Assembly: GCA_946406015.1 (NCBI GenBank)
Contig: CAMJJD010000002.1
Coordinates: 4,787 to 68,786, forward strand
DNA length: 64,000 nucleotides
DNA from: an uncultured Bacteroidales bacterium
GTDB lineage: Bacteria; Bacteroidota; Bacteroidia; Bacteroidales; P3
Reading direction: 5' to 3'
In this document: piece after piece, positions 1 to 64,000 of the stretch
How the letters are laid out: each line of letters begins with the position of its first letter
Numbering within the stretch: position 1 is the stretch's first letter
The notes under the pieces: model-generated
Told to the model about the DNA's origin: nothing
Seen by the model: only the letters and a program-made list of their open reading frames with translations
Database searches by the model: none
Position numbers and translations under genes: made by a program

Positions 1-43
1 CGAGGGCGATGTTGCGGATGTCCTGAGTCTGATAAATTTTCAT
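1..43 (-). CDS. 5' end (first 14 codons) of a gene that runs off the window; N-terminus MKIYQTQDIRNIAL resembles EF-G-like translational GTPase N-termini
   Basis: The reverse complement of 1-43 reads ATG AAA ATT TAT CAG ACT CAG GAC ATC CGC AAC ATC GCC CTC. This is too short for a firm family call. Confidence 0.35.
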   Translation of the reverse strand, partial: MKIYQTQDIRNIAL

Positions 44-323
44 TGTTATCGTTATTATTTATTTTTATTTCTATAGACCTGACTACTAGTGCACTAAACG
101 CCGTCGTCAGGGCTGACGGCGGTGTTCAATGAGACGGCAAAATTACAAAAAATATTTAATATGAGAGGAAAAAGTTTTATTTCATCCACCGCTTTGGGCT
201 CGTCTGCATACTCGGTGGAAGAGAGGGCTTCTTTCCGCCATCTTTCTGCCTTCGGCACATTATCCGAGATATTCCCTAACGCATGTATTTCTGCCAGACG
301 GACGGTAAATCGAAAAATATTCG

Positions 324-331
324 TATCTTTG
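324..331 (+). promoter_or_regulatory. Bacteroides-type -7 promoter box (TATCTTTG = TAnnTTTG)
   Basis: Exact match to the TAnnTTTG consensus, 23 nt upstream of the ATG at 355. Confidence 0.55.
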
Positions 332-354
332 CATCCGATTTATGCTGAAAAAGG

Positions 355-1380
355 ATGGAGAAGACAATCATAGCGGGTCCCTGCAGTGTGGAGGGTCGAG
401 AGCAGCTGCGCGAGGTGACGGAGGCGTTGGCGGCGATGCCGTCAGTTACGATGATTCGCGCCGGCGTGTGGAAACCACGCACGCGGCCCGGTGCCTTCGA
501 AGGGCTAGGCGAACCGGCTCTACGGTGGATGCAGGAACTCGCGGAGGAATATGGCGTGAAATATTGCTGCGAAGTGGCTCGTCCCGAACACGTGTCCCTA
601 TGCCGCCAGTACGGCATCAGCACCGTATGGTTGGGAGCGCGTACCACGGGCAACCCCTTCATGGTGGAAGAACTCTGTCAGTCACTGAAGGGCAGCGGCA
701 TGGCCGTCCTGGTGAAGAACCCCACTTCGCCGGACGCACGTCTATGGATTGGTGCCATCGAACGGCTGCAGGCTGCGGGCATCGCCGACATCAAGGCCGT
801 ACACCGTGGGTTCGCCATGTACAACAACCGTGGCTACCGCAACGCCCCGCTGTGGGAGGTAGCCCTCGAGTTGCGGCGCGAACTGCCTGAAGTGCCCATC
901 CTCTGCGACCCAAGCCATATCGGGGGCCATCGCGAGTTGGTCGTCCCTTTGGCCATGGAGGCCCGTCAGCTTGACTACGACGGACTCATGGTCGAGGTGC
1001 ATCCTCATCCCGACAGCGCCTTGACCGACAGCGCCCAACAGATGACGCCAGACGGCCTTTCCCAGCTGCTTGACGCCTACCTGGCCCCGACGGCCCCCAG
1101 CGACAGCAATGCCGACCCCCGGCTCACGCCCCTCCGGCAGCAGATTGACGACGTGGACCACGAGATACTCTCGCTCCTCGCCCGCCGCATGGAACTCTCC
1201 CGCAGTATTGCCACCATCAAGCACGACCGCGGCATGGCAGTATACCAACCCAAACGGTGGGAGTCCGTCATCACCAACCGCCTGCAGTTGGCCACCTCGC
1301 TGGGCCTCGACACCGAATTCGTCAAGGAGATGCTCGAGAAAATCCATGCCGAGAGCGTCCGCGTACAGCTCAAACTGTAG
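355..1380 (+). CDS. bifunctional DAHP (3-deoxy-7-phosphoheptulonate) synthase / chorismate mutase
   Basis: 341-aa ORF. The N-terminal part is a class I-beta DAHP/KDO8P-synthase-like barrel (IAGPCSVE, CDPSH). The C-terminal ~90 aa look like an AroQ chorismate mutase (LRQQIDDVDHEILSLLARRMELSRSIATIK). Confidence 0.88.
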   Translation: MEKTIIAGPCSVEGREQLREVTEALAAMPSVTMIRAGVWKPRTRPGAFEGLGEPALRWMQELAEEYGVKYCCEVARPEHVSLCRQYGISTVWLGARTTGNPFMVEELCQSLKGSGMAVLVKNPTSPDARLWIGAIERLQAAGIADIKAVHRGFAMYNNRGYRNAPLWEVALELRRELPEVPILCDPSHIGGHRELVVPLAMEARQLDYDGLMVEVHPHPDSALTDSAQQMTPDGLSQLLDAYLAPTAPSDSNADPRLTPLRQQIDDVDHEILSLLARRMELSRSIATIKHDRGMAVYQPKRWESVITNRLQLATSLGLDTEFVKEMLEKIHAESVRVQLKL

Positions 1381-1394
1381 GGCGTCCGGGTCGC

Positions 1395-3221
1395 TTACGA
1401 CTGCATGGTGAAGGCGATTTTGTCGGCGTTCATGCTGCGCGCCGAAGCATCGAAAATATCTTTATAAAGACCACCCTGACGGTACACCTCGTCGGGGCTG
1501 CCTTGTTGCACCACATGTCCCGTGTCGAGCACATAGAGGGCGTCGCTGTCGATAATCTGTCCTATGTTGTGGCTGATGACAATCACCGTACGGCCCTGCT
1601 TGATGGCATCGATGGAGTTCTTGATTTGCTCGGTGGCGATGGCATCGAGACTGGCCGTGGGCTCGTCGAGGAAGATGATGGGCGGGTCCTTGAGGAACAT
1701 GCGGGCGATGGCGATGCGCTGTTGCTGGCCGCCGCTGAGTTGCTGCGCGTTGGTATTGAAGCCGTCGGGCAGAGCCATCACCTGATCGTATATGTAGGCA
1801 CGACGGGCCGCCTCCATCACCTCGTCGTGGGTGGCTCCGGGGCGGCCGTAGAGGATATTCTCCTCGACGGTGCCGCTGAAGATATGGTTTTTCTGCAGCA
1901 CCAGACCTATGCTGTCGCGCAGCACGCGTGTATCCCATTCGGCCAGCGGCACCCCGTCGAGGGTGATGGTGCCGCTGTCGGGATTGTAGAACTTGTCCAA
2001 CAGGTTCACGATGGTGCTCTTCCCTGCCCCGCTGAGGCCTACAAGGGCCGTGGTGCAGCCTGGTTCAATGGTCATCGTGAGGTCACGGATGGCATGCGTG
2101 CCGTTGGGATAGGTAAACTCGACGTTCTTAAGTTCGAACCTGCCTTGCACCCTCTGTCCACTTTCCACTCTCCACTTTCCACTCTTCTCCACCTCCTCGT
2201 CGGCATCGAGGATACCGAAGAAACTCTCGGCATACACCAGCGCGTCGTTCAGGTCGTCATATATGCGGTGCAGCTGACGAATCGGAGCGCTGACATTGCT
2301 GAATAGCAGCACGTGGTACATGATCTTACCTATCGACATACCAGGATAGTCGGACAACACCAGATAAGCCGTCAGGATGATAATCAGCACGGTGCCAATC
2401 TGCTCCACGAAGGTCTTCAATCCCTCGTAGAGGAACGAGATGCGGCGCGTCTGTAGTTGCTGGTCGGTACTCTGCTCCTGCAGGGCGGCCTGCTTGGCGG
2501 CCTCCACGCGCTCGCGGTTGAACGACTTGATGACACCCATGCTCTCGATGATGTTCAGGATGCCGTGGCTCAGCTGCTGGTGGGTGCCGAACACGCGGTG
2601 GCGCCAGCCCTTCATGCGGCGACCCTGCACGGCGGTAATCCAGAAGTAAACCGGGATGATGGCTGTGGCCACGAGACCCACGTAGACATTGGCGGCATAC
2701 ATCAGCACCAGGGCCAGCACGGCACTGGTGAAGAGGGGCAGGATGTCGATGAAGAAATTCTTCACCGTGTTGCTGAGGCTCATGATGCCGCGGTCGATGC
2801 GGGTCTGCAGCTTACCAGGCTCGTTGCCATCGGCGCTGAAGAAAGCCATGCGGAACTGCAGTATACGGTCGACGATGCGGAGCGACAGGTCGCGGCTCAC
2901 GTTGATGCGTATCTTCTCGCCGAAGATACGCTGCCCGAAGGTGATGAGGGCCGCCAGCACCTCCTTGCCGAGTAGAATGATGCTTATCGTAATCAGAATG
3001 CGAGCCGCCGCGCTCCACTGGAAGCCGCCGTCGAGGTGCAGCAAGGCGTTGATACGGTCCACCGCCCGGTCGAGCACCACGGCGTTCACCTGCGCCATGA
3101 GCGAGCCCACGAAGGTCAGCGCCAGCGTAGCAACCAGCAGCCAGCGGTAGGGCAGCACGAACGGCAGCAGCCTGCGCAGCAAGCCACCGATGCCCATCTT
3201 GCTCTCATTGTTCTGTTCCAT
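1395..3221 (-). CDS. ABC transporter permease/ATP-binding protein (MsbA-like lipid exporter type)
   Basis: 608 aa with an N-terminal multi-TM domain, Walker A GLSGAGKST, signature LSGGQQQR and Walker B IIFLDEPTASLD. An alternative start is M9 at 3197. Confidence 0.9.
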   Translation of the reverse strand: MEQNNESKMGIGGLLRRLLPFVLPYRWLLVATLALTFVGSLMAQVNAVVLDRAVDRINALLHLDGGFQWSAAARILITISIILLGKEVLAALITFGQRIFGEKIRINVSRDLSLRIVDRILQFRMAFFSADGNEPGKLQTRIDRGIMSLSNTVKNFFIDILPLFTSAVLALVLMYAANVYVGLVATAIIPVYFWITAVQGRRMKGWRHRVFGTHQQLSHGILNIIESMGVIKSFNRERVEAAKQAALQEQSTDQQLQTRRISFLYEGLKTFVEQIGTVLIIILTAYLVLSDYPGMSIGKIMYHVLLFSNVSAPIRQLHRIYDDLNDALVYAESFFGILDADEEVEKSGKWRVESGQRVQGRFELKNVEFTYPNGTHAIRDLTMTIEPGCTTALVGLSGAGKSTIVNLLDKFYNPDSGTITLDGVPLAEWDTRVLRDSIGLVLQKNHIFSGTVEENILYGRPGATHDEVMEAARRAYIYDQVMALPDGFNTNAQQLSGGQQQRIAIARMFLKDPPIIFLDEPTASLDAIATEQIKNSIDAIKQGRTVIVISHNIGQIIDSDALYVLDTGHVVQQGSPDEVYRQGGLYKDIFDASARSMNADKIAFTMQS

Positions 3222-3229
3222 TGCGGATG

Positions 3230-3237
3230 CAAAGATA
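3230..3237 (-). promoter_or_regulatory. -7 promoter box (TATCTTTG on the minus strand) for the ABC exporter gene
   Basis: The reverse complement of caaagata matches TAnnTTTG. It lies only 8 nt from the ATG at 3221. Confidence 0.5.
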
Positions 3238-3270
3238 CATCTTTTTTACGACATACCGACTTTTTTTTCG

Positions 3271-3278
3271 TACCTTTG
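3271..3278 (+). promoter_or_regulatory. -7 promoter box (TACCTTTG) for the 3287 gene
   Basis: Exact TAnnTTTG, 8 nt upstream of the ATG at 3287. Confidence 0.5.
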
Positions 3279-3286
3279 CACCCGCT

Positions 3287-3859
3287 ATGAAGAGGACGCT
3301 ATTATTGTTCATCCTGTTGCTGGGCGGTTGTTTATACGCCCAAGAAAGGCACTTGCAGCCCGGCGATCTACTGTTCTATTCCGATGCCGGCGGCATGGGC
3401 GATGCCATCAAAGAAAGTACAGGATGCTACACCCATGTGGCATTGGTAGTCGAGGTTGGCGATACTGCGTGGATAATCGACGCCACCCAGCGCTATGGCG
3501 TCAGCCGGCGCCCTTTCCTGCGTCGGCAGGAAAGCAGCATGAAGCCATACCCCGATATCTACCGCCTTGCCGTGCCCTTCGATACCGCAGCGGTCATCGC
3601 ACGAGCAACGGCACTCATCGGTAAACCCTATGACGACGCCTTCCTGCCCGGCAACGACGCCTACTACTGCTCAGAATTGATTCAAGTAGCTTTTTGCAAC
3701 TTCTTCCCATCGCAACCCATGAACTGGCGCGACAAGGACGGCAAACTCCCTCCCTACTGGATAGAACATTTCAAGAAACTCGGCGTACCTGTTCCTGAAG
3801 GAGTGCCCGGCACCAACCCCACCGACCTCTCACGGTCGCCGCTGCTGCACAAACTCTAA
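3287..3859 (+). CDS. YiiX / permuted papain-fold (NlpC/P60-related) lipoprotein
   Basis: I chose the in-frame start at MKRTLLLFILLLGGC (lipobox LGGC). Motifs GCYTHVALV and YYCSELIQ are typical of YiiX-like permuted cysteine peptidase/amidase folds. The longer ORF begins at 3221. Confidence 0.6.
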   Translation: MKRTLLLFILLLGGCLYAQERHLQPGDLLFYSDAGGMGDAIKESTGCYTHVALVVEVGDTAWIIDATQRYGVSRRPFLRRQESSMKPYPDIYRLAVPFDTAAVIARATALIGKPYDDAFLPGNDAYYCSELIQVAFCNFFPSQPMNWRDKDGKLPPYWIEHFKKLGVPVPEGVPGTNPTDLSRSPLLHKL

Positions 3860-3863
3860 ATTA

Positions 3864-4736
3864 TCACTGGAAATCTCTCTTCCTGAAAAGAATCATCCAT
3901 CCTTGCCAAAGAGAGGTATACTCGCCATTGAGGTACCACACCCGCCATGGCCGTATGCTCATCAAGTATTGTTTGAACTCCCTGACCAACGCATCGGTCA
4001 ACTCCGGCATAGGATTGCTCTTATAATTGCTATACATAACCTCCACCTTAACGTCGGTCATATTGCCGAGTGAGTCGACGACCTCCCTGCTTACATATAT
4101 GCCTATAACACTCAATGTGTCGAACACATGATATTTTTCAATCACCGGAAGGAAGCCTTTCCTGAATTCATACCATTTTTCCCGGGGAGCATCCTCGTCA
4201 AAGTAGAAACCGTCAACGACCATACGGTTGCGGTATAGTGTCCGTCCGACAACACGCCCTTCATTCACCTCAAGCATCATCTCTGTCTCGTAGTGCCGGT
4301 TCCAACCCGTGTGCTCATAGAATATCCTCTTTCCTCGCGTCAGTCGTATCGTGTCGGTGAGCCATGTGGCCACAATCTTGCCGTCGCGGTAATAGTTGCC
4401 GAACACCTCGCGCATCGTTTCCGTCGACAGAGACATCTCATAGTCTTTCATGTATGTGGAGTCTTCATAGACCGTACACACGATGCTGTCGAGCACCAGC
4501 CACTCGCCGTCGAGGCTCCAGCAGCCAACAAAGCGATCCCAGTTGCCGGTCGACTCCTGTACAAGCTCCGGCAATCGAGCCTGCAGGTTGACATAAAGTA
4601 TTGAATCTGCCCCCACAGGGCGCCCCATCAGCCACCATCGCTGACCGTCAATGTAAACAATGTCGCTCGCCTGCCCCGTGGCGAACACCATCATCGGGGC
4701 CAACGCCATTGACAAAAGCAGAAGCAACCGTTTCAT
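3864..4736 (-). CDS. hypothetical secreted protein
   Basis: 290-aa ORF with an N-terminal signal peptide (MKRLLLLLSMALAPMMVFA). It is visibly more AT-rich than its neighbours. I recognise no family. Confidence 0.6.
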   Translation of the reverse strand: MKRLLLLLSMALAPMMVFATGQASDIVYIDGQRWWLMGRPVGADSILYVNLQARLPELVQESTGNWDRFVGCWSLDGEWLVLDSIVCTVYEDSTYMKDYEMSLSTETMREVFGNYYRDGKIVATWLTDTIRLTRGKRIFYEHTGWNRHYETEMMLEVNEGRVVGRTLYRNRMVVDGFYFDEDAPREKWYEFRKGFLPVIEKYHVFDTLSVIGIYVSREVVDSLGNMTDVKVEVMYSNYKSNPMPELTDALVREFKQYLMSIRPWRVWYLNGEYTSLWQGWMILFRKRDFQ

Positions 4737-4739
4737 ATC

Positions 4740-5207
4740 TCAGTAATTGTCGTGCGGCATATTCCGGTAGTCGTCGAAGAGCTGCAGGCAGGCCTCACGG
4801 TCCACCTCGGTGAGGTAGTCGCCCAGGCGGTCGCGCCCTTGGAAGAGGTCGTTGAATTTGCCGTCGCGGAAGCCGATAAGGGCGTTGTCGGCGATGGTGC
4901 ATCCGTAATACACCCTGCGGATATTGGCCCACATGCAGGCGCAGAGGCACATGTGGCACGGCTCGCCGGTGGTGTAGATGTCGCAGCCCGAAAGGTCGTA
5001 TGTCCCCAGCCGACGGCAGGCATCGCGTATTGCCTCCACCTCACCATGGGCGGTGGGGTCGTTCTTGCCGAGCACGCGGTTGTGGCCGAAGCCTACGGCC
5101 TTGCCGTCCTTCACCACCACCGACCCGAAGGGGCCGCCGTCGCGGTGCTCGATGCCCGTCCTGGCCTCGTCGATGGCCAGCTGCATGAATCTGTCCTTCG
5201 CAGCCAT
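4740..5207 (-). CDS. CDA-fold nucleoside/guanine deaminase (GuaD-like)
   Basis: 155 aa with zinc motifs H(G)EVEAI and PCHMCLCA. It aligns by eye along its whole length with B. subtilis-type guanine deaminase. Confidence 0.78.
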   Translation of the reverse strand: MAAKDRFMQLAIDEARTGIEHRDGGPFGSVVVKDGKAVGFGHNRVLGKNDPTAHGEVEAIRDACRRLGTYDLSGCDIYTTGEPCHMCLCACMWANIRRVYYGCTIADNALIGFRDGKFNDLFQGRDRLGDYLTEVDREACLQLFDDYRNMPHDNY

Positions 5208-5210
5208 GGC

Positions 5211-6239
5211 TTACTGGTTGGCGTACTGCTGCACCTCGTCGTGGAAGAACTCCAGCTGGATACCCGCCTGGCGGAACAGTTCCTCGCTCTCGGCACCGGC
5301 GTGGTACTTGCGCTCGCAGACCACCCGCTTGATGCCACAGTTGATAATCAGCATGGCGCAGGTGCGGCAGGGCGTCATACGGCAGTAGAGCGTGGCACCG
5401 TCGAGGGCGATGCCGCGGCGGGCCGCCTGGCAGATGGCATTCTGCTCGGCATGCACGGTGCGCACACAGTGGGTCGAGATATGGCCGTCGGCGTCGATGG
5501 TCTGGCGGAAAAGGTGCCCCACCTCGTCGCAGTGCGGCAAGCCGGCGGGCGAGCCGACATAGCCGGTCACCAGCAACTGACGGTCCTTGACGATGACGCA
5601 GCCCGAGCGGCCACGGTCGCAGGTGGCGCGGCGGGCGGCGGCGTTGGCCAATTCCATGAAGTATTCGTCCCACGACGGACGGCGGTAGGTAATCTGCTGC
5701 AGCACCTCCTCCACCTGCCGGTTGAGGTCGTCGATGGTGCCCCCGTTGTCAAAGCGGAAGTCGGCCTGCTCGATGCAGTACTTCAGATTCTGCTTGTTGG
5801 GGTCGGTATTGTCCATCTCGCGCTGTTCGTTGGCGATGAAGGTGTCGTAGTCGATGTGGTCGGTCTCCGAGCCGCGCAGCACGGCGCGCTCATAGCGTAC
5901 CCGCGGGTCGGCGTCGACGGCAAAGAGGTAGAAGCTTTGCTTGCCGCGCAGGGCCTGCACTTCGCCAGGGGTGCGCACACTCTCGATGATACAGTTGCAG
6001 CCCGAAGCGGAAGCCTTCTCGTACAGCTGCTCCACAATCCACGACGGCGAATGCTGTGCCCGCAGGTCGTTACCTACGGCAGTCATCGTGTCGCGGTTCA
6101 CCTCCAGCCCGCGGCGCTTGATTTCCTCGGTGAGGAAGGCCCGCACCGAATAGTGCACAAAACCACGGTTCTTGACAAGATAGTCGACGATGGTGCCCTT
6201 GCCGGCACCGAGCGTCCCAGTGATTCCGATTGTGATCAT
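5211..6239 (-). CDS. fusion protein: N-terminal P-loop nucleotide kinase-like domain + C-terminal dCMP deaminase domain
   Basis: Start chosen at MITIGITGTLGAGKGT (Walker A at the extreme N-terminus). The C-terminal half has HAEQNAI and PCRTCAMLI dCMP-deaminase zinc motifs. The longer ORF starts at 6302. Confidence 0.85.
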   Translation of the reverse strand: MITIGITGTLGAGKGTIVDYLVKNRGFVHYSVRAFLTEEIKRRGLEVNRDTMTAVGNDLRAQHSPSWIVEQLYEKASASGCNCIIESVRTPGEVQALRGKQSFYLFAVDADPRVRYERAVLRGSETDHIDYDTFIANEQREMDNTDPNKQNLKYCIEQADFRFDNGGTIDDLNRQVEEVLQQITYRRPSWDEYFMELANAAARRATCDRGRSGCVIVKDRQLLVTGYVGSPAGLPHCDEVGHLFRQTIDADGHISTHCVRTVHAEQNAICQAARRGIALDGATLYCRMTPCRTCAMLIINCGIKRVVCERKYHAGAESEELFRQAGIQLEFFHDEVQQYANQ

Positions 6240-6316
6240 TGTCGTCTTAGTTTCAAAAGGTAACGTCGATCCAGCGTTATTATTGTGCGCCTCGGCCTCC
6301 AAAACGTCCTTTTCGG

Positions 6317-6324
6317 CAAAAATA
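6317..6324 (-). promoter_or_regulatory. -7 promoter box (TATTTTTG on the minus strand) upstream of the kinase-deaminase operon
   Basis: The reverse complement of caaaaata matches TAnnTTTG. Confidence 0.45.
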
Positions 6325-6371
6325 TCTGTATTATATACAATAAAGAGTGGTTTTCCCGCGTTTTAACGCGC

Positions 6372-7610
6372 ATGAGAGTACTGCTGATCGTGGTTGCCGT
6401 GCTGTTGTTGACGGCGGTCGTGGGCGTGATCTGGCTCACCGGCAAGCCGCACGTCACCCCCCTGCTGCCCCCCGACGAGGAGCAGGCGCTGGACGCCCTG
6501 CTGCCTCCCGGCGTGGAACGGGGCAACCACATCACGACCTACGCCAGCCTTGGCGCCATGTACGACACCCTGCTCGCCGACATCGCGGGCGCCCGACAGC
6601 ACATACACCTTCAATTCTTCAAGTTCGAGGACGACGCCACCGCCCACGAGGTGGGCGACGCGCTGGCGGCCAAGGCCGCCGAAGGGGTCGAGGCGCGCCT
6701 GATGTACGACGACTTCGGGTGCCAGCCGTGGAAAGGCTACTACCGCCAGCTGGAGACGCGCGGCGTGGCCACGGCCGGCTTCGGTCGCGTGCGCTGGGCC
6801 TGGGTGCGCAAGACCGACTACTACCGCAACCACCGCAAGTGCGTGGTCGTCGACGGACGCATCGCCTACCTAGGCGGCATCAACATCGCCGACCGGTACC
6901 TGCACGGCCTGCCGTGGGGCTGCTGGCGCGACACGATAATCCGCATCGAAGGCCCGGCTGCCCTGGCGGTGCAGCGGGCTTTTGCCGCCGACTGGCGCCA
7001 TGCGGGCCGGGGGCTGCTGGCCGACCGGGCCTACTTCCCGGCCGTGGCGCCGGCGGGCACCCTGCCACTGCACCTGATCACCTCGGGGCCCATCGGCCAA
7101 GGGCCCACCATCATGCACCACACCATCGGCATGCTCGACGCGGCGCAACGCTACGTCTGGTTCGAGTCGCCCTACTTCATACCGCCCGCTCCCCTGCGCG
7201 AGGCCCTGCTGCGGACCGCGCGCCGCAGCGTCGACGTGCGGGTGCTGCTGCCCCCGCGGGGCGACCGCGGCGAGGTCACCCAGTGGGCATCGAAGAGCTA
7301 CCTGGCCGAGATGATGGACGCCGGTGTACACTTCGGCTTCTACCAGCCGGGCTTCCTGCACTCCAAGCTGGTGGTCAGCGACGACCGCGAAGCCATGGTG
7401 GGCTCGTGCAACATCGACCCCCGCAGCTATCTCCTCTGCCAGGAGGTGGCCGCCGTGGTGGACGATGCCGCCTACGCCGCCGAGTTGCGCGACCTCTTCC
7501 TGGCCGACGAGGCGCAGTCGATCCCCGTCGACCCCGCCCGCTGGGCACAGCGCCCCCTCGGCGAGAAAGCCATGGAGCAGCTGGCACGCCTGGCGGCCTC
7601 CCAGTTATAA
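6372..7610 (+). CDS. cls: cardiolipin synthase (phospholipase D family)
   Basis: It has an N-terminal TM segment and two HKD motifs (HRKCVVVDG...GGINI and HSKLVVSDD...GSCNID). Start moved to MRVLLIVVAVLLL at 6372. Confidence 0.85.
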   Translation: MRVLLIVVAVLLLTAVVGVIWLTGKPHVTPLLPPDEEQALDALLPPGVERGNHITTYASLGAMYDTLLADIAGARQHIHLQFFKFEDDATAHEVGDALAAKAAEGVEARLMYDDFGCQPWKGYYRQLETRGVATAGFGRVRWAWVRKTDYYRNHRKCVVVDGRIAYLGGINIADRYLHGLPWGCWRDTIIRIEGPAALAVQRAFAADWRHAGRGLLADRAYFPAVAPAGTLPLHLITSGPIGQGPTIMHHTIGMLDAAQRYVWFESPYFIPPAPLREALLRTARRSVDVRVLLPPRGDRGEVTQWASKSYLAEMMDAGVHFGFYQPGFLHSKLVVSDDREAMVGSCNIDPRSYLLCQEVAAVVDDAAYAAELRDLFLADEAQSIPVDPARWAQRPLGEKAMEQLARLAASQL

Positions 7611-7631
7611 ACGAACGAAAATAAACATCCT

Positions 7632-8339
7632 ATGGAACACCAATCGAAACAAGCCCAACGCATCCAGACCTCGTTCATCAACGGAGTGGAACGCAAAGCC
7701 CTCGTGTGGCTGGCCGAACGACAACCCCGCTGGGTGACGTCGGACTTCTTGACCCTCGTCGGCACCTTCGGCGCCCTGCTCGTCGGCGCCGGCTTCGTAC
7801 TGACCTTCTACAGCATCAACTGGCTCTGGCTCAGCATCGCCGGCCTGGCCATCAACTGGTACGGCGACTCGCTCGACGGCACCCTGGCCCGCGTGCGCAA
7901 CAGCCAGCGCCCCATCTACGGCTACTACATCGACCACACGATCGACTGCATCAACGAGGCCCTGATGTTCATCGGCGCGGGCCTCTCGCCGCTGATGAAC
8001 CTCCACCTGGCCCTTGCGCTCTTCATCCTCTACCTCTTCCTGACCATCAACGTCAGCATGAACGCCCACCTCAAGAGCGAGTTCCGCCTGACCTACGCCA
8101 AACTGGGCCCCACCGAGTTCCGCATATTGATCGCCCTGAGCTGTCTGGTGCTGATAGCCTTCCCCACGTGCGACGTCTTCACCCTCAGCGTCCGCCTGCT
8201 GGGCCACACCACCGTCCTCTCCACCCTCGACCTGCTGGCCCTCTTCCTGGTGGTGCTCCTCACGGGGATCTACCTCTGCACCATCGTCAGCGACGCACGC
8301 AAGTACGCCAAGATCGACCCGCCGAAGCCGCGCCGCTGA
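7632..8339 (+). CDS. CDP-alcohol phosphatidyltransferase family protein
   Basis: 235-aa polytopic membrane protein with the motif DSLDGTLAR...G...D...D. Confidence 0.8.
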   Translation: MEHQSKQAQRIQTSFINGVERKALVWLAERQPRWVTSDFLTLVGTFGALLVGAGFVLTFYSINWLWLSIAGLAINWYGDSLDGTLARVRNSQRPIYGYYIDHTIDCINEALMFIGAGLSPLMNLHLALALFILYLFLTINVSMNAHLKSEFRLTYAKLGPTEFRILIALSCLVLIAFPTCDVFTLSVRLLGHTTVLSTLDLLALFLVVLLTGIYLCTIVSDARKYAKIDPPKPRR

Positions 8340-8357
8340 CGACAGTCGGCAGCGGCG

Positions 8358-8864
8358 TCAGCACTTGTAGTGGTACTGCAGCTGGGCCAGCTCCTCGTTG
8401 GCCTTGACAATCTTTTTCTTCAGACCAGCCTTATAGGCGGTGAGCTTCTGCATCAGGGCGTCGTCGCCGAGGGCCATCATCTGCATGGCCAGGATGGCGG
8501 CATTCTGGGCGCCGTTGATGGCCACGGTAGCCACGGGGATTCCCGGAGGCATCTGCATGATGGCGAAGGTGGCATCCAAACCCTCGAGGCAGGAGCCTTT
8601 GATGGGCACGCCGATGACGGGCAGCGGCGTTTCGGCGGCGATGACACCCGGCAAGGCGGCGGCCATGCCGGCACCGGCGATGATGACCTTGATGCCGCGT
8701 CCCTGTGCATTGCGGGCGAACTCGCTCACCTCGGCAGGTGTGCGGTGGGCCGAGAGGGCGTTGACCTCGAAGGGAATCTCCATCTCCTCAAAGAACTGGC
8801 AGGCTTTCTCCATGACCGGCAGGTCGGAGGTCGAGCCCATGATGATGCTGACGACTGGTTTCAT
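8358..8864 (-). CDS. purE: 5-(carboxyamino)imidazole ribonucleotide mutase
   Basis: 168 aa. The N-terminus VSIIMGSTSDLPVM and the G-rich loops are typical of PurE. Confidence 0.92.
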   Translation of the reverse strand: MKPVVSIIMGSTSDLPVMEKACQFFEEMEIPFEVNALSAHRTPAEVSEFARNAQGRGIKVIIAGAGMAAALPGVIAAETPLPVIGVPIKGSCLEGLDATFAIMQMPPGIPVATVAINGAQNAAILAMQMMALGDDALMQKLTAYKAGLKKKIVKANEELAQLQYHYKC

Positions 8865-8976
8865 ATTGCGGTTTCTTATTTATGAATTCTAATTTCTAAG
8901 TGTTTATACAACGGATGAGCGGATCTATTATTGTATGGCATGCAATATTTTCGACGGACTTCCCGTTATTTCGATT

Positions 8977-9864
8977 ATGAAACGATGGTTCGTATGGATA
9001 CTTATAGGCTGTGCGGCCGCGTCAGCGGCCGCACAGCAGAGCTCCCTGCTGCTGAGCGAGTTGCTCTTCCAACCCCGCAGCGGCGAGGCAGAATACATCG
9101 AGCTCTACAACCCCGGCGACACCCCGCTGCAACTGGCCGACTACCACATCGTGCGGGTGCTGCACGACAGTCTCGCCACCCACTATCCCCTGCCGACACA
9201 TACCGTCTCGCCACATACCTACGTGGCTCTGAGCAAAGACATCGCCTCGGTGCAAGCCTGCTACCACATCCAGCCCGGCGCAGTCCTGATTGAATGCAAC
9301 CTGCCGCCCTACCCCAACGACGGCGGCAGCGTCGTCGTCAGCACCGTCGACAGCACCGTCGTGGACCGGCTGGACTACAGCCCATCGATGCACAGCCGCC
9401 TGCTGCGCAACAAGGCGGGTGTCAGCCTGGAACGCCGCAGTTTCGACCGCCCCACCAACGAACCGTCCAACTGGTTCTCCGCCAGTTCGACCGCTGGCTA
9501 CGGCACCCCCGGATATACCAACTCACAGAGCACCGAATGGCTTGTAGAGGAGAATGCTTTTGAGTTCAGCTCCACCCTCGTCTCACCCGACGGCGACGGC
9601 TACCAGGACGAGTTGGAAATCACCTATCGTCTGGACGACGGCGATTTGGCCGCCCGCATCGAAGTCTACGATGTCCGCGGCCAACTGGTGCGACGCCTGC
9701 TGAACAATGCCTTGCTAGGCATCCACGGCACCCTTATCTGGGACGGCTGTGGCGAGAACGGACAACGGCTACCCGAGGGACAATACATCGTCCAAATCAT
9801 CGTCTATGACACCTCCGGCACCCGCCAAACCATCCGTCGTGCCGTCGCGATGGTGCTCCATTAA
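8977..9864 (+). CDS. secreted lamin-tail-domain (LTD) protein with C-terminal FlgD-Ig-like domain
   Basis: Signal peptide at MKRWFVWILIGCAAASAAAQ. The LTD signature is LSELLFQPRSGEAEYIELYNPG. The C-terminal region SPDGDGYQDE...WDGCGENGQRLPEGQY resembles a FlgD Ig-like domain. Confidence 0.7.
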   Translation: MKRWFVWILIGCAAASAAAQQSSLLLSELLFQPRSGEAEYIELYNPGDTPLQLADYHIVRVLHDSLATHYPLPTHTVSPHTYVALSKDIASVQACYHIQPGAVLIECNLPPYPNDGGSVVVSTVDSTVVDRLDYSPSMHSRLLRNKAGVSLERRSFDRPTNEPSNWFSASSTAGYGTPGYTNSQSTEWLVEENAFEFSSTLVSPDGDGYQDELEITYRLDDGDLAARIEVYDVRGQLVRRLLNNALLGIHGTLIWDGCGENGQRLPEGQYIVQIIVYDTSGTRQTIRRAVAMVLH

Positions 9865-9892
9865 CGACCGCTGATAGCCAATCAATTAATTA

Positions 9893-9942
9893 CAGTTCTT
9901 TAGGTGTTCTTTACAAAATCGTAAAGAACACCTAAAGAACTG
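9893..9942. terminator. perfect 22-bp-stem hairpin between convergent genes (bidirectional terminator candidate)
   Basis: cagttctttaggtgttctttac / aaaatc / gtaaagaacacctaaagaactg: perfect complementarity with a 6-nt loop. Confidence 0.75.
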
Positions 9943-9986
9943 CAAAACAACAGTAGCAGTAAAGAGGAGATACCTACTTTCCCAAC

Positions 9987-11942
9987 TTACTGATTCGAAG
10001 CAGGCTGGGCTGAGGTGTTAGGAGCATCCAACTGGCAGTAGACCGAGTTGTTGGAGCGGAACTCGGGCACGATGCTCTTCATCTTGGCGACAATCTTCAT
10101 ATCATCCATCGTCTCCAAGATGTCCCAAAGCTCACTATATTCGCGGTTCACCTCGTCGACAGGATAGCGCCGCACCTGGGCGTGCATAATCTTGGGATGG
10201 TAGGTGGGGATGGTGTTCTCCTTGGTGGCCAGCAGTTCCTCGTAGAGCTTCTCACCCGGCCGGAGGCCAATCTCCTTGATTTCAATACCCGAACGACCGG
10301 AGAGCTGTATCATCTTGCGGGCCATGTCGTAAATCTTGACCGGCTTGCCCATGTCGAAGACGAAGATGTCGCCGCCTTCACCCATGGCACCCGCCTCGAG
10401 CACCAGATTGCAGGCCTCGGGGATGGTCATGAAGAAACGGATGATATCTTTGTGCGTGACCGTCAGCGGGCCGCCGGCGGCAAGCTGCTTTTTGAAGAGC
10501 GGTATCACCGAGCCGTTGCTTCCCAGCACGTTGCCGAAGCGGGTGGTGACGAAGCGGGTCTGCTCGGTCGAGCGGCTCTGGATGTAAATCTCCGCCATGC
10601 GCTTGGTGGCACCCATGACGTTGGTGGGGTTGACGGCCTTGTCGGTCGAAATCATGACGAACTTCTGCACACCGTATTGGATGGAGAGGTCGGCCAGGTT
10701 GCGCGTGCCGAACACGTTGATATAGACCGCCTCGTAGGGGTTCTCCTCCATGAAGGGCACATGCTTGTAGGCAGCAGCATGGTAGACCAGCTGTGGATGG
10801 TATTCCTCGAAGACCTCTTCCATGCGGGCACGATCCTTGACATTGGCGATGACGAAGGCCATGCGGTCGAGCTGGCTGTTGTAGGTGTTGCGCATCTCAA
10901 ACTGCAGGTCGTACATCGGGCTTTCGGCCTGGTCGAGCATAACCACCTTGGCCGGCTGGTAGCGCATCAGCTGGCGGCATATCTCGCTGCCAATCGAGCC
11001 GGCGGCACCGGTGACCAGCACCACCTTGTCGACCACCTCGCGCACAATATTGACGTTGTCCATCTTGATGGGCTCGCGCTCGAGGAGGTCCTCAATCTTG
11101 ATGTCTTCAATCTGGTTGGCCGAGAAAGAGCCGTTGAGCCACATGCTGACATGGGGCGTGGCCTTGACGGTGAGTCCCAGGTCGAGGGCGCGGTTGGTGA
11201 TGGCCTGTTTGTGCATCGTGCGGATGGTCGGGATGGCTATAATCAGCTGGCTGACATTCTTCTGTTTGACAAACTTCGGCTCCAGCACATTGCGCACGCG
11301 CATCACCGGCACGCCGTTGAGGGCTTGGTTCACCTTCGACATGTCGTCGTCGATATAAGCCACCACGCGATACTCAGTGTGGACATCCTGCTGGAGGGCG
11401 TTGTAGGCGATGATACCGGCCGCACCGGCGCCGTAGATGACCACGTTCACCTCGGGACGGCGACGGCGGAAGTAGTCGTTATAGATGCGCTGCAAAGTCA
11501 ATCGCTCGAGAATCATCAACACCGCCAAAAGCGAATAGACCATGAATATCTCGCGGTAGGCAAGAAGCCACTGTGCGGGGACTGTCTGCGGCTCGAACTG
11601 GTTGTTCAAGAAGTTGACTATGATATAAAACACCGCCACACCGATACATGCGAGCAACACTCTCCAGATGTCGCTCATGCCTGCATGACGGATAATGCCC
11701 CGGTAGGAACCGGACAGCAGGAAGGCCAGCAGCGTAAGTATCAGCGCCAGCACAAACTTAATCATCAACGCATTGATGGTAATATCATCACCACGGTTGG
11801 CCACATAGTGGAACAGCACCGTCACCGTGAAGGCGATGAGGAACAGCAGTACGTCGAATAGGAATATCACCCATTGCGACACCGTCGAGTGACGGTATTT
11901 CTTCACCAAGTTAAACGTATAACGCTTGATAGGATTTTCCAT
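9987..11942 (-). CDS. membrane-bound polysaccharide biosynthesis protein, CapD/WbpM-type nucleotide-sugar 4,6-dehydratase
   Basis: 651 aa with N-terminal TM helices and two Rossmann regions (YGAGAAG and VTGAAGSIG). Typical CapD/PglF/WbpM architecture. Confidence 0.88.
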   Translation of the reverse strand: MENPIKRYTFNLVKKYRHSTVSQWVIFLFDVLLFLIAFTVTVLFHYVANRGDDITINALMIKFVLALILTLLAFLLSGSYRGIIRHAGMSDIWRVLLACIGVAVFYIIVNFLNNQFEPQTVPAQWLLAYREIFMVYSLLAVLMILERLTLQRIYNDYFRRRRPEVNVVIYGAGAAGIIAYNALQQDVHTEYRVVAYIDDDMSKVNQALNGVPVMRVRNVLEPKFVKQKNVSQLIIAIPTIRTMHKQAITNRALDLGLTVKATPHVSMWLNGSFSANQIEDIKIEDLLEREPIKMDNVNIVREVVDKVVLVTGAAGSIGSEICRQLMRYQPAKVVMLDQAESPMYDLQFEMRNTYNSQLDRMAFVIANVKDRARMEEVFEEYHPQLVYHAAAYKHVPFMEENPYEAVYINVFGTRNLADLSIQYGVQKFVMISTDKAVNPTNVMGATKRMAEIYIQSRSTEQTRFVTTRFGNVLGSNGSVIPLFKKQLAAGGPLTVTHKDIIRFFMTIPEACNLVLEAGAMGEGGDIFVFDMGKPVKIYDMARKMIQLSGRSGIEIKEIGLRPGEKLYEELLATKENTIPTYHPKIMHAQVRRYPVDEVNREYSELWDILETMDDMKIVAKMKSIVPEFRSNNSVYCQLDAPNTSAQPASNQ

Positions 11943-11954
11943 ATCTGTTGATTT

Positions 11955-13217
11955 TTATAGTCTTGCATCAATGATTTCACGAGGCAGGATGCCTTTGACG
12001 TCGTAGATGACGCCGGGTTGCGGCACCATTGCCCTGAGGTCGAGCGCGCGGAACTGGTCGTGCGCTACAGCGAGGATGGCGGCATCGAACGGCCCTTCCG
12101 GACAGCAGTCGCTGACCATCGGCCACCGGCCGCTCTTCACCCAGGGGTCATATACGGTAATGTCGGAGGTGTACTCCCGCAGGGTGTGGTAGATGTCTAT
12201 CACCTTGGTATTGCGGGTGTCGGGACAGTTCTCCTTGAAGGTGAAGCCCAGAATGAGGATGCGGCTGTCCTTGACCGGCACCCCCTTGAGGTTCATCTGG
12301 CGGATGGTTTGATTGGCTACATAGGTACCCATCGAGTTGTTCAGACGACGGGCGTTGCTCATCACGCGCGGCAGCACGCCGTAGAGCTGCGAGCGCTCGA
12401 TGAGGTAGTAGGGGTCGACCGAGATGCAATGGCCGCCCACCAGGCCGGGCTGCATCGGGATGAAGTTCCACTTGCTGGCGGCAGCCTCCAACACGTCGCG
12501 CGTGTCGATGCCCATGGCGTTGAATATCTTGGCCAGCTCGTTGACGAAGGCGATATTGACGTCGCGCTGCGAGTTCTCGATGATTTTCGAGGCCTCGGCC
12601 ACCTTGATGCTCGGGGCGCGGTGGGTGCCGTTCAGCAGAACGCTGTTGTAGAGCCGGTCGATGAGGTCGGCCGCCTCGGGCGTGGAACCCGATGTGACTT
12701 TCTTGATATGTTCCACGGTGTGCTTCTTGTCGCCCGGGTTGATACGCTCGGGCGAGTAGCCGCCGTAGAAGTCTTTGTTCAACGTGAGGCCGCTGACCTT
12801 TTCCACCACCGGCAGGCAGGACTCCTCGGTGACGCCGGGGTAGACGGTGCTCTCGTAAACCACGATACCGCCCCGTCGTATGGCTCGTCCCACCACCTTG
12901 GAAGCGCCCACGAGCGGACGCAGGTCAGGACGGTTGTTGTCGTCGACCGGCGTAGGCACGGCCACGATATAGACGTTACAGTCCTTTATCTCCGCCTCGT
13001 CGGCGGTGCAGCGGAAACCATGTTTGTCTATGGCCTCATGCAGCAAGGCGTCGTCCACCTCGAAGGTGTCGTCGTGTCCCTGCATCAAACGCGCCACGCG
13101 GTCGGCCTTGAGGTCGAAACCCACAGTGGGATACTTGGTGGAGAAGAGACGCGCCAGCGGCAGGCCCACATAGCCGAGGCCCACCACGCAGATACGTATA
13201 TCACTCAGGTTCATCAT
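11955..13217 (-). CDS. UDP-N-acetyl-hexosamine (nucleotide-sugar) 6-dehydrogenase, TviB/WbpO/CapL-like
   Basis: N-terminal ICVVGLGYVGLPLA Rossmann motif and the GGHCI catalytic Cys motif. The start ATGATG at 13217/13214 overlaps the rfbD stop (ATGATGA). Confidence 0.85.
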   Translation of the reverse strand: MMNLSDIRICVVGLGYVGLPLARLFSTKYPTVGFDLKADRVARLMQGHDDTFEVDDALLHEAIDKHGFRCTADEAEIKDCNVYIVAVPTPVDDNNRPDLRPLVGASKVVGRAIRRGGIVVYESTVYPGVTEESCLPVVEKVSGLTLNKDFYGGYSPERINPGDKKHTVEHIKKVTSGSTPEAADLIDRLYNSVLLNGTHRAPSIKVAEASKIIENSQRDVNIAFVNELAKIFNAMGIDTRDVLEAAASKWNFIPMQPGLVGGHCISVDPYYLIERSQLYGVLPRVMSNARRLNNSMGTYVANQTIRQMNLKGVPVKDSRILILGFTFKENCPDTRNTKVIDIYHTLREYTSDITVYDPWVKSGRWPMVSDCCPEGPFDAAILAVAHDQFRALDLRAMVPQPGVIYDVKGILPREIIDARL

Positions 13218-14071
13218 ACAGCAAGATTGTTTAAGCACCGTCGCACACCGTCGGTCCAATAGGGTATTTCTTGGTGGAAAGTCTGCTTGAAGAGCGTCTT
13301 GTCGAGCACCGAATAGGCCGGGCGTTTGACCGGCGAGGGGTATTCGTCGCTATGGCACGGAAGTATGCGGCAGGCGGTATGCCCGCTCTGACGGGCTATC
13401 TCGTGGGTGAAGTCGTACCAGCTGCAGACACCCTCGTTGGCGAAATGGTAGACGCCCTCGTGCTCCGCATAGTCGCCGCTCTCGATAATCTTGAACACCG
13501 CCTGCGCCAGGTCGCCGGCATAGGTGGGCGTGCCCACCTGGTCGAAGACCACCCGCAGCTCCGGCTTCTCGGCCGTGAGGCGCAGCATGGTGAGCAGGAA
13601 ATTCTTTCCATACTCGCTGTAGAGCCACGAGGTGCGGAATATCAGATGACGGCAACGGCAGGCGGCCTGTTCGCCGGCCAGCTTGGTGCGCCCATAGGCG
13701 CCGGTGGGATTGGCAGGCTCCTGCTCGGTGCAGGGGGTGTTGTTGCGGTTGCCGCCGAAGACATAGTCGGTGGAGAAGTGTATCAGCGTGCCCCCCACCC
13801 TGTGCATGGCGTCGGCCATGATGCCCACGGCATCGGCGTTGATGCGGAGCGCTGTGGCCTCGTCGCTCTCGGCGCGGTCCACATTGGTGTAGGCGGCACA
13901 GTTGACGATGAGCCGCACGGCGTGGCTGTCGACAAACGAGTTCACGGCGCCGGCGTCGGTGATGTCCAGTTCCTCCACATCGGTGAAGCACCAGTCGTGC
14001 CGCGACTGCGGGGAGAGCAACCGGAAGTGTGTGCCCAGCTGGCCATTGGCGCCTGTGACAAGTATATTCAT
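13214..14071 (-). CDS. rfbD: dTDP-4-dehydrorhamnose reductase
   Basis: 285 aa with [13 protein letters not shown], the YRTSWLY region, and full-length RmlD similarity. Confidence 0.9.
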   Translation of the reverse strand: MNILVTGANGQLGTHFRLLSPQSRHDWCFTDVEELDITDAGAVNSFVDSHAVRLIVNCAAYTNVDRAESDEATALRINADAVGIMADAMHRVGGTLIHFSTDYVFGGNRNNTPCTEQEPANPTGAYGRTKLAGEQAACRCRHLIFRTSWLYSEYGKNFLLTMLRLTAEKPELRVVFDQVGTPTYAGDLAQAVFKIIESGDYAEHEGVYHFANEGVCSWYDFTHEIARQSGHTACRILPCHSDEYPSPVKRPAYSVLDKTLFKQTFHQEIPYWTDGVRRCLNNLAV

Positions 14072-14625
14072 TCGAAGGGGGTGATAAAGTCTTTAAACAA
14101 TGGGGGATGGCGGTCCTTGTCGGAGAGGATGACCTTGTCGGCGGGCACCTGCCAGTCGATGGCCAGCGTGGGGTCGTCCCACGCGATGGCGCCTTCGCTC
14201 TCGGGATGGTAGAGGTTGTCGCACTTGTATTGGAACACAGCCGACTCGCTCAATACGGCAAAGCCGTGGGCCATGCCCTGCGGCAGGTAGAACTGGCGAT
14301 GATTGTCGGCGCTGAGCTCGGTGGCCACATAGCGGCCATAGGTGGGGCTGCCCTTGCGGATGTCGACCGCCACGTCGAGCACACGTCCTTCCACCACACG
14401 CACCAGCTTGGATTGCGCATAGGGAGGACGCTGGAAATGCAAGCCGCGCACCACGCCGTAGCACGAGCGCGACTCGTTGTCCTGCACGAAAGTGACGTCG
14501 GCCACCTCGCCGAAGTCGCGGGCGTTGTAACTCTCGAAGAAATAGCCGCGTGCATCGCCGAACACCCGTGGCTCGATGATGACAACGCCCTCAATATCTG
14601 TCTTGATTACGTTCATCTCAGTCAA
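14068..14625 (-). CDS. rfbC: dTDP-4-dehydrorhamnose 3,5-epimerase
   Basis: 185-aa cupin with [10 protein letters not shown] and RGLHFQ motifs. Confidence 0.92.
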
Positions 14626-15490
14626 TCAGCTTCATCAGGTACTGCCCATATTGGTTCTTGATCATAGGTTGGGCCACCCGGCGGATGTCGTCGTCCGAGA
14701 GCCAGCCGTTCTCGTAGCCGATGCTCTCGAGGCAGGCCACCTTCAGCCCTTGGCGCTTCTCGATGACCTCGATGAAAGTGGAGGCCTCGGCCAGCGAGTC
14801 GTGCGTGCCGGTGTCGAGCCAGGCAAAGCCGCGACCCATCAGCTGGACACTCAACTCGCCATCCTGCAGAAACACCTGGTTGACAGAGGTAATCTCCAGC
14901 TCGCCACGTGCCGACGGCTTGATGCTCTTGGCCACCTGCACCACCTTGTTGGGGTAGAAATAGAGGCCCACGACGGCATAGTTCGACTTGGGTTCCTTCG
15001 GTTTCTCCTCGATGCTGAGCACCCGGCCCTCAGCGTCGAACTCGGCCACACCGTAGCGCTCGGGGTCGGCCACCCAATAGCCGAAGACGGTGGCGCGACG
15101 GTCAACCTCGACATTGTACACCGCCTGGCGCAGCATACGTCCCAGGCCGTTGCCATGGAAGATGTTGTCGCCCAGCACCAAACAGACGTCATCGTCGCCA
15201 ATGAACTCCTCGCCGATGATGAAAGCCTGCGCCAACCCGTCAGGGCTCGGCTGCTCGGCATAAGAGAAGCGCACGCCGAAGTCCGACCCATCGCCCAGCA
15301 GACGACGGAAGCCGGGCAAGTCGTGCGGCGTGGAGATAATCAAAATGTCACGGATGCCAGCCAGCATCAAGACACTGATGGGATAATACACCATCGGTTT
15401 GTCGTAGATGGGCAAAAGCTGTTTGCTCACCCCCTTGGTGATGGGGTAAAGACGGGTGCCGGAACCGCCGGCCAATACAATGCCTTTCAT
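14618..15490 (-). CDS. rfbA: glucose-1-phosphate thymidylyltransferase
   Basis: 290 aa with [18 protein letters not shown] and strong RmlA similarity throughout. Confidence 0.95.
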
Positions 15491-15568
15491 CGATAGTCAA
15501 TAATTATTTCTCCCGTTCTATCTCATACACAAATACTTAACTAAAATACCTCTCACAAACGGGTTTTG

Positions 15569-15576
15569 CAAAGATA
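15569..15576 (-). promoter_or_regulatory. -7 promoter box (TATCTTTG on the minus strand) for the rfbA operon
   Basis: The reverse complement of caaagata matches TAnnTTTG, about 80 nt upstream of the rfbA ATG. Confidence 0.5.
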
Positions 15577-15730
15577 CAATTTTAAAACAAAATAACAAAA
15601 TAAAAAGCGGATTTCCTTCAAAAAGGAGCCTCGCTGCCACAAGACATACGAGTCCGAAATACGAAATTAAATCGTGCACGACCTATCGAAGGCTCACCAC
15701 CCAAGAACCACCATAGCAACACCGGCTCGA

Positions 15731-15803
15731 CTCCGTAGTTTGTCCGTGCGCAGTCGGACCATCCTCGGAGTTGTTACGGAGATACTACGGAGAAACTACG
15801 GAG
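15731..15803. repeat. seven 11-bp-phased CGGAG-type half-sites (2 inverted + 5 direct)
   Basis: ctccgt 15731 and gtccgt 15742 are in inverted orientation. tcggac 15754, tcggag 15765 and acggag 15776, 15787, 15798 are in direct orientation. Confidence 0.8.
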
Positions 15804-15933
15804 ACGCTGCATTCAGAACACTGATTATCATTCGTTTACAGATAAGCAAATCACTATAAATGCTCTTTTTCAGGACTTTAATCCCACAAACGTCCTATTG
15901 CTTCCTTGCGACAAATGACATCGAGAGGGGTGT

Positions 15934-15962
15934 TTTGAGCATGTTCGAAGGACTTAATTTTG
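15934..15962 (+). promoter_or_regulatory. Bacteroides-type promoter inside cassette A (TTTG -33 element plus TAATTTTG -7 box) facing wza
   Basis: TTTG at 15934-15937, a 17-nt spacer, then TAATTTTG at 15955-15962, which ends 10 nt before the right repeat. Confidence 0.5.
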
Positions 15963-16227
15963 GTTAATTACATCGTGCACGATTTATTTACAACCAGTCG
16001 GAAGCCAGACGGTTTTCCCGCCGACTTGCCGACGAAACGGTTTTTGACGACGGAGACGACAGAGGGGACATTTTGCCTTCCGGGCGTCTGCCGGCGCTCT
16101 TTTTTGCAACAGAAAAGCGCTATCGGCATGCGAAAAGAGGTCGCCACAACGCACGGAATATCAATGATATTATGATATACGCGTGCGGAATATTGCTTTT
16201 TTTCATTGCCGATTAGGAAAATAGTCG

Positions 16228-16235
16228 TATCTTTG
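16228..16235 (+). promoter_or_regulatory. -7 promoter box (TATCTTTG) proximal to wza
   Basis: Exact TAnnTTTG, 27 nt upstream of the ATG at 16263. Confidence 0.55.
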
Positions 16236-16262
16236 CAGTTCAAAATACTAAAGTAAACCGAC

Positions 16263-19200
16263 ATGATGAAGAAATCGTTATTACTGGCTCTGATGTTCTT
16301 TGCGCTGCTGCCGCTTTCGCTGATGGCACAGGCGCCCAACATGATGGCCATGGCCCAAGCCGAACTACAGAAACGTGGACTCAACGAAGCCGAGGTGCGT
16401 AGCCGCCTGCTGTCGGAGGGTATCGATGTGGACAACATCCCGCCCACCGAGTATGCCAACTACCAGTCGCGCGTCACCGACATCCTGAATAAGATGCAGG
16501 CCGAGAAAGCAGCCCAGAAGGCCGCCACCGCCGAGGCCAATCCTGCGGCTCCGGCCGTGAACACCTCGTCGCTCGACGCCTCCACGCCGACTTCGAGCGG
16601 GACGAACATCATCGCCACCGCAGCCAGCGAGGCACAGACGCCCAACGAATTTCCGCAAACCACTGCAGGTGAGGCCGCTGCCGAGGAAGCCCTCGAGGAG
16701 ACGCTGAAAGAGAACAATGTCTCCACCACCGCCGGCGACGATATCTACGGCCACGCCCTCTTCACCGGCACCTCGATGGATGTGTTCCGCACCACCGACG
16801 GCGCCCAAGCCCCCGACACCTATGTGCTGGGTGAAGGCGACGAGGTGCACATCTCCATCTTCGGCTCGTCGCAGACCGAGATACATCAACGCATAGCCCC
16901 TGACGGCAGCATCCAGCCTGCCGGCGCAGCCAAGATATTCCTCAAGGGCATGACGCTGGCCCAAGGCCGTCAGGCCATCCAGAACAAGCTGAGCCAGCAC
17001 TACGCTTTCCGTCCCGACCAGATTGCCGTCACCCTCACCACGGCGCGCACCATCAACGTGAGCATCTACGGCGAGGTGGGCGTGCAGGGCGGCTTCACCC
17101 TCTCGGCCCTCAACACGGCCTTCAACGCCCTGGCGGCCGCCGGCGGCCCCACGGCCATCGGTTCCATCCGTAACATCCAGCGTTCGCGCGGCGGCAAGAC
17201 CGACCGACTGGACCTCTACCAGTTTATGACGGGCAACACCAAGAACGTGATGTTCGACCTGCAGAACGGCGACGTGCTCTTCGTCCCGGTGGCCAACAAC
17301 ATCGTGCGCATCGAAGGTGCCGTGCGCCGTCCCATGCGCTACGAAATGATTGAAGGCGAGACCCTCAAGGAGCTCATCGAGTATGCCGGCGGCCTCACCT
17401 ATGACGTCTATCCCGACTTCATCCAGATTGAGCGCCGTCAGAACGACGAGCTGAAATACCTGGAGTTCAACCTCGACGAGGTGATGTCGGGCAAGTCGAA
17501 GGTGCACCTCGAGGGCGGCGACGTGGTCCGCATCAAGACCTCGAACCGTCCGATGGAGAACTACGTCTCCATCCGCGGCGATGTCTACTATGGCGGCAAC
17601 TTCGACCTGGAGAAGAACAGCAGCCTCAAGACCCTCATCGACAAGGCTCAGCTGAAATACACGGCCCGCAAGGACTATGTCATCGTGGAGCGCACTAGCC
17701 CCGATGAGACGGTCGAGTTCCTCACCATCCCCTTCCCCGGCGAGAACGGCAACCCCGACTTCAAGCTGCAGGCCCGCGATGTCATCACGGTGCTCGCACA
17801 GGACAGCTACCTTGAGAAATGGACCGTCTCGGTCGACGGCGAAGTGCGCAACCCCTTCAGCCGCACCTTCGGTCTCAACGACCAGATGACCTTGGGCCAG
17901 GCCCTCGAATATGCCGGTGGACCCAGCCATTCGGCCCGTACCGACTATGTCTATGTGGAGCGCACCCGTCCCGACCTGACGGTCGAGGTGCTCACGCTCC
18001 CCTTCCCCACGCCTGAAAGCGAGTCGTTCAACTTCAAGTTGCAGGCCAGAGACAAGGTCCGCGTGCTCAGCCTCGCGTCGTTCCGCGATGTGGACGAGAT
18101 TTCCGTCCAAGGCCAGGTCCGCGCCCCCTTCACCCGCACCTTCAGCCTGAACGACCGCATGACAGTGAGTCAGGCCATCGAATACGCCCACGGCCTCAAG
18201 CAGAGCGTCTTCCCCGTGGCCTACATCGTCCGCCGCGACCTGACGAACCCCGTCAAACGCCAGTACATCCGTGTGGACCTTGACAAGGACGGCGAGACCT
18301 TGCTGCAGCCGGGCGACCGTCTGAACATCTACGACAACACCACCTACACCAACGTGGGTGAGGTGCGTGTGAGCGGCGCCGTGAAGAACCCCGTGGGAAC
18401 CACCTTCGACCCCTCGCTCACCGTGCACGACCTGCTGCTTATGGCCGGCGGCTTTGAAGTAGGCGCTGCCTATGACCGCGTGGAAGTGTTCCGCGTAAAC
18501 ATCGACAAGAAAGAAGAGGTGAAACTGGAGCAGATTACCCTGCATGTGGACGACAACTACAACCTCATCGAGGACAAGAAGGGTCCCAAGGACTTCCAGC
18601 TGCAGCCCTACGACCACATCGTGGTGCGTATGACCCCCAACTACACCAAAGGCCGCACGGTCGAGGTGAACGGCCGCGTCCGCTATCCTGGCGTCTACGT
18701 GCTCGAAGACAACAAGACCCAGCTGTGGGAAGTCATCAAGATGGCCGGCGGCCTGCTCGACGATGCCGACCCCTATTGCCGTCTGATGCGTACCCAGGGC
18801 CGCAATATCGGCAATATTGGTTTGAATCTCAAGAATGTGAAAAAACATCGTGGGCAGCTCAAACATGACCCCATCCTAATGGACGGCGACGTCATCAATA
18901 TCGTACGCCGTGAGAATACCGTCAAGATTCGCGAAACCGGCACGCTGATGGCTCAGTATGTACCGGAGGAATACTCCTCGACAGAGAAAGTGCTGGTATA
19001 CCAAGGCCGTCACACCGCCGCTTGGTATGTGAAACATTTCGCCGGCGGATTCGACAAGTATGCCAACCGCAAGAGTGTCACAGTAACCTATCCCAACAAC
19101 CAGTCGGATGGTACCAAATACTTCCTCTTCTTCCGCCACACTCCCAGAGTGGAGCCCGGTGGCGTGATTACCATGCAGATGAATACCCAGAAGAAGATTG

Positions 19201-19322
19201 ACGACTCGAAGCCGAAGGAGAAATTCGACTGGGGCAAAGAGGCGAGCAACATGATGAGCGCCCTCACCTCCATCATGTCCATCGTCATCCTCGTCAACAC
19301 CATGAAGAATCTGAACAACTAG
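16263..19322 (+). CDS. wza: large outer-membrane polysaccharide export protein (Wza/BexD family, multiple SLBB domains)
   Basis: 1019 aa with a signal peptide (MMKKSLLLALMFFALLPLSLMAQ), a Poly_export-like region (GDEVHISIFG) and several internally repeated SLBB-like modules (e.g. aa ~480-560 vs ~560-640). Confidence 0.88.
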   Translation: MMKKSLLLALMFFALLPLSLMAQAPNMMAMAQAELQKRGLNEAEVRSRLLSEGIDVDNIPPTEYANYQSRVTDILNKMQAEKAAQKAATAEANPAAPAVNTSSLDASTPTSSGTNIIATAASEAQTPNEFPQTTAGEAAAEEALEETLKENNVSTTAGDDIYGHALFTGTSMDVFRTTDGAQAPDTYVLGEGDEVHISIFGSSQTEIHQRIAPDGSIQPAGAAKIFLKGMTLAQGRQAIQNKLSQHYAFRPDQIAVTLTTARTINVSIYGEVGVQGGFTLSALNTAFNALAAAGGPTAIGSIRNIQRSRGGKTDRLDLYQFMTGNTKNVMFDLQNGDVLFVPVANNIVRIEGAVRRPMRYEMIEGETLKELIEYAGGLTYDVYPDFIQIERRQNDELKYLEFNLDEVMSGKSKVHLEGGDVVRIKTSNRPMENYVSIRGDVYYGGNFDLEKNSSLKTLIDKAQLKYTARKDYVIVERTSPDETVEFLTIPFPGENGNPDFKLQARDVITVLAQDSYLEKWTVSVDGEVRNPFSRTFGLNDQMTLGQALEYAGGPSHSARTDYVYVERTRPDLTVEVLTLPFPTPESESFNFKLQARDKVRVLSLASFRDVDEISVQGQVRAPFTRTFSLNDRMTVSQAIEYAHGLKQSVFPVAYIVRRDLTNPVKRQYIRVDLDKDGETLLQPGDRLNIYDNTTYTNVGEVRVSGAVKNPVGTTFDPSLTVHDLLLMAGGFEVGAAYDRVEVFRVNIDKKEEVKLEQITLHVDDNYNLIEDKKGPKDFQLQPYDHIVVRMTPNYTKGRTVEVNGRVRYPGVYVLEDNKTQLWEVIKMAGGLLDDADPYCRLMRTQGRNIGNIGLNLKNVKKHRGQLKHDPILMDGDVINIVRRENTVKIRETGTLMAQYVPEEYSSTEKVLVYQGRHTAAWYVKHFAGGFDKYANRKSVTVTYPNNQSDGTKYFLFFRHTPRVEPGGVITMQMNTQKKIDDSKPKEKFDWGKEASNMMSALTSIMSIVILVNTMKNLNN

Positions 19323-19326
19323 TCCT

Positions 19327-20466
19327 ATGGAAGAAAATAGAAACAACACCACAGCCACGGCCGAGGAAGAAGGCGGCATCGACATCATGGCTCTGCTGCG
19401 TGGCCTGTGGGACGGTCGTAAAACCATCTTTATCTGCTTAGGTATTTTCATCGTGCTCGGCCTGGTGGCCGCCTTATCGATGAAACGCACCTACTCCGTC
19501 ACCACCGTGATGGTGCCCCAGATGGGCGACGCCAAATCGGGATTGGGCGGCCTGGCCGCACTGGCCGGCTTCGACATGGGAGCTGCATCCAACAACGGAG
19601 AGCTCTCACCTCTTATCTATCCGCAGATAGTGAGCAGCGTCCCCTTCCGCCTCGAGATGATGCACACCCCGCTGCATTACCAGAAGTGCGACACGCTGAT
19701 CAGCATGTTCGACTATGCAAAAGCCAAATACGAAAAGCCCTCTGTATTCTCCTATGTGATGAAATACACTATCGGTCTGCCGGGTGTAATTCTCGGTTCG
19801 CTCAGCAGCAAATCGAAAGAGGTGACCCTTCCCGGAGGGAATGGCACCGACGACGGCACTCCCAAACCTGTAGTGGTCAGCATGGATGAATACAAGATGC
19901 TGCAAGGCATGGGGCAGGTCATCTCCCTTGATGTCGACAAGAAAGAAGGCTATATCACCATGCATGTCAACGGCAGCGAACCTATACAGACAGCCGAATT
20001 GGCGCTGAAGGCCCAGCAGTTGCTACAGGACGAGGTGACCCGTTTCCGCACCGAGAAGTCGCAGAGCGAGTTGGAATATATCCAGGCCCGCTACGACGAG
20101 GCCAAGGCGGAAGCCGAACGCTACCAAATGGCATTGGCCGGTTCCAGAGACCGCATGCAGAATGTGGTCACCACTTCTTCCACCGTCGGAAAGGAGCGCC
20201 TGCAGTCGAAGTTCAACGTGGCCAACACCGTCTACCTCGAGATGGCCAAGCAACTGGAGCAGGCCAAGATGAAGGTGAAGAAAGACACCCCTGCTTTCTC
20301 CATCATTGAGCCTGTCACCCTCCCGATGAAGCCCTCCAACAGCCGAGCCAAGACCCTCATCATCTGGGTTTTCCTCGGAGTCGTCGTGGGCTGCGGCATC
20401 GTATTGGTCAAAGGCTACTGGCCCAAGCTGAAAGAGAAGTTCCAGAAACCCGAGACAGAGGAGTAA
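19327..20466 (+). CDS. wzz: chain-length determinant protein (Wzz / PCP family)
   Basis: 379 aa with an N-terminal TM (IFICLGIFIVLGLVAAL), a coiled-coil periplasmic region and a C-terminal TM (LIIWVFLGVVVGCGIVLV). Confidence 0.85.
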   Translation: MEENRNNTTATAEEEGGIDIMALLRGLWDGRKTIFICLGIFIVLGLVAALSMKRTYSVTTVMVPQMGDAKSGLGGLAALAGFDMGAASNNGELSPLIYPQIVSSVPFRLEMMHTPLHYQKCDTLISMFDYAKAKYEKPSVFSYVMKYTIGLPGVILGSLSSKSKEVTLPGGNGTDDGTPKPVVVSMDEYKMLQGMGQVISLDVDKKEGYITMHVNGSEPIQTAELALKAQQLLQDEVTRFRTEKSQSELEYIQARYDEAKAEAERYQMALAGSRDRMQNVVTTSSTVGKERLQSKFNVANTVYLEMAKQLEQAKMKVKKDTPAFSIIEPVTLPMKPSNSRAKTLIIWVFLGVVVGCGIVLVKGYWPKLKEKFQKPETEE

Positions 20467-20472
20467 TGACTC

Positions 20473-21480
20473 GTGCCCTTTGTCCGCGACATACTACGGC
20501 ACCGCAGCCTCTCCATCGTAGGGATGGAAAAGAATACCGGCAAAACGGTATGTCTTAACTATATATTACGTCGGCTGAACGAGCTGGGGGCGCATGTCGG
20601 CGTCACCTCCATCGGGGTCGACGGCGAACAGGTCGACTCGGTGTTTGCCACGGCGAAGCCCGAGGTGACTCTGTACGAGGGCACCCACTTCATCACTTCT
20701 GAACAGCACTATATGAAACGGCAGACGGTCTCGGTACTCGAGGCCGTCGACAGCCATCGTACCGCCCTGGGACCGCTGGTCACGGCCCGCGTCCTTGTCC
20801 GCGGCAAGGCGCTCCTCTCCGGAGCGGCCACCACCGGAATTCTGCGCCGACATATCGAGCAGCTCAGCTCGAGGGGTGTCGACATCGCCATCGTCGACGG
20901 TGCACTCTCGCGACTCAGCCTTGCCTCGCCCACCGTCACCGACGCCATGATACTGGCCACCGGCGCCGCCGTGTCGGCCAACATAAAACAGCTGGTGAGC
21001 AAGACCAAGTTTCTATACAACCTCATCCTCCTTGACGAGACTACCCCGGCGTTGCGCGACCGGCTGAGCGGCATCCCCTCCGGACTCTGGGCTGTCGACA
21101 GCGACGGCGAACCTCATGACCTCGGCATCGCCTCGGTGTTCCTCATCGACCGCGCAGAGAAAGACATCCTGCGCTTCGGCAAGACCCTCTTCGCCTCGGG
21201 GGCGGTGAGCGACCGCCTGCTGCGAGTGCTGGCCGCCAAAGGCAGGGATATCACACTGATTACGCGCGACTTCACCAAGCTATTCATCACTCCTGAAGCC
21301 TACATGGAGTTCACCCGGCGCGGCGGACGGCTGATGGTGCTGCAACGCTCACGACTGATCGCCATCACCCTCAACCCCACCTCCCCCCAAGGATTCCTGC
21401 TCGACTCCAAGAGCACATGCGACGCATTGAGCGACGCATTGCAGACTCCAGTCTATGACGTGAAGAAGATTACACAATGA
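20473..21480 (+). CDS. uncharacterised SIMIBI-class (BioD/CobQ-like) P-loop protein
   Basis: 335-aa ORF with a GTG start. It has a deviant Walker A IVGMEKNTGKT (G-x5-GKT, as in dethiobiotin synthase/CobQ). Its stop overlaps the next gene's start (ATGA at 21477-21480). Confidence 0.6.
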   Translation: MPFVRDILRHRSLSIVGMEKNTGKTVCLNYILRRLNELGAHVGVTSIGVDGEQVDSVFATAKPEVTLYEGTHFITSEQHYMKRQTVSVLEAVDSHRTALGPLVTARVLVRGKALLSGAATTGILRRHIEQLSSRGVDIAIVDGALSRLSLASPTVTDAMILATGAAVSANIKQLVSKTKFLYNLILLDETTPALRDRLSGIPSGLWAVDSDGEPHDLGIASVFLIDRAEKDILRFGKTLFASGAVSDRLLRVLAAKGRDITLITRDFTKLFITPEAYMEFTRRGGRLMVLQRSRLIAITLNPTSPQGFLLDSKSTCDALSDALQTPVYDVKKITQ

Positions 21481-22868
21481 AGATTAAAGAGCTCATAAAA
21501 CAAGACCCCGGATTCCAGTATGTCATCGACAACATGGAGTTCATGTCGTCGGCCGGCCGGCGCAAGACGCTCAATACCGAGTTCTGCACCGATGCTTCCG
21601 TCTTACAGGCGGAGTGGGACCGGCTCGAGAAGGCCATACAAGCCATCCGGGAATACAAATACAAAAAGCCATACATAGAGTTGCGTCATTGCCTGATGCA
21701 ACTGCATGACCTGCAAGGCACGCTGGCCAACCTGGCCAACCACGCCACGCTGAACGAAGTAGACCTGTTCGAGCTCAAGAGCCTCTCCCTACTGGCACAA
21801 ACGGCTACCGGAGCCATCGCCGGCCTGGAATTGAGCCGGATGCTCCCCCTGCCCAATACCAGCGAGGTGTTTTCCTTGCTCGACCCCGACCATACCGGCA
21901 TAGCGAACTTCTACATCTACGACAGCTACGACGACCGTCTGACGCCTCTGCGGCGTGAGCTGAGCGCACTCCAGACCTCCGAGGGCGACCCCATCCGCAT
22001 CAGCGAACTGCTCGCCCAGCAGAACGAGATTCAGAACGAAGTATGCTCCCGCCTCTCCGACCAACTCATCCCATGGACCGACACCTTGGTAACAGCCATG
22101 GAACAACTGGCTTACACCGACCTGCTGCTGGCCAAGGCCGAGTTGGCTATCGCATGGGAACTGACGCGGCCTGAAATTGGCGACCACATTGAATACACGT
22201 CGCTGGTCAATCCCCGCCTGAAGGAACGTAACGAGAAGGCGCACCTGCGCTACCAACCGGTCGACATTGCCGTACGCTCCGGCGTATGCCTGATTACCGG
22301 TGCCAATATGGCTGGCAAGACAGTGTTGCTCAAGAGTATCGGGACCGCACAAACGATGGCTCAATGCGGCATGTATGTGCCTGCATCCAAAGCTGTTGTC
22401 AAACTGGTCGACGGCATTGTCACCTCCATCGGCGACGAGCAGGACGAAATGAACGGACTCTCCTCCTATGCCGCCGAAATCATCAAGATAAGCAATATCC
22501 TCGACACTTGCCGCAGCCACGACATGCTCGTGCTCATCGACGAGCCAGCCCGCACCACCAACCCCATCGAAGGCAAGGCCTTGGTGCAAGCCATCGTCAC
22601 GATACTCAACACGATGAACTCCATCACCCTCGTCACCACCCACTACAGCGGGCTGGGGAGCGTGGCCACCCGTCGCCTTCGCGTGAAAGGATTCGTCGAG
22701 GGCATGTCCGACGTACCCCTCACCCCACAGAATATCAACCGTTTCATCGACTACTCGCTCACCGAAGACACCAGCGACGACGTGCCCCACGAGGCCTTGC
22801 GCATCGCTTCCATCCTCGGCTGCGACCAGGAGATGATTTCCCTCGCAAAAGATAATATAAACCATTAA
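21477..22868 (+). CDS. MutS-domain-V family ATPase (MutS2-like core, no mismatch-binding or Smr domain)
   Basis: 463 aa with Walker A ITGANMAGKTVLLKSIG, Walker B MLVLIDEPARTTNPIEG and the TTHY motif. The N-terminal half is helical (MutS domain III/IV-like). Confidence 0.8.
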   Translation: MKIKELIKQDPGFQYVIDNMEFMSSAGRRKTLNTEFCTDASVLQAEWDRLEKAIQAIREYKYKKPYIELRHCLMQLHDLQGTLANLANHATLNEVDLFELKSLSLLAQTATGAIAGLELSRMLPLPNTSEVFSLLDPDHTGIANFYIYDSYDDRLTPLRRELSALQTSEGDPIRISELLAQQNEIQNEVCSRLSDQLIPWTDTLVTAMEQLAYTDLLLAKAELAIAWELTRPEIGDHIEYTSLVNPRLKERNEKAHLRYQPVDIAVRSGVCLITGANMAGKTVLLKSIGTAQTMAQCGMYVPASKAVVKLVDGIVTSIGDEQDEMNGLSSYAAEIIKISNILDTCRSHDMLVLIDEPARTTNPIEGKALVQAIVTILNTMNSITLVTTHYSGLGSVATRRLRVKGFVEGMSDVPLTPQNINRFIDYSLTEDTSDDVPHEALRIASILGCDQEMISLAKDNINH

Positions 22869-22879
22869 ATAACATCATC

Positions 22880-24388
22880 ATGAGCAGTCTTATCCTCACC
22901 CTCGTCATCGTGGCAGTCGTCGTACTGTTTATCGTACTGGTCTCCTACATCAAAGCCCCGCCTTCGGTGGCCTACATCGTCTCCGGTCTCAACCGCAAGC
23001 CACGTATATACATAGGTAAAGGTGGTCTGCGCGTTCCCTTGCTCGAACGCCTGGACAAAGTGTTCCTCGGTCAGGTGACAGCCGACATCAAGACAAGCCG
23101 CAGCGTACCCACCAACGACTTCATCAACGTCAACGTCGACGCCGTGGCCAAGATACAGGTCATCCCCGACATCGACGGTGTGCGACTGGCCGCCAAGAAC
23201 TTCCTCAACATGAGCGGTGCCGACATCTCGAAGCAGGTCCAAGACAGCCTCGAGGGCAACATGCGTGAGGTCATCGGTTCCCTTTCCTTGCGCGATATCA
23301 ATATCAACCGCGACAAGTTCTCGGACGAAATCATGACAAAGGCACAGAAAGACATGGAAGCTCTCGGCCTGCTCATCATCAGTTGCAATATCCAGAATGT
23401 CACCGACGAGAAGAATCTCATCGAAGACCTCGGTGCCGACAACACCTGGACTATCCGCAAGCAGGCCAAAATCAACAAAGCCAATGCCGAGCGCGACATC
23501 GCCATGGCCGAGGCACAGGCCCAGAAGGAGGCCAATGACGCGCAGGTCGACAGCCAGACCCAGATTGCCATCCGACAGAACGAGCTGTCGGTCAAGAAGA
23601 GCGAGCTCACCATCATCTCGCAGACCAAGCAGGCCGACGCCGACGCCGCCTATGAAATCCAGCGCCAAGAGCAGCAGAAGACCATCAACTCCAAGACCGT
23701 AGACGCCCAAATCGAGCAGACCATGCGTGAGCAGGTGCTCACCGCCGAGCGGGTGAAGATACGCGAGAACGAACTCCAGGCCGAGGTGATGAAGAAGTCG
23801 GACGCCGACAAATACCAGATTGAGCTCAAAGCCGCCGCCGACCTGGAGCAGAGCAAACGTGAAGCCGAGGCCGAAGCCTACCGCGCCCAACAGGAGGCCC
23901 GTGCCCAGATTGCCCTGGCCGAAGCCAAGAAGCAGGCCATGGTGCTCGAGGCCGAGGGTATCAAGGCCAACGGCGACGCCGAGGCCTACAAGATACAGCG
24001 CGCCGGCGAAGCCGAAGCCATCGCCATCCAGAAGAAAGGGCTTGCCGAGGCTGAAGCCATGCAGAAGAAAGCCGAAGCCTACGAGCGTTACGGCCAGGCC
24101 GCTATCCTCGACATGATGGTGAAGATCATTCCCGAGGTGGCACAGCATGTCTCAGAACCCATCGCCGCTATCAAGAATATGAACGTCTACGGCACCAGCG
24201 GCGCCGACGCCGCCGGCATCAGCGGCGCTGTCCCGACAGTCATCAAACAAAGCTTCGACGTCATCGAAAGCGCTACAGGTGTCAACATGACCGACATCGT
24301 CCGCGCCAACACCATCGAAGCCAAGGTGACCCGCAACGTCAACCTTGATAGTGACAACCAGGTGGAACTAAAGAACAAGAATAAGTAA
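22880..24388 (+). CDS. flotillin (SPFH/band-7 family) protein
   Basis: 502 aa with an N-terminal TM, an SPFH domain, and a long Ala/Glu/Lys/Gln-rich coiled coil (flotillin repeats). Confidence 0.9.
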   Translation: MSSLILTLVIVAVVVLFIVLVSYIKAPPSVAYIVSGLNRKPRIYIGKGGLRVPLLERLDKVFLGQVTADIKTSRSVPTNDFINVNVDAVAKIQVIPDIDGVRLAAKNFLNMSGADISKQVQDSLEGNMREVIGSLSLRDININRDKFSDEIMTKAQKDMEALGLLIISCNIQNVTDEKNLIEDLGADNTWTIRKQAKINKANAERDIAMAEAQAQKEANDAQVDSQTQIAIRQNELSVKKSELTIISQTKQADADAAYEIQRQEQQKTINSKTVDAQIEQTMREQVLTAERVKIRENELQAEVMKKSDADKYQIELKAAADLEQSKREAEAEAYRAQQEARAQIALAEAKKQAMVLEAEGIKANGDAEAYKIQRAGEAEAIAIQKKGLAEAEAMQKKAEAYERYGQAAILDMMVKIIPEVAQHVSEPIAAIKNMNVYGTSGADAAGISGAVPTVIKQSFDVIESATGVNMTDIVRANTIEAKVTRNVNLDSDNQVELKNKNK

Positions 24389-24405
24389 TACCAAGACCGT
24401 CCGCA

Positions 24406-25296
24406 ATGTACAGCTATCTCGAAGTAGCCGATGGTGTCTACATCCCCCGCAATCCGGACGAATACCCCACTGACAACGCACAGCAACACCTCGTCGAGGT
24501 GAAGAAAGCCAAGCCCGGCAGCCGCCAGTTTGCCTTCGACGAGACCTATCCCTATATCGACCAGTCGTTCTCCTACTGGCTGAACCGCAACATCATAGGA
24601 CCGCCGTTCCTATGGATAGTCATCTACACCGTCAACCGCCTTAAATACGGCTTGCGTATCAAAGGGCGCCGCAACTTGCGCGCCTACCGCCAAGCCCTCA
24701 AAGGCGGCGCTGTGGCTGTATGCAACCATGTTTACCAGTTCGACGCCGTGTGCGTCAAACAGGCTCTCAGCCCCTGGCGTAACTTCTGGATACCCATGTA
24801 TGCCAAGCATTTCAACGGTAGCCAGTATTGGTTTGTACGCTACGTGGGCGGCATCCCCGTGCCCGAGACGCGTGGCGGCATGCGCAAATTCGACGAAGCC
24901 TTCGACGAGTACCACCGCCGTGGCGACCTCATCCTTGTCTTCCCCGAAGAGGTGCGCTGGGATTTCTACACACCGATACGCCCTTTCCGGAAAGGTGCCT
25001 TCACCATGGCCTACAAGTACAACGCCCCCGTCATCCCCTGCGCCATCCGCTTCCGCCAACGCACCGGAATCTACCGCCTCTTCGGTCCCAAAGACTTGCC
25101 CTTGATGACCATCCACGTCGGCGAACCCCTCATGCCCGACACTTCCAAGTCGCGCAAGGAGGAGACCGAGCGTCTGCGCCGCGAAGCACACGCTGCCATG
25201 ATACACCTGGCCGGTATCACCCACAACCCATGGGATGCCGTGCCCGACGACGAACAACGCCCATCACAAACCAACCCGATTACAAACAACACCTAA
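24406..25296 (+). CDS. PlsC-type lysophospholipid acyltransferase family protein
   Basis: 296 aa with an HX4D motif (NHVYQFD) and a FPEEVRW block. Confidence 0.78.
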   Translation: MYSYLEVADGVYIPRNPDEYPTDNAQQHLVEVKKAKPGSRQFAFDETYPYIDQSFSYWLNRNIIGPPFLWIVIYTVNRLKYGLRIKGRRNLRAYRQALKGGAVAVCNHVYQFDAVCVKQALSPWRNFWIPMYAKHFNGSQYWFVRYVGGIPVPETRGGMRKFDEAFDEYHRRGDLILVFPEEVRWDFYTPIRPFRKGAFTMAYKYNAPVIPCAIRFRQRTGIYRLFGPKDLPLMTIHVGEPLMPDTSKSRKEETERLRREAHAAMIHLAGITHNPWDAVPDDEQRPSQTNPITNNT

Positions 25297-25305
25297 CACA
25301 TACAA

Positions 25306-26997
25306 ATGAAAACGATCAACATGATCATCCCCAACTTCTTGTTGGGCACTGCAGGCGGTATCCAGTACCACGCATTGATAAAAGCGTCCAAAGACCCACA
25401 AAAAGCCAGCGAGAAGACCCTTCGCGACATACTCACCTTCGCCAAAGACACCGTCTACGGCCGCGAACACAAGTTCGACTACATCCTTCAGGCTACCGAC
25501 GCGCAAGAGCTCTACAAGCGCTATCAGGAAAATGTAAAGCCCAATGAATACGAGGACCTTCGTCCCTATGTCGAGCGTCACAAACACGGAGAAGCCGACA
25601 TCCTTTTCCCCGGCAAGCCCGTTCTCTATGCCACCACCTCCGGCTCCACGGCCGAGCCCAAATGGATTCCCATCACCGAACGCTACCTCAAGACCATCTA
25701 CGGCAAAATGACCAAGGTGTGGCTCTACAACTTCATCCAGAATCGCCACAAAGTCTTCGCCGGCAAGATTCTCTCCATCGTGGGCAAGGTAGTCGAAGGC
25801 TACGCTCCCGACGGCACTGTCTACGGTTCCGTCTCCGGTGTCACCCAGCGCGACTGCCCGGGCTTCGTCAAAAGGCTCTACAGCAACCCCCAGTGCGTCT
25901 ACTCTATCACCGATTACACCTCGCGCTACTATGTCCTCATGCGCATGGGCATCGAGCAAGACATCACACTCATCGTAACCGCCAACCCCTCAACCATCGT
26001 CGAGTTGCAGAACAACGTGAACCGCTACTACGACGACTATGTCAACGACATCGAGCACGGCACCCTCAAGGCCGAACTCGACATTCCTGCCGAGATACGC
26101 GCCGAACTCGAAGCCTGCCTCAAACCCAACCCCAAGCGCGCCGCCGAACTGCGCGCCCTACGCAAGAAGTACGGCAACGTACTGCCCAAGCACTACTGGC
26201 CCAACCTCCAGATTCTCAACACTTGGAAATGCGGCAACACCAAAGTCTACCTCGACAAGTTCAAAGACTCCTTCCCTGCCGGCATGCTGCACCAGGAGTT
26301 TGGCTACTTCGCCTCCGAATGCCGCTTCGGACTCGTCATGGACGACACCCTCAACAGCGTCATGTTCCCCCATTTCCACTTCTATGAGTTTGTCCGCGAA
26401 GAGGATATGGACAAACCCGACGCTCGCTTCTACCAGCTGCACGAGCTCGTCGAAGGACAGCGCTATTGCCCCTACGTAACCACCTTCGCAGGCCTCTATC
26501 GCTACAACATGAACGACCTCCTCGAAGTGGGTCCCAACTTCCAGAACACCCCCACCGTGCACATGATCCAGAAGACACACGGCATCGTCACCATGACCGG
26601 GGAGAAACTCTACGAGCGCCAGTTTATCGAAGCCGTGCACCAAGCCGAGAAACAGACAGGCCTCGCCACGCGTTTCTTCATCGGCTTCGCCGAACTGGCC
26701 GAGAGCCGCTACAACTTCTACTACGAGTTCGCCGACCAGTCCACCACTCAGGAGCAGGCCGAGGCATTCACCCGCGCCGTCGACGCCAACCTCATGGAAA
26801 TCAACATGGAATACAAGACCAAGCGCGAGTCGCTCCGCCTCAAGGATGCCAAGACCTTCCTCCTGGTGAAAGAGTCGTTCGAACAGTTCAAAGAGCGCTG
26901 CATCAAGGAAGGTGCCCGCGACGGCCAGTTCAAACTCAACCTGCTGCTGCAGGACGAAGTGCGTCACGCCAAATTTAACGACCTCGTCAAGAAATGA
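25306..26997 (+). CDS. GH3 (auxin-responsive promoter) family adenylate-forming enzyme
   Basis: 563 aa. It has the ATTSGSTAEPKWIP motif and overall GH3 layout, as in the Bacteroidota family annotated 'GH3 auxin-responsive promoter'. Confidence 0.82.
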   Translation: MKTINMIIPNFLLGTAGGIQYHALIKASKDPQKASEKTLRDILTFAKDTVYGREHKFDYILQATDAQELYKRYQENVKPNEYEDLRPYVERHKHGEADILFPGKPVLYATTSGSTAEPKWIPITERYLKTIYGKMTKVWLYNFIQNRHKVFAGKILSIVGKVVEGYAPDGTVYGSVSGVTQRDCPGFVKRLYSNPQCVYSITDYTSRYYVLMRMGIEQDITLIVTANPSTIVELQNNVNRYYDDYVNDIEHGTLKAELDIPAEIRAELEACLKPNPKRAAELRALRKKYGNVLPKHYWPNLQILNTWKCGNTKVYLDKFKDSFPAGMLHQEFGYFASECRFGLVMDDTLNSVMFPHFHFYEFVREEDMDKPDARFYQLHELVEGQRYCPYVTTFAGLYRYNMNDLLEVGPNFQNTPTVHMIQKTHGIVTMTGEKLYERQFIEAVHQAEKQTGLATRFFIGFAELAESRYNFYYEFADQSTTQEQAEAFTRAVDANLMEINMEYKTKRESLRLKDAKTFLLVKESFEQFKERCIKEGARDGQFKLNLLLQDEVRHAKFNDLVKK

Positions 26998-27608
26998 GCC
27001 TGCAGCTCGACACCAATGGCATCCGCGCGGTCATCTTCGACCTCGACGGCACTCTCTACAACAAAAAAGGTCTCCCCCTGAGACTAATTGCGGCAGACCC
27101 GCTCCACATGTTTATCCTTGGCAACGAGCGCAAGGTACGCGCCAACCTCAAGGGACGGTGGTTCGGCAACGAGGAGGCCTACTACAAAGCCCTCTTCGCC
27201 AGCGTGGCAGCCATGAGCCACACCACGCCGCAACACGTACAGCAGTGGTACACGCAGCGATACATGCCCACCATGGTACGCATCCTGCAACGCCATTACG
27301 CCGTAGAACCCTGGGTCGGACAATTGATGGCCGACCTGCGGCAACAAGGCATACGCACCGCCGTCTACTCCGACTATGGGCACCTCCGTGAACGCCTCGA
27401 AGCACTGCAGTTCAACCCCCAATGGGTCGACATCATTGCCAGCGCACCGGCACTCGGCGGACTGAAACCCTGCCGCCAGTCGACCCTTGCACTCTGCCTG
27501 CAACTCGGCGTGCCTCCCGATGCAACGCTCATGGTTGGCGACCGCGACGACACCGATGGCGAATCGGCACGCCAATGCGGGATGCGCTTCCACCACGTAG
27601 CACTGTAA
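26994..27608 (+). CDS. HAD-superfamily hydrolase
   Basis: 204 aa with motif I IFDLDGTLY and motif IV VGDRDDTDG. Its start overlaps the GH3 stop (ATGA). Confidence 0.8.
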   Translation: MSLQLDTNGIRAVIFDLDGTLYNKKGLPLRLIAADPLHMFILGNERKVRANLKGRWFGNEEAYYKALFASVAAMSHTTPQHVQQWYTQRYMPTMVRILQRHYAVEPWVGQLMADLRQQGIRTAVYSDYGHLRERLEALQFNPQWVDIIASAPALGGLKPCRQSTLALCLQLGVPPDATLMVGDRDDTDGESARQCGMRFHHVAL

Positions 27609-27615
27609 CACACAG

Positions 27616-27657
27616 AAAGACAAAATGCTGCCCTTCATTGGACAGCATTTTGTCTTT
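27616..27657. terminator. 15-bp-stem hairpin between the HAD gene (+) and tRNA-Ser (-)
   Basis: aaagacaaaatgctg / 12-nt loop / cagcattttgtcttt, followed by T-rich sequence. Confidence 0.75.
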
Positions 27658-27661
27658 TCAG

Positions 27662-27749
27662 CGGAAAGAAGGGGATTCGAACCCCTGAAGCGCTTTTAAC
27701 GCTTACTCGCTTTCCAGGCGGGCCTCTTCAACCACTCGAGCATCTTTCC
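27662..27749 (-). tRNA. tRNA-Ser (anticodon GGA), class II with long variable arm
   Basis: The 88-nt reverse complement folds as acceptor GGAAAGA/TCTTTCC, anticodon loop CTGGAAA, variable arm AAGCG/CGCTT and T-arm AGGGG-TTCGAAT-CCCCT. No CCA is encoded. Confidence 0.82.
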
Positions 27750-27929
27750 GAAAACGGGTGCAAAAGTAATACTTTTTTCCAATATGGCAAAACAAAAGAT
27801 GCACAATAACACACACATCGCTGATAATCAATATTATAAATACATAACTATATAACAGAATACACCTCTGAATCATACTCATTGCAGGTGCAATCGAACA
27901 TTAATTTGAGCCATTTGACGTTTTTTTCG

Positions 27930-27937
27930 TATTTTTG
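27930..27937 (+). promoter_or_regulatory. -7 promoter box (TATTTTTG) for the C25 peptidase gene
   Basis: Exact TAnnTTTG, 50 nt upstream of the ATG at 27988. Confidence 0.55.
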
Positions 27938-27987
27938 CATTTTAGTTTATTATAATAGACAACCCTATAAACAACAAACACAGAGAC

Positions 27988-30900
27988 ATGACTAATAAAC
28001 ACAGCTTGTTTCTTTCCGGTTTAATCGTTCTTGCGCTGACTTTCGTGCCGACAGCCAAAGCGCAGAAGGTGACTGTCGACAACTACCAAAACATGCAGGT
28101 GGAGTTTGCCACCGGACAGCTGAAAGCTACCGAGGCGACACTTAATGGGCAAATATTCAGCTTGCTGTCCATCGATGACTACCTACCCTCTTCCGAAGTA
28201 GGCCAACCCTGTCTGCCCACCTACTCCACTCTCGTCGAGACTCCCTTGTGCAAAGGGTATGAAGTCACCGTCAGCGATGCCGAATACGACACCCTCGATG
28301 CCGCCACCCTCGGACTGCGCCACCCGCTGATGCCCCTGCAGCCTTCCCGCAGCAAAAGCGACACACTGCAGCATCCTACAATCGTGGGAAGCGCCTATAC
28401 AACCAACGCCTTCTATCAAGTGGCGCTAGCTTCTGTGGAGCCCGTCGGTATAGCCCGCGACCGCAACCTGGCACGTCTCCAGTTCTCACCCGTGAGCTAC
28501 AACCCCGTCAGCGGCCAAGTGGTCGTCTGCCGCCGTGCCACAGTCAACGTGCATTACGTAGGTGCCGACCGTGAAGCCACCCTGAGCCTGTTCGACCGTT
28601 ACCACACCCCTGCTTTCGGCACCGGCATACCTGTGCTCAACAACCTGTACCCCAAGGCCGTGAGCACCACAGCACCCATCCGTTACCTCATCGTATCGCA
28701 CAGCATGTTCCGCGGACAACTCGACAGTTTCGTGCAGTGGAAACGCCGCAAAGGCTTCCTGGTTGACATCGCCTATACCGACTCGGCAGCCGTGGGCACC
28801 ACCTCCACCTCGATCCAGAACTTCATCAAAAGCCAGTACACCAATGCCACTCCCGCCAAACCCGCGCCCACTTTCCTGCTGCTGGTGGGCGACCACGAGC
28901 AGATCCCTGCCTTCACCGGCACTACCGATGACGACCACATCACCGACCTCTACTACACCACCTGGACCACGGGCGACAACATCCCCGACTGCTACCATGG
29001 ACGCTTCTCGGCACAATCCATCAGTCAGCTGACACCGCAGATACAGAAGACCTTGATGTACGAACAATATACCTTTGCCGACCCGTCGTTCCTCGACCGC
29101 GCCGTGATGGTGGCTGGCGTCGACGGCGGCAGCAGCGGCGACTATGGCTACACCCACGCCGACCCCGCCATGGACTATGCCATACTGCATTATATCAATG
29201 GAGCCCAAGGCTTCAGCCAGGTTCGCTATTTCAAGAACAACACCTCGGTGGTACCCACAGGAAGCAACATCACCGTGGCCGGAAACAGCTCCTCCATGTC
29301 GGCCACCGTCCGCAACTACTACAACCAAGGCGCCGGCTGGATCAACTACTCAGCCCACGGCAGCGCCACCAGTTGGGGCACGCCCAACTTCACCACCTCG
29401 CATGCAGCCGCCATGACCAACAGTCAGAAGTTTGGCCTGATGATTGGCAACTGCTGCCTGACCAACAAATTCGAGACCAGCACCTGCCTCGGCGAATCCG
29501 TACTCCGCGTGGGCAACTACTGTGGCGCCGTCGGCTATATCGGAGGCAGCAACAGCACCTACTGGAACGAGGACTTCTACTGGGCTGTGGGCCTGCGCAA
29601 CGGCATCAGCGCCACCATGTCGCTCAACTACAACGCCAACAACCTCGGTGTCTACGACCGTCTCTGCCATACCCACGGCGAGACCTATAACAAGTGGGTC
29701 CTCACCCAGGGCGATCTGATGTTCCAAGGCAACATGGCCGTGCAGAGCTCCACGTCAAGCCGCAAACTCTACTATTGGGAGATATACCATCTGATGGGAG
29801 ACCCCTCGCTGATGCCCTACCTGACCCAAGCCGACTCGATGACGGTGTCGGTAGCGGCCACCGTCACCGTCGGCACCTCCTCGCTCCCCGTAACGGCAGT
29901 GCCCCACGCCTATGTGGCGTTGGTCGACGCCACAAACAACCAACTGGTTGCCTCCGCCTTCGCCGACGAGAACGGCATTGCCGTGCTGTCACTCCCCAGC
30001 AGCCTGATGGCCGGCAACTACCGGATTGCCGCCTCCGCTCAGCAGTACCGCACCACCTTCGTCGACATCATGGTGATTCAACCCGACGGTCCCTATGCCA
30101 TCGTCAGTTCCGTCAACGCGACGCCCCTCAACGCCGGCGAGACGGTGGCATTGACTCTCCACTTCGAGAATATCGGCAACTTCACCGCCCACAATATTGT
30201 GGCTCAGATGAGCTCCAACAACCCATACCTCACCCTCTCGGTGGCTGCCGTGGTTCTCGACAGCCTGGCCGCCGGTGCCTCCTTCGACCTCACCGGAGCC
30301 GTCAGCGCCTCGGTGGCTGCCGACGCACCCGACAACAGCACCGCCAGCCTGAGCTTCACCACCTCATGGACTGGCAACACCATTACAAGCAACACCCTCA
30401 TAAACATGCAGCTGTATGCACCAGTGCCCTCCATCTCCTTCTCGAATCCCGAGATGAGCATCCTGGCTGGCAACACCGCCACCCTGACAGCGACCTTGCG
30501 CAACAGCGGCCACGCTCCCGTACAGAGCCCGCTGACCTTCACCTCCCCCACCGCCCTCCTCACCGTCACACCCGCAGCCACCACTCCCTTCTCGCTTGCA
30601 CCCGGCAGCGACACCGCATTCACCCTGACGCTCCATGCCGACAGCCAACTCCCGCAACACATCACCATCCCCTTGCTTTACCAATACGCCACCCTCAGCC
30701 ACGAGCTGCCGGTGTATGTCGGACAGAGCTACTCCGAGACCTTCGAAGGCGGCAGCATGAACCTCGCAGGCGTGACCAACAACAGCAACCATCCTTGGAT
30801 CATCATCGACACGCTGGCCTACGAGGGCACCCACAGCATGCGTTCGGCCGCCAACTTGTCCAACTACGACTCCTCCGTGATGCGCATCACCGTCAACGTC

Positions 30901-31836
30901 ACCGTGCCCGACAGCATCAGCTTCTACTACAAAGTCTCGTCGGAGCAGAGCTACGACAAGCTCTTCTTCCTCATCGATGGCGTGGAGAAATTCAACGCAT
31001 CGGGCGAGACCGACTGGACACGGGCCGGATATCCCCTCACCGTCGGCAGCCACACGCTCACCTTCCGCTACAAAAAAGATGTCAGCGTGAGCCGTGGCAG
31101 CGACTGCGCATGGATTGACAACATCAAGCTGCCCCACCAGGAACAGACCGTCGCATTCCGCAACGACACCCTATGCGAAGGCAGTGCCTACGCACCTTTC
31201 GGTGAGACCATCAACACCGACACACCCGGCAACGGGACAGCCCAAGGCACAATCAACGGACAGCTGACCCTCATCGACTACCTGGTGCTCTCGCCCGCCG
31301 TCTCCACCGACAGCGTCGTCGCCTGCGACTCCTACCTCTGGAACGGACAAGAATACACCGCCGACGGCTCCTACACCCAGGCCTACGTGAACAACTACGG
31401 CTGCTACGACTCCATCACCCTCCTACTCACCTTGCACCACTCGGTGGCCGTAACCGTGGCCGACACCACCGGGTCGGCACAATATGTGTGGAACGGGCAC
31501 GTCTATACCGCTTCGGGCGAATACCAGCAGGTGCTCACCACCGTCGACGGATGCGACAGCACCGTCACCCTCCAGCTGACCCTCCTCGGCTCCGAAGGCA
31601 TCGACGACCTCCAGACCTCCGGTTCCGAACTCCGCATCTACCCCAACCCCACCACCGGCCACATGCAGCTCAGCCAGCCGGCCGACGAGGTGCGCATCTA
31701 CGACATGACAGGCCGTCAGATAGCCCTGCTGCACAACGTGCAACAGCTCGACCTCGGCACCCTGCCACAAGGAGTCTACACCCTCCACATCGCCACCCCG
31801 CACGGCAGCACCATCCTGCGCGCCGTCAAGCAGTAA
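27988..31836 (+). CDS. C25 (gingipain-family) cysteine peptidase with T9SS C-terminal sorting domain
   Basis: 1282 aa with a signal peptide, a catalytic His context YSAHGSATSWG and a Cys context GNCCLTNKF. Ig-like/adhesin-like regions follow. The C-terminal ~70 aa (LRIYPNPTTG...GVYTLHI) is a type A T9SS CTD. Confidence 0.85.
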   Translation: MTNKHSLFLSGLIVLALTFVPTAKAQKVTVDNYQNMQVEFATGQLKATEATLNGQIFSLLSIDDYLPSSEVGQPCLPTYSTLVETPLCKGYEVTVSDAEYDTLDAATLGLRHPLMPLQPSRSKSDTLQHPTIVGSAYTTNAFYQVALASVEPVGIARDRNLARLQFSPVSYNPVSGQVVVCRRATVNVHYVGADREATLSLFDRYHTPAFGTGIPVLNNLYPKAVSTTAPIRYLIVSHSMFRGQLDSFVQWKRRKGFLVDIAYTDSAAVGTTSTSIQNFIKSQYTNATPAKPAPTFLLLVGDHEQIPAFTGTTDDDHITDLYYTTWTTGDNIPDCYHGRFSAQSISQLTPQIQKTLMYEQYTFADPSFLDRAVMVAGVDGGSSGDYGYTHADPAMDYAILHYINGAQGFSQVRYFKNNTSVVPTGSNITVAGNSSSMSATVRNYYNQGAGWINYSAHGSATSWGTPNFTTSHAAAMTNSQKFGLMIGNCCLTNKFETSTCLGESVLRVGNYCGAVGYIGGSNSTYWNEDFYWAVGLRNGISATMSLNYNANNLGVYDRLCHTHGETYNKWVLTQGDLMFQGNMAVQSSTSSRKLYYWEIYHLMGDPSLMPYLTQADSMTVSVAATVTVGTSSLPVTAVPHAYVALVDATNNQLVASAFADENGIAVLSLPSSLMAGNYRIAASAQQYRTTFVDIMVIQPDGPYAIVSSVNATPLNAGETVALTLHFENIGNFTAHNIVAQMSSNNPYLTLSVAAVVLDSLAAGASFDLTGAVSASVAADAPDNSTASLSFTTSWTGNTITSNTLINMQLYAPVPSISFSNPEMSILAGNTATLTATLRNSGHAPVQSPLTFTSPTALLTVTPAATTPFSLAPGSDTAFTLTLHADSQLPQHITIPLLYQYATLSHELPVYVGQSYSETFEGGSMNLAGVTNNSNHPWIIIDTLAYEGTHSMRSAANLSNYDSSVMRITVNVTVPDSISFYYKVSSEQSYDKLFFLIDGVEKFNASGETDWTRAGYPLTVGSHTLTFRYKKDVSVSRGSDCAWIDNIKLPHQEQTVAFRNDTLCEGSAYAPFGETINTDTPGNGTAQGTINGQLTLIDYLVLSPAVSTDSVVACDSYLWNGQEYTADGSYTQAYVNNYGCYDSITLLLTLHHSVAVTVADTTGSAQYVWNGHVYTASGEYQQVLTTVDGCDSTVTLQLTLLGSEGIDDLQTSGSELRIYPNPTTGHMQLSQPADEVRIYDMTGRQIALLHNVQQLDLGTLPQGVYTLHIATPHGSTILRAVKQ

Positions 31837-31875
31837 ACAAGAAAGAACAAATACAAACACAATACCCATACAACA

Positions 31876-33513
31876 ATGAAAAAAACAATCGTCATCGCTA
31901 TGGCAGCAACAATGCTTATGGCTGTGGGTTGCAAAGGCAAGAAAGCCGTCGAGAGCGACCCCGAAATCCAACAGAAAGTGAACGAGTATGCCGAGTTCGA
32001 ACTCAAGTCGGACCTCATCCAGAACCTCTCGGCCAACGAGAAAGAGCTGGTCAAAATCTTCATCGAGATCGGACAGGTCATGGACGACATCTACTGGGAT
32101 GAGTACTTTGGCTATGCCAACCGTGCCAGCCTCGACACACTGAAAGATCCCGCCATGCGCGCCTTCGCCAACATACAGTACGGCGCCTGGGACCGCCTCG
32201 ACAGCGAGCGCCCCTTCCTCCCCGGCTATGGCGAGCGCCCCGCGGGTTGCAACTTCTACCCTGTCGACATGACCAAGGAAGAGTTCGACGCCCTCGAAGA
32301 CCCGCTGAAAAACGACCAGTACAGCGTCATCCGTCGCGACGAGAACGGCAAACTCTACGTCCTCCCCTACCATGAGGCCTACAAAGAGGAACTCGCCAAA
32401 GTCGACGCACTCCTCGAGAAGGCCATCGCACTGGCCGAGAACGCCGGCCTGAAGAAGTACCTCGAGGCTCGCCGCGAGGCCTTCCGCACCGACGACTACT
32501 TCGAGTCCGACATGGTGTGGATGGATATGAAAGACAGCAAGCTCGACTTCGTCGTCGGTCCCATCGAGAACTACGACGATGGCATCAACGGCCTGAAGTG
32601 CAGCCACGAAGCCTTCGTGCTCGTCAAAGACGAGGAGTGGAGCAACGACCTCAGCAAGTTCGCCGCCCTCCTGCCCGAGATGCAGAAACTCCTCCCCTGC
32701 GACCCCAAATATAAGAAAGAGGTGCCCGGCACCGACTGCGACATCAACGTCTACGACGTGGTCTACTACGCCGGCGACTGCAACGCGGGCTCCAAAACCA
32801 TCGCCATCAACCTGCCCAACGACGAGCGCGTGCAGCTGGCCAAAGGCAGCCGCCGCCTGCAGCTGAAGAACGCCATGAAGGCCAAGTTCGACAACATCAT
32901 GGTGCCCATCGCCCAGCTGATGGTCTGTCCCGAGCAGGTCGACAGCGTCACCTTCAACGCCTTCTTCGGCAACACCTGCTACCACGAGGTGGCCCACGGC
33001 CTCGGCATCAAGAACACCGTCACCGGCCGCGGTCCCTGCCGCCAGGCCCTCGGCGCCCAGTACAGCGCTTGGGAGGAAGCCAAAGCCGACGTCTGCGGCC
33101 TCTTCCTCACCGAGCAGCTCATCGAGCGAGGCGAAATCACCAACACCACCGTCGCCCAGAACTACATCACCTTCATCGCCGGCATCCTCCGCAGCGTCCG
33201 CTTCGGTGCCACCGAGGCCCACGGCGTGGCCAACATCATGTGCTACAACTACTTCCTCGAGCACGGCGCCTTCAGCCGCAATGCCGACGGCAAGTATGTC
33301 ATCGACGTGGAGAAAGCCCGCGAGGCTGCCCGCGGCTGGGCCGCCATCATCATCGCCATGGAAGGCGAGGGCGATGCCGCTGCCGCCAAAGCCTATAGCG
33401 ACAAGAACGGCAAGATCAGCAACGACCTGCAGCGTGACCTCGACGCCATCCGCGACGCCAACATCCCGCGCGACATCATCTACAAGCAGGGTGCCCAGGT
33501 GCTCGGTCTCTAA
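31876..33513 (+). CDS. M49 (DPP III)-like zinc metallopeptidase-family lipoprotein
   Basis: 545 aa with lipobox MAVGC, the HEVAH zinc motif and a downstream EEAKAD motif. The family assignment is by motif recall only. Confidence 0.55.
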   Translation: MKKTIVIAMAATMLMAVGCKGKKAVESDPEIQQKVNEYAEFELKSDLIQNLSANEKELVKIFIEIGQVMDDIYWDEYFGYANRASLDTLKDPAMRAFANIQYGAWDRLDSERPFLPGYGERPAGCNFYPVDMTKEEFDALEDPLKNDQYSVIRRDENGKLYVLPYHEAYKEELAKVDALLEKAIALAENAGLKKYLEARREAFRTDDYFESDMVWMDMKDSKLDFVVGPIENYDDGINGLKCSHEAFVLVKDEEWSNDLSKFAALLPEMQKLLPCDPKYKKEVPGTDCDINVYDVVYYAGDCNAGSKTIAINLPNDERVQLAKGSRRLQLKNAMKAKFDNIMVPIAQLMVCPEQVDSVTFNAFFGNTCYHEVAHGLGIKNTVTGRGPCRQALGAQYSAWEEAKADVCGLFLTEQLIERGEITNTTVAQNYITFIAGILRSVRFGATEAHGVANIMCYNYFLEHGAFSRNADGKYVIDVEKAREAARGWAAIIIAMEGEGDAAAAKAYSDKNGKISNDLQRDLDAIRDANIPRDIIYKQGAQVLGL

Positions 33514-33538
33514 CCGACCCGCCACACCCCCACTGCCA

Positions 33539-33568
33539 GGCCGGCAAGCAGCGCGCTGCTTGCCGGCC
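33539..33568 (+). terminator. GC-rich hairpin terminator after the metallopeptidase gene
   Basis: ggccggcaagcagc / gctgcttgccggcc, followed by ttcttgtt. Confidence 0.75.
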
Positions 33569-33575
33569 TTCTTGT

Positions 33576-33912
33576 TAAATACATCGCGCACGACCAATTC
33601 CTCACCAGGGAAAATTTACCCCCACAACACCACCGCGTCCCCTCCGACCGAACTCCGACTACAGTCGGAGTAGTATCGGAGTAACCTCGGAGTAGCATCG
33701 GAGATGTATCGGAGATGATGCTATCTACCAGCGACTTACATTCTATTTGTATACACACACATGTGATAACCAAGTAGATACATTATCCACAAGACGCCTG
33801 GGGACCATCTTCAGCCACCTGGAGCGTCAGCGACCATCCATCGGGCACGACAGCAACGGAAATAGATTTTGCCCGTTCAAAATCACTAATTAAATCGTGT
33901 ACGATTTATTTC
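33576..33912. promoter_or_regulatory. cassette B: paralogue of cassette A upstream of upxY, with more degenerate bounding repeats
   Basis: Left site taaatacatcgcgcacga (33576-33593). The reverse complement of the right site (33895-33912) is gaaataaatcgtacacga, giving 14/18 matches. The internal layout matches cassette A. A near-consensus -7 box tagattttg lies at 33863-33871. Confidence 0.45.
33642..33714. repeat. seven 11-bp-phased TCGGAG half-sites (2 inverted + 5 direct)
   Basis: ctccga at 33642 and 33653. tcggag at 33665, 33676, 33687, 33698 and 33709. The central perfect palindrome is ctccgac-taca-gtcggag (33653-33670). Confidence 0.85.
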
Positions 33913-34017
33913 CACAACCCCTTCCGACTGTCGTCACAGAAGGGGTGGTTTTCTCCCCGTTGTGGATTATTTCTCGGCAAAACGCGTTTTTTATTTGGTG
34001 GTATAAAATGTTTTTTG

Positions 34018-34025
34018 TATATTTG
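34018..34025 (+). promoter_or_regulatory. -7 promoter box (TATATTTG) for the upxY operon; implies a ~155-nt 5' leader
   Basis: Exact TAnnTTTG. The upxY ATG is at 34189. Confidence 0.55.
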
Positions 34026-34188
34026 CAATTGGAACAATAGTATATAATCACACAATATACTACTGTCTCCCAACGGGTTGCGGCTCCCCTCCTGCGATAG
34101 GAGGGCCCGAAGGTCAGAACACTCCCCGGCTGACAAACCCCGGACGGACTCCATGCACACGCCTGGAGGAGGGGAGAGTATTGGGTTT

Positions 34189-34674
34189 ATGGAAAAACAC
34201 TGGTACGCATTCAAGGTCTATTACAATCACGTGCAGCCGCTTATCTCCGATTGCCTGGAGTCAGGGCTTGAGTTCTTCGCACCGACAGATGTCATCAAGT
34301 CATTGCTTTTTCTGCACTGCAGCGAGACCGACATGGCTCATTTCGTTGTGAACCACCATAGACAAGCATGGGTATACTACAACACCGAGCGCACTCAGGC
34401 TGCCGTGATTCCCGACCGTGAGATGGAAGTGTTCCGTTTCGTGGTCACGGCTGGACGCGACGGACTGGAGGTGCTGGGTGACGACCGACCCGAATACCAT
34501 GAGGGCGACCGCGTGGTGGTCACCGGCGGCCCCTTCAAAGGTGCTGAGGGACACATCAAACGCATCAAACGCGACCGCCGCCTGGTCGTCACCATCCGCG
34601 GCGTCGTCGCCGTCGCCACCACCTACATACACCCCAGCCTGCTCCGCAGAGTCGATGAGTCTATGAGTCATTGA
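34189..34674 (+). CDS. upxY: UpxY-family transcription antiterminator (NusG paralogue)
   Basis: Start at MEKHWYAFKVYY (typical UpxY/NusG NGN start). The C-terminal KOW motif is GDRVVVTGGPFKGAEGHIKRI. This is the first gene of a polysaccharide locus. Confidence 0.85.
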   Translation: MEKHWYAFKVYYNHVQPLISDCLESGLEFFAPTDVIKSLLFLHCSETDMAHFVVNHHRQAWVYYNTERTQAAVIPDREMEVFRFVVTAGRDGLEVLGDDRPEYHEGDRVVVTGGPFKGAEGHIKRIKRDRRLVVTIRGVVAVATTYIHPSLLRRVDESMSH

Positions 34675-34719
34675 GTCTGTGAGTCTATGAGTCTGTGAGT
34701 CAATGAGTGTATAAGTATA
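34656..34719. repeat. 8-bp tandem array TGAGTCNN x8, overlapping the last 6 codons and stop of upxY
   Basis: TGAGTC (or a decayed version of it) starts at 34656, 34664, 34672, 34680, 34688, 34696, 34704 and 34712, in exact 8-bp register. Confidence 0.85.
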
Positions 34720-34740
34720 TGAAACAACACGTTAGATGGC

Positions 34741-35100
34741 ATGAAAAGGGTTTTTGAAAATCTATTTGTATGGCAAGAAGCGAGAACTTTGGTGGGTGAA
34801 GTATATTCCATGCTGGATGGTTCGAGAGATTACGGGTTTAAAGACCAAATACAACGCGCTAGCGTGAGCATCATGAATAATATTGCCGAAGGAGCTGACT
34901 GTGGTTCTGATGCCAAATTCGTCAACTACCTTAACACCGCACGAGGTAGTTGCTCCGAAGTAAAAAGCACGCTTTATTTGTGTGAGGATTTAGGCTTATG
35001 TGGCAGTGAGAAGCGCACAGAATTGCAAGGGCGAGTAAACCAAATATCTTATGGGCTCGCTAAATTAATAGAGTCAATAAAACCCACTCCAGAGCGATAA
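34741..35100 (+). CDS. four-helix-bundle protein (23S rRNA intervening-sequence protein / Avd-like family)
   Basis: 119 aa. LFVWQEARTLVGEVY...QIQRASVSIMNNIAEG...ARGSCSEV is characteristic of this family. Confidence 0.85.
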   Translation: MKRVFENLFVWQEARTLVGEVYSMLDGSRDYGFKDQIQRASVSIMNNIAEGADCGSDAKFVNYLNTARGSCSEVKSTLYLCEDLGLCGSEKRTELQGRVNQISYGLAKLIESIKPTPER

Positions 35101-35114
35101 AGGCTCTATCCTCG

Positions 35115-35153
35115 AAGACTCATAGTCTTATTGTCTTAAAGACTCATAGTCTC
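35115..35153. repeat. two copies of AAGACTCATAGTCT, the inverse complement of the upstream TGAGTC array words
   Basis: aagactcatagtct occurs at 35115 and 35139. AGACTCATAG is the reverse complement of CTATGAGTCT at 34685-34694. Confidence 0.8.
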
Positions 35154-35163
35154 AAGGTCTATC

Positions 35164-36330
35164 ATGAAAAAAGGACTGTTTAAACTACAATACGAGCTTG
35201 ACAGCCGCTACACCGAGGCCGGCAGCGACCAAGGGGCCAAGCTGGATGTGCATGAAATCGACGACGAAAACGTACGTCGGTTCCTGTCCGACACGGCACA
35301 TCTGGGCTATAAGGAGACTGTCAAGTACCTGAAACGACGACAGGAACAGTCCGACAGCAGCATCGCCATCATCCCCTTCACCACCGCCACGCCCGAAGCA
35401 CTTGCCTACCGCCTCGAGAACCTCTCGCCACGCCTCACCTTCCTCTCCCGTCCCCTGAACACTGTCGAACGGCTCGACGAGATGCTGTATGCCGCCAACT
35501 GGCGGCTGCCCCAAGGCGCCTACCTATGTGCCCACTCGATGACGGCGGCGTTGAAACGCAACCTGACGATGGCGCGCTACCCGTGGGGCATCAACTACCT
35601 GATGGTGGCATGGGACTACGTGTGGCACCGCATGTGCCCGAAGATGAAGCTGACACGCCGGCTTTACTTCGCCGTCACCGGCGGCAAGAAGCGCACCATG
35701 AGCCGTGTGGAGATACTGGGACGTTTCTACCGTGCAGGTTTCGAGGTCGTCGACGAGCAGTTCCGCGAAGGCGAATTCTTCGTCACCGTCTGCAAAGTGG
35801 CCGAGCCCATCGACGACGAAGCCCCCACAGGGTCGCCCGTCATCCACCTACGCCGCATCGGCAAGGGTGGCAAGGAGATTGTGGTGCACAAGTTCCGCAC
35901 GATGTACACCTACTCGGAGTATGTGCAGCCCTACATCTACCACTATCAGAGCCTCGAGCGAGGCGGGAAATTCAAGGAGGACTACCGCATCAACCTCTGG
36001 GGACGTCTGCTGCGACGCATCTGGCTCGACGAGCTGCCCATGTTGTGGAACATGCTGCGCGGCGACCTCAAACTGGTGGGCGTGCGCCCGCTGAGCCGCC
36101 ATTATTTCAGCCTCTACACCCCTGAGATGCAGCAGCTGCGCATACGCACCAAGCCCGGCATGCTTCCGCCGTTCTACTATGACCAACATACCCCCGAGAC
36201 CATCGAGGAAGTCCAGGAGAGCGAACGCCGCTACCTGGAGGCCTATCTCGAGCACCCCTTCGCCACCGACTGGCGCTACTTCTGGGGCATCGTAGGCAAC
36301 ATCCTGCTTCGCCGCAAGCGGTCGAAATAG
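35164..36330 (+). CDS. sugar transferase (Bac_transf / phosphoglycosyl transferase catalytic domain) with atypical soluble N-terminal domain
   Basis: The C-terminal ~170 aa carry KFRTM, LDELPMLWNMLRGDLKLVGVRPL and KPGM motifs. The ~220-aa N-terminal part has no obvious re-entrant hydrophobic helix. Confidence 0.8.
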   Translation: MKKGLFKLQYELDSRYTEAGSDQGAKLDVHEIDDENVRRFLSDTAHLGYKETVKYLKRRQEQSDSSIAIIPFTTATPEALAYRLENLSPRLTFLSRPLNTVERLDEMLYAANWRLPQGAYLCAHSMTAALKRNLTMARYPWGINYLMVAWDYVWHRMCPKMKLTRRLYFAVTGGKKRTMSRVEILGRFYRAGFEVVDEQFREGEFFVTVCKVAEPIDDEAPTGSPVIHLRRIGKGGKEIVVHKFRTMYTYSEYVQPYIYHYQSLERGGKFKEDYRINLWGRLLRRIWLDELPMLWNMLRGDLKLVGVRPLSRHYFSLYTPEMQQLRIRTKPGMLPPFYYDQHTPETIEEVQESERRYLEAYLEHPFATDWRYFWGIVGNILLRRKRSK

Positions 36331-36505
36331 GAGCCCGCAAGCGGGCGACAGTCATTAGCCGTGGGCGTCAACCCACGGAACAAGAAACAAAGACGACACA
36401 TTGAGAAGCCCTGAAAGGGCGACAGTCATTAGCCGTGGGCGTGAGCCCACGGAAACAAAACAGAAAACTCCCTTTTTAAGAGCCCCGTAGGGGCGACAGA
36501 CAACT
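36331..36505. repeat. 2.5 copies of a 74-bp unit, each made of two hairpins joined by GACAGTCATTAG
   Basis: A 26-bp identical block occurs at 36343-36368 and 36417-36442. Hairpin a lies at 36333-36346, 36408-36420 and 36482-36494. Hairpin b lies at 36359-36378 and 36433-36452. Confidence 0.85.
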
Positions 36506-37369
36506 ATGGGAAACGACAACAATCAAGATTGGACGACAATAATCAAGCCCAAGGAGCGCCTGCTGCAGGTGGACCTGAAAGAGCTCTGGCGCTACCGCGA
36601 CCTGACGAGCCTCTTCGTGCGGCGCAACATCACCACACAGTACAAGCAGACCATCCTCGGGCCGCTGTGGTATATCATACAGCCCGCCATGACGGTCATC
36701 ATGTATATGGTGGTCTTCGGCGGCATCGCCAAGATACCCACCGACGGACTGCCGCAGCCGCTCTTCTACCTCAGCGGCATCTGCCTCTGGCAATACTTCA
36801 ACGACTGCCTCACCAAGACGTCGTCGACCTTCACCGCCAACGCCGGCATCTTCGGCAAGGTCTACTTCCCACGCATGGTGGTGCCCATCTCGACCGTCAT
36901 TAGCAACCTGCTGCGCTTCGGCATCCAGTTCGGACTCTTCCTAGTGGTCTACGCCATCTACCAGCTGTTCATCATCCCCGGGCAGATACACACCAACTGG
37001 TATGCCCTGCTGCTGCCGCTGCTGGTCTTGATGCTGGCGGGTCTGGCCTTGGGCTTCGGCATCCTCTTCTCGAGTCTCACCACCAAATACCGCGACATGA
37101 CGCTGCTGCTCGACTTCTTCATCCGCTTGTGGATGTATGCCACACCGGTCATCTACCCACTGAGCACTATCACCAACGAGAAGCTGCGCTTCGTCATGAG
37201 CCTCAACCCCTTGACGGGTATTGTCGAAGCCTTCAAATACGGCTTCCTTGGCGAGGGCCAGTTCAGCTGGGGTCTGCTGGGCTATAGCTTCGCCTTCATG
37301 GTGGTACTGCTGGCCATCGGCATCGTCATCTTCAACCGCGTGCAACGCACCTTCATGGATACGGTGTGA
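36506..37369 (+). CDS. wzm: ABC-2 type polysaccharide export permease
   Basis: 287 aa with six TM segments. The N-terminal region LWRYRDLTSLFVRRNITTQYKQTILGPLWYIIQP is typical of Wzm/TagG. Confidence 0.85.
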   Translation: MGNDNNQDWTTIIKPKERLLQVDLKELWRYRDLTSLFVRRNITTQYKQTILGPLWYIIQPAMTVIMYMVVFGGIAKIPTDGLPQPLFYLSGICLWQYFNDCLTKTSSTFTANAGIFGKVYFPRMVVPISTVISNLLRFGIQFGLFLVVYAIYQLFIIPGQIHTNWYALLLPLLVLMLAGLALGFGILFSSLTTKYRDMTLLLDFFIRLWMYATPVIYPLSTITNEKLRFVMSLNPLTGIVEAFKYGFLGEGQFSWGLLGYSFAFMVVLLAIGIVIFNRVQRTFMDTV

Positions 37370-37415
37370 TTTGACAGAACCGCCCAATTCGAATATCAAA
37401 CAAAGAGTAATCATT

Positions 37416-37889
37416 ATGACCCACCTTGACGAGATAAGCCGCAAGGCCCAGATGGACGACATGCGCTCCTTCGACGAGCCGATGCCTGCCGTCGGCATCT
37501 TCTGGTATGACCCTGAAGACCACTCGCTTTTCGGTGTACGGAAAAAGGAGATAACACCACGCGAAGTGGAAGAGGCTGCCGAAAAAGGGAAGCCTTTCAT
37601 CAACTACCCGCACCTGCATCGTCAAGTATGGGCCAAGGAGTATTTCCGTGCCCAGGCCAAGCACTTGGACACCAAGTTCAAAGGAGACTACACACAGATA
37701 CCTTGCGGTCGTGTGGCGTGGACAATTGACAAGTTCATCGTCCTCGTAGGACATTGGGCCGAGCCCATCCAAGACGAATTAAGCGAACTGATTGAACAAG
37801 AGTTCGCCCTGCCCTACTTCGAGTTTGTCTACGACGAACATTGGGACCTCGGTCATGGATGGTCGGGCGATATGCCCACAAGCCGATAG
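37416..37889 (+). CDS. hypothetical protein (157 aa), no recognised family
   Basis: ORF with an ATG at 37416. The upstream part of the 37221 ORF overlaps wzm and is low-complexity. Codon usage resembles that of its neighbours. Confidence 0.55.
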   Translation: MTHLDEISRKAQMDDMRSFDEPMPAVGIFWYDPEDHSLFGVRKKEITPREVEEAAEKGKPFINYPHLHRQVWAKEYFRAQAKHLDTKFKGDYTQIPCGRVAWTIDKFIVLVGHWAEPIQDELSELIEQEFALPYFEFVYDEHWDLGHGWSGDMPTSR

Positions 37890-37937
37890 CAGCACTGGCA
37901 AGACCATCCGATTGAGACAGAAACAAACGGGGACAAG

Positions 37938-39056
37938 ATGACCGAGATGCAACTGGCATACAACATGCTGAAAGCTGCCCTGGACGGGAGCAAGCCCTGT
38001 CTAGGCATCGAACTGCCCGATACCAACCACTGGTGGAGCCTCTTCCGCCTGCTGCAACGCAACCGTGTGGCGGCACTATGCTATGAGGCGGCAGCGACTG
38101 CAGGAGCACCGCGCACAGTGTTGATGCCCTGGCTGGCCGAACATGAGAAGGCCGTCGACTGGCACCGCCACCAGCGACAGGTGCAGCAGGACATCATCGA
38201 CACCATGGCGCGTCACGGTATCGAGACGCTCGTGCTGAAGGGGACCCGCCTGGCGCAGTACTACCCGAGACCCGAGGAGCGCGAGTTCGGCGATCTGGAC
38301 CTCTACTTCTACGACCGGCACAAGGAAGCCGACCGAGTAGCACGAAATGTGTTGAAGGTAGAAGTCAGCAACGACGCCCACCACCACAGTAAATACAACT
38401 ACCGCGGCGTGACGGTGGAGAGCCACTACGACTTCGTCAACGTGCACTATCCACCCAGCAACCGCCGGTATGAAGCCTTGCTCAAAGAGTTAGTCGGTAA
38501 TAATAGCCTCACCGACTCAAAGTCTCAAAGTCTCAAAGTCTCAAGGACTCAAGGACTCAAAGACTCAACGGCTCAAGGTCAACTTTCAACTTTCGAAATT
38601 CTCTTCCTGCTCCGCCATATGGCCTGCCACTTCGCCTCGAGCCGTATCACCCTGCGCGAACTGACGGATTGGGCACTCACCTGCCAGGCGTTGCAAGGAG
38701 AGGTGGATTGGAAACGGGTACAACAGTCGGTCGACGACTACGGCATGAGGCCGTTTGCCAGCGCTCTGAACCTCATCGCAGAACGACAGCTGGGAATCGT
38801 CCTGCCATTGCAAAATGACAACAATCCGGATATTCTGGCCAACACGGCCTCTCTCGAGCGTGACATCGTCTACGGGAGCCCTGAGACCGACGACAAGAAT
38901 GCAGACGGCCTTGGCCGCCTCACATGGAAGATGCGCCGCTGGAACGCCCTCGCCTGGAAGCGCAAGATGGTCTACAGCGACAGCCCATCGAGCCTGATGC
39001 TGGCCAGCCTCACCTCCCACGCCGAGAAACCCCGCAGCATCCTGCACAAACAATAA
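37938..39056 (+). CDS. uncharacterised nucleotidyltransferase-family protein (NTP_transf_5-like) carrying an in-frame 8-bp-repeat insertion
   Basis: 372 aa. The GDLDLYF motif preceded by LVLKG is typical of the 'uncharacterised nucleotidyltransferase' family. The family call is by recall. Confidence 0.55.
   Translation: MTEMQLAYNMLKAALDGSKPCLGIELPDTNHWWSLFRLLQRNRVAALCYEAAATAGAPRTVLMPWLAEHEKAVDWHRHQRQVQQDIIDTMARHGIETLVLKGTRLAQYYPRPEEREFGDLDLYFYDRHKEADRVARNVLKVEVSNDAHHHSKYNYRGVTVESHYDFVNVHYPPSNRRYEALLKELVGNNSLTDSKSQSLKVSRTQGLKDSTAQGQLSTFEILFLLRHMACHFASSRITLRELTDWALTCQALQGEVDWKRVQQSVDDYGMRPFASALNLIAERQLGIVLPLQNDNNPDILANTASLERDIVYGSPETDDKNADGLGRLTWKMRRWNALAWKRKMVYSDSPSSLMLASLTSHAEKPRSILHKQ
38514..38585 (+). 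repeat. 8-bp tandem array (GACTCAAA/GTCTCAAA type, 8-9 units) inside the nucleotidyltransferase CDS
   Basis: Units start at 38514, 22, 30, 38, 46, 54, 62, 70 (and 78). The array encodes TDSKSQSLKVSRTQGLKDSTAQGQ. Confidence 0.85.
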
Positions 39057-39088
39057 TCTCAATCAAAACTAAAAAAACAAAAGAGCTC

Positions 39089-39199
39089 GAAATCTTGATG
39101 TCTCGACATCTCGATGTTTTTTCGACTTTTTTACTTTTCGTCTTTTAACTCAGCGACTAACACATTAACGCATTTACACATTAACACATTCATATAATG
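39089..39199 (+). repeat. ~14-unit 8-bp-periodic tract running into the wzt start codon; its last 40 bp are 38/40 identical to 62259-62298
   Basis: gaaatctt gatgtctc gacatctc gatgtttt ttcgactt ttttactt ttcgtctt (one 1-nt register slip) tttaactc agcgacta acacatta acgcattt acacatta acacattc atataATG. Confidence 0.8.
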
Positions 39200-40465
39200 G
39201 CCACTGCCATCGAATTCAATAATATCAGCAAAATCTACCGCCTGGGAATGGTCGGCACCGGCACCTTGGCGCACGACTTGAAGCGCTGGTGGACAATGAA
39301 CGTCCGCGGTAAGGAAGACCCTTACCTGACCATCGGTGAGACCAACGACCGCAGCACCAAGGGCGAGAGCGAGTACGTATGGGCCTTGAGGGATATCGAC
39401 TTCAAAGTGGAGCAGGGCGACGTGGTGGGCATCATCGGCAAGAACGGTGCCGGCAAGAGCACCCTGCTGAAGATTCTCTCCAAGGTCACTGCGCCCACCA
39501 CCGGCACCATCCGTGCCCGTGGACGTATCGGCAGTCTGTTGGAGGTCGGCACCGGCTTCCATCCCGAGATGACGGGAAGGGAGAACATCTACATGAACGG
39601 TGCCATCCTCGGCATGACCAAAGCCGAGATTACCAAAAAACTTGATGAGATTGTCGACTTCAGCGGCTGCGAGCGTTATATCGACACCCCCGTGAAGCGT
39701 TACAGCAGCGGCATGATGGTGCGCTTAGGTTTTGCCGTCGCCGCCCATCTCGACCCAGAAATATTGGTCGTCGACGAAGTCCTCGCCGTCGGCGACGCCG
39801 AATTCCAGAAGAAAGCCATCGGCAAGATGCAGGATGTGAGTAGAGGTGAAGGAAGGACGGTATTATTTGTGAGTCATAATATGGCAAGTATACGAGCTCT
39901 CTGCCACACTGGCATACTCCTGAATAATGGCCACATACAAACCATAGGCAAGATAAATGAAGTAGTAGAAACTTACATTGGAGGCAAGAAAGACAGCAAC
40001 AATTCTATTTACGAAGACATTGCCATTGCTCCAGGAAACGACAAGATCCGAATCCGCGAATTTTCCATAAACCCTATACATGGAAATATAATTGATGTAG
40101 AATCAGGCATTCATATAAATCTTGTTTTCAAAAACAACACCCCAAACATCATACTGGACACAACATTTGAATTACGTACTGCTGATGATGTAATTGTATT
40201 CCATACAGGGAAGGTGCTGAGTCCCGATGGTGATTCTCGAAAAGGGTTCTACCAAGTAAATTTTGACATCCCCGCCCACACCCTCAATACAGGAAACTAC
40301 ACATTACGAATATGGTTCGGACAGAATCAGAAATACATTCTTTGGGGAACCTATGAGCATTACTTCCATATAGAAAACACATACACTAACCAAGGTCGAA
40401 ACCTCAATAATCTTCCTGGAATAATGAAACCACAATTCGATATAAGCACTAGTTTTTTAGAGTAA
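39197..40465 (+). CDS. wzt: polysaccharide ABC exporter ATP-binding protein with C-terminal glycan-binding-type domain
   Basis: 422 aa with Walker A GKNGAGKST, signature YSSGMMVRL and Walker B LVVDEVLAVGD. The ~170-aa C-terminal extension is as in Wzt/TagH. Composition changes abruptly near 39840-39870. Confidence 0.88.
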   Translation: MATAIEFNNISKIYRLGMVGTGTLAHDLKRWWTMNVRGKEDPYLTIGETNDRSTKGESEYVWALRDIDFKVEQGDVVGIIGKNGAGKSTLLKILSKVTAPTTGTIRARGRIGSLLEVGTGFHPEMTGRENIYMNGAILGMTKAEITKKLDEIVDFSGCERYIDTPVKRYSSGMMVRLGFAVAAHLDPEILVVDEVLAVGDAEFQKKAIGKMQDVSRGEGRTVLFVSHNMASIRALCHTGILLNNGHIQTIGKINEVVETYIGGKKDSNNSIYEDIAIAPGNDKIRIREFSINPIHGNIIDVESGIHINLVFKNNTPNIILDTTFELRTADDVIVFHTGKVLSPDGDSRKGFYQVNFDIPAHTLNTGNYTLRIWFGQNQKYILWGTYEHYFHIENTYTNQGRNLNNLPGIMKPQFDISTSFLE

Positions 40466-40467
40466 CC

Positions 40468-40872
40468 ATGAAAGCGCATATTATAGAACTGCCCAAAATA
40501 CCCGACCATCGAGGCAATTTGACTTTTATTGAAGAGCAGCAGCACATTCCGTTTATAATTAAGCGTACATTTTGGATTTATGATGTCCCCGGAGGGGAGA
40601 ATCGCGGGGGACATGCTTACAAGGAAACGGAAGAATTTATTGTTGCCCTCAGCGGTAGTTTTACCGTACTATTAGACAATGGACACGAGCGGAAAGAGTT
40701 TCACCTAAACCGATCCTATTATGGGTTATATGTTCCAAAAATGATTTGGCGTGAAATGACTGATTTTTCCACCAATTCACTTGCGCTAGTATTGGCATCT
40801 ACCCACTACCTTACTGATGATTATATTCGAGATTATTCCATCTTCAAAAGAACATTAGATGACAACCATTGA
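40468..40872 (+). CDS. WxcM/FdtA-like cupin (sugar 3,4-ketoisomerase family), copy 1
   Basis: 134 aa. DHRGNLTFIE...YDVPGGENRGGHAYKE matches the FdtA/QdtA family. The His-x-Tyr variant (GGHAY) replaces the His-x-His motif. Confidence 0.78.
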   Translation: MKAHIIELPKIPDHRGNLTFIEEQQHIPFIIKRTFWIYDVPGGENRGGHAYKETEEFIVALSGSFTVLLDNGHERKEFHLNRSYYGLYVPKMIWREMTDFSTNSLALVLASTHYLTDDYIRDYSIFKRTLDDNH

Positions 40873-41278
40873 TGACTGCAAAATAATTACTCTAGACCGC
40901 CACCACAGCGACCGACAGGGGGATTTGTCCGTTGTAGAGAACAATATCAATATTCCATTTGAGTCAAAAAGAGTCTATTACCTATACGATGTTCCAGGAG
41001 GAGCGGAACGTGGCGGACATGCCCATAAGGCACTGCAACAACTGATTGTCGCAGCTAGCGGTAGTTTCACTGTATTGTTGGACGATGGCAAGACGAAACT
41101 TTCCGTCACATTAAATAGGCCTTATCAAGGACTATTCATAGTACCAGGCATATGGCGGGAGCTTGTTGATTTCTCGTCCGGGGCAATATGTTTAGTAATA
41201 GCCTCAGAGAAATATGATGAGTGTGATTATATAAGGGAATATGGTGAGTTTTTAACATTCAAGAAAAAATGGAACTAG
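40859..41278 (+). CDS. WxcM/FdtA-like cupin (sugar 3,4-ketoisomerase family), copy 2
   Basis: 139 aa with DRQGDLSVVE...YDVPGGAERGGHAHKA (canonical GGHAH). It overlaps the previous gene by 14 nt. Confidence 0.78.
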   Translation: MTTIDDCKIITLDRHHSDRQGDLSVVENNINIPFESKRVYYLYDVPGGAERGGHAHKALQQLIVAASGSFTVLLDDGKTKLSVTLNRPYQGLFIVPGIWRELVDFSSGAICLVIASEKYDECDYIREYGEFLTFKKKWN

Positions 41279-42051
41279 AAATGTTTACTGGGACAGGGGC
41301 AATAATCAGCCCATCTGCCATATTAGGAAAAAACGTCCGCATTGGCGACCGCACTATCATATACGACAGTGTGGAGATTGGAGACAACACAATTATTTGT
41401 AACGACTGCATAATTGGGGAACCTTTAAATGCATACTACAAAGAAACCGGCAATTACAATAATCCCCGAACAGTCATAGGAGCCGACTCGCTTATACGCA
41501 GCCATACCATTATCTATGCTGGGAATATAATAGGTGATCATTTTCAAACAGGGCATCGCGTTACATTGCGCGAAAATACAATACTCGGCTCACATTGCAG
41601 TTTAGGGACATTGGATGATATTCAAGGCCACTCTCGCTTTGGCAATTATTGTCGTTTACACAGCAACGTCCATATTGGCATGCATTCAGAGTTAGGGAAT
41701 TTCGTGTTTGTATATCCATATGTGGTTTTCACCAACGACCCCACTCCTCCTTCTGAGAATCTAATTGGGCCCTCCGTCGATGATTATACACAGATTGCCA
41801 CAGGCAGCATTTTACTTCCCGGCGTGAAGATTGGCAAACACTGCGTGATTGGTGCACACTCTCTTGTATCTAAAGATATTGATGATTACATGTTAGCGGT
41901 AGGCACACCTGCCAAATCTATCAAGAATGTGAGAGATATTATTGATCGATCAACAGGAAAGCCTCATTACCCATGGCCATATCATTTTGATAGAGGTATG
42001 CCATGGAATGAAACTGGATTTGAAGAATGGAAAAACATGTCAGAAAAATGA
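41269..42051 (+). CDS. left-handed beta-helix (hexapeptide-repeat) N-acetyltransferase, FdtC/QdtC-like
   Basis: 260 aa with repeated [LIV]G-x4 hexapeptides ([19 protein letters not shown]...). Confidence 0.78.
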
Positions 42052-43145
42052 TTTCTTTTCTACCATTAAAAAACATCACATTATCGTATAACGATGAAGT
42101 CGCAGAGGCGATAAAACGAGTAATAAATAGTGGCTGGTATATTCAAGGGCAAGAAAACACAACTTTTGAGCACAACTATGCCAAATATATCGGCTCCAGC
42201 CACTGCATTGGTTGCGGCAACGGATTAGATGCACTGACACTTATCTTGCGTGCATACAAGGAACTAAACATCATGCACGATGGGGATGAGATTATTGTAC
42301 CAGCAAACACATATATCGCTTCAATTCTTGCAATTACTGAGAACAATTTGATTCCCGTGCTAGTAGAACCTCGGGGCGAGACACTCGAAATTGACGACAG
42401 TCTCATTGAAAAGCATATTACCGACCGCACCAAAGCAATCATGATAGTGCATCTCTATGGCCGATGCGCCTATACAAACAACATCGGGGATTTGTGCCAA
42501 AAACACAATCTTAAACTGATTGAGGATAACGCACAAGCGCACGGCTGTCGTTTCGGCACAAAACGTACTGGCTCACTCGGTGACGCTGCCGGACATTCGT
42601 TCTATCCTGGTAAAAACCTTGGCGCCTTGGGAGATGCTGGAGCAGTTACAACAGATGACGAAGAATTGGCAACATGTGTCCGTGCATTGGCCAACTATGG
42701 GAGTTCTCAAAAGTATGTATTCGATTATTGTGGTCGTAACAGTCGACTTGACGAAATCCAAGCCGCAGTATTAAATGTAAAGCTAAGGCATCTGGATGAC
42801 GACAATTCCAAAAGGCAACAAGTGGCGAACTATTACTATAACAACATATCTCATCCAGAAATCAAACTGCCATCACAATTGCCCGATGAAAACAATGTCT
42901 ACCATCTCTTTCCCATTTTCTGCACAAAGCGTGATGAACTACAAAATTATCTTACCCAAAATGAGGTGCAAACCCTGATACACTATCCTATTCCCCCGCA
43001 CAAACAAAAATGTTATAATGGTTGGAACAACATCTCACTTCCAATTACCGAAAAGATTCACAAAGAAGAGCTATCACTACCTATAAGTCCAGTGATATCT
43101 ACAGACAATGTAAAACGGGTTGTTGAATTACTAAACGCATTCTAA
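42048..43145 (+). CDS. DegT/DnrJ/EryC1/StrS family aminotransferase (dTDP-3-keto-6-deoxyhexose 3-aminotransferase, FdtB/QdtB-like)
   Basis: The PLP-lysine context [15 protein letters not shown] is typical of DegT. The ATG at 42048 overlaps the upstream stop (ATGA). The longer ORF starts at 42027. Confidence 0.88.
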
Positions 43146-43166
43146 AGAAGGCCCCAAGAACATAAA

Positions 43167-44189
43167 GTGAAAGAACGAGATTCAAATATAGAATTACTTC
43201 GCATAGTAGCCACATTATTCATCCTGATTGTTCATTGCAACGGATGGTTCTTGCGTGATTGGGGTGAGATATCTTGGCTATCTGGTGGATACGCGGTATG
43301 CGCAGCCAGAATAACCATTCAAAATATTACATGTATCGGTGTTATTCTTTTCGTCCTTATTTCAGGATTCTATGGCATACGTCCTAAATTAAAGTCATTA
43401 GTCAACCTTTTCACACTTCTCCTGTTCTTCTATGTCGGCAGCTATCTTCTTTGCTGCCATTGTGGCCAGGACGTTTTTTCATGGAAAGGCCTTCTCAAGA
43501 ACGTTCTTGCATTCTCAAGAGAAAATTGGTTTATTAATTGCTACCTGTTTCTAATACTCCTCTCTCCAATTCTAAATGCTTTTATGGAAAGAACCACGGC
43601 CCGCAATGCGCGAATATATCTAAGCGTATTCCTTATCTGCGCTTTTTATTGGGGCTGTGTTAATCCATCAATTTATTTCTATTTTAACAGTGGTTATAGT
43701 GTAACTACCATGGTTCTGATATACCTGATTGGCAGGTATATGAGCCTGCACGTTAAAGAGCAAATCACAAAACGGAAATACAGCCACCTTATTTTTGCAT
43801 ATATTGTTTCTCTTCTAATATTGATAGGGTTCTTTTGCCTCGAGCAAAAAACGGAGAGGCCTCTTACTTGCTATTGCAGTCCATTCAGTATTGCTTCTGC
43901 TGTATGCTTCTTTTGGCTTTTTTACAGAATGCCTATTCCAACCAATCCGATTGTGAACTGGATAGGGAAATCATGTCTCGCATGTTTTATATTACATACA
44001 TGTCAACCTATCATAGGATGGTTAGCTTCAAAAGACGTCTACACTTTCATGAATTATCCATTCCTTCATTATTGCGGAAAAATGGTATTAATAATTGGGG
44101 GGATATTTATTATTTCAATCATGCTGGATAAAATCAGGGGCCTTGTCTTTTACCCAATTATTAATCTGGCTGGAAAAATCAAAAAATGA
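43167..44189 (+). CDS. acyltransferase family 3 membrane O-acyltransferase
   Basis: 340 aa, polytopic, with N-terminal NIELLRIVATLFILIVHC typical of acyltransferase_3. GTG start. AT-rich. Confidence 0.75.
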   Translation: MKERDSNIELLRIVATLFILIVHCNGWFLRDWGEISWLSGGYAVCAARITIQNITCIGVILFVLISGFYGIRPKLKSLVNLFTLLLFFYVGSYLLCCHCGQDVFSWKGLLKNVLAFSRENWFINCYLFLILLSPILNAFMERTTARNARIYLSVFLICAFYWGCVNPSIYFYFNSGYSVTTMVLIYLIGRYMSLHVKEQITKRKYSHLIFAYIVSLLILIGFFCLEQKTERPLTCYCSPFSIASAVCFFWLFYRMPIPTNPIVNWIGKSCLACFILHTCQPIIGWLASKDVYTFMNYPFLHYCGKMVLIIGGIFIISIMLDKIRGLVFYPIINLAGKIKK

Positions 44190-44208
44190 ATTAACCTTTT
44201 TCTAATTT

Positions 44209-45132
44209 ATGATGACCCCTCCAAAACCACTGGTATCAGCCTACGTGATAACCTATAATTCATCTAAAACAATAGTTGAGACTCTAGATAGTATATACCA
44301 TCAAACCTATCAGAACATAGAACTAATAATAAGTGACGATTGCTCGGCAGATAATACAGTCGATCTCTGTAAAAAATGGATAGCCGAAAACGATAGTCGC
44401 TTCACGCAAACTGAGATTATCGAATCTTCTACCAATACAGGAATTGCGGCCAATTGCAATCGTGCAGAGGATATATGCCATGCCAAATGGGTTAAACCTC
44501 TCGCTGGTGACGATATCCTATTACCTGATTGCATTGACACATATATGAATTTCGTCAAGGGCCAGGATGACTTGCCTTGTATCTTCAGCAGAGTACAATG
44601 CTTTGATGCTGATACCGGAAAAAACATTCATACCAACACTCCCTTTGATTATTCCTTCTTTTCAAAAACAAGAGAACAACAGCTTTCCCGTTTAATATAT
44701 GATGGCAATTGCATACCTGCAGCATCCGCATTTATCAACATACATCTTTTACGCAAACTCAGCATACGAAACGACGAACGGATTCCTCTACTCGAAGACT
44801 GGCCTAAATGGATAAATATTCTTAACGCCGGGTATCACCTTGACTTTCTAGATAAAATACTTGTGAAATACCGTATGAATAGTGGGACCTCAACATCAGG
44901 ACTTAATCCTGATTTTTACCACTCCATGCAGTTATTTACACTTCTTTATAAATATCCCGAATGGAAAAAACGTGACCCTGAAGATGCGTACCGCCGACTA
45001 AGACTCTGTATGGGGGACGACAAGCCTCCCCTCGGTGTCAGAGATCGCAGAAATTTACAGGTTGGGCGTTTTATTCTCAAACCCATATATTATTTTAAGG
45101 ATTATTTTCGACAAATAAAACGCCAGCGATGA
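44209..45132 (+). CDS. glycosyltransferase family 2
   Basis: VSAYVITYNSSKTIVETLDSIYHQTYQNIELIISDDCSADNT plus DD/ED motifs. Confidence 0.85.
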   Translation: MMTPPKPLVSAYVITYNSSKTIVETLDSIYHQTYQNIELIISDDCSADNTVDLCKKWIAENDSRFTQTEIIESSTNTGIAANCNRAEDICHAKWVKPLAGDDILLPDCIDTYMNFVKGQDDLPCIFSRVQCFDADTGKNIHTNTPFDYSFFSKTREQQLSRLIYDGNCIPAASAFINIHLLRKLSIRNDERIPLLEDWPKWINILNAGYHLDFLDKILVKYRMNSGTSTSGLNPDFYHSMQLFTLLYKYPEWKKRDPEDAYRRLRLCMGDDKPPLGVRDRRNLQVGRFILKPIYYFKDYFRQIKRQR

Positions 45133-46112
45133 TATCGGTTGCCCTTTGTACATATAATGGAGCTCTCTATATCCAAGAGCAATTGAATTCAATTTTAAGC
45201 CAGAGCCTCCCCGTAAACGAGATTGTTATCTGTGATGATGGAAGCACCGATGACACACTGCAGATTTTGAAAAAAATTCAAAAGGAACACCCCTCAATAA
45301 TAAGCTTACATATCAATGATGGGCACTTGGGGGTTGCAAAGAATTTCGAAAAAGCTCTATCTTTGTGTAACGGAGATATAGTTTTTTTGTCAGACCAAGA
45401 CGATATCTGGTATCCCAATAAGGTTAGTACATTAGTTGAAATCCTTAGCCATGCCCCCTCTACTTCGTTGGTTTTTTCTAATGCCGGACTTATCGATTCT
45501 GAAGGAAAGTATGTATCAGACTCCATCGATTTTTTTACACAGGCGTTCCCTTCTAAAAACCAAATAATGTTTGATGTCGGCTTAGCCATGGAAATGGCGT
45601 TATCTGAATGCTTTGTTCTCGGCTCCTCAATGGCCTTACGTCATTCCTTCTTAAAAAAAGTACTTCCTTTCAAAAATGAACTATCGGAGAGTTTCAATCA
45701 TGATGATATTCTATTGTTCTATGCTTCATTAACGAACAATATAAAATACACCAAGGAACGGCTTTTCAACTATCGAATACATGAAAAGCAGACGGCAGGG
45801 AGAATCAATCCATCTTCCACCCACCAAGGGAATAATGTATACGATAAAGAAATATGGCCTACTCCGATACTTGTCAATCAGATTGAGGATGACTTACTGA
45901 AAAAAAGAGTCAACTATATGAAGACGAGGAATCAGTTACTACATAACCCATGGTCTCCTTTTATTATCATTAGAATCAATAAATTATATCGTCAATTGTA
46001 TCCTTCTACCTATAGGCAAATAATGTTATTTGATATTAGGCGCTCCTTATACCATAGTATTTATAGATTATGTAAAAGGGTAGAAAAAAAAATAAAACGC
46101 CGTTATGTTTAA
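45129..46112 (+). CDS. glycosyltransferase family 2
   Basis: ISVALCTYNGALYIQEQLNSILSQS...VICDDGSTDDT and LSDQDDIW. The start overlaps the upstream stop. Confidence 0.85.
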   Translation: MISVALCTYNGALYIQEQLNSILSQSLPVNEIVICDDGSTDDTLQILKKIQKEHPSIISLHINDGHLGVAKNFEKALSLCNGDIVFLSDQDDIWYPNKVSTLVEILSHAPSTSLVFSNAGLIDSEGKYVSDSIDFFTQAFPSKNQIMFDVGLAMEMALSECFVLGSSMALRHSFLKKVLPFKNELSESFNHDDILLFYASLTNNIKYTKERLFNYRIHEKQTAGRINPSSTHQGNNVYDKEIWPTPILVNQIEDDLLKKRVNYMKTRNQLLHNPWSPFIIIRINKLYRQLYPSTYRQIMLFDIRRSLYHSIYRLCKRVEKKIKRRYV

Positions 46113-47016
46113 GAAAATAAAACGATACCTACATTCTCCCTACTACGAAATAGGGCAAAACATTATGAATCGATGGCCTCGCATTATGTCTGACAAGTGG
46201 TACATTAAAACCCAGTGGCTACGAGAATGTGGATACAGGCTTGATCTCGAAAATCCACGTACCTTCAATGAAAAAATACAATGGCTCAAATTATATAATC
46301 GCAATCCTCTCTATACACTCTTGGTTGACAAATACCGGGTCAAAGAATGGGTGGCACAAAAGATTGGCTCCCAATACATAGTCCCGACATTGGCAACATA
46401 TAAATCTGTCCAGGAAATAACTCCAGAATCTCTGCCATTACAATTTGTACTGAAATGCAATCACGACAGCGGAGGCGTTATCGTATGTCGTGACAAAGCG
46501 TCATTTGACTTTAAAAAAGCAATGGCGATGCTTGACAGTCATCTAAAAAACAACCACTATTACTATGCACGAGAATGGGCCTATAAGCATGTAAAGCCGA
46601 TGCTCTTTGCCGAACAATATCTCGAAGACTCTGCCTCTGAAGACGCTCTGGTTGACTACAAGTGGTTCTGTTTCAACGGAGAACCAAAGATAATGTATCT
46701 ATGCAGAGAGAGAGGAAGTCATCCTGTCACTGCTTTCTTCGACATGGAATACCGACACCTCCCTTTCACAATGGCCAATCCTATCGCGACAATATTACCC
46801 GAGAAACCAGCACAATTTGAAAAGATGAAGCAGTTAGCAGCCACACTATCGCAAGGGATTCCCCATGTCAGGGTAGATTTCTATCTTGCTAAGAATCAAA
46901 TCTACTTTGGCGAGATGACATTCTATGATTCTGCCGGTTACGGGCCATTTAATCCTCCTGTCTGGAACTATACTTTGGGAGAAATGTTAGTATTGCCATC
47001 TCGCCACAAAATGTAA
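46105..47016 (+). CDS. ATP-grasp fold amidoligase (TupA-like) family protein
   Basis: 303 aa. FNEKIQWLKLYNRNPLYTLLVDKYRVKEWV and KCNHDSGG are typical of the TupA-like ATP-grasp family. Confidence 0.72.
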   Translation: MFKKIKRYLHSPYYEIGQNIMNRWPRIMSDKWYIKTQWLRECGYRLDLENPRTFNEKIQWLKLYNRNPLYTLLVDKYRVKEWVAQKIGSQYIVPTLATYKSVQEITPESLPLQFVLKCNHDSGGVIVCRDKASFDFKKAMAMLDSHLKNNHYYYAREWAYKHVKPMLFAEQYLEDSASEDALVDYKWFCFNGEPKIMYLCRERGSHPVTAFFDMEYRHLPFTMANPIATILPEKPAQFEKMKQLAATLSQGIPHVRVDFYLAKNQIYFGEMTFYDSAGYGPFNPPVWNYTLGEMLVLPSRHKM

Positions 47017-47022
47017 CGGATC

Positions 47023-47904
47023 TTGCCTGCTCTATCCCCAACATATAGCATTATCATCCCCACCCGCAATCGCGCACAGATGGTGTGTCGCTGCATTGAC
47101 AGCGTACGAAACCAGACCTACAATCAATGGGAATGTTTGGTGGTAGATGATCACTCGACAGACAATACCTACGATGTTGTACGACGTTATTCCCAGGAAG
47201 ACTCACGTATCAAATACCTGCATAACGATCGAATGCCTGGAGCTCAGGGTGCTAGAAACACCGGTATACGACAAGCTTGCGGCCAATGGGTTTTGCTGCT
47301 CGACTCCGACAATGCAATAGAGCTCAACTATCTAGCCAAGATATCACAATACGGTATTACGCATCCAAATGTTGACGTAATAACAAACTATATCCGTGTC
47401 ATACAACCTGACGGATCTGAAACCCACACACAATGGAAGACTGATGGAAACATCCTATATGACCTCCTGTGCGGAAAAATCTATGTTGACAACAGCTCCG
47501 CTTGTGTCCGCAAGACAATATTAGACAAGATTGGGCTTCTCGACGAGCGATGCCCTTCCTATCAAGAATGGGATACTCATATCCGAATTGCACAAATTGG
47601 GGAATATGGTTGTATCGAAGAATACTTGACACAATATCACGAACACACAAAAGAACGCGTGTCGCGCCGGAACGATACCGTCTGGGCACATGGATTATAT
47701 GTGCTGCGGAAACACCGAAAACTGTGGCAGAAAACAGCAGGGAAGGACATCTATACACGGATGCTACTACAAGTCTACGAAGAGAGGAAATCTCTATCAA
47801 TGCCACGCCAATTATTGGTAACATTCATCGTTGTCTGGCTAAGTCCAAAACTAGGTAAACAGTTGGTAAAAAGAAAAAACAAATGCCTCCCATTGTTTCC
47901 ATAG
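47023..47904 (+). CDS. glycosyltransferase family 2
   Basis: YSIIIPTRNRAQMVCRCIDSVRNQTYNQWECLVVDDHSTDNT and LLDSDN. Non-ATG (TTG) start in the ORF track, so the exact start is uncertain. Confidence 0.8.
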   Translation: MPALSPTYSIIIPTRNRAQMVCRCIDSVRNQTYNQWECLVVDDHSTDNTYDVVRRYSQEDSRIKYLHNDRMPGAQGARNTGIRQACGQWVLLLDSDNAIELNYLAKISQYGITHPNVDVITNYIRVIQPDGSETHTQWKTDGNILYDLLCGKIYVDNSSACVRKTILDKIGLLDERCPSYQEWDTHIRIAQIGEYGCIEEYLTQYHEHTKERVSRRNDTVWAHGLYVLRKHRKLWQKTAGKDIYTRMLLQVYEERKSLSMPRQLLVTFIVVWLSPKLGKQLVKRKNKCLPLFP

Positions 47905-48755
47905 TTCTCCCCTGCTATAACGGAGCAACTTTTCTTGCACAATCCATAGCTAGTGTCATTGCCCAGACCTTTACCGACTGGGAGCTCATCATTGTCAACG
48001 ACTGTTCCAAAGATAACTCACTGGAGATCATGCAGCAGTATGCCGAGAAAGACAGCCGCATACGCATCATCAACAACGAGCACAACATCAAACTCCCTGG
48101 AGCGTTGAACAGAGGCTTCCGAGAAGCCAAGGGCAAATACCTCACATGGACCTCTCACGACAACCGCATGGCGCCCAACATGCTGGAGGAGTTCGTATCC
48201 TATCTGGACAACAACCCCGACAAAGGGCTCGTTACCGCATGCTATGCAGCCTTCAGCCTCAAGACTGGCGAAACGCTCTACGAGGTGCACCATCCCGACC
48301 CGCAGTTACATCTTCCCCTCTTCAACTGCGTATGCTATGCTTTCATGTACCGTCGCGAGGTGCTGGAAACCGTCGGCGATTACGACACCACGCTCTTCCT
48401 CGTGGAAGACTATGACTATTGGGTGCGCATCTGGCAAAAATATCCTGTTGGTAAGATATACAAGGTGCTCTACTATACCGGCGTTGGCGACGATACGCTG
48501 ACACTCTCCCGCAAAAAAGAGATTGCAGAAAAGCTATTGGAGATGCGCCTGCGGTATTTCTCAGACTTTGACAAAGCATTGAACGGACATCCCGACTTGC
48601 AACGCCGCCTCTATAATAGCATTGCCGATAATATGCATGGTTGGCCACGACTGAGATTCACGTTCCAAAGAGGTCTTAAATACAGCACCTTTTACTGGCT
48701 CTACTATCGGCCAAAGAAAGTCCTAAAGAAGCTAATCAAGAAACCAAGGAACTAA
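47883..48755 (+). CDS. glycosyltransferase family 2
   Basis: VSIVLPCYNGATFLAQSIASVIAQTFTDWELIIVNDCSKDNS. Confidence 0.85.
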   Translation: MPPIVSIVLPCYNGATFLAQSIASVIAQTFTDWELIIVNDCSKDNSLEIMQQYAEKDSRIRIINNEHNIKLPGALNRGFREAKGKYLTWTSHDNRMAPNMLEEFVSYLDNNPDKGLVTACYAAFSLKTGETLYEVHHPDPQLHLPLFNCVCYAFMYRREVLETVGDYDTTLFLVEDYDYWVRIWQKYPVGKIYKVLYYTGVGDDTLTLSRKKEIAEKLLEMRLRYFSDFDKALNGHPDLQRRLYNSIADNMHGWPRLRFTFQRGLKYSTFYWLYYRPKKVLKKLIKKPRN

Positions 48756-48768
48756 GTACGCTTCTTTT

Positions 48769-49256
48769 CTCAATCAGATTGTAAAAGATTATAAAAGAAA
48801 ATGTCTGACGAATGTCTGACAACTTAGCATACAACATTATTGGCTGCGTACTGAAAGTTCATTCTAAGCTCGGTCCCGGATTACTGGAGTCTGTCTATCA
48901 GAAAGCCCTGATGATTGAACTGGACAATGAATGCCTTTTGGCTGAAGAGGAAGTTCCTCTGGAAGTAATGTATGACGACCAGAATCTAGGTATTGGCTTC
49001 AGGATGGACATTCTTGTCGAAGATCAGATTGTTCTTGAGCTTAAATCTGTTTCGGCGTTAGAAAAGGTTCACTATAAACAACTACAGACATACTTATCTC
49101 TTGCAAATAAACCATTCGGTTATTTGATTAACTTCAATTCGGACGATTTCAGCATCGGTAACGGCATTCACAAAATAACAAACCTCAAATACAATCGCGA
49201 AAAAGGATCTTTCTGATAGTTCTTTTAGTTCTGATTGAATTATAAATCTGATTGAG
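48769..49256. repeat. 12-bp perfect inverted repeat pair (CTCAATCAGATT / AATCTGATTGAG) bracketing the GxxExxY ORF
   Basis: ctcaatcagatt at 48769-48780 and aatctgattgag at 49245-49256. A further tcaatcaga-type word in inverse orientation lies at 49230-49238. Confidence 0.8.
48812..49216 (+). CDS. GxxExxY protein (PD-(D/E)xK-like, PDDEXK_3 family)
   Basis: 134 aa with the GPGLLESVYQKAL signature. An AATGTCTGAC 10-mer is duplicated at 48800 and 48811 around the start codon. Confidence 0.85.
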   Translation: MSDNLAYNIIGCVLKVHSKLGPGLLESVYQKALMIELDNECLLAEEEVPLEVMYDDQNLGIGFRMDILVEDQIVLELKSVSALEKVHYKQLQTYLSLANKPFGYLINFNSDDFSIGNGIHKITNLKYNREKGSF

Positions 49257-49268
49257 CCTTAAATCTGT

Positions 49269-50282
49269 ATGGCAAGAGTTACGGTGCTGATGCCGACATA
49301 TAATGTTGCCCCATGGGTCGAAGAGGCCATCCAAAGTGTGCTGAAGCAGACCTATCATGACTTCGAGTTACTGGTGGTTGACGATGCTTCGACCGACGAC
49401 ACTCTCGACCGCATCCGTGCCATAGATGACCCACGTATACGCATCGCCGCATTTCCGGACAATGTAGGTCTCGCCGAAAACCTCAACCGTGGACTCGACT
49501 TGATTGATACAGAATTGGTAGCACGCATGGATGGCGACGACATCGCAGAGTCCGACTGGCTAGAAACCGGCATACATGTGTTAGACACCATGCCCGAAGT
49601 GGGCATCTGCAGTTTCGGGTTTCAGTTCTTTGGTGAGAAAACCTCGTTAGTTCGTTTCCCAGAACATCACGAGGACTCCAAAGCCCAGATGCTTTTCGGA
49701 TGTACTGTCATCGTGCCCGTCTTCCGTCGTGCCGTCATGGCCGACAACCATCTCCGCTACAGTACCGAGTCCTTCCCTGCCGAAGACTACATGATGTGGG
49801 CCAACGCCTATCGTGTGACACAGATCTACAACGTCCAACGCACCCTCTTTCACTATCGCACCCACCCCACCCAGATTTCCACTGCCCGCCGCGAGGCACA
49901 GATTGCGAAATCCAACGAGGTCCGGCTAAAGATGCTCCATTGGCTCAATCCCGACTTTACAGACGAAGAAAAACGGTACTTCCTTGATGTCTTCGTACCA
50001 TGCAAAATTGAATCCAAAGAATGCATTACCAAGCTCAAACGTTTTGCGCAACTTCTCATCAGCCGCAATATCTACGACAACTATTCCAATGAAGCGCTGC
50101 AACATAAGTTCAAATTCCATATCGCCTACGGAGTATTGGAATATGTAGAACACTCATACTTCCCTCATGGCTACAAACCTCTCGCCTTCATCCGACTCAT
50201 AATTAGCGGCCTCTACACCACCCTTCCTACAAGAAACCGCCATAAGATCCTTATCAAATGTCTGCTTTTTAAAGCAAAATAG
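49269..50282 (+). CDS. glycosyltransferase family 2
   Basis: VTVLMPTYNVAPWVEEAIQSVLKQTYHDFELLVVDDASTDDT and RMDGDD. Confidence 0.85.
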   Translation: MARVTVLMPTYNVAPWVEEAIQSVLKQTYHDFELLVVDDASTDDTLDRIRAIDDPRIRIAAFPDNVGLAENLNRGLDLIDTELVARMDGDDIAESDWLETGIHVLDTMPEVGICSFGFQFFGEKTSLVRFPEHHEDSKAQMLFGCTVIVPVFRRAVMADNHLRYSTESFPAEDYMMWANAYRVTQIYNVQRTLFHYRTHPTQISTARREAQIAKSNEVRLKMLHWLNPDFTDEEKRYFLDVFVPCKIESKECITKLKRFAQLLISRNIYDNYSNEALQHKFKFHIAYGVLEYVEHSYFPHGYKPLAFIRLIISGLYTTLPTRNRHKILIKCLLFKAK

Positions 50283-50287
50283 ATTAT

Positions 50288-50349
50288 CTCAACCAGAACC
50301 ATCAGAACTATCAGAATATTTTCTTTTTGTTCTTTTAGTTTTGATTGAG
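50288..50349. repeat. imperfect palindrome built from ATCAGAAC/GTTCTTTTAG words (no cargo ORF)
   Basis: ctcaaccagaaccatcagaactatcagaa ... ttctttttgttcttttagttttgattgag. About 20/29 arm positions are complementary. The right arm contains gttcttttagttttgattgag, a near copy of 49219-49238. Confidence 0.65.
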
Positions 50350-50360
50350 AAAAAATAGTT

Positions 50361-51137
50361 ATGATTGGATATCTCCACCGTAAACTCCACAACATCACGC
50401 ATCCTGTATTGGGGCGCATACTGATGTTGCATCGTGTGGTGGAGCAGCGTGGCGAGGACAACAACCGTGAGCTTGAGATTACTCCAGAATTCCTGAAACA
50501 AACCATTGAAGCCTACCGCCAACAAGGCCACCGCTTTGTTTCCATCGACGAGGCCTGTGACATTATCTCCAAAGGTCACACCAACCTCCCCTTCGTTTGC
50601 CTTACTTTCGATGACGGTTACCAGGACAACTATGATATCGCTTACCCCATTCTGAAACAGCAGGAAGTACCCTTCGCCATCTATGTCACCACAGGATTCA
50701 TTGACAATCGTCTCCCCATGTGGTGGTACCGCTGCGAAAGCCGAGAGCAGTGCCAAACTTGTTTGAGCAATGCCGAGGTGCAGCAGCGTGAGCGTAGCTA
50801 TCCAACTGAGAAATTGGGAATCGGCACAGATTCCCTGAAAACCCTGGATGCCGATCCACTCTGCACCATCGGCGCACACACCGTCAGTCATCTAAAACTC
50901 GACACCCTCTCCCCCGAGGAACAAAAAAAAGAGATAACACAATCCTGTCAGGAACTTGAGACCATCCTTGGTCATCCCATCCTTCACTTCTCATATCCCC
51001 ATGGCGCCTACAACACTGACACACTATCTATCATCAACAAACATACATTCCACAGCGCTCTCCTTGCATGGGGAGGCAACATTCGTCGTGGTGCAAACCC
51101 ATTGATGCTACCACGAATTGAACTTCGACAACCATGA
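50361..51137 (+). CDS. polysaccharide deacetylase (NodB homology) family protein
   Basis: LTFDDGYQDNYDIAYPILKQQEVPFAIYV and the later H-containing motifs (IGAHTVSH). Confidence 0.8.
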   Translation: MIGYLHRKLHNITHPVLGRILMLHRVVEQRGEDNNRELEITPEFLKQTIEAYRQQGHRFVSIDEACDIISKGHTNLPFVCLTFDDGYQDNYDIAYPILKQQEVPFAIYVTTGFIDNRLPMWWYRCESREQCQTCLSNAEVQQRERSYPTEKLGIGTDSLKTLDADPLCTIGAHTVSHLKLDTLSPEEQKKEITQSCQELETILGHPILHFSYPHGAYNTDTLSIINKHTFHSALLAWGGNIRRGANPLMLPRIELRQP

Positions 51138-51163
51138 GATACAATTAATTCATTCCATATCAA

Positions 51164-52036
51164 ATGAGTCTGAACTACGCCTACATCACAATTTCAACCA
51201 GCAAGAGCTACCTGCCAGGAATCATGGCCATGTATCTGAGTCTGAAGAAAACAGGCACCACTATCCCACTCTATGCCATGTTGCCTACCAAACTTGTTAG
51301 AAAAGAAACGGAATTGTGTGATCGAATGAAAGCAACTGGAATAAATATTCTCGAATATAGCGACTCTATTCCCATTCCCCAACAACTCGTCGAAAGCAAT
51401 GAGAATCACGGCGACAGCCGTTTTAGCCACACCTTCGACAAACTGCTGGTCTTCGAACAAACACAATTCGACAAAATAGTCTATCTCGATGCCGACATCT
51501 ATATCCTCCACAACCTTGACCATCTATTCGAGCTACCTCACATGAGTGCCATGATTGCCGGCAAGAGCTATCCCGGAAACGAGGACTGGACAGACCTCAC
51601 TTCGGGCATCATGACCATCGTTCCGAAGAAAGGCCTTTTCAAACAGTTTGAAAAAATGATTCCCGAAGTCATCAAAGCTAAAGGAATTTGTGGCGACCAA
51701 GACATTCTTCAAGCCTACTACACCGACTGGCCTCAACGCCCTGAACTAGACATGGGTGAGAAATACGGTGTCATCGCATACTACGCAAAATACTATGAAC
51801 AACACCTCGGCTATAAATACACCAACCAAGTGGATGACCCCTACTCGGTGTCTGTGATTCATTATGCCGGTGAAAAGAAACCCTGGATGCAGCATTGGTC
51901 ACCCCTTTCGGTGCTCAAACAAGAATTGCAACTGACAGCACTCCGTCTCATCAGTAAACGCAACACCGATGCCGTGTTGTTGGAATACAAACATCTGGTA
52001 CGCAAAGCCAGGAAACTGCTCTACGCCAAACCATGA
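51164..52036 (+). CDS. glycosyltransferase family 8
   Basis: YAYITISTSKSYLPGIMAMYLSL, DxD (YLDADIYIL), GDQDILQ and HYAGEKKPW motifs. Confidence 0.8.
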   Translation: MSLNYAYITISTSKSYLPGIMAMYLSLKKTGTTIPLYAMLPTKLVRKETELCDRMKATGINILEYSDSIPIPQQLVESNENHGDSRFSHTFDKLLVFEQTQFDKIVYLDADIYILHNLDHLFELPHMSAMIAGKSYPGNEDWTDLTSGIMTIVPKKGLFKQFEKMIPEVIKAKGICGDQDILQAYYTDWPQRPELDMGEKYGVIAYYAKYYEQHLGYKYTNQVDDPYSVSVIHYAGEKKPWMQHWSPLSVLKQELQLTALRLISKRNTDAVLLEYKHLVRKARKLLYAKP

Positions 52037-52956
52037 CCGTCACTATCATCATACCCGCCTACAACGCCGAAGCCTACCTGCAACGATGTCTCGACAGCAT
52101 CCTCTCGCAGGATTTCAATGGTTATGAAGTCATCGTCATCGACGACGGCAGCACCGATGGCACGGCAGCTCTGCTGGAAGGCTATCCGCAAGTGAAGGTC
52201 ATCCACCAAGAGAACCAAGGTATGGCCACGGCCCGCAACCGCGGGCTCGAGGTGGCACAAGGTGACTATATTCTTTTCGTCGACAGCGATGACAAATTAA
52301 TGCCGCATGCACTCTCCAATTTGGCACCGCAAATAAATGGTGAGGACATCATTGGTTTCGGTTCCAGTATCTACAACGAAGAAACCCAAACAATCACTCA
52401 CTATCCACTACACACTACTCACTACACACTACATACAGGCTGGGACTACTTCAACTGCCATCGGTTAGAGGCCACCCCTGTACACTTCGTATGTGTCTGG
52501 CAACGTGCCTATAGACGGGCTTTTCTTGAGGAGTGTGGTTTGCGCTTCGTTAACGGTCTGCGCCGTGCCGAGGACGACCTCTTCACCACCATGGTCATGC
52601 TCCACGCCAAAAGTGTGAAGACAATAGCTAACAGTCTGTACATATACCATGTGCGTAAAGGCAGCATCACCCGCACAAGCAACTCGAAACTTGATGCCGA
52701 CAGCTGGCTTGTGCAACAAATCCTAGCCGACACATTCATACCCATGCAGGGGATTGACAAGACCGCCATCTATCAAGTATTAGCCTCTAACTATATCAAC
52801 CATATCTCTGTGAAAGGCAACACCCTCACTCCCACCGAGTGGAAACAATTCCATCAGGTTTGTATCACTTCACGTCATCGACGTCTCTACTACATAGCCC
52901 ATATCAACCCTTCTCTCCTGCACCTCTATAACCGCCTATGCTCTTCACTTCGATAG
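52033..52956 (+). CDS. glycosyltransferase family 2
   Basis: VTIIIPAYNAEAYLQRCLDSILSQDFNGYEVIVIDDGSTDGT and VDSDD. It contains a 14-bp tandem duplication at 52406-52433. Confidence 0.85.
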   Translation: MTVTIIIPAYNAEAYLQRCLDSILSQDFNGYEVIVIDDGSTDGTAALLEGYPQVKVIHQENQGMATARNRGLEVAQGDYILFVDSDDKLMPHALSNLAPQINGEDIIGFGSSIYNEETQTITHYPLHTTHYTLHTGWDYFNCHRLEATPVHFVCVWQRAYRRAFLEECGLRFVNGLRRAEDDLFTTMVMLHAKSVKTIANSLYIYHVRKGSITRTSNSKLDADSWLVQQILADTFIPMQGIDKTAIYQVLASNYINHISVKGNTLTPTEWKQFHQVCITSRHRRLYYIAHINPSLLHLYNRLCSSLR

Positions 52957-54344
52957 AGTTCTTCATATTCCTGCCGATTGTTTTCGCACTCTATTGGCTA
53001 CTCAATCGTCACACCAAATGGCAGAATCTGTTAGTGGTAGTGGCATCGTATCTGTTTTATGGCTGGTGGGATTGGAGATTCTTACTGCTAATCGCCTTTA
53101 CTTCGGCATGCTCCTATGTCAGTGGATTGTTAATCGGTAACGGCCGGTGGCGCAAGACAGCCCTATGGGGCAACATTATTGTCAACCTGGACATTCTTGG
53201 TCTATTCAAATACTATAACTTCTTCGCTGCTGAGCTTGCCAATCTATTAGGCTGCAGCGGCGACAGCGTTATGTTGCATTTGATACTTCCAGTAGGCATA
53301 TCGTTCTATACCTTCCAGGCATTAAGCTATTCCATTGATGTGTACCGCGGCAAGATGGAGCCCACACGCGATGTGGTGGCTTTCTTCGCCTACGTCAGTT
53401 TCTTCCCCCAGCTGGTGGCGGGACCTATCGAGCGCGCTACCAACCTATTACCTCAATTTCAGCGGCAACGAAAGTTCGACTACAGCATGGCCGTCGACGG
53501 AGTACGGCAGATGCTGTGGGGATTCTTCAAAAAGGTAGTCGTGGCCGACAACTGCGCGGTCTTTGTGGACGATATCTGGGCCAATATCAGCGGACAGAGC
53601 AGTCTCAATCTGGCTATGGCTGCAGTTCTTTTCTCTATCCAGATTTATTGCGATTTCTCTGGCTATAGCGACATCGCTATTGGTTGCGCCAAACTCTTCG
53701 GCATTCGCCTGATGCGCAACTTCAAGGCACCCTACTTCAGCCGCGACATTGCCGAGTTCTGGCGACGCTGGCACATCTCGCTGACTACCTGGTTCCGCGA
53801 CTACGTCTATATCCCTCTTGGCGGCAGTCGTGTAAGCAAGGTCAAGGTGGTGCGCAACACGTTTGTCATCTTTCTAGTCAGTGGCCTCTGGCATGGGGCC
53901 AACTGGACCTTCCTGGCTTGGGGCGCATTCCATGCACTATTGTTCCTTCCGCTGATACTGCTGGGGAAGAACCGAAAATATACCGACACCATAGCCCAAG
54001 GACGATGGCTCCCAAGCCTCAAAGAGCTAGGACAGATTTTATTGACCTTCGTTTTGACTGCTCTGGGATGGATCCTCTTTCGTAGTCAGAGCATCGGTGA
54101 GGCTATTGACTTCTATACCGGTCTTGTCTCTGGTGGATGGTCGGGCTTCAATCCTCCGATGCGGACCCTGGTTTTTGTCGCTTTGTTGCTGGCTGTGGAA
54201 TGGCTGCAACGAGAACGGGAACATGGACTTGACATGAGCGGAATACGCTACAGAGCGGTGCGTTACACCTGCTACCTAGCGGTGCTGGCTGTGATATTCG
54301 TGTACGGCGTCTTCAACGAAACATTCATCTACTTCCAGTTTTGA
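52938..54344 (+). CDS. MBOAT family O-acyltransferase (AlgI/DltB-like)
   Basis: 468 aa, polytopic, with MLFTSIEFFIFLP..., FWRRWHISLTTWFRDYVYIPLGG and the conserved His in GLWHGA. Confidence 0.9.
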   Translation: MLFTSIEFFIFLPIVFALYWLLNRHTKWQNLLVVVASYLFYGWWDWRFLLLIAFTSACSYVSGLLIGNGRWRKTALWGNIIVNLDILGLFKYYNFFAAELANLLGCSGDSVMLHLILPVGISFYTFQALSYSIDVYRGKMEPTRDVVAFFAYVSFFPQLVAGPIERATNLLPQFQRQRKFDYSMAVDGVRQMLWGFFKKVVVADNCAVFVDDIWANISGQSSLNLAMAAVLFSIQIYCDFSGYSDIAIGCAKLFGIRLMRNFKAPYFSRDIAEFWRRWHISLTTWFRDYVYIPLGGSRVSKVKVVRNTFVIFLVSGLWHGANWTFLAWGAFHALLFLPLILLGKNRKYTDTIAQGRWLPSLKELGQILLTFVLTALGWILFRSQSIGEAIDFYTGLVSGGWSGFNPPMRTLVFVALLLAVEWLQREREHGLDMSGIRYRAVRYTCYLAVLAVIFVYGVFNETFIYFQF

Positions 54345-54346
54345 AC

Positions 54347-54427
54347 TCAATCAGAACAACTCTTTCATATTCTCAATCAGAACTAAAAGAACTATTAGAA
54401 TTTTTATTTCCATCAGATTGTAAAAGA
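54347..54427. repeat. intergenic word-repeat block containing dispersed 12-, 21- and 16-mers shared with other gene boundaries
   Basis: ctcaatcagaac at 54347. ctcaatcagaactaaaagaac at 54372-54392 is the reverse complement of 49219-49238 plus one base. atcagattgtaaaaga at 54412-54427 is also found at 48773, 61796 and 62117. Confidence 0.8.
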
Positions 54428-54486
54428 TTAAAAAAGAAGACTACAAGGATAACCAATAAAATGGCTATTAACGTTAAACATCTTCC

Positions 54487-55431
54487 ATGAGACGTTTTCT
54501 GTTAAAACTCGGTATTACCACGGCAGTCCTTCTTGCACTTGCATATGGACTTGATACGTTGATCACCCACAACCTCAGGCTTTCCGATGCCCGCATGTTC
54601 CATACCTACAACGCCATCTATAACGAAAACCTGCAATGCGATGCACTCATTATGGGATCGTCTCGTGGTCAGGTACAATATTCATCATCCATTATCGACA
54701 GTATCGCCGGCCTCAACTGCTACAATATCAGCGTCGACGGCCGATGCATCGATGCCGAAGTAACCATATATAACTTCTACCGCCGTCATTGCCCCAAACC
54801 TAAACTCATCATACAGAATGTCGATTGGGGCACTCTACTGATGTCTAACGGCTACGAGCGTGAGCAGTACCTACCCTATCTACGCTCTGACAAGCTGCTT
54901 TATAAAGAGATAAAAGACCGTGAGGAGTTCACCTGGGCCGACCATTACCTGCCGCTCTTGCGCTATGCCGGATACCACGAAACTATTAAGGAAGGGCTTG
55001 GACTGCCTGCCAAGATGGCTCGGGCGAAAAACATCGACAAAGGGTTTATCGCTACAGACAAAGCGTGGGACGGTGCGGCCTTCCGCCAGATTGACACCCT
55101 CGGCATCAACGTCAATCCTGAAGCAATCGAGATATTCGATCGTTATCTGGCACAATGTCAATCGGAAGACATCCAGGTAGTGATGGTATATGCTCCTTTT
55201 TACATCGGCGCCACCCGCAAGATGGGATCTGCTGTCGACACAATGTTTGCACTCTACCAGTCGTTTGCCGACCGCTATGGTTGCCAGATACTAAACTACA
55301 CATACGACAGCATTAGTTACGATACACTCAACTTCTACAATGCCAGCCACCTGAACCGCCGTGGTGCCGAACTGTTTTCCACCAAGTTGGCGCACGATTT
55401 AAAAGAACTACTAAATACAATTGAACAATAG
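54487..55431 (+). CDS. membrane-anchored DltD/SGNH-like protein, probable partner of the MBOAT acyltransferase
   Basis: 314 aa with an N-terminal TM, a MGSSRG (GDS-like) block and a C-terminal YNASHLNRRGAELFS block reminiscent of SGNH block V. The assignment is tentative. Confidence 0.5.
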   Translation: MRRFLLKLGITTAVLLALAYGLDTLITHNLRLSDARMFHTYNAIYNENLQCDALIMGSSRGQVQYSSSIIDSIAGLNCYNISVDGRCIDAEVTIYNFYRRHCPKPKLIIQNVDWGTLLMSNGYEREQYLPYLRSDKLLYKEIKDREEFTWADHYLPLLRYAGYHETIKEGLGLPAKMARAKNIDKGFIATDKAWDGAAFRQIDTLGINVNPEAIEIFDRYLAQCQSEDIQVVMVYAPFYIGATRKMGSAVDTMFALYQSFADRYGCQILNYTYDSISYDTLNFYNASHLNRRGAELFSTKLAHDLKELLNTIEQ

Positions 55432-55521
55432 CTTTTTATTATCTAGAATTAGGAGAATTTAAGAATAAAGTCATCAGCATAATTTCTATAATCCCCAAAT
55501 TCTTGACAACATAACATCTAA

Positions 55522-56628
55522 ATGAAAAAGGTTCTTGTTGTTTTCGGTACCCGCCCAGAGGCCATCAAGATGGCGCCCGTAGTGAAAGAGCTATGCAGGC
55601 GACCTGATGAGTTTGAGACCAAAGTCTGTGTGACCGGACAGCACCGCGAGATGCTCGACCAGATGCTCGAGGTGTTCGACATACAACCCGCCTACGACCT
55701 AGACATCATGCGTCCGAATCAAGACCTCTACGACGTCTCGGCCCGCATACTGCTCGGCATGCGCGATGTTCTACGGACGGAACAACCCAATCTGGTGCTG
55801 GTGCATGGCGATACCTCCACATCCACATTTGCGGCGCTGGCAGCCTTTTATCAGCACATTCCCGTGGGACATGTAGAAGCTGGCTTGCGGACAGGTAATA
55901 TCTACAGTCCATGGCCCGAGGAGATGAACCGTCAACTAAACGGACGGCTCTGTACATGGCATTTCGCCCCCACGGAGACCGCACGACAGAACCTGCTGAG
56001 GGAGCATGTCGACGATGCGCATATCGCTGTGACAGGCAATACCGTCATCGACACGCTGCATTGGGTAGTGGCGTCGGGCAAGGCGAAGGCGCCGCAGTTC
56101 GGCCGTGACGAAAGCCGCCGCATGGTGCTCATCACAGGTCACCGCCGCGAGAACTTTGGCGACGGCATGAAACATATCTGCCAGGCCATCAACGCACTGT
56201 CCGAGCAATTCAGGGATGTGGACTTCGTTTACCCCATCCACCTCAACCCCAATATCCGCCGTCCGGTACAAGAAATCATTGACGGCAGCCGGAACAACGT
56301 CTACCTTCTGGTGCCGTTGTCATATCTTGAGTTTGTAGCCATGATGCAGCAGAGCACCTTGATACTGACCGACAGCGGCGGCATCCAGGAGGAGGCACCC
56401 GCCTTCGGCAAGCCCGTCTTGGTGATGCGTGACACCACGGAGCGCCCCGAAGCCATCGAGGCTGGAACTGCACGACTGGTGGGCACCGACCGCAGCACCA
56501 TCGAACAACACGTCGCCCGTCTGCTCACCGACAACGAAGCCTACCGCGCCATGTCCCACGCCGCCAACCCCTTTGGCGACGGCTACGCCGCACACCGCAT
56601 CGCCGATTATATATCAGCAAACCTTTAG
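55522..56628 (+). CDS. wecB: UDP-N-acetylglucosamine 2-epimerase (non-hydrolysing)
   Basis: 368 aa with MKKVLVVFGTRPEAIKMAPV, HVEAGLRT and TDSGGIQEEAP. Confidence 0.92.
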   Translation: MKKVLVVFGTRPEAIKMAPVVKELCRRPDEFETKVCVTGQHREMLDQMLEVFDIQPAYDLDIMRPNQDLYDVSARILLGMRDVLRTEQPNLVLVHGDTSTSTFAALAAFYQHIPVGHVEAGLRTGNIYSPWPEEMNRQLNGRLCTWHFAPTETARQNLLREHVDDAHIAVTGNTVIDTLHWVVASGKAKAPQFGRDESRRMVLITGHRRENFGDGMKHICQAINALSEQFRDVDFVYPIHLNPNIRRPVQEIIDGSRNNVYLLVPLSYLEFVAMMQQSTLILTDSGGIQEEAPAFGKPVLVMRDTTERPEAIEAGTARLVGTDRSTIEQHVARLLTDNEAYRAMSHAANPFGDGYAAHRIADYISANL

Positions 56629-56641
56629 GCCGAATAATACT

Positions 56642-57667
56642 ATGCAAACACCGATAATATCATATATTATACCTTACTACAACGGGCAAGACACCATTGA
56701 ACGACAACTCGACTCCATTTACGCCATCCCTCTCGAAGAAAACGAATTTGAAGTAATTATAGTTGACGATTGTTCTCCTTTACCAGCGAAAGAACATCTA
56801 TCAAATTATCTTCAGATTCACCCCAACCTTCACTTGATACGCCATAGCACTAACAAAAGGCAAGGCGGAGCCAAGAATACGGGTATTCGCGCTGCAAAAG
56901 GAATATATATTGCCCTGGCAGACCAAGACGACACCATCGACCCTACCCATATCAAAGAAACCCTTATCCAAGCAATTACGCAACAACCAGACGTCATATT
57001 ATGTCAAGCCAGAAAGATATTTTCCAATGGAAAGACTCAAACACCTATGCATTCTTTGAGAAACGGAGAAATAATATCTGGTACACATTTTTGTGAAAAC
57101 TATTATAACGTTGCTTTTTCAGCAAGTCCGTGGAGTAATATCTACCGCCGAGAATATTTGATAGCGTCTCATAGGCCCATGGAAGAAAACACTCTTCTTG
57201 AAGATGTAGACTGGGTTCAGTATCATCTTTTCTATGCAAAAAAAATAATGAATTTCAACTATCCAATATACAACTGGTATGCCAACACTCAGTCAATCAC
57301 ACACACAACTTCACCAAGACTTTATGCAGCCTGCATAGCACATGGATATCGTAAAATCGAAAACAGCAAACTATTCCGCACAACATCCCCTCAATTCGCC
57401 AACATCGTTTTAGAGGATGGCCAATACAATATCTACACAAAAATCCGTAAAGCATGGAAAGTCAAACGTCCATGGCAAATATTTGACTCATCCGGATGCG
57501 GTGAAACCGATTCCGTTATTTGGGATAGTCTCTCGCAACTAACTTGGGATAATTGGACTGGATTTCTCATTCGAAATCGTACCTTGGCTGCCGTCATCAT
57601 GACATTGGCATTCCCTTTACGCTGGGCATTTTTATTCAAGCAATTCATTCTCCACATTAGTGACTAA
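56642..57667 (+). CDS. glycosyltransferase family 2
   Basis: Start moved to MQTPIISYIIPYYNGQDTIERQLDSIY...VIIVDDCSP, with ADQDD following. The upstream part of the 56429 ORF overlaps wecB and is Pro/Thr-rich. Confidence 0.8.
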   Translation: MQTPIISYIIPYYNGQDTIERQLDSIYAIPLEENEFEVIIVDDCSPLPAKEHLSNYLQIHPNLHLIRHSTNKRQGGAKNTGIRAAKGIYIALADQDDTIDPTHIKETLIQAITQQPDVILCQARKIFSNGKTQTPMHSLRNGEIISGTHFCENYYNVAFSASPWSNIYRREYLIASHRPMEENTLLEDVDWVQYHLFYAKKIMNFNYPIYNWYANTQSITHTTSPRLYAACIAHGYRKIENSKLFRTTSPQFANIVLEDGQYNIYTKIRKAWKVKRPWQIFDSSGCGETDSVIWDSLSQLTWDNWTGFLIRNRTLAAVIMTLAFPLRWAFLFKQFILHISD

Positions 57668-58020
57668 CAGTATCACCAACATAGTCTCAACTGACTTCGT
57701 GCAATGGCAACTTTATCTGTGGTATGGTGCTACTCCATCCCATCTACCTTAAGCGACCGGGGCATTGAAAGATATTCTCTACCTGTGATGGCCAGAGTTC
57801 CATCGAGAAAACCCGTCCGTAGATCTCACCAGAATTTATATCGCACACGATCTAATACATGTTTTTCTCCCATCAAATGCACATTCCCTCGCATTGCAGA
57901 ACAGCCAGGCCATCCATCTCCGCCAGCCCCCCAACAATAACACAATTGTATTGTAAACCAGCGCAATAGCATATATCAAACATATTAAATCACACAAAGT
58001 CAGCATCATGTCCGCATCAA

Positions 58021-58071
58021 CTCCGCAGATAGTCCGACCACAGTCGGACATACTGCGGTGTAAATACGGAG
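58021..58071. repeat. degenerate third copy (C) of the phased CGGAG module
   Basis: ctccgc 58021, gtccga 58032, tcggac 58044, gcggtg 58055 and acggag 58066 keep the same 11/12/11 spacing. The hairpin gtccgac-caca-gtcggac lies at 58032-58049. Confidence 0.6.
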
Positions 58072-58125
58072 TCGACACGAAATAGGTCGCGAACGACATA
58101 TATCTAATTTCATAGCCACCACACC

Positions 58126-59103
58126 ATGATACATTTTTCTATCGTCATGCCACTCTATAACAAGGCGCCCTACGTCCGCAAAGCCGTGGAGAGCGTTGTG
58201 GGACAGACTTACGACGACTGGGAGTTGATAGTGGTCGACAATGGCAGTACCGATGGAAGTGGCGAGGTGGTGGCAAGTTGTCACGACCCAAGAATCAAGA
58301 TGCTGCATCTGAAGGAGAATATCGGCCCCGGCGCTGCTCGCAACCATGGTGTGGCGGAATCGACATCGACCCATATCTGCTTCCTCGACGCCGACGACTG
58401 GTGGGAGCCCACCTTCCTCGAGGAGATGGCGGGGCTGGTGGAGCGGCATTCCGGCTCAGGCATCTATGGCACAGGGTACTATATCGTAAAAAACGGCCGG
58501 AAACGCGTGGCCCCCATCGGGGTGGAAGAAGGTTTCGCAGAGGGTGAAATCAACTACTGCCAAGTCTATGCGCGGACACTCTGCATGCCGCTGACCTCGA
58601 TAAGCGTCTGTATGCCACGCACGGTATTCGATGAGGCCGGCGGCTTTCCGACAGATGTCAGACTGGGCGAGGACTTCCTGCTGTGGTTACGTATCGCACT
58701 GACACACAAAGCGGTGCTTCTCAACCGGCCGCTGGCCAACTACAACCAGGATGTAGCCGTAGCCTTCCGCGGCACCCACCACCTGCATCCGCCCGAGCAA
58801 AACATGCTGTGGAGACTTGGAGAATACGAACCTCTGGAAAAAACAAATCCCGACTATAAGCAACTGATAGACAATTTAAGGACCTATGGTCTTCAATCGT
58901 ATCTTCTAAATTCCAAATATCGCGATGCCGCAAGGCAAGAATTGTCAAAAGTGGATTGGAGAAACCAAGATGTCAAATGGGAAAAACTTTATAATCTACC
59001 AGTTGGTGTTTTAAAAATACGATTTAAAGTGCGGAAGCTGGGGTCTTTGATGAAACGCATTTTAACGAGAATAATACGACTTATGTCAGGAGAGTTGTCA
59101 TGA
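58126..59103 (+). CDS. glycosyltransferase family 2
   Basis: FSIVMPLYNKAPYVRKAVESVVGQTYDDWELIVVDNGSTDGS and LDADD. Confidence 0.85.
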   Translation: MIHFSIVMPLYNKAPYVRKAVESVVGQTYDDWELIVVDNGSTDGSGEVVASCHDPRIKMLHLKENIGPGAARNHGVAESTSTHICFLDADDWWEPTFLEEMAGLVERHSGSGIYGTGYYIVKNGRKRVAPIGVEEGFAEGEINYCQVYARTLCMPLTSISVCMPRTVFDEAGGFPTDVRLGEDFLLWLRIALTHKAVLLNRPLANYNQDVAVAFRGTHHLHPPEQNMLWRLGEYEPLEKTNPDYKQLIDNLRTYGLQSYLLNSKYRDAARQELSKVDWRNQDVKWEKLYNLPVGVLKIRFKVRKLGSLMKRILTRIIRLMSGELS

Positions 59104-59858
59104 AGAAAGTTTCAATTAATAGAATTGTCGAAAAGTGTAAAAACCTATTGTTTTTGTCAACTCATGAACATAGTTTTCGGAGGAGATTGAAGTATCTTTG
59201 GTTTAGAGAGGGGAGCGAATCTTTATTGGTGTTGTTTCCTGGTTTCAGTAAAGATAGACCTCGTAAATACAATTATGTAAAAGGGTTGATGGGTGCAAAA
59301 AACGTTGATAGGCTTTATATTAATGATAATTTTGGCTATCAAGGATCCTACAATTTATATGAAAATGGAGAAAAAAAACCAGAAACGATAACAATAGATC
59401 TTATTGACAAAACAATAAAAAAAGGGAACTATAAGCATCTGTTTTTTGCTGGTAGCAGTAAAGGAGGTACATGTGCCATTTATTTTGGCTTGGTTTTTCA
59501 TGCAGATGAAATATTTGCTGCAGCTTGTCAGTATCACATCGGAAAGTATGTGTCAAGCGAGATGCCTGACGATAAAGTATTCTATGCCATGATGGGGAGT
59601 AATGCTGGGGAAAAAGAATCTCACATTTTAGATGATGTGATGCCTGACTTACTCCAAAAACATAAGGGTTCTAAGTCAGTTATTCATATTTTCTGTTCAA
59701 GACAAGATCCTACTTATGAGCGACATATTAAGGATCTCATCAATTCTCTTGATTATCATGGTTACCTCTATTCTGAAACGATTGAATCCTATACGACCCA
59801 CTCACAAGTAGGCGAATCATTTTTAAAACGTTTACAAAGTAGGTTTTCTCATAATTGA
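59100..59858 (+). CDS. hypothetical protein, possible alpha/beta-hydrolase fold
   Basis: 252 aa, AT-rich. There is a GxSxG-like nucleophile elbow (FAGSSKGG) after a beta-strand-like LFF. No firm family. Confidence 0.5.
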   Translation: MKKVSINRIVEKCKNLLFLSTHEHSFRRRLKYLWFREGSESLLVLFPGFSKDRPRKYNYVKGLMGAKNVDRLYINDNFGYQGSYNLYENGEKKPETITIDLIDKTIKKGNYKHLFFAGSSKGGTCAIYFGLVFHADEIFAAACQYHIGKYVSSEMPDDKVFYAMMGSNAGEKESHILDDVMPDLLQKHKGSKSVIHIFCSRQDPTYERHIKDLINSLDYHGYLYSETIESYTTHSQVGESFLKRLQSRFSHN

Positions 59859-59883
59859 CAATCCTGATTTCCATTTGATTCCC

Positions 59884-60873
59884 ATGAATAAAGTTTCATA
59901 TTCAGTTGTTATTCGCACTCTAGGAAATACGGGAGAAAAGTACCGTACAATGCTGAACGCCATTGAACGGCAAACTGTCAAACCACAAGAAGTGATTGTC
60001 GCTATTCCAGATGGTTACTCATTAGACCATACACTAGGTTACGAAAAAATTGTACGGTGCAACAAAGGAATGGTGACACAACGGGCCGCAGGTATCGAAG
60101 CCGCTCAAGGCGATTATCTACTGGTGTTGGACGATGATTTGGATTTCCCAGCTGATTTTGCGGAACAGATGTACAACCATCTACAGGCAAAACAGTTGGA
60201 TTGTACGCTGGCATTCCCCAACGGTGGTAACCACAACAATGAACCTCCACAAAAAGTTTCTAAGAAAACGCGGTTACTTGCAGAGGTCAAGAGGGCTCGG
60301 GGAGCCTTTACCGGACAGGTTTTTTATAGTCGCCGCAAAAGTGAATGGTTTGATGTCATCACCAGCACGGCCGGGCACCGCACCTATGTCAACTGCGAGG
60401 ACAAACTGTGTCAAGCAGGCTGTTTCCAATGCTTCTTCATCAAGGGATCGATGGCCAAAGATGTCAGATTTGATGAAGAGGTATGGCTGGAGCAAGGGAG
60501 TCTGTCAAAATACGCTGCTTATGACGATGCAGTGTTTTTCTATAAGTTATATTTGCATGGCGGGCGTATTGCTTACACCCCCAACACGGGATACACACAT
60601 CTGGACGCTGGTGCGGGACGTCCTGCAAAAAGCAAACTGGAGGCCAAGCGCATACGGCTCTACACCATTGCCCGCAACCGCACTCTGTTCTGGCTGTTAC
60701 ATATCTGGCCCAGCCGTCACAAAGTGCGCACCCTGCTGGGAGGAATCTATGCGTTGGTCAACTATACATTATATAACCTCATCATCAATCTACACCCCAA
60801 ATATTGGCCTGCCATCAGTGCTCTTTTTGCGGGTTATCGTGACGCATTTAAGTATTACAAAAAGGGACTATGA
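59884..60873 (+). CDS. glycosyltransferase family 2-like protein
   Basis: YSVVIRTLGNTGEKYRTMLNAIERQTVKPQEVIVAIPDG and LVLDDDLDF. An ATG at 59884 lies within an ORF that starts at 59875 (TTG). Confidence 0.7.
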   Translation: MNKVSYSVVIRTLGNTGEKYRTMLNAIERQTVKPQEVIVAIPDGYSLDHTLGYEKIVRCNKGMVTQRAAGIEAAQGDYLLVLDDDLDFPADFAEQMYNHLQAKQLDCTLAFPNGGNHNNEPPQKVSKKTRLLAEVKRARGAFTGQVFYSRRKSEWFDVITSTAGHRTYVNCEDKLCQAGCFQCFFIKGSMAKDVRFDEEVWLEQGSLSKYAAYDDAVFFYKLYLHGGRIAYTPNTGYTHLDAGAGRPAKSKLEAKRIRLYTIARNRTLFWLLHIWPSRHKVRTLLGGIYALVNYTLYNLIINLHPKYWPAISALFAGYRDAFKYYKKGL

Positions 60874-61604
60874 TACCCAAGACAATACATTACTGCTGGT
60901 TTGGTCGTGGCGAGATGCCTCAGTTGGCTCAGGACTGCATCGTATCGTGGCATAACCATATGCCTGACTGGAATTACAAGCTCTGGAATGAAGACAACTT
61001 CGATGTCGACAGCGTGCCCTATACCCAAGAAGCCTACGCTGCCAGAAAGTATGCTTTCGTCACCGACTATGTGAGGCTGTACGCCCTTAGCACCGAGGGT
61101 GGTGTGTATATGGATACCGACGTGGAAATACTAAAACCTCTGGACGACCTGCTCCACCTCAAGGCTTTCACCGGCTATGAAGGCAGTAAACACAAGCCGC
61201 CTGTCACAGGTTTGATGGCCAGCGAGGCAGGCGGACAATGGGTCGAGGAACAACTGCATGCTTACGACAATGCACACTTCCTTATGCCTGACGGCAGCTA
61301 TGATACAACAACAAACACCTGGCGCATCAGTCGCATCATGCAATCCAACGGGTTCGTATGCGACGGAAAGATGTCTCAATATAAGGACCTGACTGTATTC
61401 CCCTCGGATTACTTCTGTCCGCATCAGACCACCGGCGAGTACCTGCTCACCGAAAACACCTACTGCAATCATCACTTCATGGGCTCATGGAACAAGAAGG
61501 ACAGCAAAGGATGGAAAGGGGTCCTGCTTAAACTGATTGGCCAGAAAAATATGACCAAACTGATAAAACTCAAACGCCGCTTAGAACGGCTCAATCAGAA
61601 CTAA
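60870..61604 (+). CDS. glycosyltransferase family 32 (Gly_transf_sug / OCH1-like)
   Basis: IPKTIHYCWFG..., FVTDYVRLYALSTEGGVYMDTDVE (DxD). The last 5 codons and the stop are supplied by the CTCAATCAGAACTAA repeat. Confidence 0.75.
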   Translation: MIPKTIHYCWFGRGEMPQLAQDCIVSWHNHMPDWNYKLWNEDNFDVDSVPYTQEAYAARKYAFVTDYVRLYALSTEGGVYMDTDVEILKPLDDLLHLKAFTGYEGSKHKPPVTGLMASEAGGQWVEEQLHAYDNAHFLMPDGSYDTTTNTWRISRIMQSNGFVCDGKMSQYKDLTVFPSDYFCPHQTTGEYLLTENTYCNHHFMGSWNKKDSKGWKGVLLKLIGQKNMTKLIKLKRRLERLNQN

Positions 61605-61730
61605 AAAAAACAATCAAAAAGGATAACCGGAAGCTCCGTAAGTCGAGCGCAGTGTTATGCTAGCTTGAACAATGCCGAGATGAAGGAGCGATGACAAAGT
61701 CAATTAACCGAATTAAACCGAATACTCTTT

Positions 61731-61877
61731 GACCTTTCGACTCTTCAACTCCACAGAAACTCTATCAGAACAAAAAGAACAAACAGATTTTTTCAATCAG
61801 ATTGTAAAAGATTTTAAAAGAAACATGATGTCTCGTTGTCTTTTTGACCTTTCGACTCTTCAACTCCACAGAAACTC
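61731..61877 (+). repeat. 32-bp perfect direct repeat (period 115 bp), each copy followed by related A-rich words
   Basis: gacctttcgactcttcaactccacagaaactc occurs at 61731-61762 and 61846-61877. Confidence 0.85.
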
Positions 61878-61976
61878 AATCAAAACCAAAAGAACAGAAA
61901 AGAAATTCGTTGGATTCGTGTGATTCGTGGTCGTTTATATTTCCATCAGATTTGAAAAGATTGTAAAAGAAAACTC

Positions 61977-62107
61977 TTCGACTTTTTGACCTTTCGACTC
62001 TCCGACTTTTCGTCTCTTTGACTCTGCTACTCGTAGTCTCGTTGTCTCACAGACTCAAGGACTCACAGACTTATAGACTCAGCAACTTTTCGACTCTTCG
62101 TCTCACA
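61977..62107 (+). repeat. 8-bp-phased tract, ~16 units, core G(A/T)CT
   Basis: The core G (or a substitute base) falls at 61980, 88, 96, 62004, 12, 20, (28), 36, 44, 52, 60, 68, 76, (84), 92, 100, in exact register. Confidence 0.85.
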
Positions 62108-62138
62108 TTAATCTCAATCAGATTGTAAAAGAAAACTC

Positions 62139-62298
62139 TTCGACCTTTCGTCTTTTTGACTCTTCGACTCAAAGACTCAATGTCTCAATGTCTCATTGAC
62201 TCACAGACTCATAGTCTTTTTGACTTTTCGACTCTTTAACCTTTTGACTTTTCGACTTACACATTAACGCATTTACACATTAACGCATTCATAAAATG
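62139..62298 (+). repeat. 8-bp-phased tract, 20 units, ending on the ATG of the GT-C gene
   Basis: ttcgacct ttcgtctt tttgactc ttcgactc aaagactc aatgtctc aatgtctc attgactc acagactc atagtctt tttgactt ttcgactc tttaacct tttgactt ttcgactt acacatta acgcattt acacatta acgcattc ataaaATG. Confidence 0.9.
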
Positions 62299-63699
62299 CT
62301 TTCTTTCTTCCCAAAACAAATAGCCACCAAAGGCATCTACCTCTACCTTGGGGCTTTGACTGCCATCTCGCTAGTGTTCTTCCGTCATGCGATGGCCATT
62401 GACTTCCTGATTATGGGAGTGATGTGGGTGGTGGGATTCTTTCTGCTGAGTTCATATTGTAGTCAAAAATGGCAAGAAATACCTCAGAAGAAACTGTTAC
62501 GCAACCTGTTCCTTACAGCTTTGGGGTTGAGATGGGCATGGGCGATCTTCAGCTACTTCTACTACTCTGCAAAAACAGGAATGCCCTTCGAGTTTTCGGC
62601 TGGTGACTCCATCTGGTATTACGAAGAATCGATGGGCAATGTGCACGCTCCCATCAAGGCCATCTGGAATTACCTATTTGTCTCTACCGATTCCATCTCT
62701 GACTCAGGCTACATATTCTACCTCTCGCTACTCTCCAAGGTGACAGGCTACAGTATTTTGTTGCCACGATTGGTCAATAGCATCTTCAGTGCCGCCACTG
62801 TCTTATTGGTTTACCTACTGGCCAAACGCAACATTGGCGAGGAGGGTGGCCGGTTAGCGGCGGTTTTCACCTGTTTCATGCCCAACCTTATCTTCTATTG
62901 TGGCATGCACCTGAAAGAATCTTTCATGCTATTCCTCCTGATAGCCTTTTTGGAGCGTTCCGACTACCTGTTGCGAAGCAAGAAATACAATGTATTTACC
63001 ATCATCATTCCAGTACTGCTCGGTGTCAGCTTGTTTTCGTTTCGTACGGTGTTAGGCGGTGCGGCCGTCTTCTCGTTTGTCACGGCTTTGGTGTTCACCA
63101 ACACCGCTGTCGTGGGACGATGGAAACGGATTATGCTCATTTCATGGGGAGTACTGGCTGTAGTAACATTAACTGGCGGTGTCATCACAACCGAGGTACA
63201 AGCCACCTGGGAAGACCGCGAAAGCAACCAGGATGCCAAAAGATCAATACAGACTGCGAGAGGTAACCAATGGGCTAAGTACGCCACCGGTACCGTCATG
63301 GCACCCATGATGTTCGTCATGCCGTTCCCTACGATGGTGGATGTGGACGAGCAATACAACCAGCAGATGCTCAGCGGCGGAAACTATGTGCGAAACTTCT
63401 TCGGTGGATTTGTGCTCATTGCCGTGTTCAGTGCCATATTCATCACTAAAAACTGGCGCAATCTAAGCCTCATCGGCTCCTTCGTAATCGCCTATCTGGG
63501 TATCATCTCGTCCAGCGGCTTCGCCAACTCGGAGCGATTCCTACTGCCAGCCTTGCCCTGTCTACTTATCATTGCGGCTTACGGGGTGACGCTGCTGAAT
63601 GCAAAGAATTACAAGTTCATAAAAATATGGTACTGGGTGGTGCCAGTGATGGCCTTCGCCTGGGCGTTCTTCAAACTGGGCTCCCGCGGTTTGTTCTAG
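62296..63699 (+). CDS. polytopic GT-C-type membrane glycosyltransferase (ArnT/PMT_2-like)
   Basis: 467 aa with about 11 predicted TM segments. There is an early extracytoplasmic acidic loop (FEFSAGDSIWYYEE) and an LLVYLLAKR region, as in the GT39/GT83 families. Tentative. Confidence 0.55.
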   Translation: MLSFFPKQIATKGIYLYLGALTAISLVFFRHAMAIDFLIMGVMWVVGFFLLSSYCSQKWQEIPQKKLLRNLFLTALGLRWAWAIFSYFYYSAKTGMPFEFSAGDSIWYYEESMGNVHAPIKAIWNYLFVSTDSISDSGYIFYLSLLSKVTGYSILLPRLVNSIFSAATVLLVYLLAKRNIGEEGGRLAAVFTCFMPNLIFYCGMHLKESFMLFLLIAFLERSDYLLRSKKYNVFTIIIPVLLGVSLFSFRTVLGGAAVFSFVTALVFTNTAVVGRWKRIMLISWGVLAVVTLTGGVITTEVQATWEDRESNQDAKRSIQTARGNQWAKYATGTVMAPMMFVMPFPTMVDVDEQYNQQMLSGGNYVRNFFGGFVLIAVFSAIFITKNWRNLSLIGSFVIAYLGIISSSGFANSERFLLPALPCLLIIAAYGVTLLNAKNYKFIKIWYWVVPVMAFAWAFFKLGSRGLF

Positions 63700-63847
63700 C
63701 TAACCGAACTATCCGAAACAAGCCGAACAACTTCTTCTCTAACCGAACTATCCGAAGTAATCCGAATAACTAATTTTCTAACCGAATCACCAGAAGCAAG
63801 CCGAACAACTTCTCCTCTAACCGAATCATACGAAATAATCCTAAATC
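63700..63847 (+). repeat. 39-bp tandem repeat x3.8 (CTAACCGAA... units) between the GT-C stop and the next start codon
   Basis: Units start at 63700, 63739, 63778 and 63817. Each carries 2-3 CCGAA words. Confidence 0.88.
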
Positions 63848-64000
63848 ATGAATACTAAGAGTGATACATTGGCCTACTTGGTTATTGGATGTGCAATGGA
63901 AGTATATAAGACACTTGGTCCAGGACTATTGGAGTCAGTTTATCAAAAGGCTTTAATGAAAGAGTTGGCATATAATGAGATCCAAGCAGAAGCAGAGGTT
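63848..64000 (+). CDS. GxxExxY protein (second copy), 5' part, runs off the window
   Basis: My own translation is MNTKSDTLAYLVIGCAMEVYKTLGPGLLESVYQKALMKELAYNEIQAEAEV. This is the same signature as the 48812 ORF. It is absent from the ORF track because it is incomplete. Confidence 0.8.
   Translation, partial: MNTKSDTLAYLVIGCAMEVYKTLGPGLLESVYQKALMKELAYNEIQAEAEV

Follow-up and report, generated by a model that had tools for sequence, protein, structure and literature searches.

A conserved palindrome-bounded cassette between polysaccharide operons of an uncultured rumen Bacteroidales as a candidate site-specific recombination element

We analyzed cassette A, a noncoding segment of ~330 bases that lies between two polysaccharide operons of an uncultured rumen Bacteroidales and carries a palindromic site at each end. 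The segment belongs to a conserved, multicopy cassette family, defined here, whose repeat motif had no match in the literature searched. Our tentative reading, to which we assign a probability of roughly 0.45, is that cassette A is a cassette for site-specific recombination, that its repeat family is undescribed, and that one orientation is fixed or strongly favored. The analysis started from a stretch of 64,000 nucleotides (the window, in what follows) and from a sequence-only reading of it in which the segment was taken for an invertible promoter. In human-gut Bacteroides, phase-variable surface polysaccharides are well described. Our searches found no literature on invertons in rumen Bacteroidales, and those with the core sequence of the sites returned unrelated papers only, none of them on Bacteroidales or DNA inversion; the core was also absent from an inverton supplement.

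Sites and Interior of Cassette A

The leftward operon is headed by rmlA (glucose-1-phosphate thymidylyltransferase, 14618-15490, minus strand; Pfam NTP_transferase, E = 1e-76) and reads rmlA-rmlC-rmlD-dehydrogenase-capD in Pfam, the dehydrogenase belonging to the UDP-glucose/GDP-mannose dehydrogenase family. On the other side and on the plus strand, a Wza-like polysaccharide exporter of 1019 aa (16263-19322; Poly_export and several SLBB domains in Pfam) is directly followed by Wzz (19327-20466). Between the two, the sequence-only reading had described 19-bp inverted repeats with 17 of 19 matches and a 14-bp core around about 290 bp, and we recovered these exactly: the left arm at 15663-15681 is GAAATTAAATCGTGCACGA, the reverse complement of 15973-15991 is GTAAATAAATCGTGCACGA, the perfect core is 14 bp long, and 291 bp lie in between.

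The same reading had cautioned that the core is palindromic, and rightly so, as each cassette site is itself a dyad. The left site (15663-15686) has the outer half GAAATTAAATCGTG and the inner half CACGACCTAT, with the core TCGTGCACGA at 15672-15681; the right site (15964-15991) is a near-perfect 26-bp dyad with the halves TTAATTACATCGTG and CACGATTTATTTAC and the core at 15973-15982, and was recorded as palindrome I6 with AATTACATCGTG and CACGATTTATTT on the two sides of the axis. The sites contain a perfect 12-bp palindrome, ATCGTGCACGAT, and their dyad symmetry spans 26 bp, which can also be written as AATTAAATCGTGCACGATTTAATT. Because each site is a dyad, the pair is equally a direct or an inverted repeat: in direct register, it matches at 19 of 22 positions (repeat family D5), which equals the match in inverted register. 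The pair is better described as "two copies of a palindromic site" than as an "inverted pair."

Within the 64 kb, the 10-mer TCGTGCACGA occurs in exactly two places, which are the two sites of cassette A. Allowing up to two mismatches, AAATCGTGCACGA gave 10 matches against 1.94 expected in the window, and the surplus includes both ends of a second cassette, B; single sites outside the cassettes were not found anywhere in the 64-kb window. A chance origin of the repeat was ruled out by shuffle counts, by the paralogue, and by conservation across species.

The interior of the cassette holds a phased array and two boxes. The array (15728-15806, plus strand) consists of CTCCG and GTCCG, a centre at ~15742-15759 (GTCCGTGCGCAGTCGGAC), and then CGGAC and four CGGAG, all at a phase of 11 bp (repeat families D2, I1, and I4). 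Its pattern matched seven times in the window against 0.01 expected, each time inside cassette A or B, and every family member has an array, its distance from the left-site centre being 61-74 bp. Box 1 (15821-15839, plus strand) reads CTGATTATCATTCGTTTAC and contains the conserved island GATTTTCAG-N4-GTTAC in the four-species alignment introduced below (A4); its counterparts include AATCAAGTGGTTA in the loci L102 and L136. Box 2 (15863-15881, plus strand; CTCTTTTTCAGGACTTTAA) is a second copy ~42 bp past box 1 and has the conserved island TTGATTTTCAGG.C.TTA in the same alignment. Both resemble the E. coli IHF consensus WATCAANNNNTTR, and we refer to them as IHF-like boxes. A search of Rfam gave no meaningful RNA family in 15400-16400.

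Cassette B and the Wider Family

Cassette B (about 33575-33913, plus strand), a paralogue of A, is 18 kb away, past the terminator of an M49 peptidase gene and ahead of a KOW/UpxY-like gene that heads a ~30-kb glycan locus with an ABC-type exporter. The exact sequence of this UpxY is not on record, and the 96% relative P0121 was used in its place. The left site of B has the halves TTAAATACATCGCG and CACGACCAAT and the right site the halves CTAATTAAATCGTG and TACGATTTATTT. Between the sites come a spacer of ~50 bp after the left site, two CTCCG and five CGGA(G/C) at exact 11-bp phase (the array, 33643-33715), and a variable stretch before the right site. The two cassettes align with a mean column identity of 72% (alignment A1). 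The core of the right site of B is polymorphic in the species, as the window has TACGA and 12 other contigs have TGCGA, and the substitution suggests that this copy may be decaying or locked.

Scanning metagenome contigs with a two-arm pattern identified six loci: two were cassette A in the same species, one (L133) was at the wza of a sister species, and three (L134, L136, and L137) were elsewhere. The two-arm pattern had 0 matches in representative genomes, and scanning these for the array (CGGAG-N6, four times) returned one further true cassette, L102 from a roe-deer reticulum MAG, next to many chance matches in high-GC actinomycete genomes and ~30 free-standing Bacteroidales arrays. The relatives are ruminant MAGs labelled Bacteroidales bacterium. 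In total, eleven cassettes in at least seven genomic contexts have one order, namely, left site, array, two boxes, variable stretch, and right site, and the distance between the site centres is 288, 299-303, or 311-312 bp.

The site consensus of the family is a ~26-bp dyad with the halves AATTAAATCGTG and CACGATTTAATT. In most members, the inner half of the left site is CACGACC, making the left site asymmetric, and several cassettes have one or two mismatches between their left and right cores, without covariation. When compared with sites of the Hin/Gin type, the family sites show the ~26-bp imperfect dyad and keep the central dinucleotide GC in 19 of 22 cases. As the core is palindromic, including the central GC, the sites have hardly any polarity of their own; dedicated invertases do not usually act on such sites.

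The neighbors of the other members are diverse. The L137 cassette comes after the gene of a TonB-type receptor; past it are a promoter and then an operon that includes a type IX secretion cargo protein and an ECF sigma factor. L102 is flanked by a TPR protein gene and the 3' end of a UPF0029 gene, L134 by an ABC-F ATPase gene on one side and the 3' end of recJ on the other, and L136 adjoins an aquaporin gene. These contexts are wider than surface-structure genes, and they fit a dispersed element as well as the regulon of a global invertase. A MITE was considered and rejected: terminal repeats are present, but A and B have no target-site duplication, and their ends are conserved in comparison with the diverged interior. 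Given the lack of target-site duplications and the ~72% likeness of copies within one genome, the cassette is not a recently mobile MITE. Searches of plasmid, phage, and viral collections gave no similarity to the cassette.

Conservation and Promoters

To quantify conservation, we aligned the window with the orthologous rmlA-wza regions of three sister species (Wza 90, 88, and 83% identical; alignment A4). The sites were the most conserved noncoding elements of the intergenic region, with 86 and 81% of columns invariant over the four species in the left and right site, respectively. The proportion was 58% in the array and 58 to 71% in the two proximal promoters, 16 to 27% in the other noncoding stretches, and 10% (3 of 29 columns) in the internal promoter on which the sequence-only reading was built. 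These figures indicate that the sites and the array are under purifying selection and that the internal promoter is not. In nine further assemblies with an identical RmlA, the whole intergenic region was 95 to 98% identical and both sites were invariant. With a paralogue in the window, homologues in other rumen Bacteroidales, and the four-species alignment, the existence and conservation of a repeat-bounded segment are well established.

The internal promoter itself (15934-15962, plus strand) is present as described, with TTTG at 15934-15937, 17 nt, and TAATTTTG at 15955-15962; it points at wza and ends 10 nt short of the right arm. Within the species, most strains have TAATTTTG or TATTTTTG here. 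The idea that this promoter is the conserved content of the element was not borne out by the comparison of species or of family members. Among about ten cassettes scanned, a canonical TAnnTTTG with an upstream TTTG inside the segment was found in cassette A of the window only, and the 17-nt gap between the -33 and -7 elements is atypical, the gap being 19-20 nt in every canonical fixed promoter of these loci.

Both operons had also been said to own proximal TAnnTTTG boxes, and this was confirmed in the form of conserved canonical promoters outside the cassette. The -7 box of the rmlA operon (15569-15576, minus strand; repeat family I7) is TATCTTTG, and the four species all retain this promoter, 19-20 nt separating the box from a -33 TTTG. 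The -7 box of wza (16228-16235, plus strand) is likewise TATCTTTG, 237 bp past the right site, with the ATG 28 bp further on; here, AGTCGTATCTTTGCA is invariant in the four species and recognisable in L133 and L168. At cassette B, the fixed promoter of upxY is TTTG-N20-TATATTTG with the -7 box at 34018-34025, outside the cassette, and relatives of the window's loci similarly have fixed canonical promoters outside their cassettes. Since wza, rmlA, and upxY each keep such a promoter, the cassette cannot act as their ON/OFF switch. Furthermore, relatives of Wza at 75-76% identity have no cassette, and their wza directly follows a codirectional nucleotidyltransferase gene; together with the fixed promoters, this means that the cassette is neither the promoter of these operons nor required for them. 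A toggle between the export and precursor operons would be pure conjecture.

Orientation and Recombinase Search

Among related assemblies, where a comparison of orientations had been suggested, we found no variant within a species. Cassette A was oriented as in the window in 11 other assemblies (L001-L009, L135, and L138), these being consensus assemblies in which a minority orientation would go unseen. Cassette B was in one orientation in 12 of 12 distinct contigs, again from consensus assemblies, and several contigs with a cassette of the L139 type showed no variant either. The 31-mer of the flipped junction, ACGAAATTAAATCGTGCACGATGTAATTAAC, had 0 matches in metagenome contigs.

Between species, the picture was different, and two sister species have the opposite orientation upstream of wza. 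The cassette is reversed in L133, L154 (both with a Wza 83% identical), and L168 (85%), and its array is beside wza there, while the distance from the cassette to the wza promoter is unchanged and the wza promoter is the same conserved one; on the far side, glmS replaces rmlA as the neighbor. The five species with rmlA as the neighbor all have the forward orientation. From these comparisons, the cassette marks a synteny breakpoint and has been turned at least once in evolution. The reversed orientation comes with a changed neighbor, and its source may be a larger rearrangement instead of a simple flip; a simple flip and an exchange between dispersed cassettes would look alike here, as all good half-sites share one consensus. 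The claim that the segment recombines was supported in one respect, the reversal between species being what a recombining element would leave, but not in the other, the orientation being constant within species.

A further caveat of the sequence-only reading, that no recombinase gene lies in the window, agreed with our Pfam scan of the major ORFs of the 64 kb, which contained no Resolvase or Phage_integrase domains. No recombinase was found in the scanned flanking ORFs of L102, L133, L134, L136, and L137.

Contig ends were considered as a sign of heterogeneity and discarded. Logan and MEGAHIT contigs often stop inside the array; for B, the breaks correspond to 33643-33687 of the window, and in A-type loci they fall ~500 nt upstream of wza. 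They do not coincide with the site boundaries, apart from a single contig whose start is in the left core of B. Breaks at this position point to the repetitive, hairpin-prone array as the cause of the contig ends, and they provide no evidence of inversion.

Free-Standing Arrays

Arrays of CTCCG/CGGAG without dyad sites are common in rumen Bacteroidales MAGs, sometimes with several in one genome (five or more in MAG RUG649), and assemblies often break inside them. These lone arrays are long palindromes with strong single-strand folds (z = -10.3 for L079), compared with z = -2.7 and -3.1 for the asymmetric arrays of A and B. A TAnnTTTG box was found within 200 nt after the lone array in 13 of 36 cases, compared with 7.5% at random positions. 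As the array also occurs alone, it need not be an accessory of recombination.

Discussion

If cassette A is a recombination cassette, it would be acted on by a site-specific recombinase whose gene is elsewhere in the genome. The two ~26-bp dyad sites would be the crossover sites, each binding a recombinase dimer, and the array at 61-74 bp from the left site and the two IHF-like boxes would bind accessory proteins for assembly of the synaptic complex, comparable to Fis and the enhancer of Hin/Gin or, in lambda Int and fimS, to arm-type and IHF sites. In the present species, the drawn orientation is either fixed or very strongly favored. The effect on transcription would be at most modulatory, with wza and rmlA on their own fixed promoters, although the weak, species-specific promoter at the right end may add some read-through into wza.

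Several observations speak for recombination. The sites surpass all other noncoding elements of the intergenic region in conservation and occur only in pairs, the eleven cassettes follow one internal plan, the cassette is reversed at an unchanged distance from the wza promoter in L133, L154, and L168, and the 26-bp imperfect dyad fits the form of known crossover sites. Paralogue B precedes a UpxY-like gene that opens a polysaccharide locus, which is where Bacteroidales invertons are classically located (PMC12632263, PMC11892184). Speaking against it are the lack of orientation polymorphism within species, the scanned ORFs with no recombinase, the palindromic cores and their left-right mismatches, the change of neighbor that accompanies the reversal, the housekeeping genes and 3' gene ends among the neighbors of other members (ABC-F ATPase, recJ, aquaporin, and UPF0029), and the occurrence of the CTCCG/CGGAG array alone, as hairpin-forming palindromes, in many Bacteroidales intergenic regions.

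Among the nearest known systems is that of B. fragilis, in which the serine recombinase Mpi controls invertible polysaccharide promoters (Krinos 2001 and Coyne 2003, as cited in PMC12632263). Shared with it are a short intergenic segment with conserved flanking repeats in several copies per genome, a copy (B) ahead of an upxY-type gene that heads a polysaccharide locus, a recombinase not encoded beside the segment, and CGT/ACG-rich site cores. Unlike in B. fragilis, the promoter is not the conserved content here and the downstream genes keep fixed promoters; the interior holds an 11-bp-phased array and two boxes, and no orientation polymorphism was seen. The segments also differ in size, with 291-301 bp between the arms here and roughly 170-190 bp between the repeats of Mpi segments. 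The repeat consensus of Mpi, ARACGTWCGT, was absent from both strands of the two cassettes.

The switch fimS of E. coli is inverted by the tyrosine recombinases FimB and FimE and has sites for IHF and Lrp, accessory sites being needed to synapse its short repeats. It is similar in length (~300 bp), and its interior has accessory sites for DNA-bending proteins, to which the IHF-like boxes and the array are comparably placed. In contrast to the cassettes, with their palindromic cores, fixed promoters downstream, and no adjacent recombinase, fimS holds the only promoter of fimA, has its recombinase genes adjacent, and has nonpalindromic repeats of 9 bp. Hin, Gin, and Cin, serine invertases with a Fis-bound enhancer, likewise act on 26-bp imperfect dyads and have an accessory element inside the segment near one site. 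Their central dinucleotide is asymmetric and sets the polarity, however, whereas the GC here is palindromic, and their invertase gene is within or beside the segment. No Fis is known from Bacteroidota. Lastly, the BIME/RIP elements (REP type) of E. coli are noncoding mosaics of palindromic units and an IHF-type site, intergenic, found in either orientation and often at 3' gene ends. They are shorter and far more numerous, and it is their palindromic units that form the hairpins; the cassettes have two separate dyad sites ~300 bp apart, and reversal at an orthologous position is not a property of BIMEs.

Among the alternatives to recombination, a regulatory module that does not recombine is unlikely. 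The palindromic sites would then be operators of a dimeric protein and the phased array the binding site of a second factor, and a loop of ~300 bp upstream of the fixed promoters would repress, activate, or insulate. The perfect 12-bp palindrome within a 26-bp dyad and the equally good direct repeat are what such a module might contain, and the spacing of the sites in steps of ~11 bp (288, 300, and 311) is expected if helical phase matters. The orientation is constant in every assembly of a species, cassettes are always upstream of canonical promoters and never over them, and TAnnTTTG boxes are enriched after the lone arrays. Against operators, the sites are never single and never over a promoter, lying 40-240 bp from the -7 boxes, and the expected regulon of single operators is absent from the 64 kb. 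The arrangement expected of paired operators, which overlap or adjoin a promoter and have single counterparts across a regulon, was not seen at this distance and with cassette pairs only in the 64 kb, although the palindrome is present. Moreover, the cassette has a fixed internal polarity and is yet found in both orientations relative to its neighbors, including at the orthologous wza position, and several cassettes abut the 5' end of one gene only, the other side being a 3' end.

A dispersed palindromic mosaic, akin to BIME/RIP or descended from an old domesticated MITE, seems improbable as well. It would have a structural role, such as binding of nucleoid proteins, formation of transcript ends, or insulation, and no programmed inversion. 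The multicopy, noncoding nature of the cassette, its placement in either orientation in unrelated intergenic contexts, and the convergent or 3'-end positions by the genes of RecJ, UPF0029, the M49 peptidase, and the TonB-type receptor agree with this explanation. So do the relatedness of the array to the free-standing CTCCG/CGGAG palindromes, which are repeated in genomes and fold strongly, the frequent assembly breaks inside the array, and the IHF-like boxes between palindromic units, as in RIP elements. Target-site duplications are missing, however, and while the copies are only ~72% alike, the terminal sites are 81-86% invariant, indicating that the ends are selected and not decaying. A mosaic element would also need excision and reinsertion at the same spot to be reversed before wza, and plasmid, phage, and viral collections gave no match.

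It is similarly doubtful that the cassette is a new kind of invertible upstream element whose conserved content, in place of a promoter, is the 11-bp-phased CTCCG/CGGAG array as a protein-binding region with IHF-like boxes, flipping toward either of two fixed divergent promoters. The lone arrays, long palindromes ahead of promoters in many rumen Bacteroidales, might then be sites of an undescribed nucleoid-type protein, a cofactor of promoters and an accessory of recombination, that could be the Bacteroidota counterpart of Fis. Least probable is the classic invertible promoter, ON for wza-wzz as drawn, reading into rmlA-rmlC-rmlD-dehydrogenase-capD when flipped, and phase-varying in the population: the exact TAATTTTG with its upstream TTTG, placed 10 nt inside the right site, directed toward wza, and kept in most strains, favors it, as do a size and location similar to those of Bacteroidales invertons (PMC12632263, PMC8748976), but the promoter is 10% invariant in the orthologues of sister species, absent from all paralogues, and spaced by 17 nt against the 19-20 nt of all fixed promoters, each operon has its own conserved canonical promoter, no cassette is present in Wza relatives at 75-76% identity, and the 11 other assemblies and the junction search gave no flipped copy.

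The combination of dyad sites, a phased array, and boxes resembling those of bending proteins suggests a multiprotein recombination or looping complex over a simple promoter flip. Were the cassette to invert, it would add to the catalogue of inverton families and imply that something other than a promoter can be the switched content; otherwise, it would be a conserved regulatory or structural module at the heads of loci for polysaccharide export and synthesis. In either case, the sites and the array are defined motifs with which rumen genomes and read sets can be scanned.

Cassette B and the spacing of the cassette family

Cassette B, the second member of the family of cassette A (the non-coding segment between rmlA and wza), occupies positions 33575-33913, 3' of an M49 peptidase terminator and 5' of a UpxY-like gene. 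The core of its right site is unlike its own left core and varies among strains, reading TACGA in the window versus TGCGA in 12 other contigs; cassette B looks degenerate or locked. Across the cassette family, the site-to-site distances formed three classes (288, 299-303, and 311-312 bp) separated by steps of about 11-12 bp, while the distances from the left site to the phased CTCCG/CGGAG array formed two (61-62 and 73-74 bp). These classes reflect either the gain and loss of whole 11-bp units or a constraint on helical phase.

Phased arrays inside and outside cassettes

Assembly seems to break systematically at the phased array: Logan and MEGAHIT contigs, independent of one another, stop inside it and not at the dyad sites, with L140, L141, L154, L156, and L162-L166 all starting within the array. 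CTCCG/CGGAG arrays at 11-bp phase also occur free-standing, as in locus L079 (5840-5965) and in L048, L066, L089, and L114 (MAG RUG649), and our array scan of representative genomes found about 25 further such loci in Bacteroidales. The free-standing arrays are long palindromes (DNA fold z = -10.3 for L079) with genome-specific spacers, present in several copies per genome and mostly intergenic, and one third of them have a canonical promoter directly downstream. They may constitute a class of REP-like repeats in Bacteroidales. Some Verrucomicrobiota loci (L058 and L105) have similar arrays.

Genes and promoters around wza-wzz

The divergent proximal promoters of rmlA and wza, both kept in four species, share an 11-mer in mirror orientation (TGCAAAGATAC at 15567-15577 and GTATCTTTGCA at 16227-16237). 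Two genes follow wza-wzz in the same direction (20473-22868), one a conserved gene of about 318-335 aa without a Pfam family and the other encoding a MutS domain V protein of 463 aa. Among the species examined, this arrangement was found in those with rmlA still next to the cassette, and the pair is an uncommon one to stand beside a polysaccharide exporter.

Glycan locus

The glycan locus of about 30 kb (34153-63699) contains an ABC-2 permease and ATPase, FdtA-type isomerases, an aminotransferase, an MBOAT protein, a TupA-like ATP-grasp protein, and at least 11 GT2-family transferases. This gene set indicates an ABC-transporter-dependent polysaccharide rather than one of the Wzx/Wzy type, although wza-wzz are located 18 kb upstream. 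The head of the locus is strain-variable: in the window, a 23S rRNA intervening-sequence protein gene (34741-35100) separates upxY from the gene for the initiating sugar transferase, this interval lacks it in other strains (L011/L012, 5799-6079), and L010 carries a Y1 transposase gene closely 3' of the transferase gene.

What the first reader, a model, noticed from the sequence alone, without database searches (positions are those of the whole stretch)
33642..33714. Seven strictly 11-bp-phased (T/A)CGGAG half-sites (2 inverted + 5 direct), with the same architecture upstream of two polysaccharide loci 18 kb apart
Seen directly. In cassette B, CTCCGA starts at 33642 and 33653, and TCGGAG starts at 33665, 33676, 33687, 33698 and 33709. 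In cassette A, CTCCGT starts at 15731, GTCCGT at 15742, TCGGAC at 15754, TCGGAG at 15765 and ACGGAG at 15776, 15787 and 15798. Both have identical 11/12/11/11/11/11 spacing and the same 2+5 orientation pattern, and both lie about 50 bp from the left palindromic site. A decayed copy keeps the same spacing at 58021-58071. The central element is a hairpin or palindrome whose outer pair covaries between copies: Ctccgac-taca-gtcggaG in B versus Gtccgac-caca-gtcggaC in C. An 11-bp unit with 6-7 conserved positions plus 4-5 variable ones is the classical geometry of head-to-tail winged-helix (OmpR/PhoB-type) regulator arrays. It would also suit a recombinational enhancer inside an invertible segment. 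As far as I know, such a phased array is not part of the described Bacteroides CPS control scheme (invertible promoters, UpxY, UpxZ).
Basis: partly seen in the sequence, partly recalled or inferred. Interest (0 to 1): 0.78.

Follow-up and report, generated by a model that had tools for sequence, protein, structure and literature searches.

The report
Helically phased CGGAG-repeat regulatory cassette
The 11-bp-spaced (T/A)CGGAG repeats are real, conserved protein-binding-type sites that sit inside a previously undescribed ~250-330-bp DNA cassette whose parts are all kept in step with the DNA helix; it does not look like a flipping (invertible) promoter and it is not specific to polysaccharide genes.

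Summary
Observation confirmed. Each array has an eighth, weaker unit.

The third copy (58010-58071) is not decayed. It is a complete cassette in the opposite orientation.

The hexamers did not vary at all among orthologues, while the spacers did (0/84 vs 14/62 positions, p=2e-6).

Each array lies between two ~24-bp palindromes, TCG-YRYR-CGA with AT-rich flanks. In 28 non-redundant cassettes from rumen Bacteroidales, every internal distance falls on an ~11.2-bp ladder. That period matches the in-vivo helical repeat seen in DNA looping.

The cassette is not an inverton, for three reasons:
- About 34 contigs, from 30 or more separate assemblies, all show one orientation.
- The partner palindromes often differ at their core.
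- Consensus Bacteroidetes promoters lie outside the cassette and point outward.

Neighbouring genes include rpsL, nrd, uvrD and tex, so the element is not polysaccharide-specific.

In six phage-like contigs the same units end exactly 15 nt before a -7 box. This supports reading the unit as a transcription-factor site.

Best reading: an oligomer-binding array within a looped or wrapped regulatory nucleoprotein element. The binding proteins are unknown, and I found no description of it in the literature.

The parts
33583..33594 (.). Cassette B, near palindromic site P1 (acATCGCGCACGAcc; core TCGCGCACGA 33584-33593)
   Evidence: site family defined
33631..33714 (+). Cassette B array. Three left-arm units: CACCGC 33631, CTCCGA 33642 and 33653. 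Dyad centre at 33661/33662. Five right-arm units: TCGGAG 33665, 33676, 33687, 33698, 33709.
   Evidence: hexamers invariant in three lineages
33719..33773 (.). Cassette B, two degenerate copies of the P2 palindrome family CTGATWATCAG (gctatctaccag 33719-33730; gtgataaccaa 33763-33773), about 44 bp apart, with an AT-rich stretch between them
33894..33905 (.). Cassette B, far palindromic site P1 (aATCGTGTACGAt; core 33895-33904). It lies 311 bp centre-to-centre from the near site. Its core differs from the partner (central GC vs AC).
33994..34026 (+). Consensus Bacteroidetes promoter TTTG-N20-TATATTTGC of the UpxY-led operon. It lies outside the cassette, about 119 bp beyond the centre of the far P1.
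   Evidence: (5 exact matches in the window vs 0.17 expected)
15671..15682 (.). Cassette A, near P1 (ATCGTGCACGAc)
15720..15803 (+). Cassette A array. Left arm: CACCGG 15720, CTCCGT 15731, GTCCGT 15742. Dyad at 15750/15751. Right arm: TCGGAC 15754, TCGGAG 15765, ACGGAG 15776, 15787, 15798.
   Evidence: all hexamers invariant in 10 distinct orthologous sequences
15821..15831 (.). Cassette A, P2 palindrome-like motif ctgattatcat (followed by tcgtttac, which resembles an IHF site). Conserved in orthologues.
15972..15983 (.). Cassette A, far P1 (ATCGTGCACGAT), 301 bp from the near site. The 80 bp inside it are highly conserved.
15568..15599 (-). Consensus promoter of the leftward rmlA-rmlC-rmlD-ugd operon. 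It lies outside cassette A and points away from it; the near P1 is at about -114.
57840..57851 (.). Cassette C, far P1 (ATCGCACACGAt; core 57841-57850)
58010..58071 (-). Cassette C array, 3+3 units: GTCCGC 58010, CTCCGC 58021, GTCCGA 58032, dyad at 58040/58041, TCGGAC 58044, GCGGTG 58055, ACGGAG 58066. The cassette is flipped relative to A and B.
58087..58096 (.). Cassette C, near P1-like site (ataggTCGCGAACGAcat), one base off the YRYR pattern. It lies 51 bp from the dyad, 246 bp from the other P1, and 29 nt before the ATG of the GT2 gene (58126).
   Evidence: sequence; profile match 58104-58005 on the minus strand, E=4.5e-17

Best explanation
The (T/A)CGGAG units are binding sites for a sequence-specific DNA-binding protein. 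One protomer occupies each 11-bp unit, as two opposed head-to-tail arms of 6-10 units in total that meet at a palindromic centre (GTCCGAC-n4-GTCGGAC).

The array is one module of a fixed composite cis-element of 243-334 bp. The element is bounded by two ~24-bp dyad-symmetric operator-like sites, here called P1 (WTWNR-TCG-YRYR-CGA-YNWAW). Longer versions also carry one or two copies of a second palindrome, P2 (CTGATWATCAG).

All modules are held at constant rotational phase with a period of about 11.2 bp. This implies that the two P1 sites are brought together, and the intervening DNA is looped or wrapped by the array-bound oligomer. The resulting static nucleoprotein complex sits just upstream of, or between, outward-facing promoters. 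In the window these are P_rmlA, P_wza and P_upxY, and in one case (C) the cassette lies inside an operon. I infer that the complex modulates those promoters or blocks transcription passing through.

Shown: the anatomy, purifying selection on the hexamers, the helical quantisation, the absence of inversion, promoters lying outside, and the dispersed distribution.

Inferred: protein binding, looping, and any regulatory outcome. The proteins are unknown.
For: - Hexamers are invariant while spacers vary in orthologues: 0/84 vs 14/62 variable positions, Fisher p=2.4e-6. The same holds across 10 distinct A orthologues.
- Unit logo from 164 units: W C G G A S, with the remaining positions near-random.
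- In 28 non-redundant cassettes, P1-to-dyad, dyad-to-P1 and P1-to-P1 distances are periodic at about 11.2 bp (Rayleigh R 0.96, 0.76, 0.72-0.79). P1-to-P1 lengths are 243/244, 254, 266/267, 278, 288-291, 300/301, 311-313, 323 and 334. None of 20,000 random sets reached this periodicity, even when only distinct lengths were used.
- Cassettes with the same unit count differ in length by about 11-bp steps (A 301, B 311, L122 323). A and B differ through separate 21-bp and 10-bp indels. Unit duplication therefore does not explain the ladder.
- A period of 11 bp or more is what in-vivo looping experiments give (PMC3001091).
- P1 occurs in the window only at cassette ends. A profile built only from metagenome cassettes hits the window at exactly A, B and C.
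- Consensus -7 boxes around cassettes face outward 26 times and inward 2 times. P_rmlA and P_upxY are two of only five exact consensus promoters in the 64 kb.
- In six loci, 3-4 direct units end exactly 15 nt before TAnnTTTG, which shows the unit working at a promoter.
Against: - No protein has been identified, and nothing shows binding or looping.
- In the window the arrays are 150-400 bp from the consensus promoters, which is far for direct activation.
- Cassette orientation relative to the nearest promoter is not constant: the near side faces P_rmlA, while the far side faces P_upxY.
- One cassette (L192) lies between convergent genes with no promoter.
- In L140/L218, a P1 lies between a stop codon and its terminator.
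- Neighbouring genes have no common function. This fits an architectural or selfish dispersed element as well as it fits a regulon.
- Related cassettes are not independent samples, so the p-values are optimistic.
- Promoters were predicted by consensus only.
Confidence: 0.5

Rival explanations
1. Dispersed selfish or semi-selfish repeat (MITE-, REP- or BIME-like). The cassette is a non-autonomous mobile or repeated extragenic element. The P1 palindromes are its ends and the CGGAG units are subterminal binding sites for a transposase or other element-encoded protein. Any effect on neighbouring genes is incidental.
For: - Many copies lie in intergenic regions next to unrelated genes: S12/S7, RNR, UvrD, Tex, MiaA, peptidases and T9SS cargo.
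- There are three copies within 64 kb.
- One copy lies between convergent genes (L192).
- The cassette interior diverges faster than the flanking non-coding DNA (83-85% vs 92-97% identity).
- Related symmetric arrays without P1 are multi-copy in single MAGs such as RUG649.
- Precedent in Bacteroidales: the BrickBuilt MITE, which has internal tandem repeats (PMC4596501).
- The same unit occurs in phage-like contigs that encode an integrase and SSB.
Against: - No target-site duplications are visible at the ends.
- Each end is a complete palindrome rather than half of a terminal inverted repeat.
- Cassettes A and B are present at the same position in every orthologous locus, down to 83% flank identity, with no empty sites.
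- Copies within one genome are old and diverged, yet they keep the hexamers and the 11.2-bp register. This indicates selection on a host function.
- No transposase is associated with them.
- No match in the plasmid or phage databases.
Confidence: 0.17
2. General chromosome-architecture or insulator element. The element binds nucleoid-associated or topology-handling proteins (IHF/HU-like proteins or gyrase, as with E. coli BIME/RIP elements), or it acts as a roadblock separating transcription units. It is not a gene-specific regulator.
For: - Neighbouring genes have no common function.
- There is no fixed orientation relative to promoters.
- Cassette C lies inside an operon, and L192 lies between convergent genes.
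- An IHF-like/P2 motif sits mid-cassette.
- The whole element is built on the in-vivo helical repeat.
Against: - The W-CGGA-S hexamers and the P1 half-sites are highly specific and strictly conserved. This points to dedicated sequence-specific proteins rather than generic nucleoid proteins.
- There is a strong excess of outward-facing promoters next to the cassettes (26:2).
- The P1-to-promoter distance shows weak phasing.
- The family-P promoters use the same unit at -33.
Confidence: 0.15
3. Phase-variable invertible segment. The two palindromes are recombinase crossover sites, and the phased array is a recombinational enhancer or accessory (Xis/Cox/Lrp-like) platform that helps synapse sites only about 300 bp apart.
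For: - Paired palindromic sites 243-334 bp apart lie upstream of UpxY-type polysaccharide operons, as in Bacteroides invertons (PMC8748976 and PMC11685472).
- Strict helical phasing and an IHF-like motif would suit a small synaptic complex such as the 314-bp fim switch (comparison from my own knowledge).
Against: - Cassette B has the same orientation in the window, 4 JGI contigs and 10 ENA/Logan assemblies.
- Cassette A has the same orientation in the window, L194 and 19 assemblies.
- Eight redundant metagenome groups show no flip.
- The central YRYR, including the central dinucleotide, differs between partner sites in about half of cassettes. Examples are B (GC vs AC) and one lineage of A. 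Such a difference would block strand exchange.
- Exact consensus promoters lie outside the segment.
- No recombinase gene was found among the window ORFs examined.
Confidence: 0.05
4. Simple response-regulator (OmpR/PhoB/SARP-type) array that directly activates a promoter immediately downstream of the last TCGGAG inside the cassette. The palindromes would be unrelated.
For: - The 11-bp unit has 6 conserved plus 5 variable positions.
- A conserved segment follows the array (GATGCTG..., then a T-rich TTATTTATAC-like stretch).
- In the family-P loci the array does abut a -7 box.
Against: - There is no TAnnTTTG at a fixed distance after the array in A, B, C or most other cassettes.
- The units form two opposed arms, and the dyad shifts position (2+5, 5+1, 5+4) while the array as a whole stays in place.
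- P1 and the array co-occur exclusively and in register. P1 is therefore not unrelated.
Confidence: 0.1

Closest known systems
DNA-looping operator pairs with an architectural protein (lac O1/O2/O3, gal OE/OI with HU, araO2/I)
   Same: Both have two dyad-symmetric sites a few hundred bp apart or less. Their separation is constrained to a ladder with the in-vivo helical repeat of about 11 bp or more (PMC3001091). Both may have a bend-protein site between the operators, and a promoter next to the loop.
   Different: Here a 6-10-unit phased array fills a third of the loop. The consensus promoters lie 45-125 bp outside the loop rather than inside it or at an operator. The element is multi-copy and dispersed. 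The proteins are unknown.
OmpR/PhoB-family and SARP direct-repeat arrays (pho boxes; Streptomyces PhoP 11-nt direct-repeat units; SARP heptamers at 11-nt spacing)
   Same: The 11-bp unit consists of a 6-7-bp conserved core plus a variable spacer, in several consecutive units on one face of the helix. In the six family-P loci the proximal unit replaces the -33 element at a fixed 15 nt from the -7 box.
   Different: In the cassettes the units form two opposed arms around a palindrome. They are not next to a promoter and are locked in phase with distant palindromic sites. No response regulator is linked. The comparison with the named families rests on my own knowledge.
E. coli oriC DnaA-oligomerisation regions
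   Same: Two sets of same-orientation sites face each other and support head-to-tail oligomers, with an IHF site helping to bend the DNA (PMC10380432).
   Different: There is no DnaA-box sequence; TTATCCACA-like matches are at chance level. The element is multi-copy and lies in promoter regions, not at an origin.
Iteron arrays bound by ribbon-helix-helix or winged-helix filament formers (ParR-parC 11-bp iterons, omega heptads in mixed orientation, P2 Cox / 186 Apl / lambda Xis)
   Same: Short units repeat about once per helical turn. They are bound cooperatively to wrap or bend DNA, and mixed orientations are tolerated. This comparison is from my own knowledge.
   Different: The cassettes are chromosomal and dispersed, with no par genes or att sites. 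No cognate small protein gene is adjacent.
BrickBuilt MITE of Porphyromonas gingivalis and E. coli BIME/RIP elements
   Same: These are intergenic, multi-copy mosaic elements in Bacteroidales (BrickBuilt). They have inverted ends and internal tandem repeats, often lie near T9SS cargo genes, and may affect neighbouring transcription (PMC4596501).
   Different: BrickBuilt has 23-nt perfect-type repeats in variable number, IS5-like terminal repeats and internal promoters. Here the repeats are 11-bp units with only 6 conserved bases, the ends are full palindromes, no target-site duplication was seen, positions are orthologously stable, and overall length is helically quantised.
Bacteroides capsular-polysaccharide invertons (Mpi/Tsr recombinases, UpxY/UpxZ)
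   Same: Both lie upstream of a UpxY-type NusG paralogue operon and have paired inverted sites about 200-300 bp apart.
   Different: The promoter is outside the segment, no orientation polymorphism was found, and partner cores are unequal. The element also occurs next to housekeeping genes.

Membership tests
Invertible promoter (inverton) of Bacteroidales | Both orientations of the segment occur in populations or assemblies | tested here: not met
   B: the window, 4 JGI contigs and 10 ENA/Logan assemblies all share one orientation. A: the window, L194 and 19 assemblies all share one orientation. Eight redundant metagenome groups show no flip.
Invertible promoter (inverton) of Bacteroidales | Partner inverted repeats are identical across the crossover core | tested here: not met
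   The central YRYR and the central dinucleotide differ in about half of 28 cassettes. In B the cores are TCGCGCACGA vs TCGTACACGA. One lineage of A changed TGCA to CACA at one site only.
Invertible promoter (inverton) of Bacteroidales | The promoter lies inside the invertible segment | tested here: not met
   Exact consensus promoters lie outside, at 15568-15599(-) and 33994-34026(+). Across all cassettes there are 26 outward-facing -7 boxes outside and almost none inside. This is consensus prediction only, with no TSS data.
Invertible promoter (inverton) of Bacteroidales | A site-specific recombinase acts on the repeats | tested here: inconclusive
   No recombinase domain was found in the 20 window ORFs scanned. 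A global invertase could be encoded elsewhere.
OmpR/PhoB/SARP-type direct-repeat array | 11-bp unit with a 6-7-bp conserved core and a variable spacer | tested here: met
   Logo of 164 units: W C G G A S, with information content 0.8-1.95 bits; the other five positions are at or below 0.46 bits.
OmpR/PhoB/SARP-type direct-repeat array | All units head-to-tail in one orientation | tested here: not met
   There are two opposed arms around a dyad (3+5, 5+1, 5+4, 5+5 and others).
OmpR/PhoB/SARP-type direct-repeat array | Array abuts or overlaps the -35/-33 region of the regulated promoter | tested here: not met
   In the window the arrays are 150 bp or more from the consensus promoters, and no fixed -7 box follows the arrays. 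The feature is met only in the six family-P loci outside the window.
OmpR/PhoB/SARP-type direct-repeat array | Bound by a winged-helix response regulator | not testable with these tools
   No candidate gene is linked to the cassettes.
DNA-looping operator pair | Two dyad-symmetric operator sites | tested here: met
   Each end is a ~24-bp palindrome, WTWNR-TCG-YRYR-CGA-YNWAW. In the window the sites are exclusive to cassette ends.
DNA-looping operator pair | Operator spacing restricted to one rotational phase, with the in-vivo helical repeat | tested here: met
   The period is about 11.2 bp, R=0.72-0.79, with 0 of 20,000 random sets as periodic. PMC3001091 gives the ~11 bp/turn in-vivo value.
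DNA-looping operator pair | A multimeric protein bridges the two sites | not testable with these tools
   The protein is unknown.
MITE / dispersed repeat | Multi-copy and intergenic | tested here: met
   There are 3 copies in the window. There are 25 two-site plus 7 one-site cassettes among about 109 non-redundant metagenome hits.
MITE / dispersed repeat | Target-site duplication and presence/absence polymorphism | tested here: not met
   No direct repeats flank the ends (by inspection). A and B are present at all orthologous loci examined.
oriC-type DnaA arrays | DnaA-box sequence | tested here: not met
   TTATCCACA with up to 1 mismatch: 13 matches vs 12 expected.
Known RNA family | Rfam covariance-model match over the array | tested here: not met
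   Only a tRNA and Acido-Lenti-1, both elsewhere in the window. The folds of A and B differ.

The most novel reading that the evidence does not exclude
The array belongs to a previously undescribed, widespread family of helically quantised nucleoprotein cassettes in rumen Bacteroidales: two P1 operators, an opposed-arm W-CGGA-S oligomer array, and sometimes P2 sites. The cassettes would be built by one or more unknown DNA-binding proteins that form a loop or wrap upstream of many promoters. That would add a new layer of control or insulation to polysaccharide loci and other operons. The 11-bp unit is also used as a -33 substitute by phage-like elements. Similarly built symmetric arrays exist in Verrucomicrobiota.
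Probability: 0.5. Interest if true: 0.78.

Novelty: new variant of a known kind. Interest (0 to 1): 0.64.

Why it matters
Control of capsular and exopolysaccharide loci in Bacteroidales is currently explained by invertible promoters, UpxY antitermination and UpxZ cross-inhibition. Here, three polysaccharide-locus regulatory regions in one rumen Bacteroidales genome instead carry a static, elaborate cis-element.

The element's length and internal spacing have been held on an ~11.2-bp ladder through much sequence divergence. That is a natural-variation counterpart of the classic helical-phasing experiments. It implies a looped or wrapped protein-DNA machine that has not been described.

The element is sharply defined: hexamer units, P1 and P2. 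This makes the unknown binding proteins directly fishable by pull-down or DAP-seq. It also makes the phasing hypothesis directly testable with 5-bp versus 11-bp insertions.

There is also a practical caution. Paired inverted sites upstream of UpxY operons should not be annotated as invertons without read-level evidence.

Tried and rejected
- Rfam scan of the window: no family over the arrays.
- RNA folding of the arrays: z-scores of about -3, as expected for inverted repeats, but A and B give different folds. RNA cannot explain the phasing to the distant P1 sites, so an RNA element was rejected.
- DnaA boxes: a perfect TTATCCACA sits at 33783, but such matches are at chance frequency and it is absent from A.
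- Viral contigs: only microsatellite-like perfect 11-bp repeats, no cassette. The family-P pattern was absent from IMG/VR.
- BLASTN of cassette B against plasmids and phages: no match.
- Exact-protein look-ups of the window's UpxY and the 23S-IVP-like protein: not on record. I used close homologues instead.
- Search for orientation variants: none found.
- Target-site duplications at cassette ends: none seen.
- An RHH-looking ORF in the phage-like contig L144, considered as a candidate unit-binding protein: no homologue in any other locus or in the window. Not pursued.
- Many genome-scan hits in high-GC actinobacteria and similar organisms are perfect tandem repeats or coding repeats unrelated to this element.
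- The simple sigma-70 promoter scan does not apply to Bacteroidetes and was ignored.
Full report
**1. The observation**

- In B, CTCCGA starts at 33642 and 33653, and TCGGAG at 33665, 33676, 33687, 33698 and 33709.
- In A the units are CTCCGT 15731, GTCCGT 15742, TCGGAC 15754, TCGGAG 15765 and ACGGAG 15776, 15787 and 15798.
- Both show 11/12/11/11/11/11 spacing.

CGGAG and CTCCG are not over-represented in the window (51 and 52 copies). They cluster only at these two places. Tandem Repeats Finder reports the 11-bp period at all three sites.

One step to the left of each array lies a further weaker unit (CACCGG 15720; CACCGC 33631). The arrays are therefore 3+5.

The window is from an uncultured rumen Bacteroidales. 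It has 53% GC, its closest RmlA is annotated 'Bacteroidales bacterium', and the matching samples are rumen metagenomes.

**2. Context in the window**

- A lies between the leftward rmlA-rmlC-rmlD-ugd-capD-like operon and a rightward Wza-like/Wzz operon.
- B lies between an M49 peptidase gene with its terminator and a UpxY-type KOW protein that leads a sugar-transferase locus.
- C lies between two GT2 genes.

Each array lies between two copies of a palindromic site I call P1. ATCGYRYACGA occurs only at 15671, 15972, 33583, 33894 and 57840 (7 matches vs 0.3 expected). The broader core TCGYRYRCGA adds just one unrelated hit.

**3. Relatives elsewhere**

Many were perfect microsatellites in high-GC organisms. 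A large share were rumen or gut Bacteroidales MAGs, and several were Verrucomicrobiota, with conserved hexamers, variable spacers and two opposed arms.

L089 (MAG RGIG4772) has the complete window-type cassette, including both P1 sites.

A metagenome scan for the dyad plus two units also hit its limit at 120 stretches, mostly from rumen samples. A rough sorting of about 109 non-redundant hits gave:

| Class | Count |
|---|---|
| Cassettes with two P1 sites | 25 |
| Cassettes with one P1 site (contig end or degenerate partner) | 7 |
| Symmetric arrays without P1 | about 28 |
| Arrays abutting a -7 box ('family P') | 6 |
| Simple tandem repeats or other | remainder |

**4. Anatomy of the cassette**

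The unit is W-C-G-G-A-S plus five near-random positions. Arrays have 6-10 units, with a mean of 7.5.

The units always form two opposed arms around GTCCGAC-n4-GTCGGAC. The position of the dyad within the array varies (3+5, 1+5, 5+1, 5+4, 5+5), while the array as a whole stays next to one P1.

Each P1 is itself a ~24-bp palindrome: AT-rich flank, TCG, YRYR, CGA, AT-rich flank.

Longer cassettes carry one or two copies of a second palindrome, CTGATWATCAG. This overlaps an IHF-like WATCARnnnnTTR pattern. The copies are about 44 bp apart, with an AT-rich stretch between them.

A profile built only from the metagenome cassettes finds exactly three places in the window:

| Cassette | Strand | E-value |
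|---|---|---|
| A | + | 3e-33 |
| B | + | 2e-29 |
| C | - | 4.5e-17 |

C has a P1-like site, TCGCGAACGA, at 58087-58096, 15 nt after its last unit. It is therefore a complete cassette in flipped orientation, not a decayed copy.

**5. Selection on the hexamers**

At locus B three lineages (window, L240 type, L175 type) keep all seven strong hexamers while the spacers change. The same holds at locus A. Combined, 0/84 hexamer positions vary against 14/62 spacer positions (Fisher p=2.4e-6).

Ten distinct orthologous versions of A keep several features invariant:

- every hexamer;
- the central gcgcag;
- 'ccatagcaacacc';
- the P2 motif;
- the 80 bp next to the far P1.

The cassette interior as a whole diverges faster (83-85% identity) than the flanking non-coding DNA (92-97%).

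**6. Helical quantisation**

In 28 non-redundant two-site cassettes, the three distances all fall on ladders with a best period of 11.2-11.5 bp. The Rayleigh R values below are at 11.2 bp; the P1-to-P1 peak is 0.79 at 11.6 bp.

| Distance | Rayleigh R |
|---|---|
| Near P1 to dyad | 0.96 |
| Dyad to far P1 | 0.76 |
| P1 to P1 | 0.72 |

P1-to-P1 lengths are 243/244, 254, 266/267, 278, 288-291, 300/301, 311-313, 323 and 334. None of 20,000 random length sets was as periodic, even when each distinct length was counted once.

The fractional phases are constant. P1-to-dyad is about x.5 turns and dyad-to-far-P1 is about x.3 turns. C fits as well (51, 195 and 246 bp).

The ladder is not a by-product of unit number. 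A, B and L122 all have 3+5 units yet measure 301, 311 and 323 bp. A and B differ through separate 21-bp and 10-bp indels outside the array.

A period of 11 bp or more, rather than 10.5, is what in-vivo loop-phasing experiments give (PMC3001091). I take this as strong evidence that the two P1 sites, the array and the P2 sites must face defined directions relative to one another. In other words, the cassette works as one folded nucleoprotein object on double-stranded DNA. Cassettes are related to one another, so the p-values are optimistic. Even so, nine length classes on one ladder are hard to obtain otherwise.

**7. Not an inverton**

Three lines of evidence argue against invertibility.

(a) *Orientation.* Using close homologues of UpxY (P0001) and RmlA (P0122, P0123), I retrieved independent assemblies.

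- Ten carry cassette B, all in the window's orientation.
- Nineteen span cassette A, all in the window's orientation.
- The JGI contigs agree, and none of eight redundant metagenome groups shows a flip.

(b) *Cores.* The central YRYR, including the central dinucleotide, differs between the two partner sites in about half of cassettes, including B (GC vs AC). Within the A lineage, one site changed TGCA to CACA while its partner did not. Either a serine or a tyrosine recombinase would need identity there. Free variation restricted to alternating pyrimidine-purine fits an uncontacted spacer in an operator.

(c) *Promoters.* The window has only five exact matches to TTTG-N19-21-TAnnTTTGY (0.17 expected). 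Two of them flank cassettes and point away from them: 15568-15599(-), which serves rmlA, and 33994-34026(+), which serves UpxY. The UpxY promoter is followed by a leader hairpin. Around all cassettes, -7 boxes outside face outward 26 times and inward twice, and hardly any lie inside.

**8. Not polysaccharide-specific**

All three window copies lie in polysaccharide loci. Elsewhere, cassette neighbours include ribosomal proteins S12/S7, ribonucleotide reductase, UvrD, Tex, MiaA, an ECF sigma factor, M13, M16 and C69 peptidases, T9SS cargo and a DNA methylase.

- Divergent and tandem contexts dominate.
- One cassette (L192) lies between convergent genes with no promoter.
- In L140/L218, a P1 lies between a stop codon and its terminator hairpin.

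**9. Evidence that the unit works at promoters**

In six contigs (L139, L144, L148, L203, L214, L230), three or four direct units end exactly 15 nt before a TAnnTTTG box. The proximal hexamer therefore occupies the position of the -33 element. The arrangement lies upstream of a gene for a DUF6266 / InlB-B-repeat protein. This is the geometry of activators that replace the -35 element.

These contigs look like small mobile or phage-like elements, encoding SSB, a XerC/D-like integrase and a non-specific endonuclease. The distance from P1 to the outward -7 boxes is also weakly periodic (R=0.52-0.63, n=21). That test was post hoc.

**10. Interpretation**

The best-supported reading is as follows.

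- The array binds an oligomerising, sequence-specific protein, with one protomer per helical turn.
- The protein forms two arms meeting head-to-head.
- Together with proteins on P1 (and on P2 where present), it forms a looped or wrapped complex.
- The complex lies upstream of, between, or (in C) within transcription units.
- I infer that it tunes the outward promoters or blocks passing polymerase.

Protein binding, looping and the regulatory outcome are all inferred. I put this reading at about 0.5.

The rivals are:

- a dispersed MITE-, REP- or BIME-like element (0.17);
- a general architectural or insulator element (0.15);
- a plain response-regulator array driving an internal promoter (0.10);
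- an inverton with an accessory array (0.05).

**11. Comparison with known systems**

- *Loop phasing:* closest to the lac, gal and ara operator pairs.
- *Unit design:* closest to pho boxes, PhoP direct-repeat units and SARP repeats.
- *Opposed head-to-tail arms plus a bend site:* closest to the DnaA-oligomerisation regions of oriC (PMC10380432).
- *One-turn iterons in mixed orientation:* closest to ParR-parC, omega, Cox and Apl arrays (from my own knowledge).
- *Dispersed mosaic elements in Bacteroidales:* closest to BrickBuilt (PMC4596501).

The cassette fails at least one defining test for membership of each of these families (see the membership table). I found no description of it in the literature searched.

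**12. Limits**

- My ORF calling in the loci was crude, and several long ORFs were antisense artefacts. Neighbours that matter were confirmed with Pfam.
- Promoters are consensus predictions.
- There are no expression, binding or read-level data.

Noticed in passing
window 34649-34722, 35115-35160, 38514-38594, 39086-39190, 61973-62289: Long arrays of 8-bp-period GAGTC/GACTC units (for example GAGTCTAT x9, and more than 30 units before the gene at 62296) fill intergenic gaps inside the polysaccharide loci. This is a second, different phased repeat system in the same loci.
   Followed up: no
window 36407-36452 (-): Rfam Acido-Lenti-1 RNA match (55.9 bits, E=7e-10) between the sugar-transferase gene and the next gene of locus B.
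   Followed up: no
window 63700-63825: A 39-bp tandem repeat, 3.2 copies (CTAACCGAACTATCCGAAGCAAGCCGAACAACTTCTTCT), right after the gene ending at 63699.
   Followed up: no
L139, L144, L148, L203, L214, L230 (e.g. L144 1296-1323, L203 1255-1282): Three or four direct CTCCGA-type units end exactly 15 nt before a TAnnTTTG -7 box. They lie upstream of a DUF6266 / InlB-B-repeat gene in small phage-like or mobile contigs that also encode SSB, a XerC/D-like integrase and a non-specific endonuclease. L144 also has an RHH-looking 92-aa ORF (6103-6381).
   Followed up: partly
L010, L016, L025, L028, L033, L038, L045, L090, L092 (Verrucomicrobiota MAGs): Multi-copy symmetric arrays of about 4+4 units of ACGGAGGnnnn around a ~20-bp centre. 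The construction principle is the same, in another phylum.
   Followed up: no
L035, L053, L066, L076, L101 (RUG649) and about 25 metagenome loci (e.g. L127, L135, L155, L208, L211): Symmetric CTCCG/CGGAG arrays with G-rich spacers and a conserved centre, ccaaaaaccgttaaacaaccggtgaacag, which is itself made of decayed 11-bp units. They lack P1 sites. Some lie between convergent genes and others between divergent consensus promoters.
   Followed up: partly
L243, L245, L247, L248 (contig starts correspond to window ~33643-33686): Independent metagenome assemblies of the window's species break inside the array. The break is repeat-induced, not at the palindromes.
   Followed up: partly
L140 and L218 (orthologous locus): The same genomic position carries structurally different cassettes (1+5 units and 193 bp vs 5+3 units and 269 bp). 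The terminator hairpin of the adjacent C69 peptidase gene lies inside the cassette, and L140 has a third P1 at +442.
   Followed up: no
window 33783-33791 and 33961-33969: A perfect DnaA box, TTATCCACA, lies inside cassette B, and a one-mismatch copy in inverted orientation lies 170 bp away. Box frequency across the window is at chance level, and A has none.
   Followed up: yes
window 34084-34105: A GC-rich hairpin, cccctcc-tgcgata-ggaggg, lies in the predicted UpxY leader about 55-70 nt after the predicted start. It may be an ops/pause-hairpin-like element of the kind described for Bacteroides UpxY.
   Followed up: no

What the first reader, a model, noticed from the sequence alone, without database searches (positions are those of the whole stretch)
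34656..35160. IVS-like cassette: a four-helix-bundle (23S-IVS/Avd family) ORF flanked by inverted 8-bp word arrays between upxY and the initiating transferase
Upstream there are eight in-register TGAGTCNN units (34656-34719). They even encode the last residues and the stop of UpxY. Downstream, AAGACTCATAGTCT occurs twice (35115 and 35139). CTATGAGTCT (34685-34694) and AGACTCATAG (35116 and 35140) are exact reverse complements, so a transcript could pair the flanks and loop out the 360-nt ORF. Established knowledge: members of this protein family were first found inside 23S rRNA intervening sequences, where flanking complementary arms form a stem that RNase III cleaves. The same family includes the Avd accessory protein of diversity-generating retroelements. 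Here the same ORF-in-a-stem design sits in an mRNA leader position where upxZ would normally be. No reverse transcriptase is present in the window.
Basis: partly seen in the sequence, partly recalled or inferred. Interest (0 to 1): 0.65.

Follow-up and report, generated by a model that had tools for sequence, protein, structure and literature searches.

The report
Repeat-flanked four-helix-bundle gene cassette
A small foreign gene of the family first found inside ribosomal-RNA intervening sequences sits between two capsule-operon genes. It is bracketed by mirror-image arrays of an 8-base repeat, and the same design recurs around this gene family across many gut Bacteroidia, which points to an undescribed family of small mobile cassettes.

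Summary
Nine 8-nt GAGTCNNT units (34649-34720, six exact TGAGTC) run into a 119-aa PF05635/TIGR02436 ORF (34741-35100). About six units of the reverse complement (35115-35160) end 3 nt before the transferase ATG.

The design is general. In 47 of 84 related ORFs from Bacteroidia genomes, the two flanks are inverted copies of one 7-8-nt tandem word. That compares with 10 of 375 other genes. The word differs between cassettes, even within one genome, but the two arms of a cassette match.

In 69 of 76 related loci, upxY abuts the transferase (often an ATGA overlap), with no upxZ. The cassette is therefore an insertion of about 514 nt. It has 43% GC against about 59% in the flanks, and it is better conserved than its flanks. 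In relatives, ORF plus arms occur as one unit in unrelated contexts, and the ORF is under strong purifying selection.

RNA contigs show co-transcription. The arms can form a 31-bp long-range helix. RNase III cleavage could not be tested, and the mismatches between arms show no RNA-specific signature.

Verdict: this is an IVS-type mobile cassette in an mRNA. The design is shown; the processing step is inferred.

The parts
34189..34674 (+). upxY (UpxY-family NusG-like antiterminator). Its last 8 codons and its stop (34649-34674) are encoded by the upstream array.
   Evidence: NF033644 4.2e-29 and KOW. Relatives end ...LLRKVEE*, whereas the window ends ...LLRRVDESMSH*.
34649..34720 (+). Upstream arm: nine 8-nt units GAGTCNNT, six with exact TGAGTC and the last two degenerate.
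   Evidence: Unit number varies between strains in steps of 8 nt: -8 at 34664, +24 at 34686.
34721..34740 (+). Short A/T-rich leader between the arm and the start codon.
   Evidence: Sequence. The median distance from arm to ATG is 29 nt in 47 cassettes.
34741..35100 (+). 119-aa four-helix-bundle protein gene (23S_rRNA_IVP / S23p / Avd family).
   Evidence: PF05635 1.5e-28; TIGR02436 1.4e-27. PDB 2GSC (XCC0516) 2.3e-11. dN/dS is 0.03-0.11 in 11 relative pairs. pI is 5.5.
35115..35160 (+). Downstream arm: about six 8-nt units of the reverse-complement word (AGACTCAT-type). It ends 3 nt before the transferase ATG.
   Evidence: A +8-nt unit variant occurs at 35121 in other strains.
34682..35160 (+). 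Predicted long-range RNA helix: 34682-34722 pairs with 35120-35160 (31 bp with small internal loops) and loops out the ORF.
   Evidence: This is a prediction only; no end-mapping data were available.
34650..35163 (+). The inserted segment as a whole (about 514 nt), relative to empty sites where the upxY stop and the transferase start overlap or abut.
   Evidence: Empty sites such as L092, L094 and L096 read ...GTGGAAGAATGAAAAAAGG. 69 of 76 relatives have a gap of 80 nt or less. GC is 0.43 against 0.58-0.60 in the flanks. Identity to L001 is 96.9%, against 89.5% and 64% for the flanks.
35164..36330 (+). Initiating sugar-phosphate transferase (Bac_transf), the gene downstream of the insertion.
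   Evidence: PF02397 3.7e-23.
38496..38587 (+). Solo octamer array of the same word class (GACTCAAA/GTCTCAAA), in frame inside the NTP_transf_5 gene.
   Evidence: It is absent from about 40 homologues.
61973..62289 (+). Further arrays of the same word class, all in GACTC orientation, filling an intergenic region with no four-helix-bundle ORF.

Best explanation
Segment 34650-35163 is one copy of a family of small gene cassettes that are widespread in Bacteroidia. No sigma-70-type promoter was found inside it. Each cassette has four parts in order: a purine-rich array of a 7-8-nt tandem repeat, a short A/T-rich leader, a roughly 120-aa four-helix-bundle gene (PF05635, the S23p/Avd family), and the same array in reverse complement.

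**Shown.**
- The cassette is an insertion at the point where upxY's stop and the transferase's start overlap in relatives.
- It is foreign in composition and better conserved than its flanks.
- In relatives, arms plus ORF occur as one unit in unrelated gene contexts.
- The protein is under strong purifying selection.
- The arrays gain and lose whole units.
- RNA-derived contigs run from upxY through the cassette into the transferase.

**Inferred.**
- In the polycistronic transcript the two arms pair into an imperfect helix of about 31 bp that loops out the ORF. This is the design of the S23p-bearing intervening sequences of 23S rRNA.
- As there, RNase III probably cuts the stem. That would separate the four-helix-bundle message from the upxY and transferase messages, which keep base-paired ends.
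- The likeness of the two arms is maintained at the DNA level, not by RNA-level compensatory selection. The arms act as element ends, are homogenised by slippage and by conversion between arms, and are inherited as part of the mobile unit.
- The enzyme that moves the cassette is unknown and is not encoded in the window.
For: - **Family and anatomy:**
- **Generality.** Own flanks are inverted copies (score >= 30) in 47 of 84 cassettes. The figures are 14 of 84 for direct orientation, 4 of 84 for flanks paired across loci, and 10 of 375 for other genes.
- **Array location.** 35 of 59 strong lag-8 arrays lie within 150 nt of such an ORF.
- **Arm covariation.** Different words occur in one genome, for example L034, L046 and L058, and at one orthologous site (window, L089, L146, L112). 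Both arms always match.
- **Insertion.** Empty sites occur in 69 of 76 relatives.
- **Same-species polymorphism.** L084-L087 (UpxY 97%, transferase 95%) lack the ORF here and carry another cassette one gene further on. L089 carries a cassette only 57% identical here.
- **Unit mobility.** Homology between L036 and L042/L039 (89-93% aa, unrelated neighbours) starts and stops at the outer edges of the arrays. L028 against L049 shows the same.
- **Foreign composition and conservation:**
- **Selection:** dN/dS 0.03-0.11.
- **Orientation.** The cassette is co-oriented with the upstream gene in 72 of 84 cases.
- **Co-transcription.** The X10 contig spans 34201-35700, X26 spans 34840-35222, and X27/X28 span 34641-34814.
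- **Stem:**
- **Precedent.** The Coxiella IVS is 428 nt with a 28-bp terminal stem cut by RNase III, an S23p ORF, and tandem GACAGAT heptamers of variable number (PMC4990558).
Against: - No read-level RNA data were available, so cleavage in the arms is untested. The RNA contigs show only that an unprocessed form exists.
- Mismatches between arms are not biased towards G:U: 53 against 55 A:C-type, plus 129 transversions. Sense duplexes are no more stable than antisense ones. Nothing therefore shows selection on the RNA helix.
- The helix is imperfect. Its longest uninterrupted run is 9 bp.
- About 44% of related ORFs do not reach the inverted-flank threshold, and a few have direct instead of inverted arrays.
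- Arrays of the same kind occur without any ORF.
- No target-site duplication and no candidate mobilising enzyme were found.
- Most comparison sequences are metagenome-assembled, and many cassettes are orthologous copies, so the counts are not independent events.
Confidence: 0.6

Rival explanations
1. The arms matter only as DNA. They are the terminal inverted repeats, built of sub-terminal short repeats, of a non-autonomous transposon-like element moved in trans. The RNA helix is incidental and is not processed.
For: - Homology between copies ends exactly at the array edges.
- There is no G:U bias and no sense/antisense difference.
- About two thirds of arrays share an RG[AT]C core, and the upstream arm is purine-rich in 36 of 43.
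- Arms persist beside a decayed ORF (L112) or next to each other with no ORF (L084).
- Another cargo, GxxExxY, occurs in the same frame of arrays.
Against: - No target-site duplication is seen at four filled sites compared with many empty ones.
- No transposase or recombinase is found in the window.
- Several unrelated words coexist in one genome, which is awkward for one sequence-specific enzyme.
- The homologous rRNA elements are demonstrably cut at the stem (PMC4990558).
Confidence: 0.3
2. The arrays are binding sites for the toroidal four-helix-bundle oligomer itself, with periodic short motifs as in TRAP-type RNA binding. Binding would give autoregulation of translation or help the cassette's own maintenance or mobility.
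For: - The arrays are periodic 7-8-nt motifs of 4-9 units with a semi-conserved core directly upstream of the ORF start.
- The closest solved relative is the Xanthomonas campestris protein XCC0516 (2GSC). The Coxiella paper describes the X. campestris S23p structure as a homopentameric toroid.
- The ORF is the only conserved cargo and is under purifying selection.
Against: - These proteins are near neutral (median pI 7.7; window 5.5), not basic like nucleic-acid binders such as Avd.
- The words differ widely between cassettes whose proteins are 50-65% identical.
- Arrays also occur around another cargo and with no cargo.
Confidence: 0.12
3. Nothing specific is present. Octamer arrays are a generic intergenic filler of this genome, and the complementarity of the two flanks is a by-product of two arrays that happen to point in opposite directions.
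For: Arrays of the same word class lie elsewhere in the window without the ORF, and all of those point the same way.
Against: - Inverted own-flank matches occur in 56% of cassettes, against 2.7% of other genes and 5% of cross-locus pairs.
- Arms covary with different words within one genome.
- Arrays are concentrated next to these ORFs.
- Arms travel with the ORF.
Confidence: 0.03
4. The ORF is an orphan Avd of a diversity-generating retroelement, or the segment is a phase-variable invertible switch.
For: PF05635 includes Avd (PMC10053308). Inverted repeats flank the segment.
Against: - No reverse transcriptase occurs among the 41 ORFs scanned.
- No TR/VR-type repeat occurs in 26-44 kb.
- The protein is acidic.
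- Only one orientation appears in contigs of 8 runs, with no strand-switch joints.
- The orientation relative to the upstream gene is fixed in 72 of 84 cases, and the arm polarity is fixed in 36 of 43.
Confidence: 0.03

Closest known systems
S23p-encoding intervening sequences (IVS) of 23S rRNA: Coxiella burnetii helix 45, and Leptospira, Brucella, Xanthomonas and Haemophilus (PMC4990558)
   Same: - The ORF belongs to the same protein family (PF05635).
- The element size is similar (428 nt against about 514 nt).
- Terminal inverted repeats enclose the ORF in a stem.
- Short tandem repeats lie next to the ORF, and their copy number varies between strains (GACAGAT heptamers there; 7-8-nt words here).
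- Both are regarded as selfish or possibly mobile.
   Different: - This cassette sits between protein-coding genes of a polysaccharide operon, not in rRNA.
- The whole arm is a tandem array.
- Bacteroidia genomes can carry several copies, each with a different word (up to three seen in one MAG).
- The ORF is under strong purifying selection here, whereas it is decaying and probably untranslated in Coxiella.
- RNase III excision is shown there and untested here.
Correia / other bacterial MITEs that are co-transcribed and cleaved by RNase III (from my own knowledge of the Neisseria literature; not checked here)
   Same: - A small element with terminal inverted repeats is inserted in intergenic spacers of operons.
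- It is transcribed with its neighbours.
- The arms fold into a hairpin that can be an RNase III substrate and change mRNA fate.
- Derivatives without an ORF exist (L084).
   Different: - MITEs carry no gene.
- Their repeats are unique sequences, not tandem arrays.
- They make target-site duplications, which were not seen here.
Avd, the accessory protein of diversity-generating retroelements
   Same: The protein superfamily and four-helix-bundle fold are the same (PMC10053308).
   Different: There is no reverse transcriptase and no template/variable repeats nearby. The protein is not basic. The cassette is flanked by inverted arrays instead.
Integron gene cassettes
   Same: Both are short single-gene units without a detected promoter of their own, read from the host operon's transcript. 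Both are bounded by recombination-type repeats whose structure is conserved while their sequence varies.
   Different: The repeats lie on both sides and are tandem arrays, not a single attC. No integrase or attI is present. The cassettes are scattered singly between housekeeping and polysaccharide genes, not stacked in an array.

Membership tests
IVS-type S23p element (as defined on 23S rRNA) | ORF of the PF05635 / S23p four-helix-bundle family inside the element | tested here: met
   PF05635 1.5e-28; TIGR02436 1.4e-27; PDB 2GSC 2.3e-11
IVS-type S23p element (as defined on 23S rRNA) | Terminal inverted repeats able to form a stem that encloses the ORF | tested here: met
   44-nt arms at 77% complementarity; 31 long-range pairs in the MFE fold; duplex -54.4 against -23.4 +/- 3.8 kcal/mol
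IVS-type S23p element (as defined on 23S rRNA) | Located inside a 23S rRNA gene (helix 25 or 45) | tested here: not met
   It lies between upxY and a sugar transferase. No rRNA match in 33.5-35.5 kb.
IVS-type S23p element (as defined on 23S rRNA) | Excised from the transcript by RNase III at the stem | not testable with these tools
   Only assembled contigs of RNA runs were available. They show the unprocessed form and no ends.
IVS-type S23p element (as defined on 23S rRNA) | Short tandem repeats beside the ORF with strain-variable copy number (Coxiella) | tested here: met
   8-nt units, with -8, +24 and +8 nt variants in other strains. The comparison is in PMC4990558.
Diversity-generating retroelement (Avd role) | Adjacent reverse transcriptase | tested here: not met
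   No RT domain in the 41 ORFs scanned across the window
Diversity-generating retroelement (Avd role) | Template/variable repeat pair nearby | tested here: not met
   No long near-identical direct repeat in 26-44 kb
TIR transposon / MITE | Terminal inverted repeats, and copies in unrelated genomic contexts | tested here: met
   L036 against L042/L039 and L028 against L049: homology is limited to arms plus ORF
TIR transposon / MITE | Target-site duplication at the insertion | tested here: not met
   Filled sites (window, L089, L146, L112) compared with empty sites show no duplicated target. About 10 nt of the upxY end are replaced.
TIR transposon / MITE | A cognate transposase, in the element or elsewhere | tested here: inconclusive
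   None is present in the cassette or the window. The rest of the genome was not available.
Invertible phase-variation switch | Both orientations present in a population | tested here: not met
   Only one orientation appears in contigs of 8 DNA/RNA runs. Fixed polarity in 36 of 43 and co-orientation in 72 of 84.

The most novel reading that the evidence does not exclude
The rRNA intervening sequences and these operon-borne cassettes are one superfamily of autonomous mini-elements. In it, the four-helix-bundle pentamer acts on its own flanking 7-8-nt repeat arrays, as DNA or RNA, to move or maintain the element. The fold-back stem makes insertion harmless: it lets the host transcript be cut, or the flanking stop and start codons be brought together, at the base of the stem. 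That would give a function to a protein family that has had none since 1993, and would define a new mode of mobility without a classical transposase.
Probability: 0.2. Interest if true: 0.88.

Novelty: new variant of a known kind. Interest (0 to 1): 0.72.

Why it matters
The origin of rRNA intervening sequences has been open since about 1990, and so has the role of the S23p/four-helix-bundle ORF that many of them carry. If the design seen here is general, the same element type lives in ordinary operons of abundant gut and rumen Bacteroidia, in several copies per genome, with an intact gene under selection.

That makes the question testable by ordinary genetics and RNA end-mapping. Three things could be measured: whether the arms are cut, whether the protein binds them, and whether the cassette moves.

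It also matters for annotation and assembly of polysaccharide loci. The cassettes and their arrays rewrite the last codons of the upstream gene and can supply the first codons of the downstream gene. They break ancestral translational coupling, such as the ATGA overlap of upxY and the transferase. They are also polymorphic between near-identical strains.

Tried and rejected
- **Rfam.** At permissive threshold on 33.5-35.5 kb and 61.4-62.4 kb there was nothing relevant.
- **PADLOC.** The ORF has no match to defence families.
- **Viral contigs.** A scan for relatives of the ORF found none.
- **Exact look-up.** The window's protein is not on record. A 97% relative gave three short contigs with the same arrangement.
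- **RNA evidence for processing.** All 22 RNA runs found are held only as assembled contigs. Their breaks at the arrays cannot be told from assembly breaks at repeats.
- **G:U against A:C mismatch test, and sense against antisense duplex energies.** Both tests for RNA-level selection were negative.
- **Target-site duplication.** I looked at filled and empty sites and saw none.
- **Telomere-like or templated addition of the repeats.** I set this aside because related words occur in both polarities relative to the element, for example L039 against L035.
- **Target-derived words.** At two sites the word resembles the native end of the upstream gene. Elsewhere the arms travel with the ORF, so this is left unexplained.
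- **Sigma-70 and terminator scan.** Nothing on the + strand inside the cassette. The tool does not model Bacteroidetes promoters.
- **Literature.** Seven full-text searches found no description of repeat-flanked four-helix-bundle cassettes outside rRNA.
Full report
**1. The observation**

- From 34649 there are nine in-register 8-nt units: GAGTCGAT GAGTCTAT GAGTCATT GAGTCTGT GAGTCTAT GAGTCTGT GAGTCAAT GAGTGTAT AAGTATAT.
- The UpxY reading frame runs into them and stops at TGA 34672-34674.
- Downstream of the 360-nt ORF (34741-35100), AAGACTCATAGTCT occurs at 35115 and 35139.
- The array CTCATAGT CTTATTGT CTTAAAGA CTCATAGT CTCAAGGT ends 3 nt before the transferase ATG at 35164.

This is far beyond chance.
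- The two-unit pattern, with up to one mismatch, is found 23 times in the window against 0.30 expected.
- A period of 8 is the only strong short period in the 64 kb.

**2. Context in the window**

- 34189-34674 is a UpxY-family antiterminator (NF033644).
- The ORF is a PF05635/TIGR02436 four-helix-bundle protein.
- 35164-36330 is a Bac_transf initiating transferase.
- An ABC-2 permease, an NTP_transf_5 protein and an ABC ATPase follow.
- The rest of the window is polysaccharide biosynthesis. None of the 41 ORFs scanned has a reverse transcriptase, transposase or integrase domain.
- No TR/VR-like repeat lies in 26-44 kb.
- The cassette has 43% G+C, against 58-60% in its neighbours.

**3. The arrays are not private to this spot**

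Arrays of the same word class occur in three other places, none with a four-helix-bundle ORF:
- 38496-38587;
- 39086-39196;
- across about 320 nt at 61973-62289.

All of these point in the GACTC direction. The array upstream of the ORF is the one that points the other way.

**4. The design is general**

A scan of one genome per species with the protein returned 80 loci (L004-L083). Nearly all are Bacteroidales; a few are other Bacteroidia, and identity is 48-65%. For 84 ORFs I aligned the 110 nt upstream with the reverse complement of the 110 nt downstream.

| Comparison | Score >= 30 |
|---|---|
| Own flanks, inverted | 47 of 84 |
| Own flanks, direct | 14 of 84 |
| Upstream flank against another locus's downstream flank | 4 of 84 |
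| Flanks of other genes in the same loci | 10 of 375 |

- The flanks are tandem arrays, with a period of 8 nt in 28 cassettes and 7 nt in 16.
- 35 of 59 strong period-8 arrays in these loci lie within 150 nt of such an ORF.
- The word differs from cassette to cassette. Examples are GAAGTGAT, CGAGACTT, AAGTCAAC, GACAACA/GACAACG, TGTTGATA and AAGACCAC.
- The word differs even between cassettes of one genome (L034, L046 and L058 of one MAG). Even so, the two arms of each cassette carry the same word.
- The upstream arm is the purine-rich strand in 36 of 43 cases.
- About two thirds of arrays share an RG[AT]C core.

**5. It is an insertion, and polymorphic**

A metagenome scan with UpxY gave 80 loci.
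- In 76 both genes are present. In 57 the gap is at most 30 nt, and in 12 more it is at most 80 nt. The stop and start often overlap, as in GTGGAAGAATGAAAAAAGG. This lineage therefore has no upxZ.
- The window's cassette replaces about 10 nt of the native upxY end and stops just before the native ATG.
- Three other loci have a cassette at the same junction, each with its own word and matching arms. L089 has GAGTGGAA with a protein 57% identical. L146 has GAGTGGCT with a protein 64% identical. L112 has GAGTGACT with a decayed ORF.
- Contigs of the same species (L084-L087; UpxY 97%, transferase 95%) keep the first array units. In place of the ORF they have opposed arrays and a non-coding element of about 95 nt, which the window carries at 61618-61712. 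They also carry a different cassette one gene further on.
- Against L001, the cassette is 96.9% identical, the upxY end 89.5% and the transferase start 64%.

**6. Arms and ORF move together**

- L036 shares a cassette (89-93% aa) with L042 and L039, but its neighbouring genes are unrelated. Nucleotide homology runs from 73-76 nt before the ATG to about 50-106 nt after the stop, depending on the pair. That is exactly from the outer edge of one array to the outer edge of the other.
- L028 against L049 behaves the same way.
- In other pairs (L009 and L010) only the ORF is shared.
- No target-site duplication is visible.

**7. The protein**

- The closest solved structure is the Xanthomonas campestris protein XCC0516 (2GSC, 2.3e-11). 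The Coxiella paper describes the X. campestris S23p as a homopentameric toroid.
- dN/dS between relatives is 0.03-0.11 in eleven pairs. That includes copies in different contexts.
- The proteins are near neutral (median pI 7.7; window 5.5).
- The ORF has no PADLOC match and no relatives in viral contigs.
- The ORF is co-oriented with the upstream gene in 72 of 84 cases.

**8. RNA**

- The MFE fold of 34640-35170 pairs 34682-34722 with 35120-35160. That makes 31 bp with small loops. The core 34688-34701 has pairing probability of about 0.9.
- Contigs from metatranscriptomes run through the arm boundaries. X10 covers 34201-35700, X26 covers 34840-35222, and X27/X28 cover 34641-34814. The cassette is therefore transcribed with its neighbours.
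- Contigs cannot show cleavage, and DNA carry-over cannot be excluded.
- The same runs show whole-unit length variants: -8, +24 and +8 nt.
- Two tests for selection on the RNA helix were negative. Mismatches between arms are 53 G:U-type, 55 A:C-type and 129 transversions. The sense duplex is the more stable one in only 21 of 47 cassettes.

**9. What is known**

- The Coxiella burnetii IVS is a 428-nt element in 23S rRNA helix 45.
  - It carries an S23p ORF.
  - It has tandem GACAGAT heptamers of strain-variable number before the ORF.
  - The authors recall older proposals that such elements are transposon remnants or mobile elements (PMC4990558).
- PF05635 also covers Avd of diversity-generating retroelements (PMC10053308).
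- Seven full-text searches found no account of repeat-flanked cassettes of this family outside rRNA. The library is incomplete, so this is absence of evidence only.

**10. Mechanism**

Three things are shown.
- The segment is a discrete, foreign cassette of the IVS type, polymorphic between strains and inserted at a gene junction.
- It is transcribed with the operon.
- It belongs to a large family in which arms and ORF form one unit and the arms covary.

Three things are inferred.
- The arms pair in the transcript, and RNase III cuts the stem as in rRNA.
- The arms are kept alike by DNA-level processes. These could be slippage within arrays, conversion or selection between arms, and inheritance as element ends.
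- Movement depends on a factor not encoded in the window.

The main rival is that the RNA helix is incidental and the arms serve only as DNA ends. The negative RNA-selection tests favour this rival. The experimentally proven behaviour of the homologous rRNA elements, and the coexistence of many words in one genome, favour a structure-based role. The rivals of chance, an orphan Avd and an invertible switch are contradicted by the controls above.

**11. Limits**

- Most comparison sequences are metagenome-assembled.
- Many cassettes are orthologous copies, so the counts are not independent events.
- Thresholds were set by me.
- No experiment or read-level RNA data bear on processing or on mobility.

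Noticed in passing
window 38496-38587: An 84-nt octamer array (GACTCAAA/GTCTCAAA units) lies in frame inside the NTP_transf_5 gene (37938-39056). It adds about 28 residues where about 40 homologues read LLKELAPS-PTFEVLFLLRHM with no insert.
   Followed up: yes
window 39086-39196 and 62242-62289: Octamer arrays end in the same motif TTACACATTAACGCATT...CATTCATA(T/A)AATG directly before the start codons of the ABC ATPase gene (39197) and of ORF 62296. This may be a shared translation-initiation leader.
   Followed up: no
window 61600-62290; L084:1796-1892: An intergenic stretch of about 690 nt is built of octamer arrays, all in one orientation. It also holds three copies of AATCAGATTGTAAAAGAAAACTCTTCGAC and a conserved non-coding element of about 95 nt (61618-61712). 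In sister-strain contigs that element occupies the upxY-transferase gap in place of the four-helix-bundle ORF. There is no Rfam match and only a weak predicted fold.
   Followed up: partly
window 36343-36490; L085:4985-5490: Two 74-nt tandem copies of a GC-rich hairpin element fill the transferase-permease gap. In the sister strain the same gap holds another four-helix-bundle cassette. Its downstream array is read in frame as the N-terminus of the ABC-2 permease, whose ATG overlaps the end of the cassette ORF.
   Followed up: partly
L054:5870-6268: A GxxExxY protein gene (TIGR04256, 1.7e-37) sits between inverted arrays of an ACGCAAAT-type word. So the same array frame carries at least one other small cargo. 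L062:5424-5780 is a divergent four-helix-bundle ORF between AATTGACA arrays.
   Followed up: partly
window 40000-48000 and 58800-60000: Blocks of 35-45% G+C lie within a locus of 55-62% G+C. They hold glycosyltransferase and sugar-modifying genes, which suggests horizontally exchanged parts of the polysaccharide cluster.
   Followed up: no
window 34177-34270: Contigs of two metatranscriptome runs join 34177 to 34270 with other letters in between. This is probably a variant upxY leader or start from another strain or paralogue.
   Followed up: no
window 33665-33717: An 11-nt tandem repeat (TCGGAGTAGCA, 4.5 copies) lies in the region upstream of upxY.
   Followed up: no
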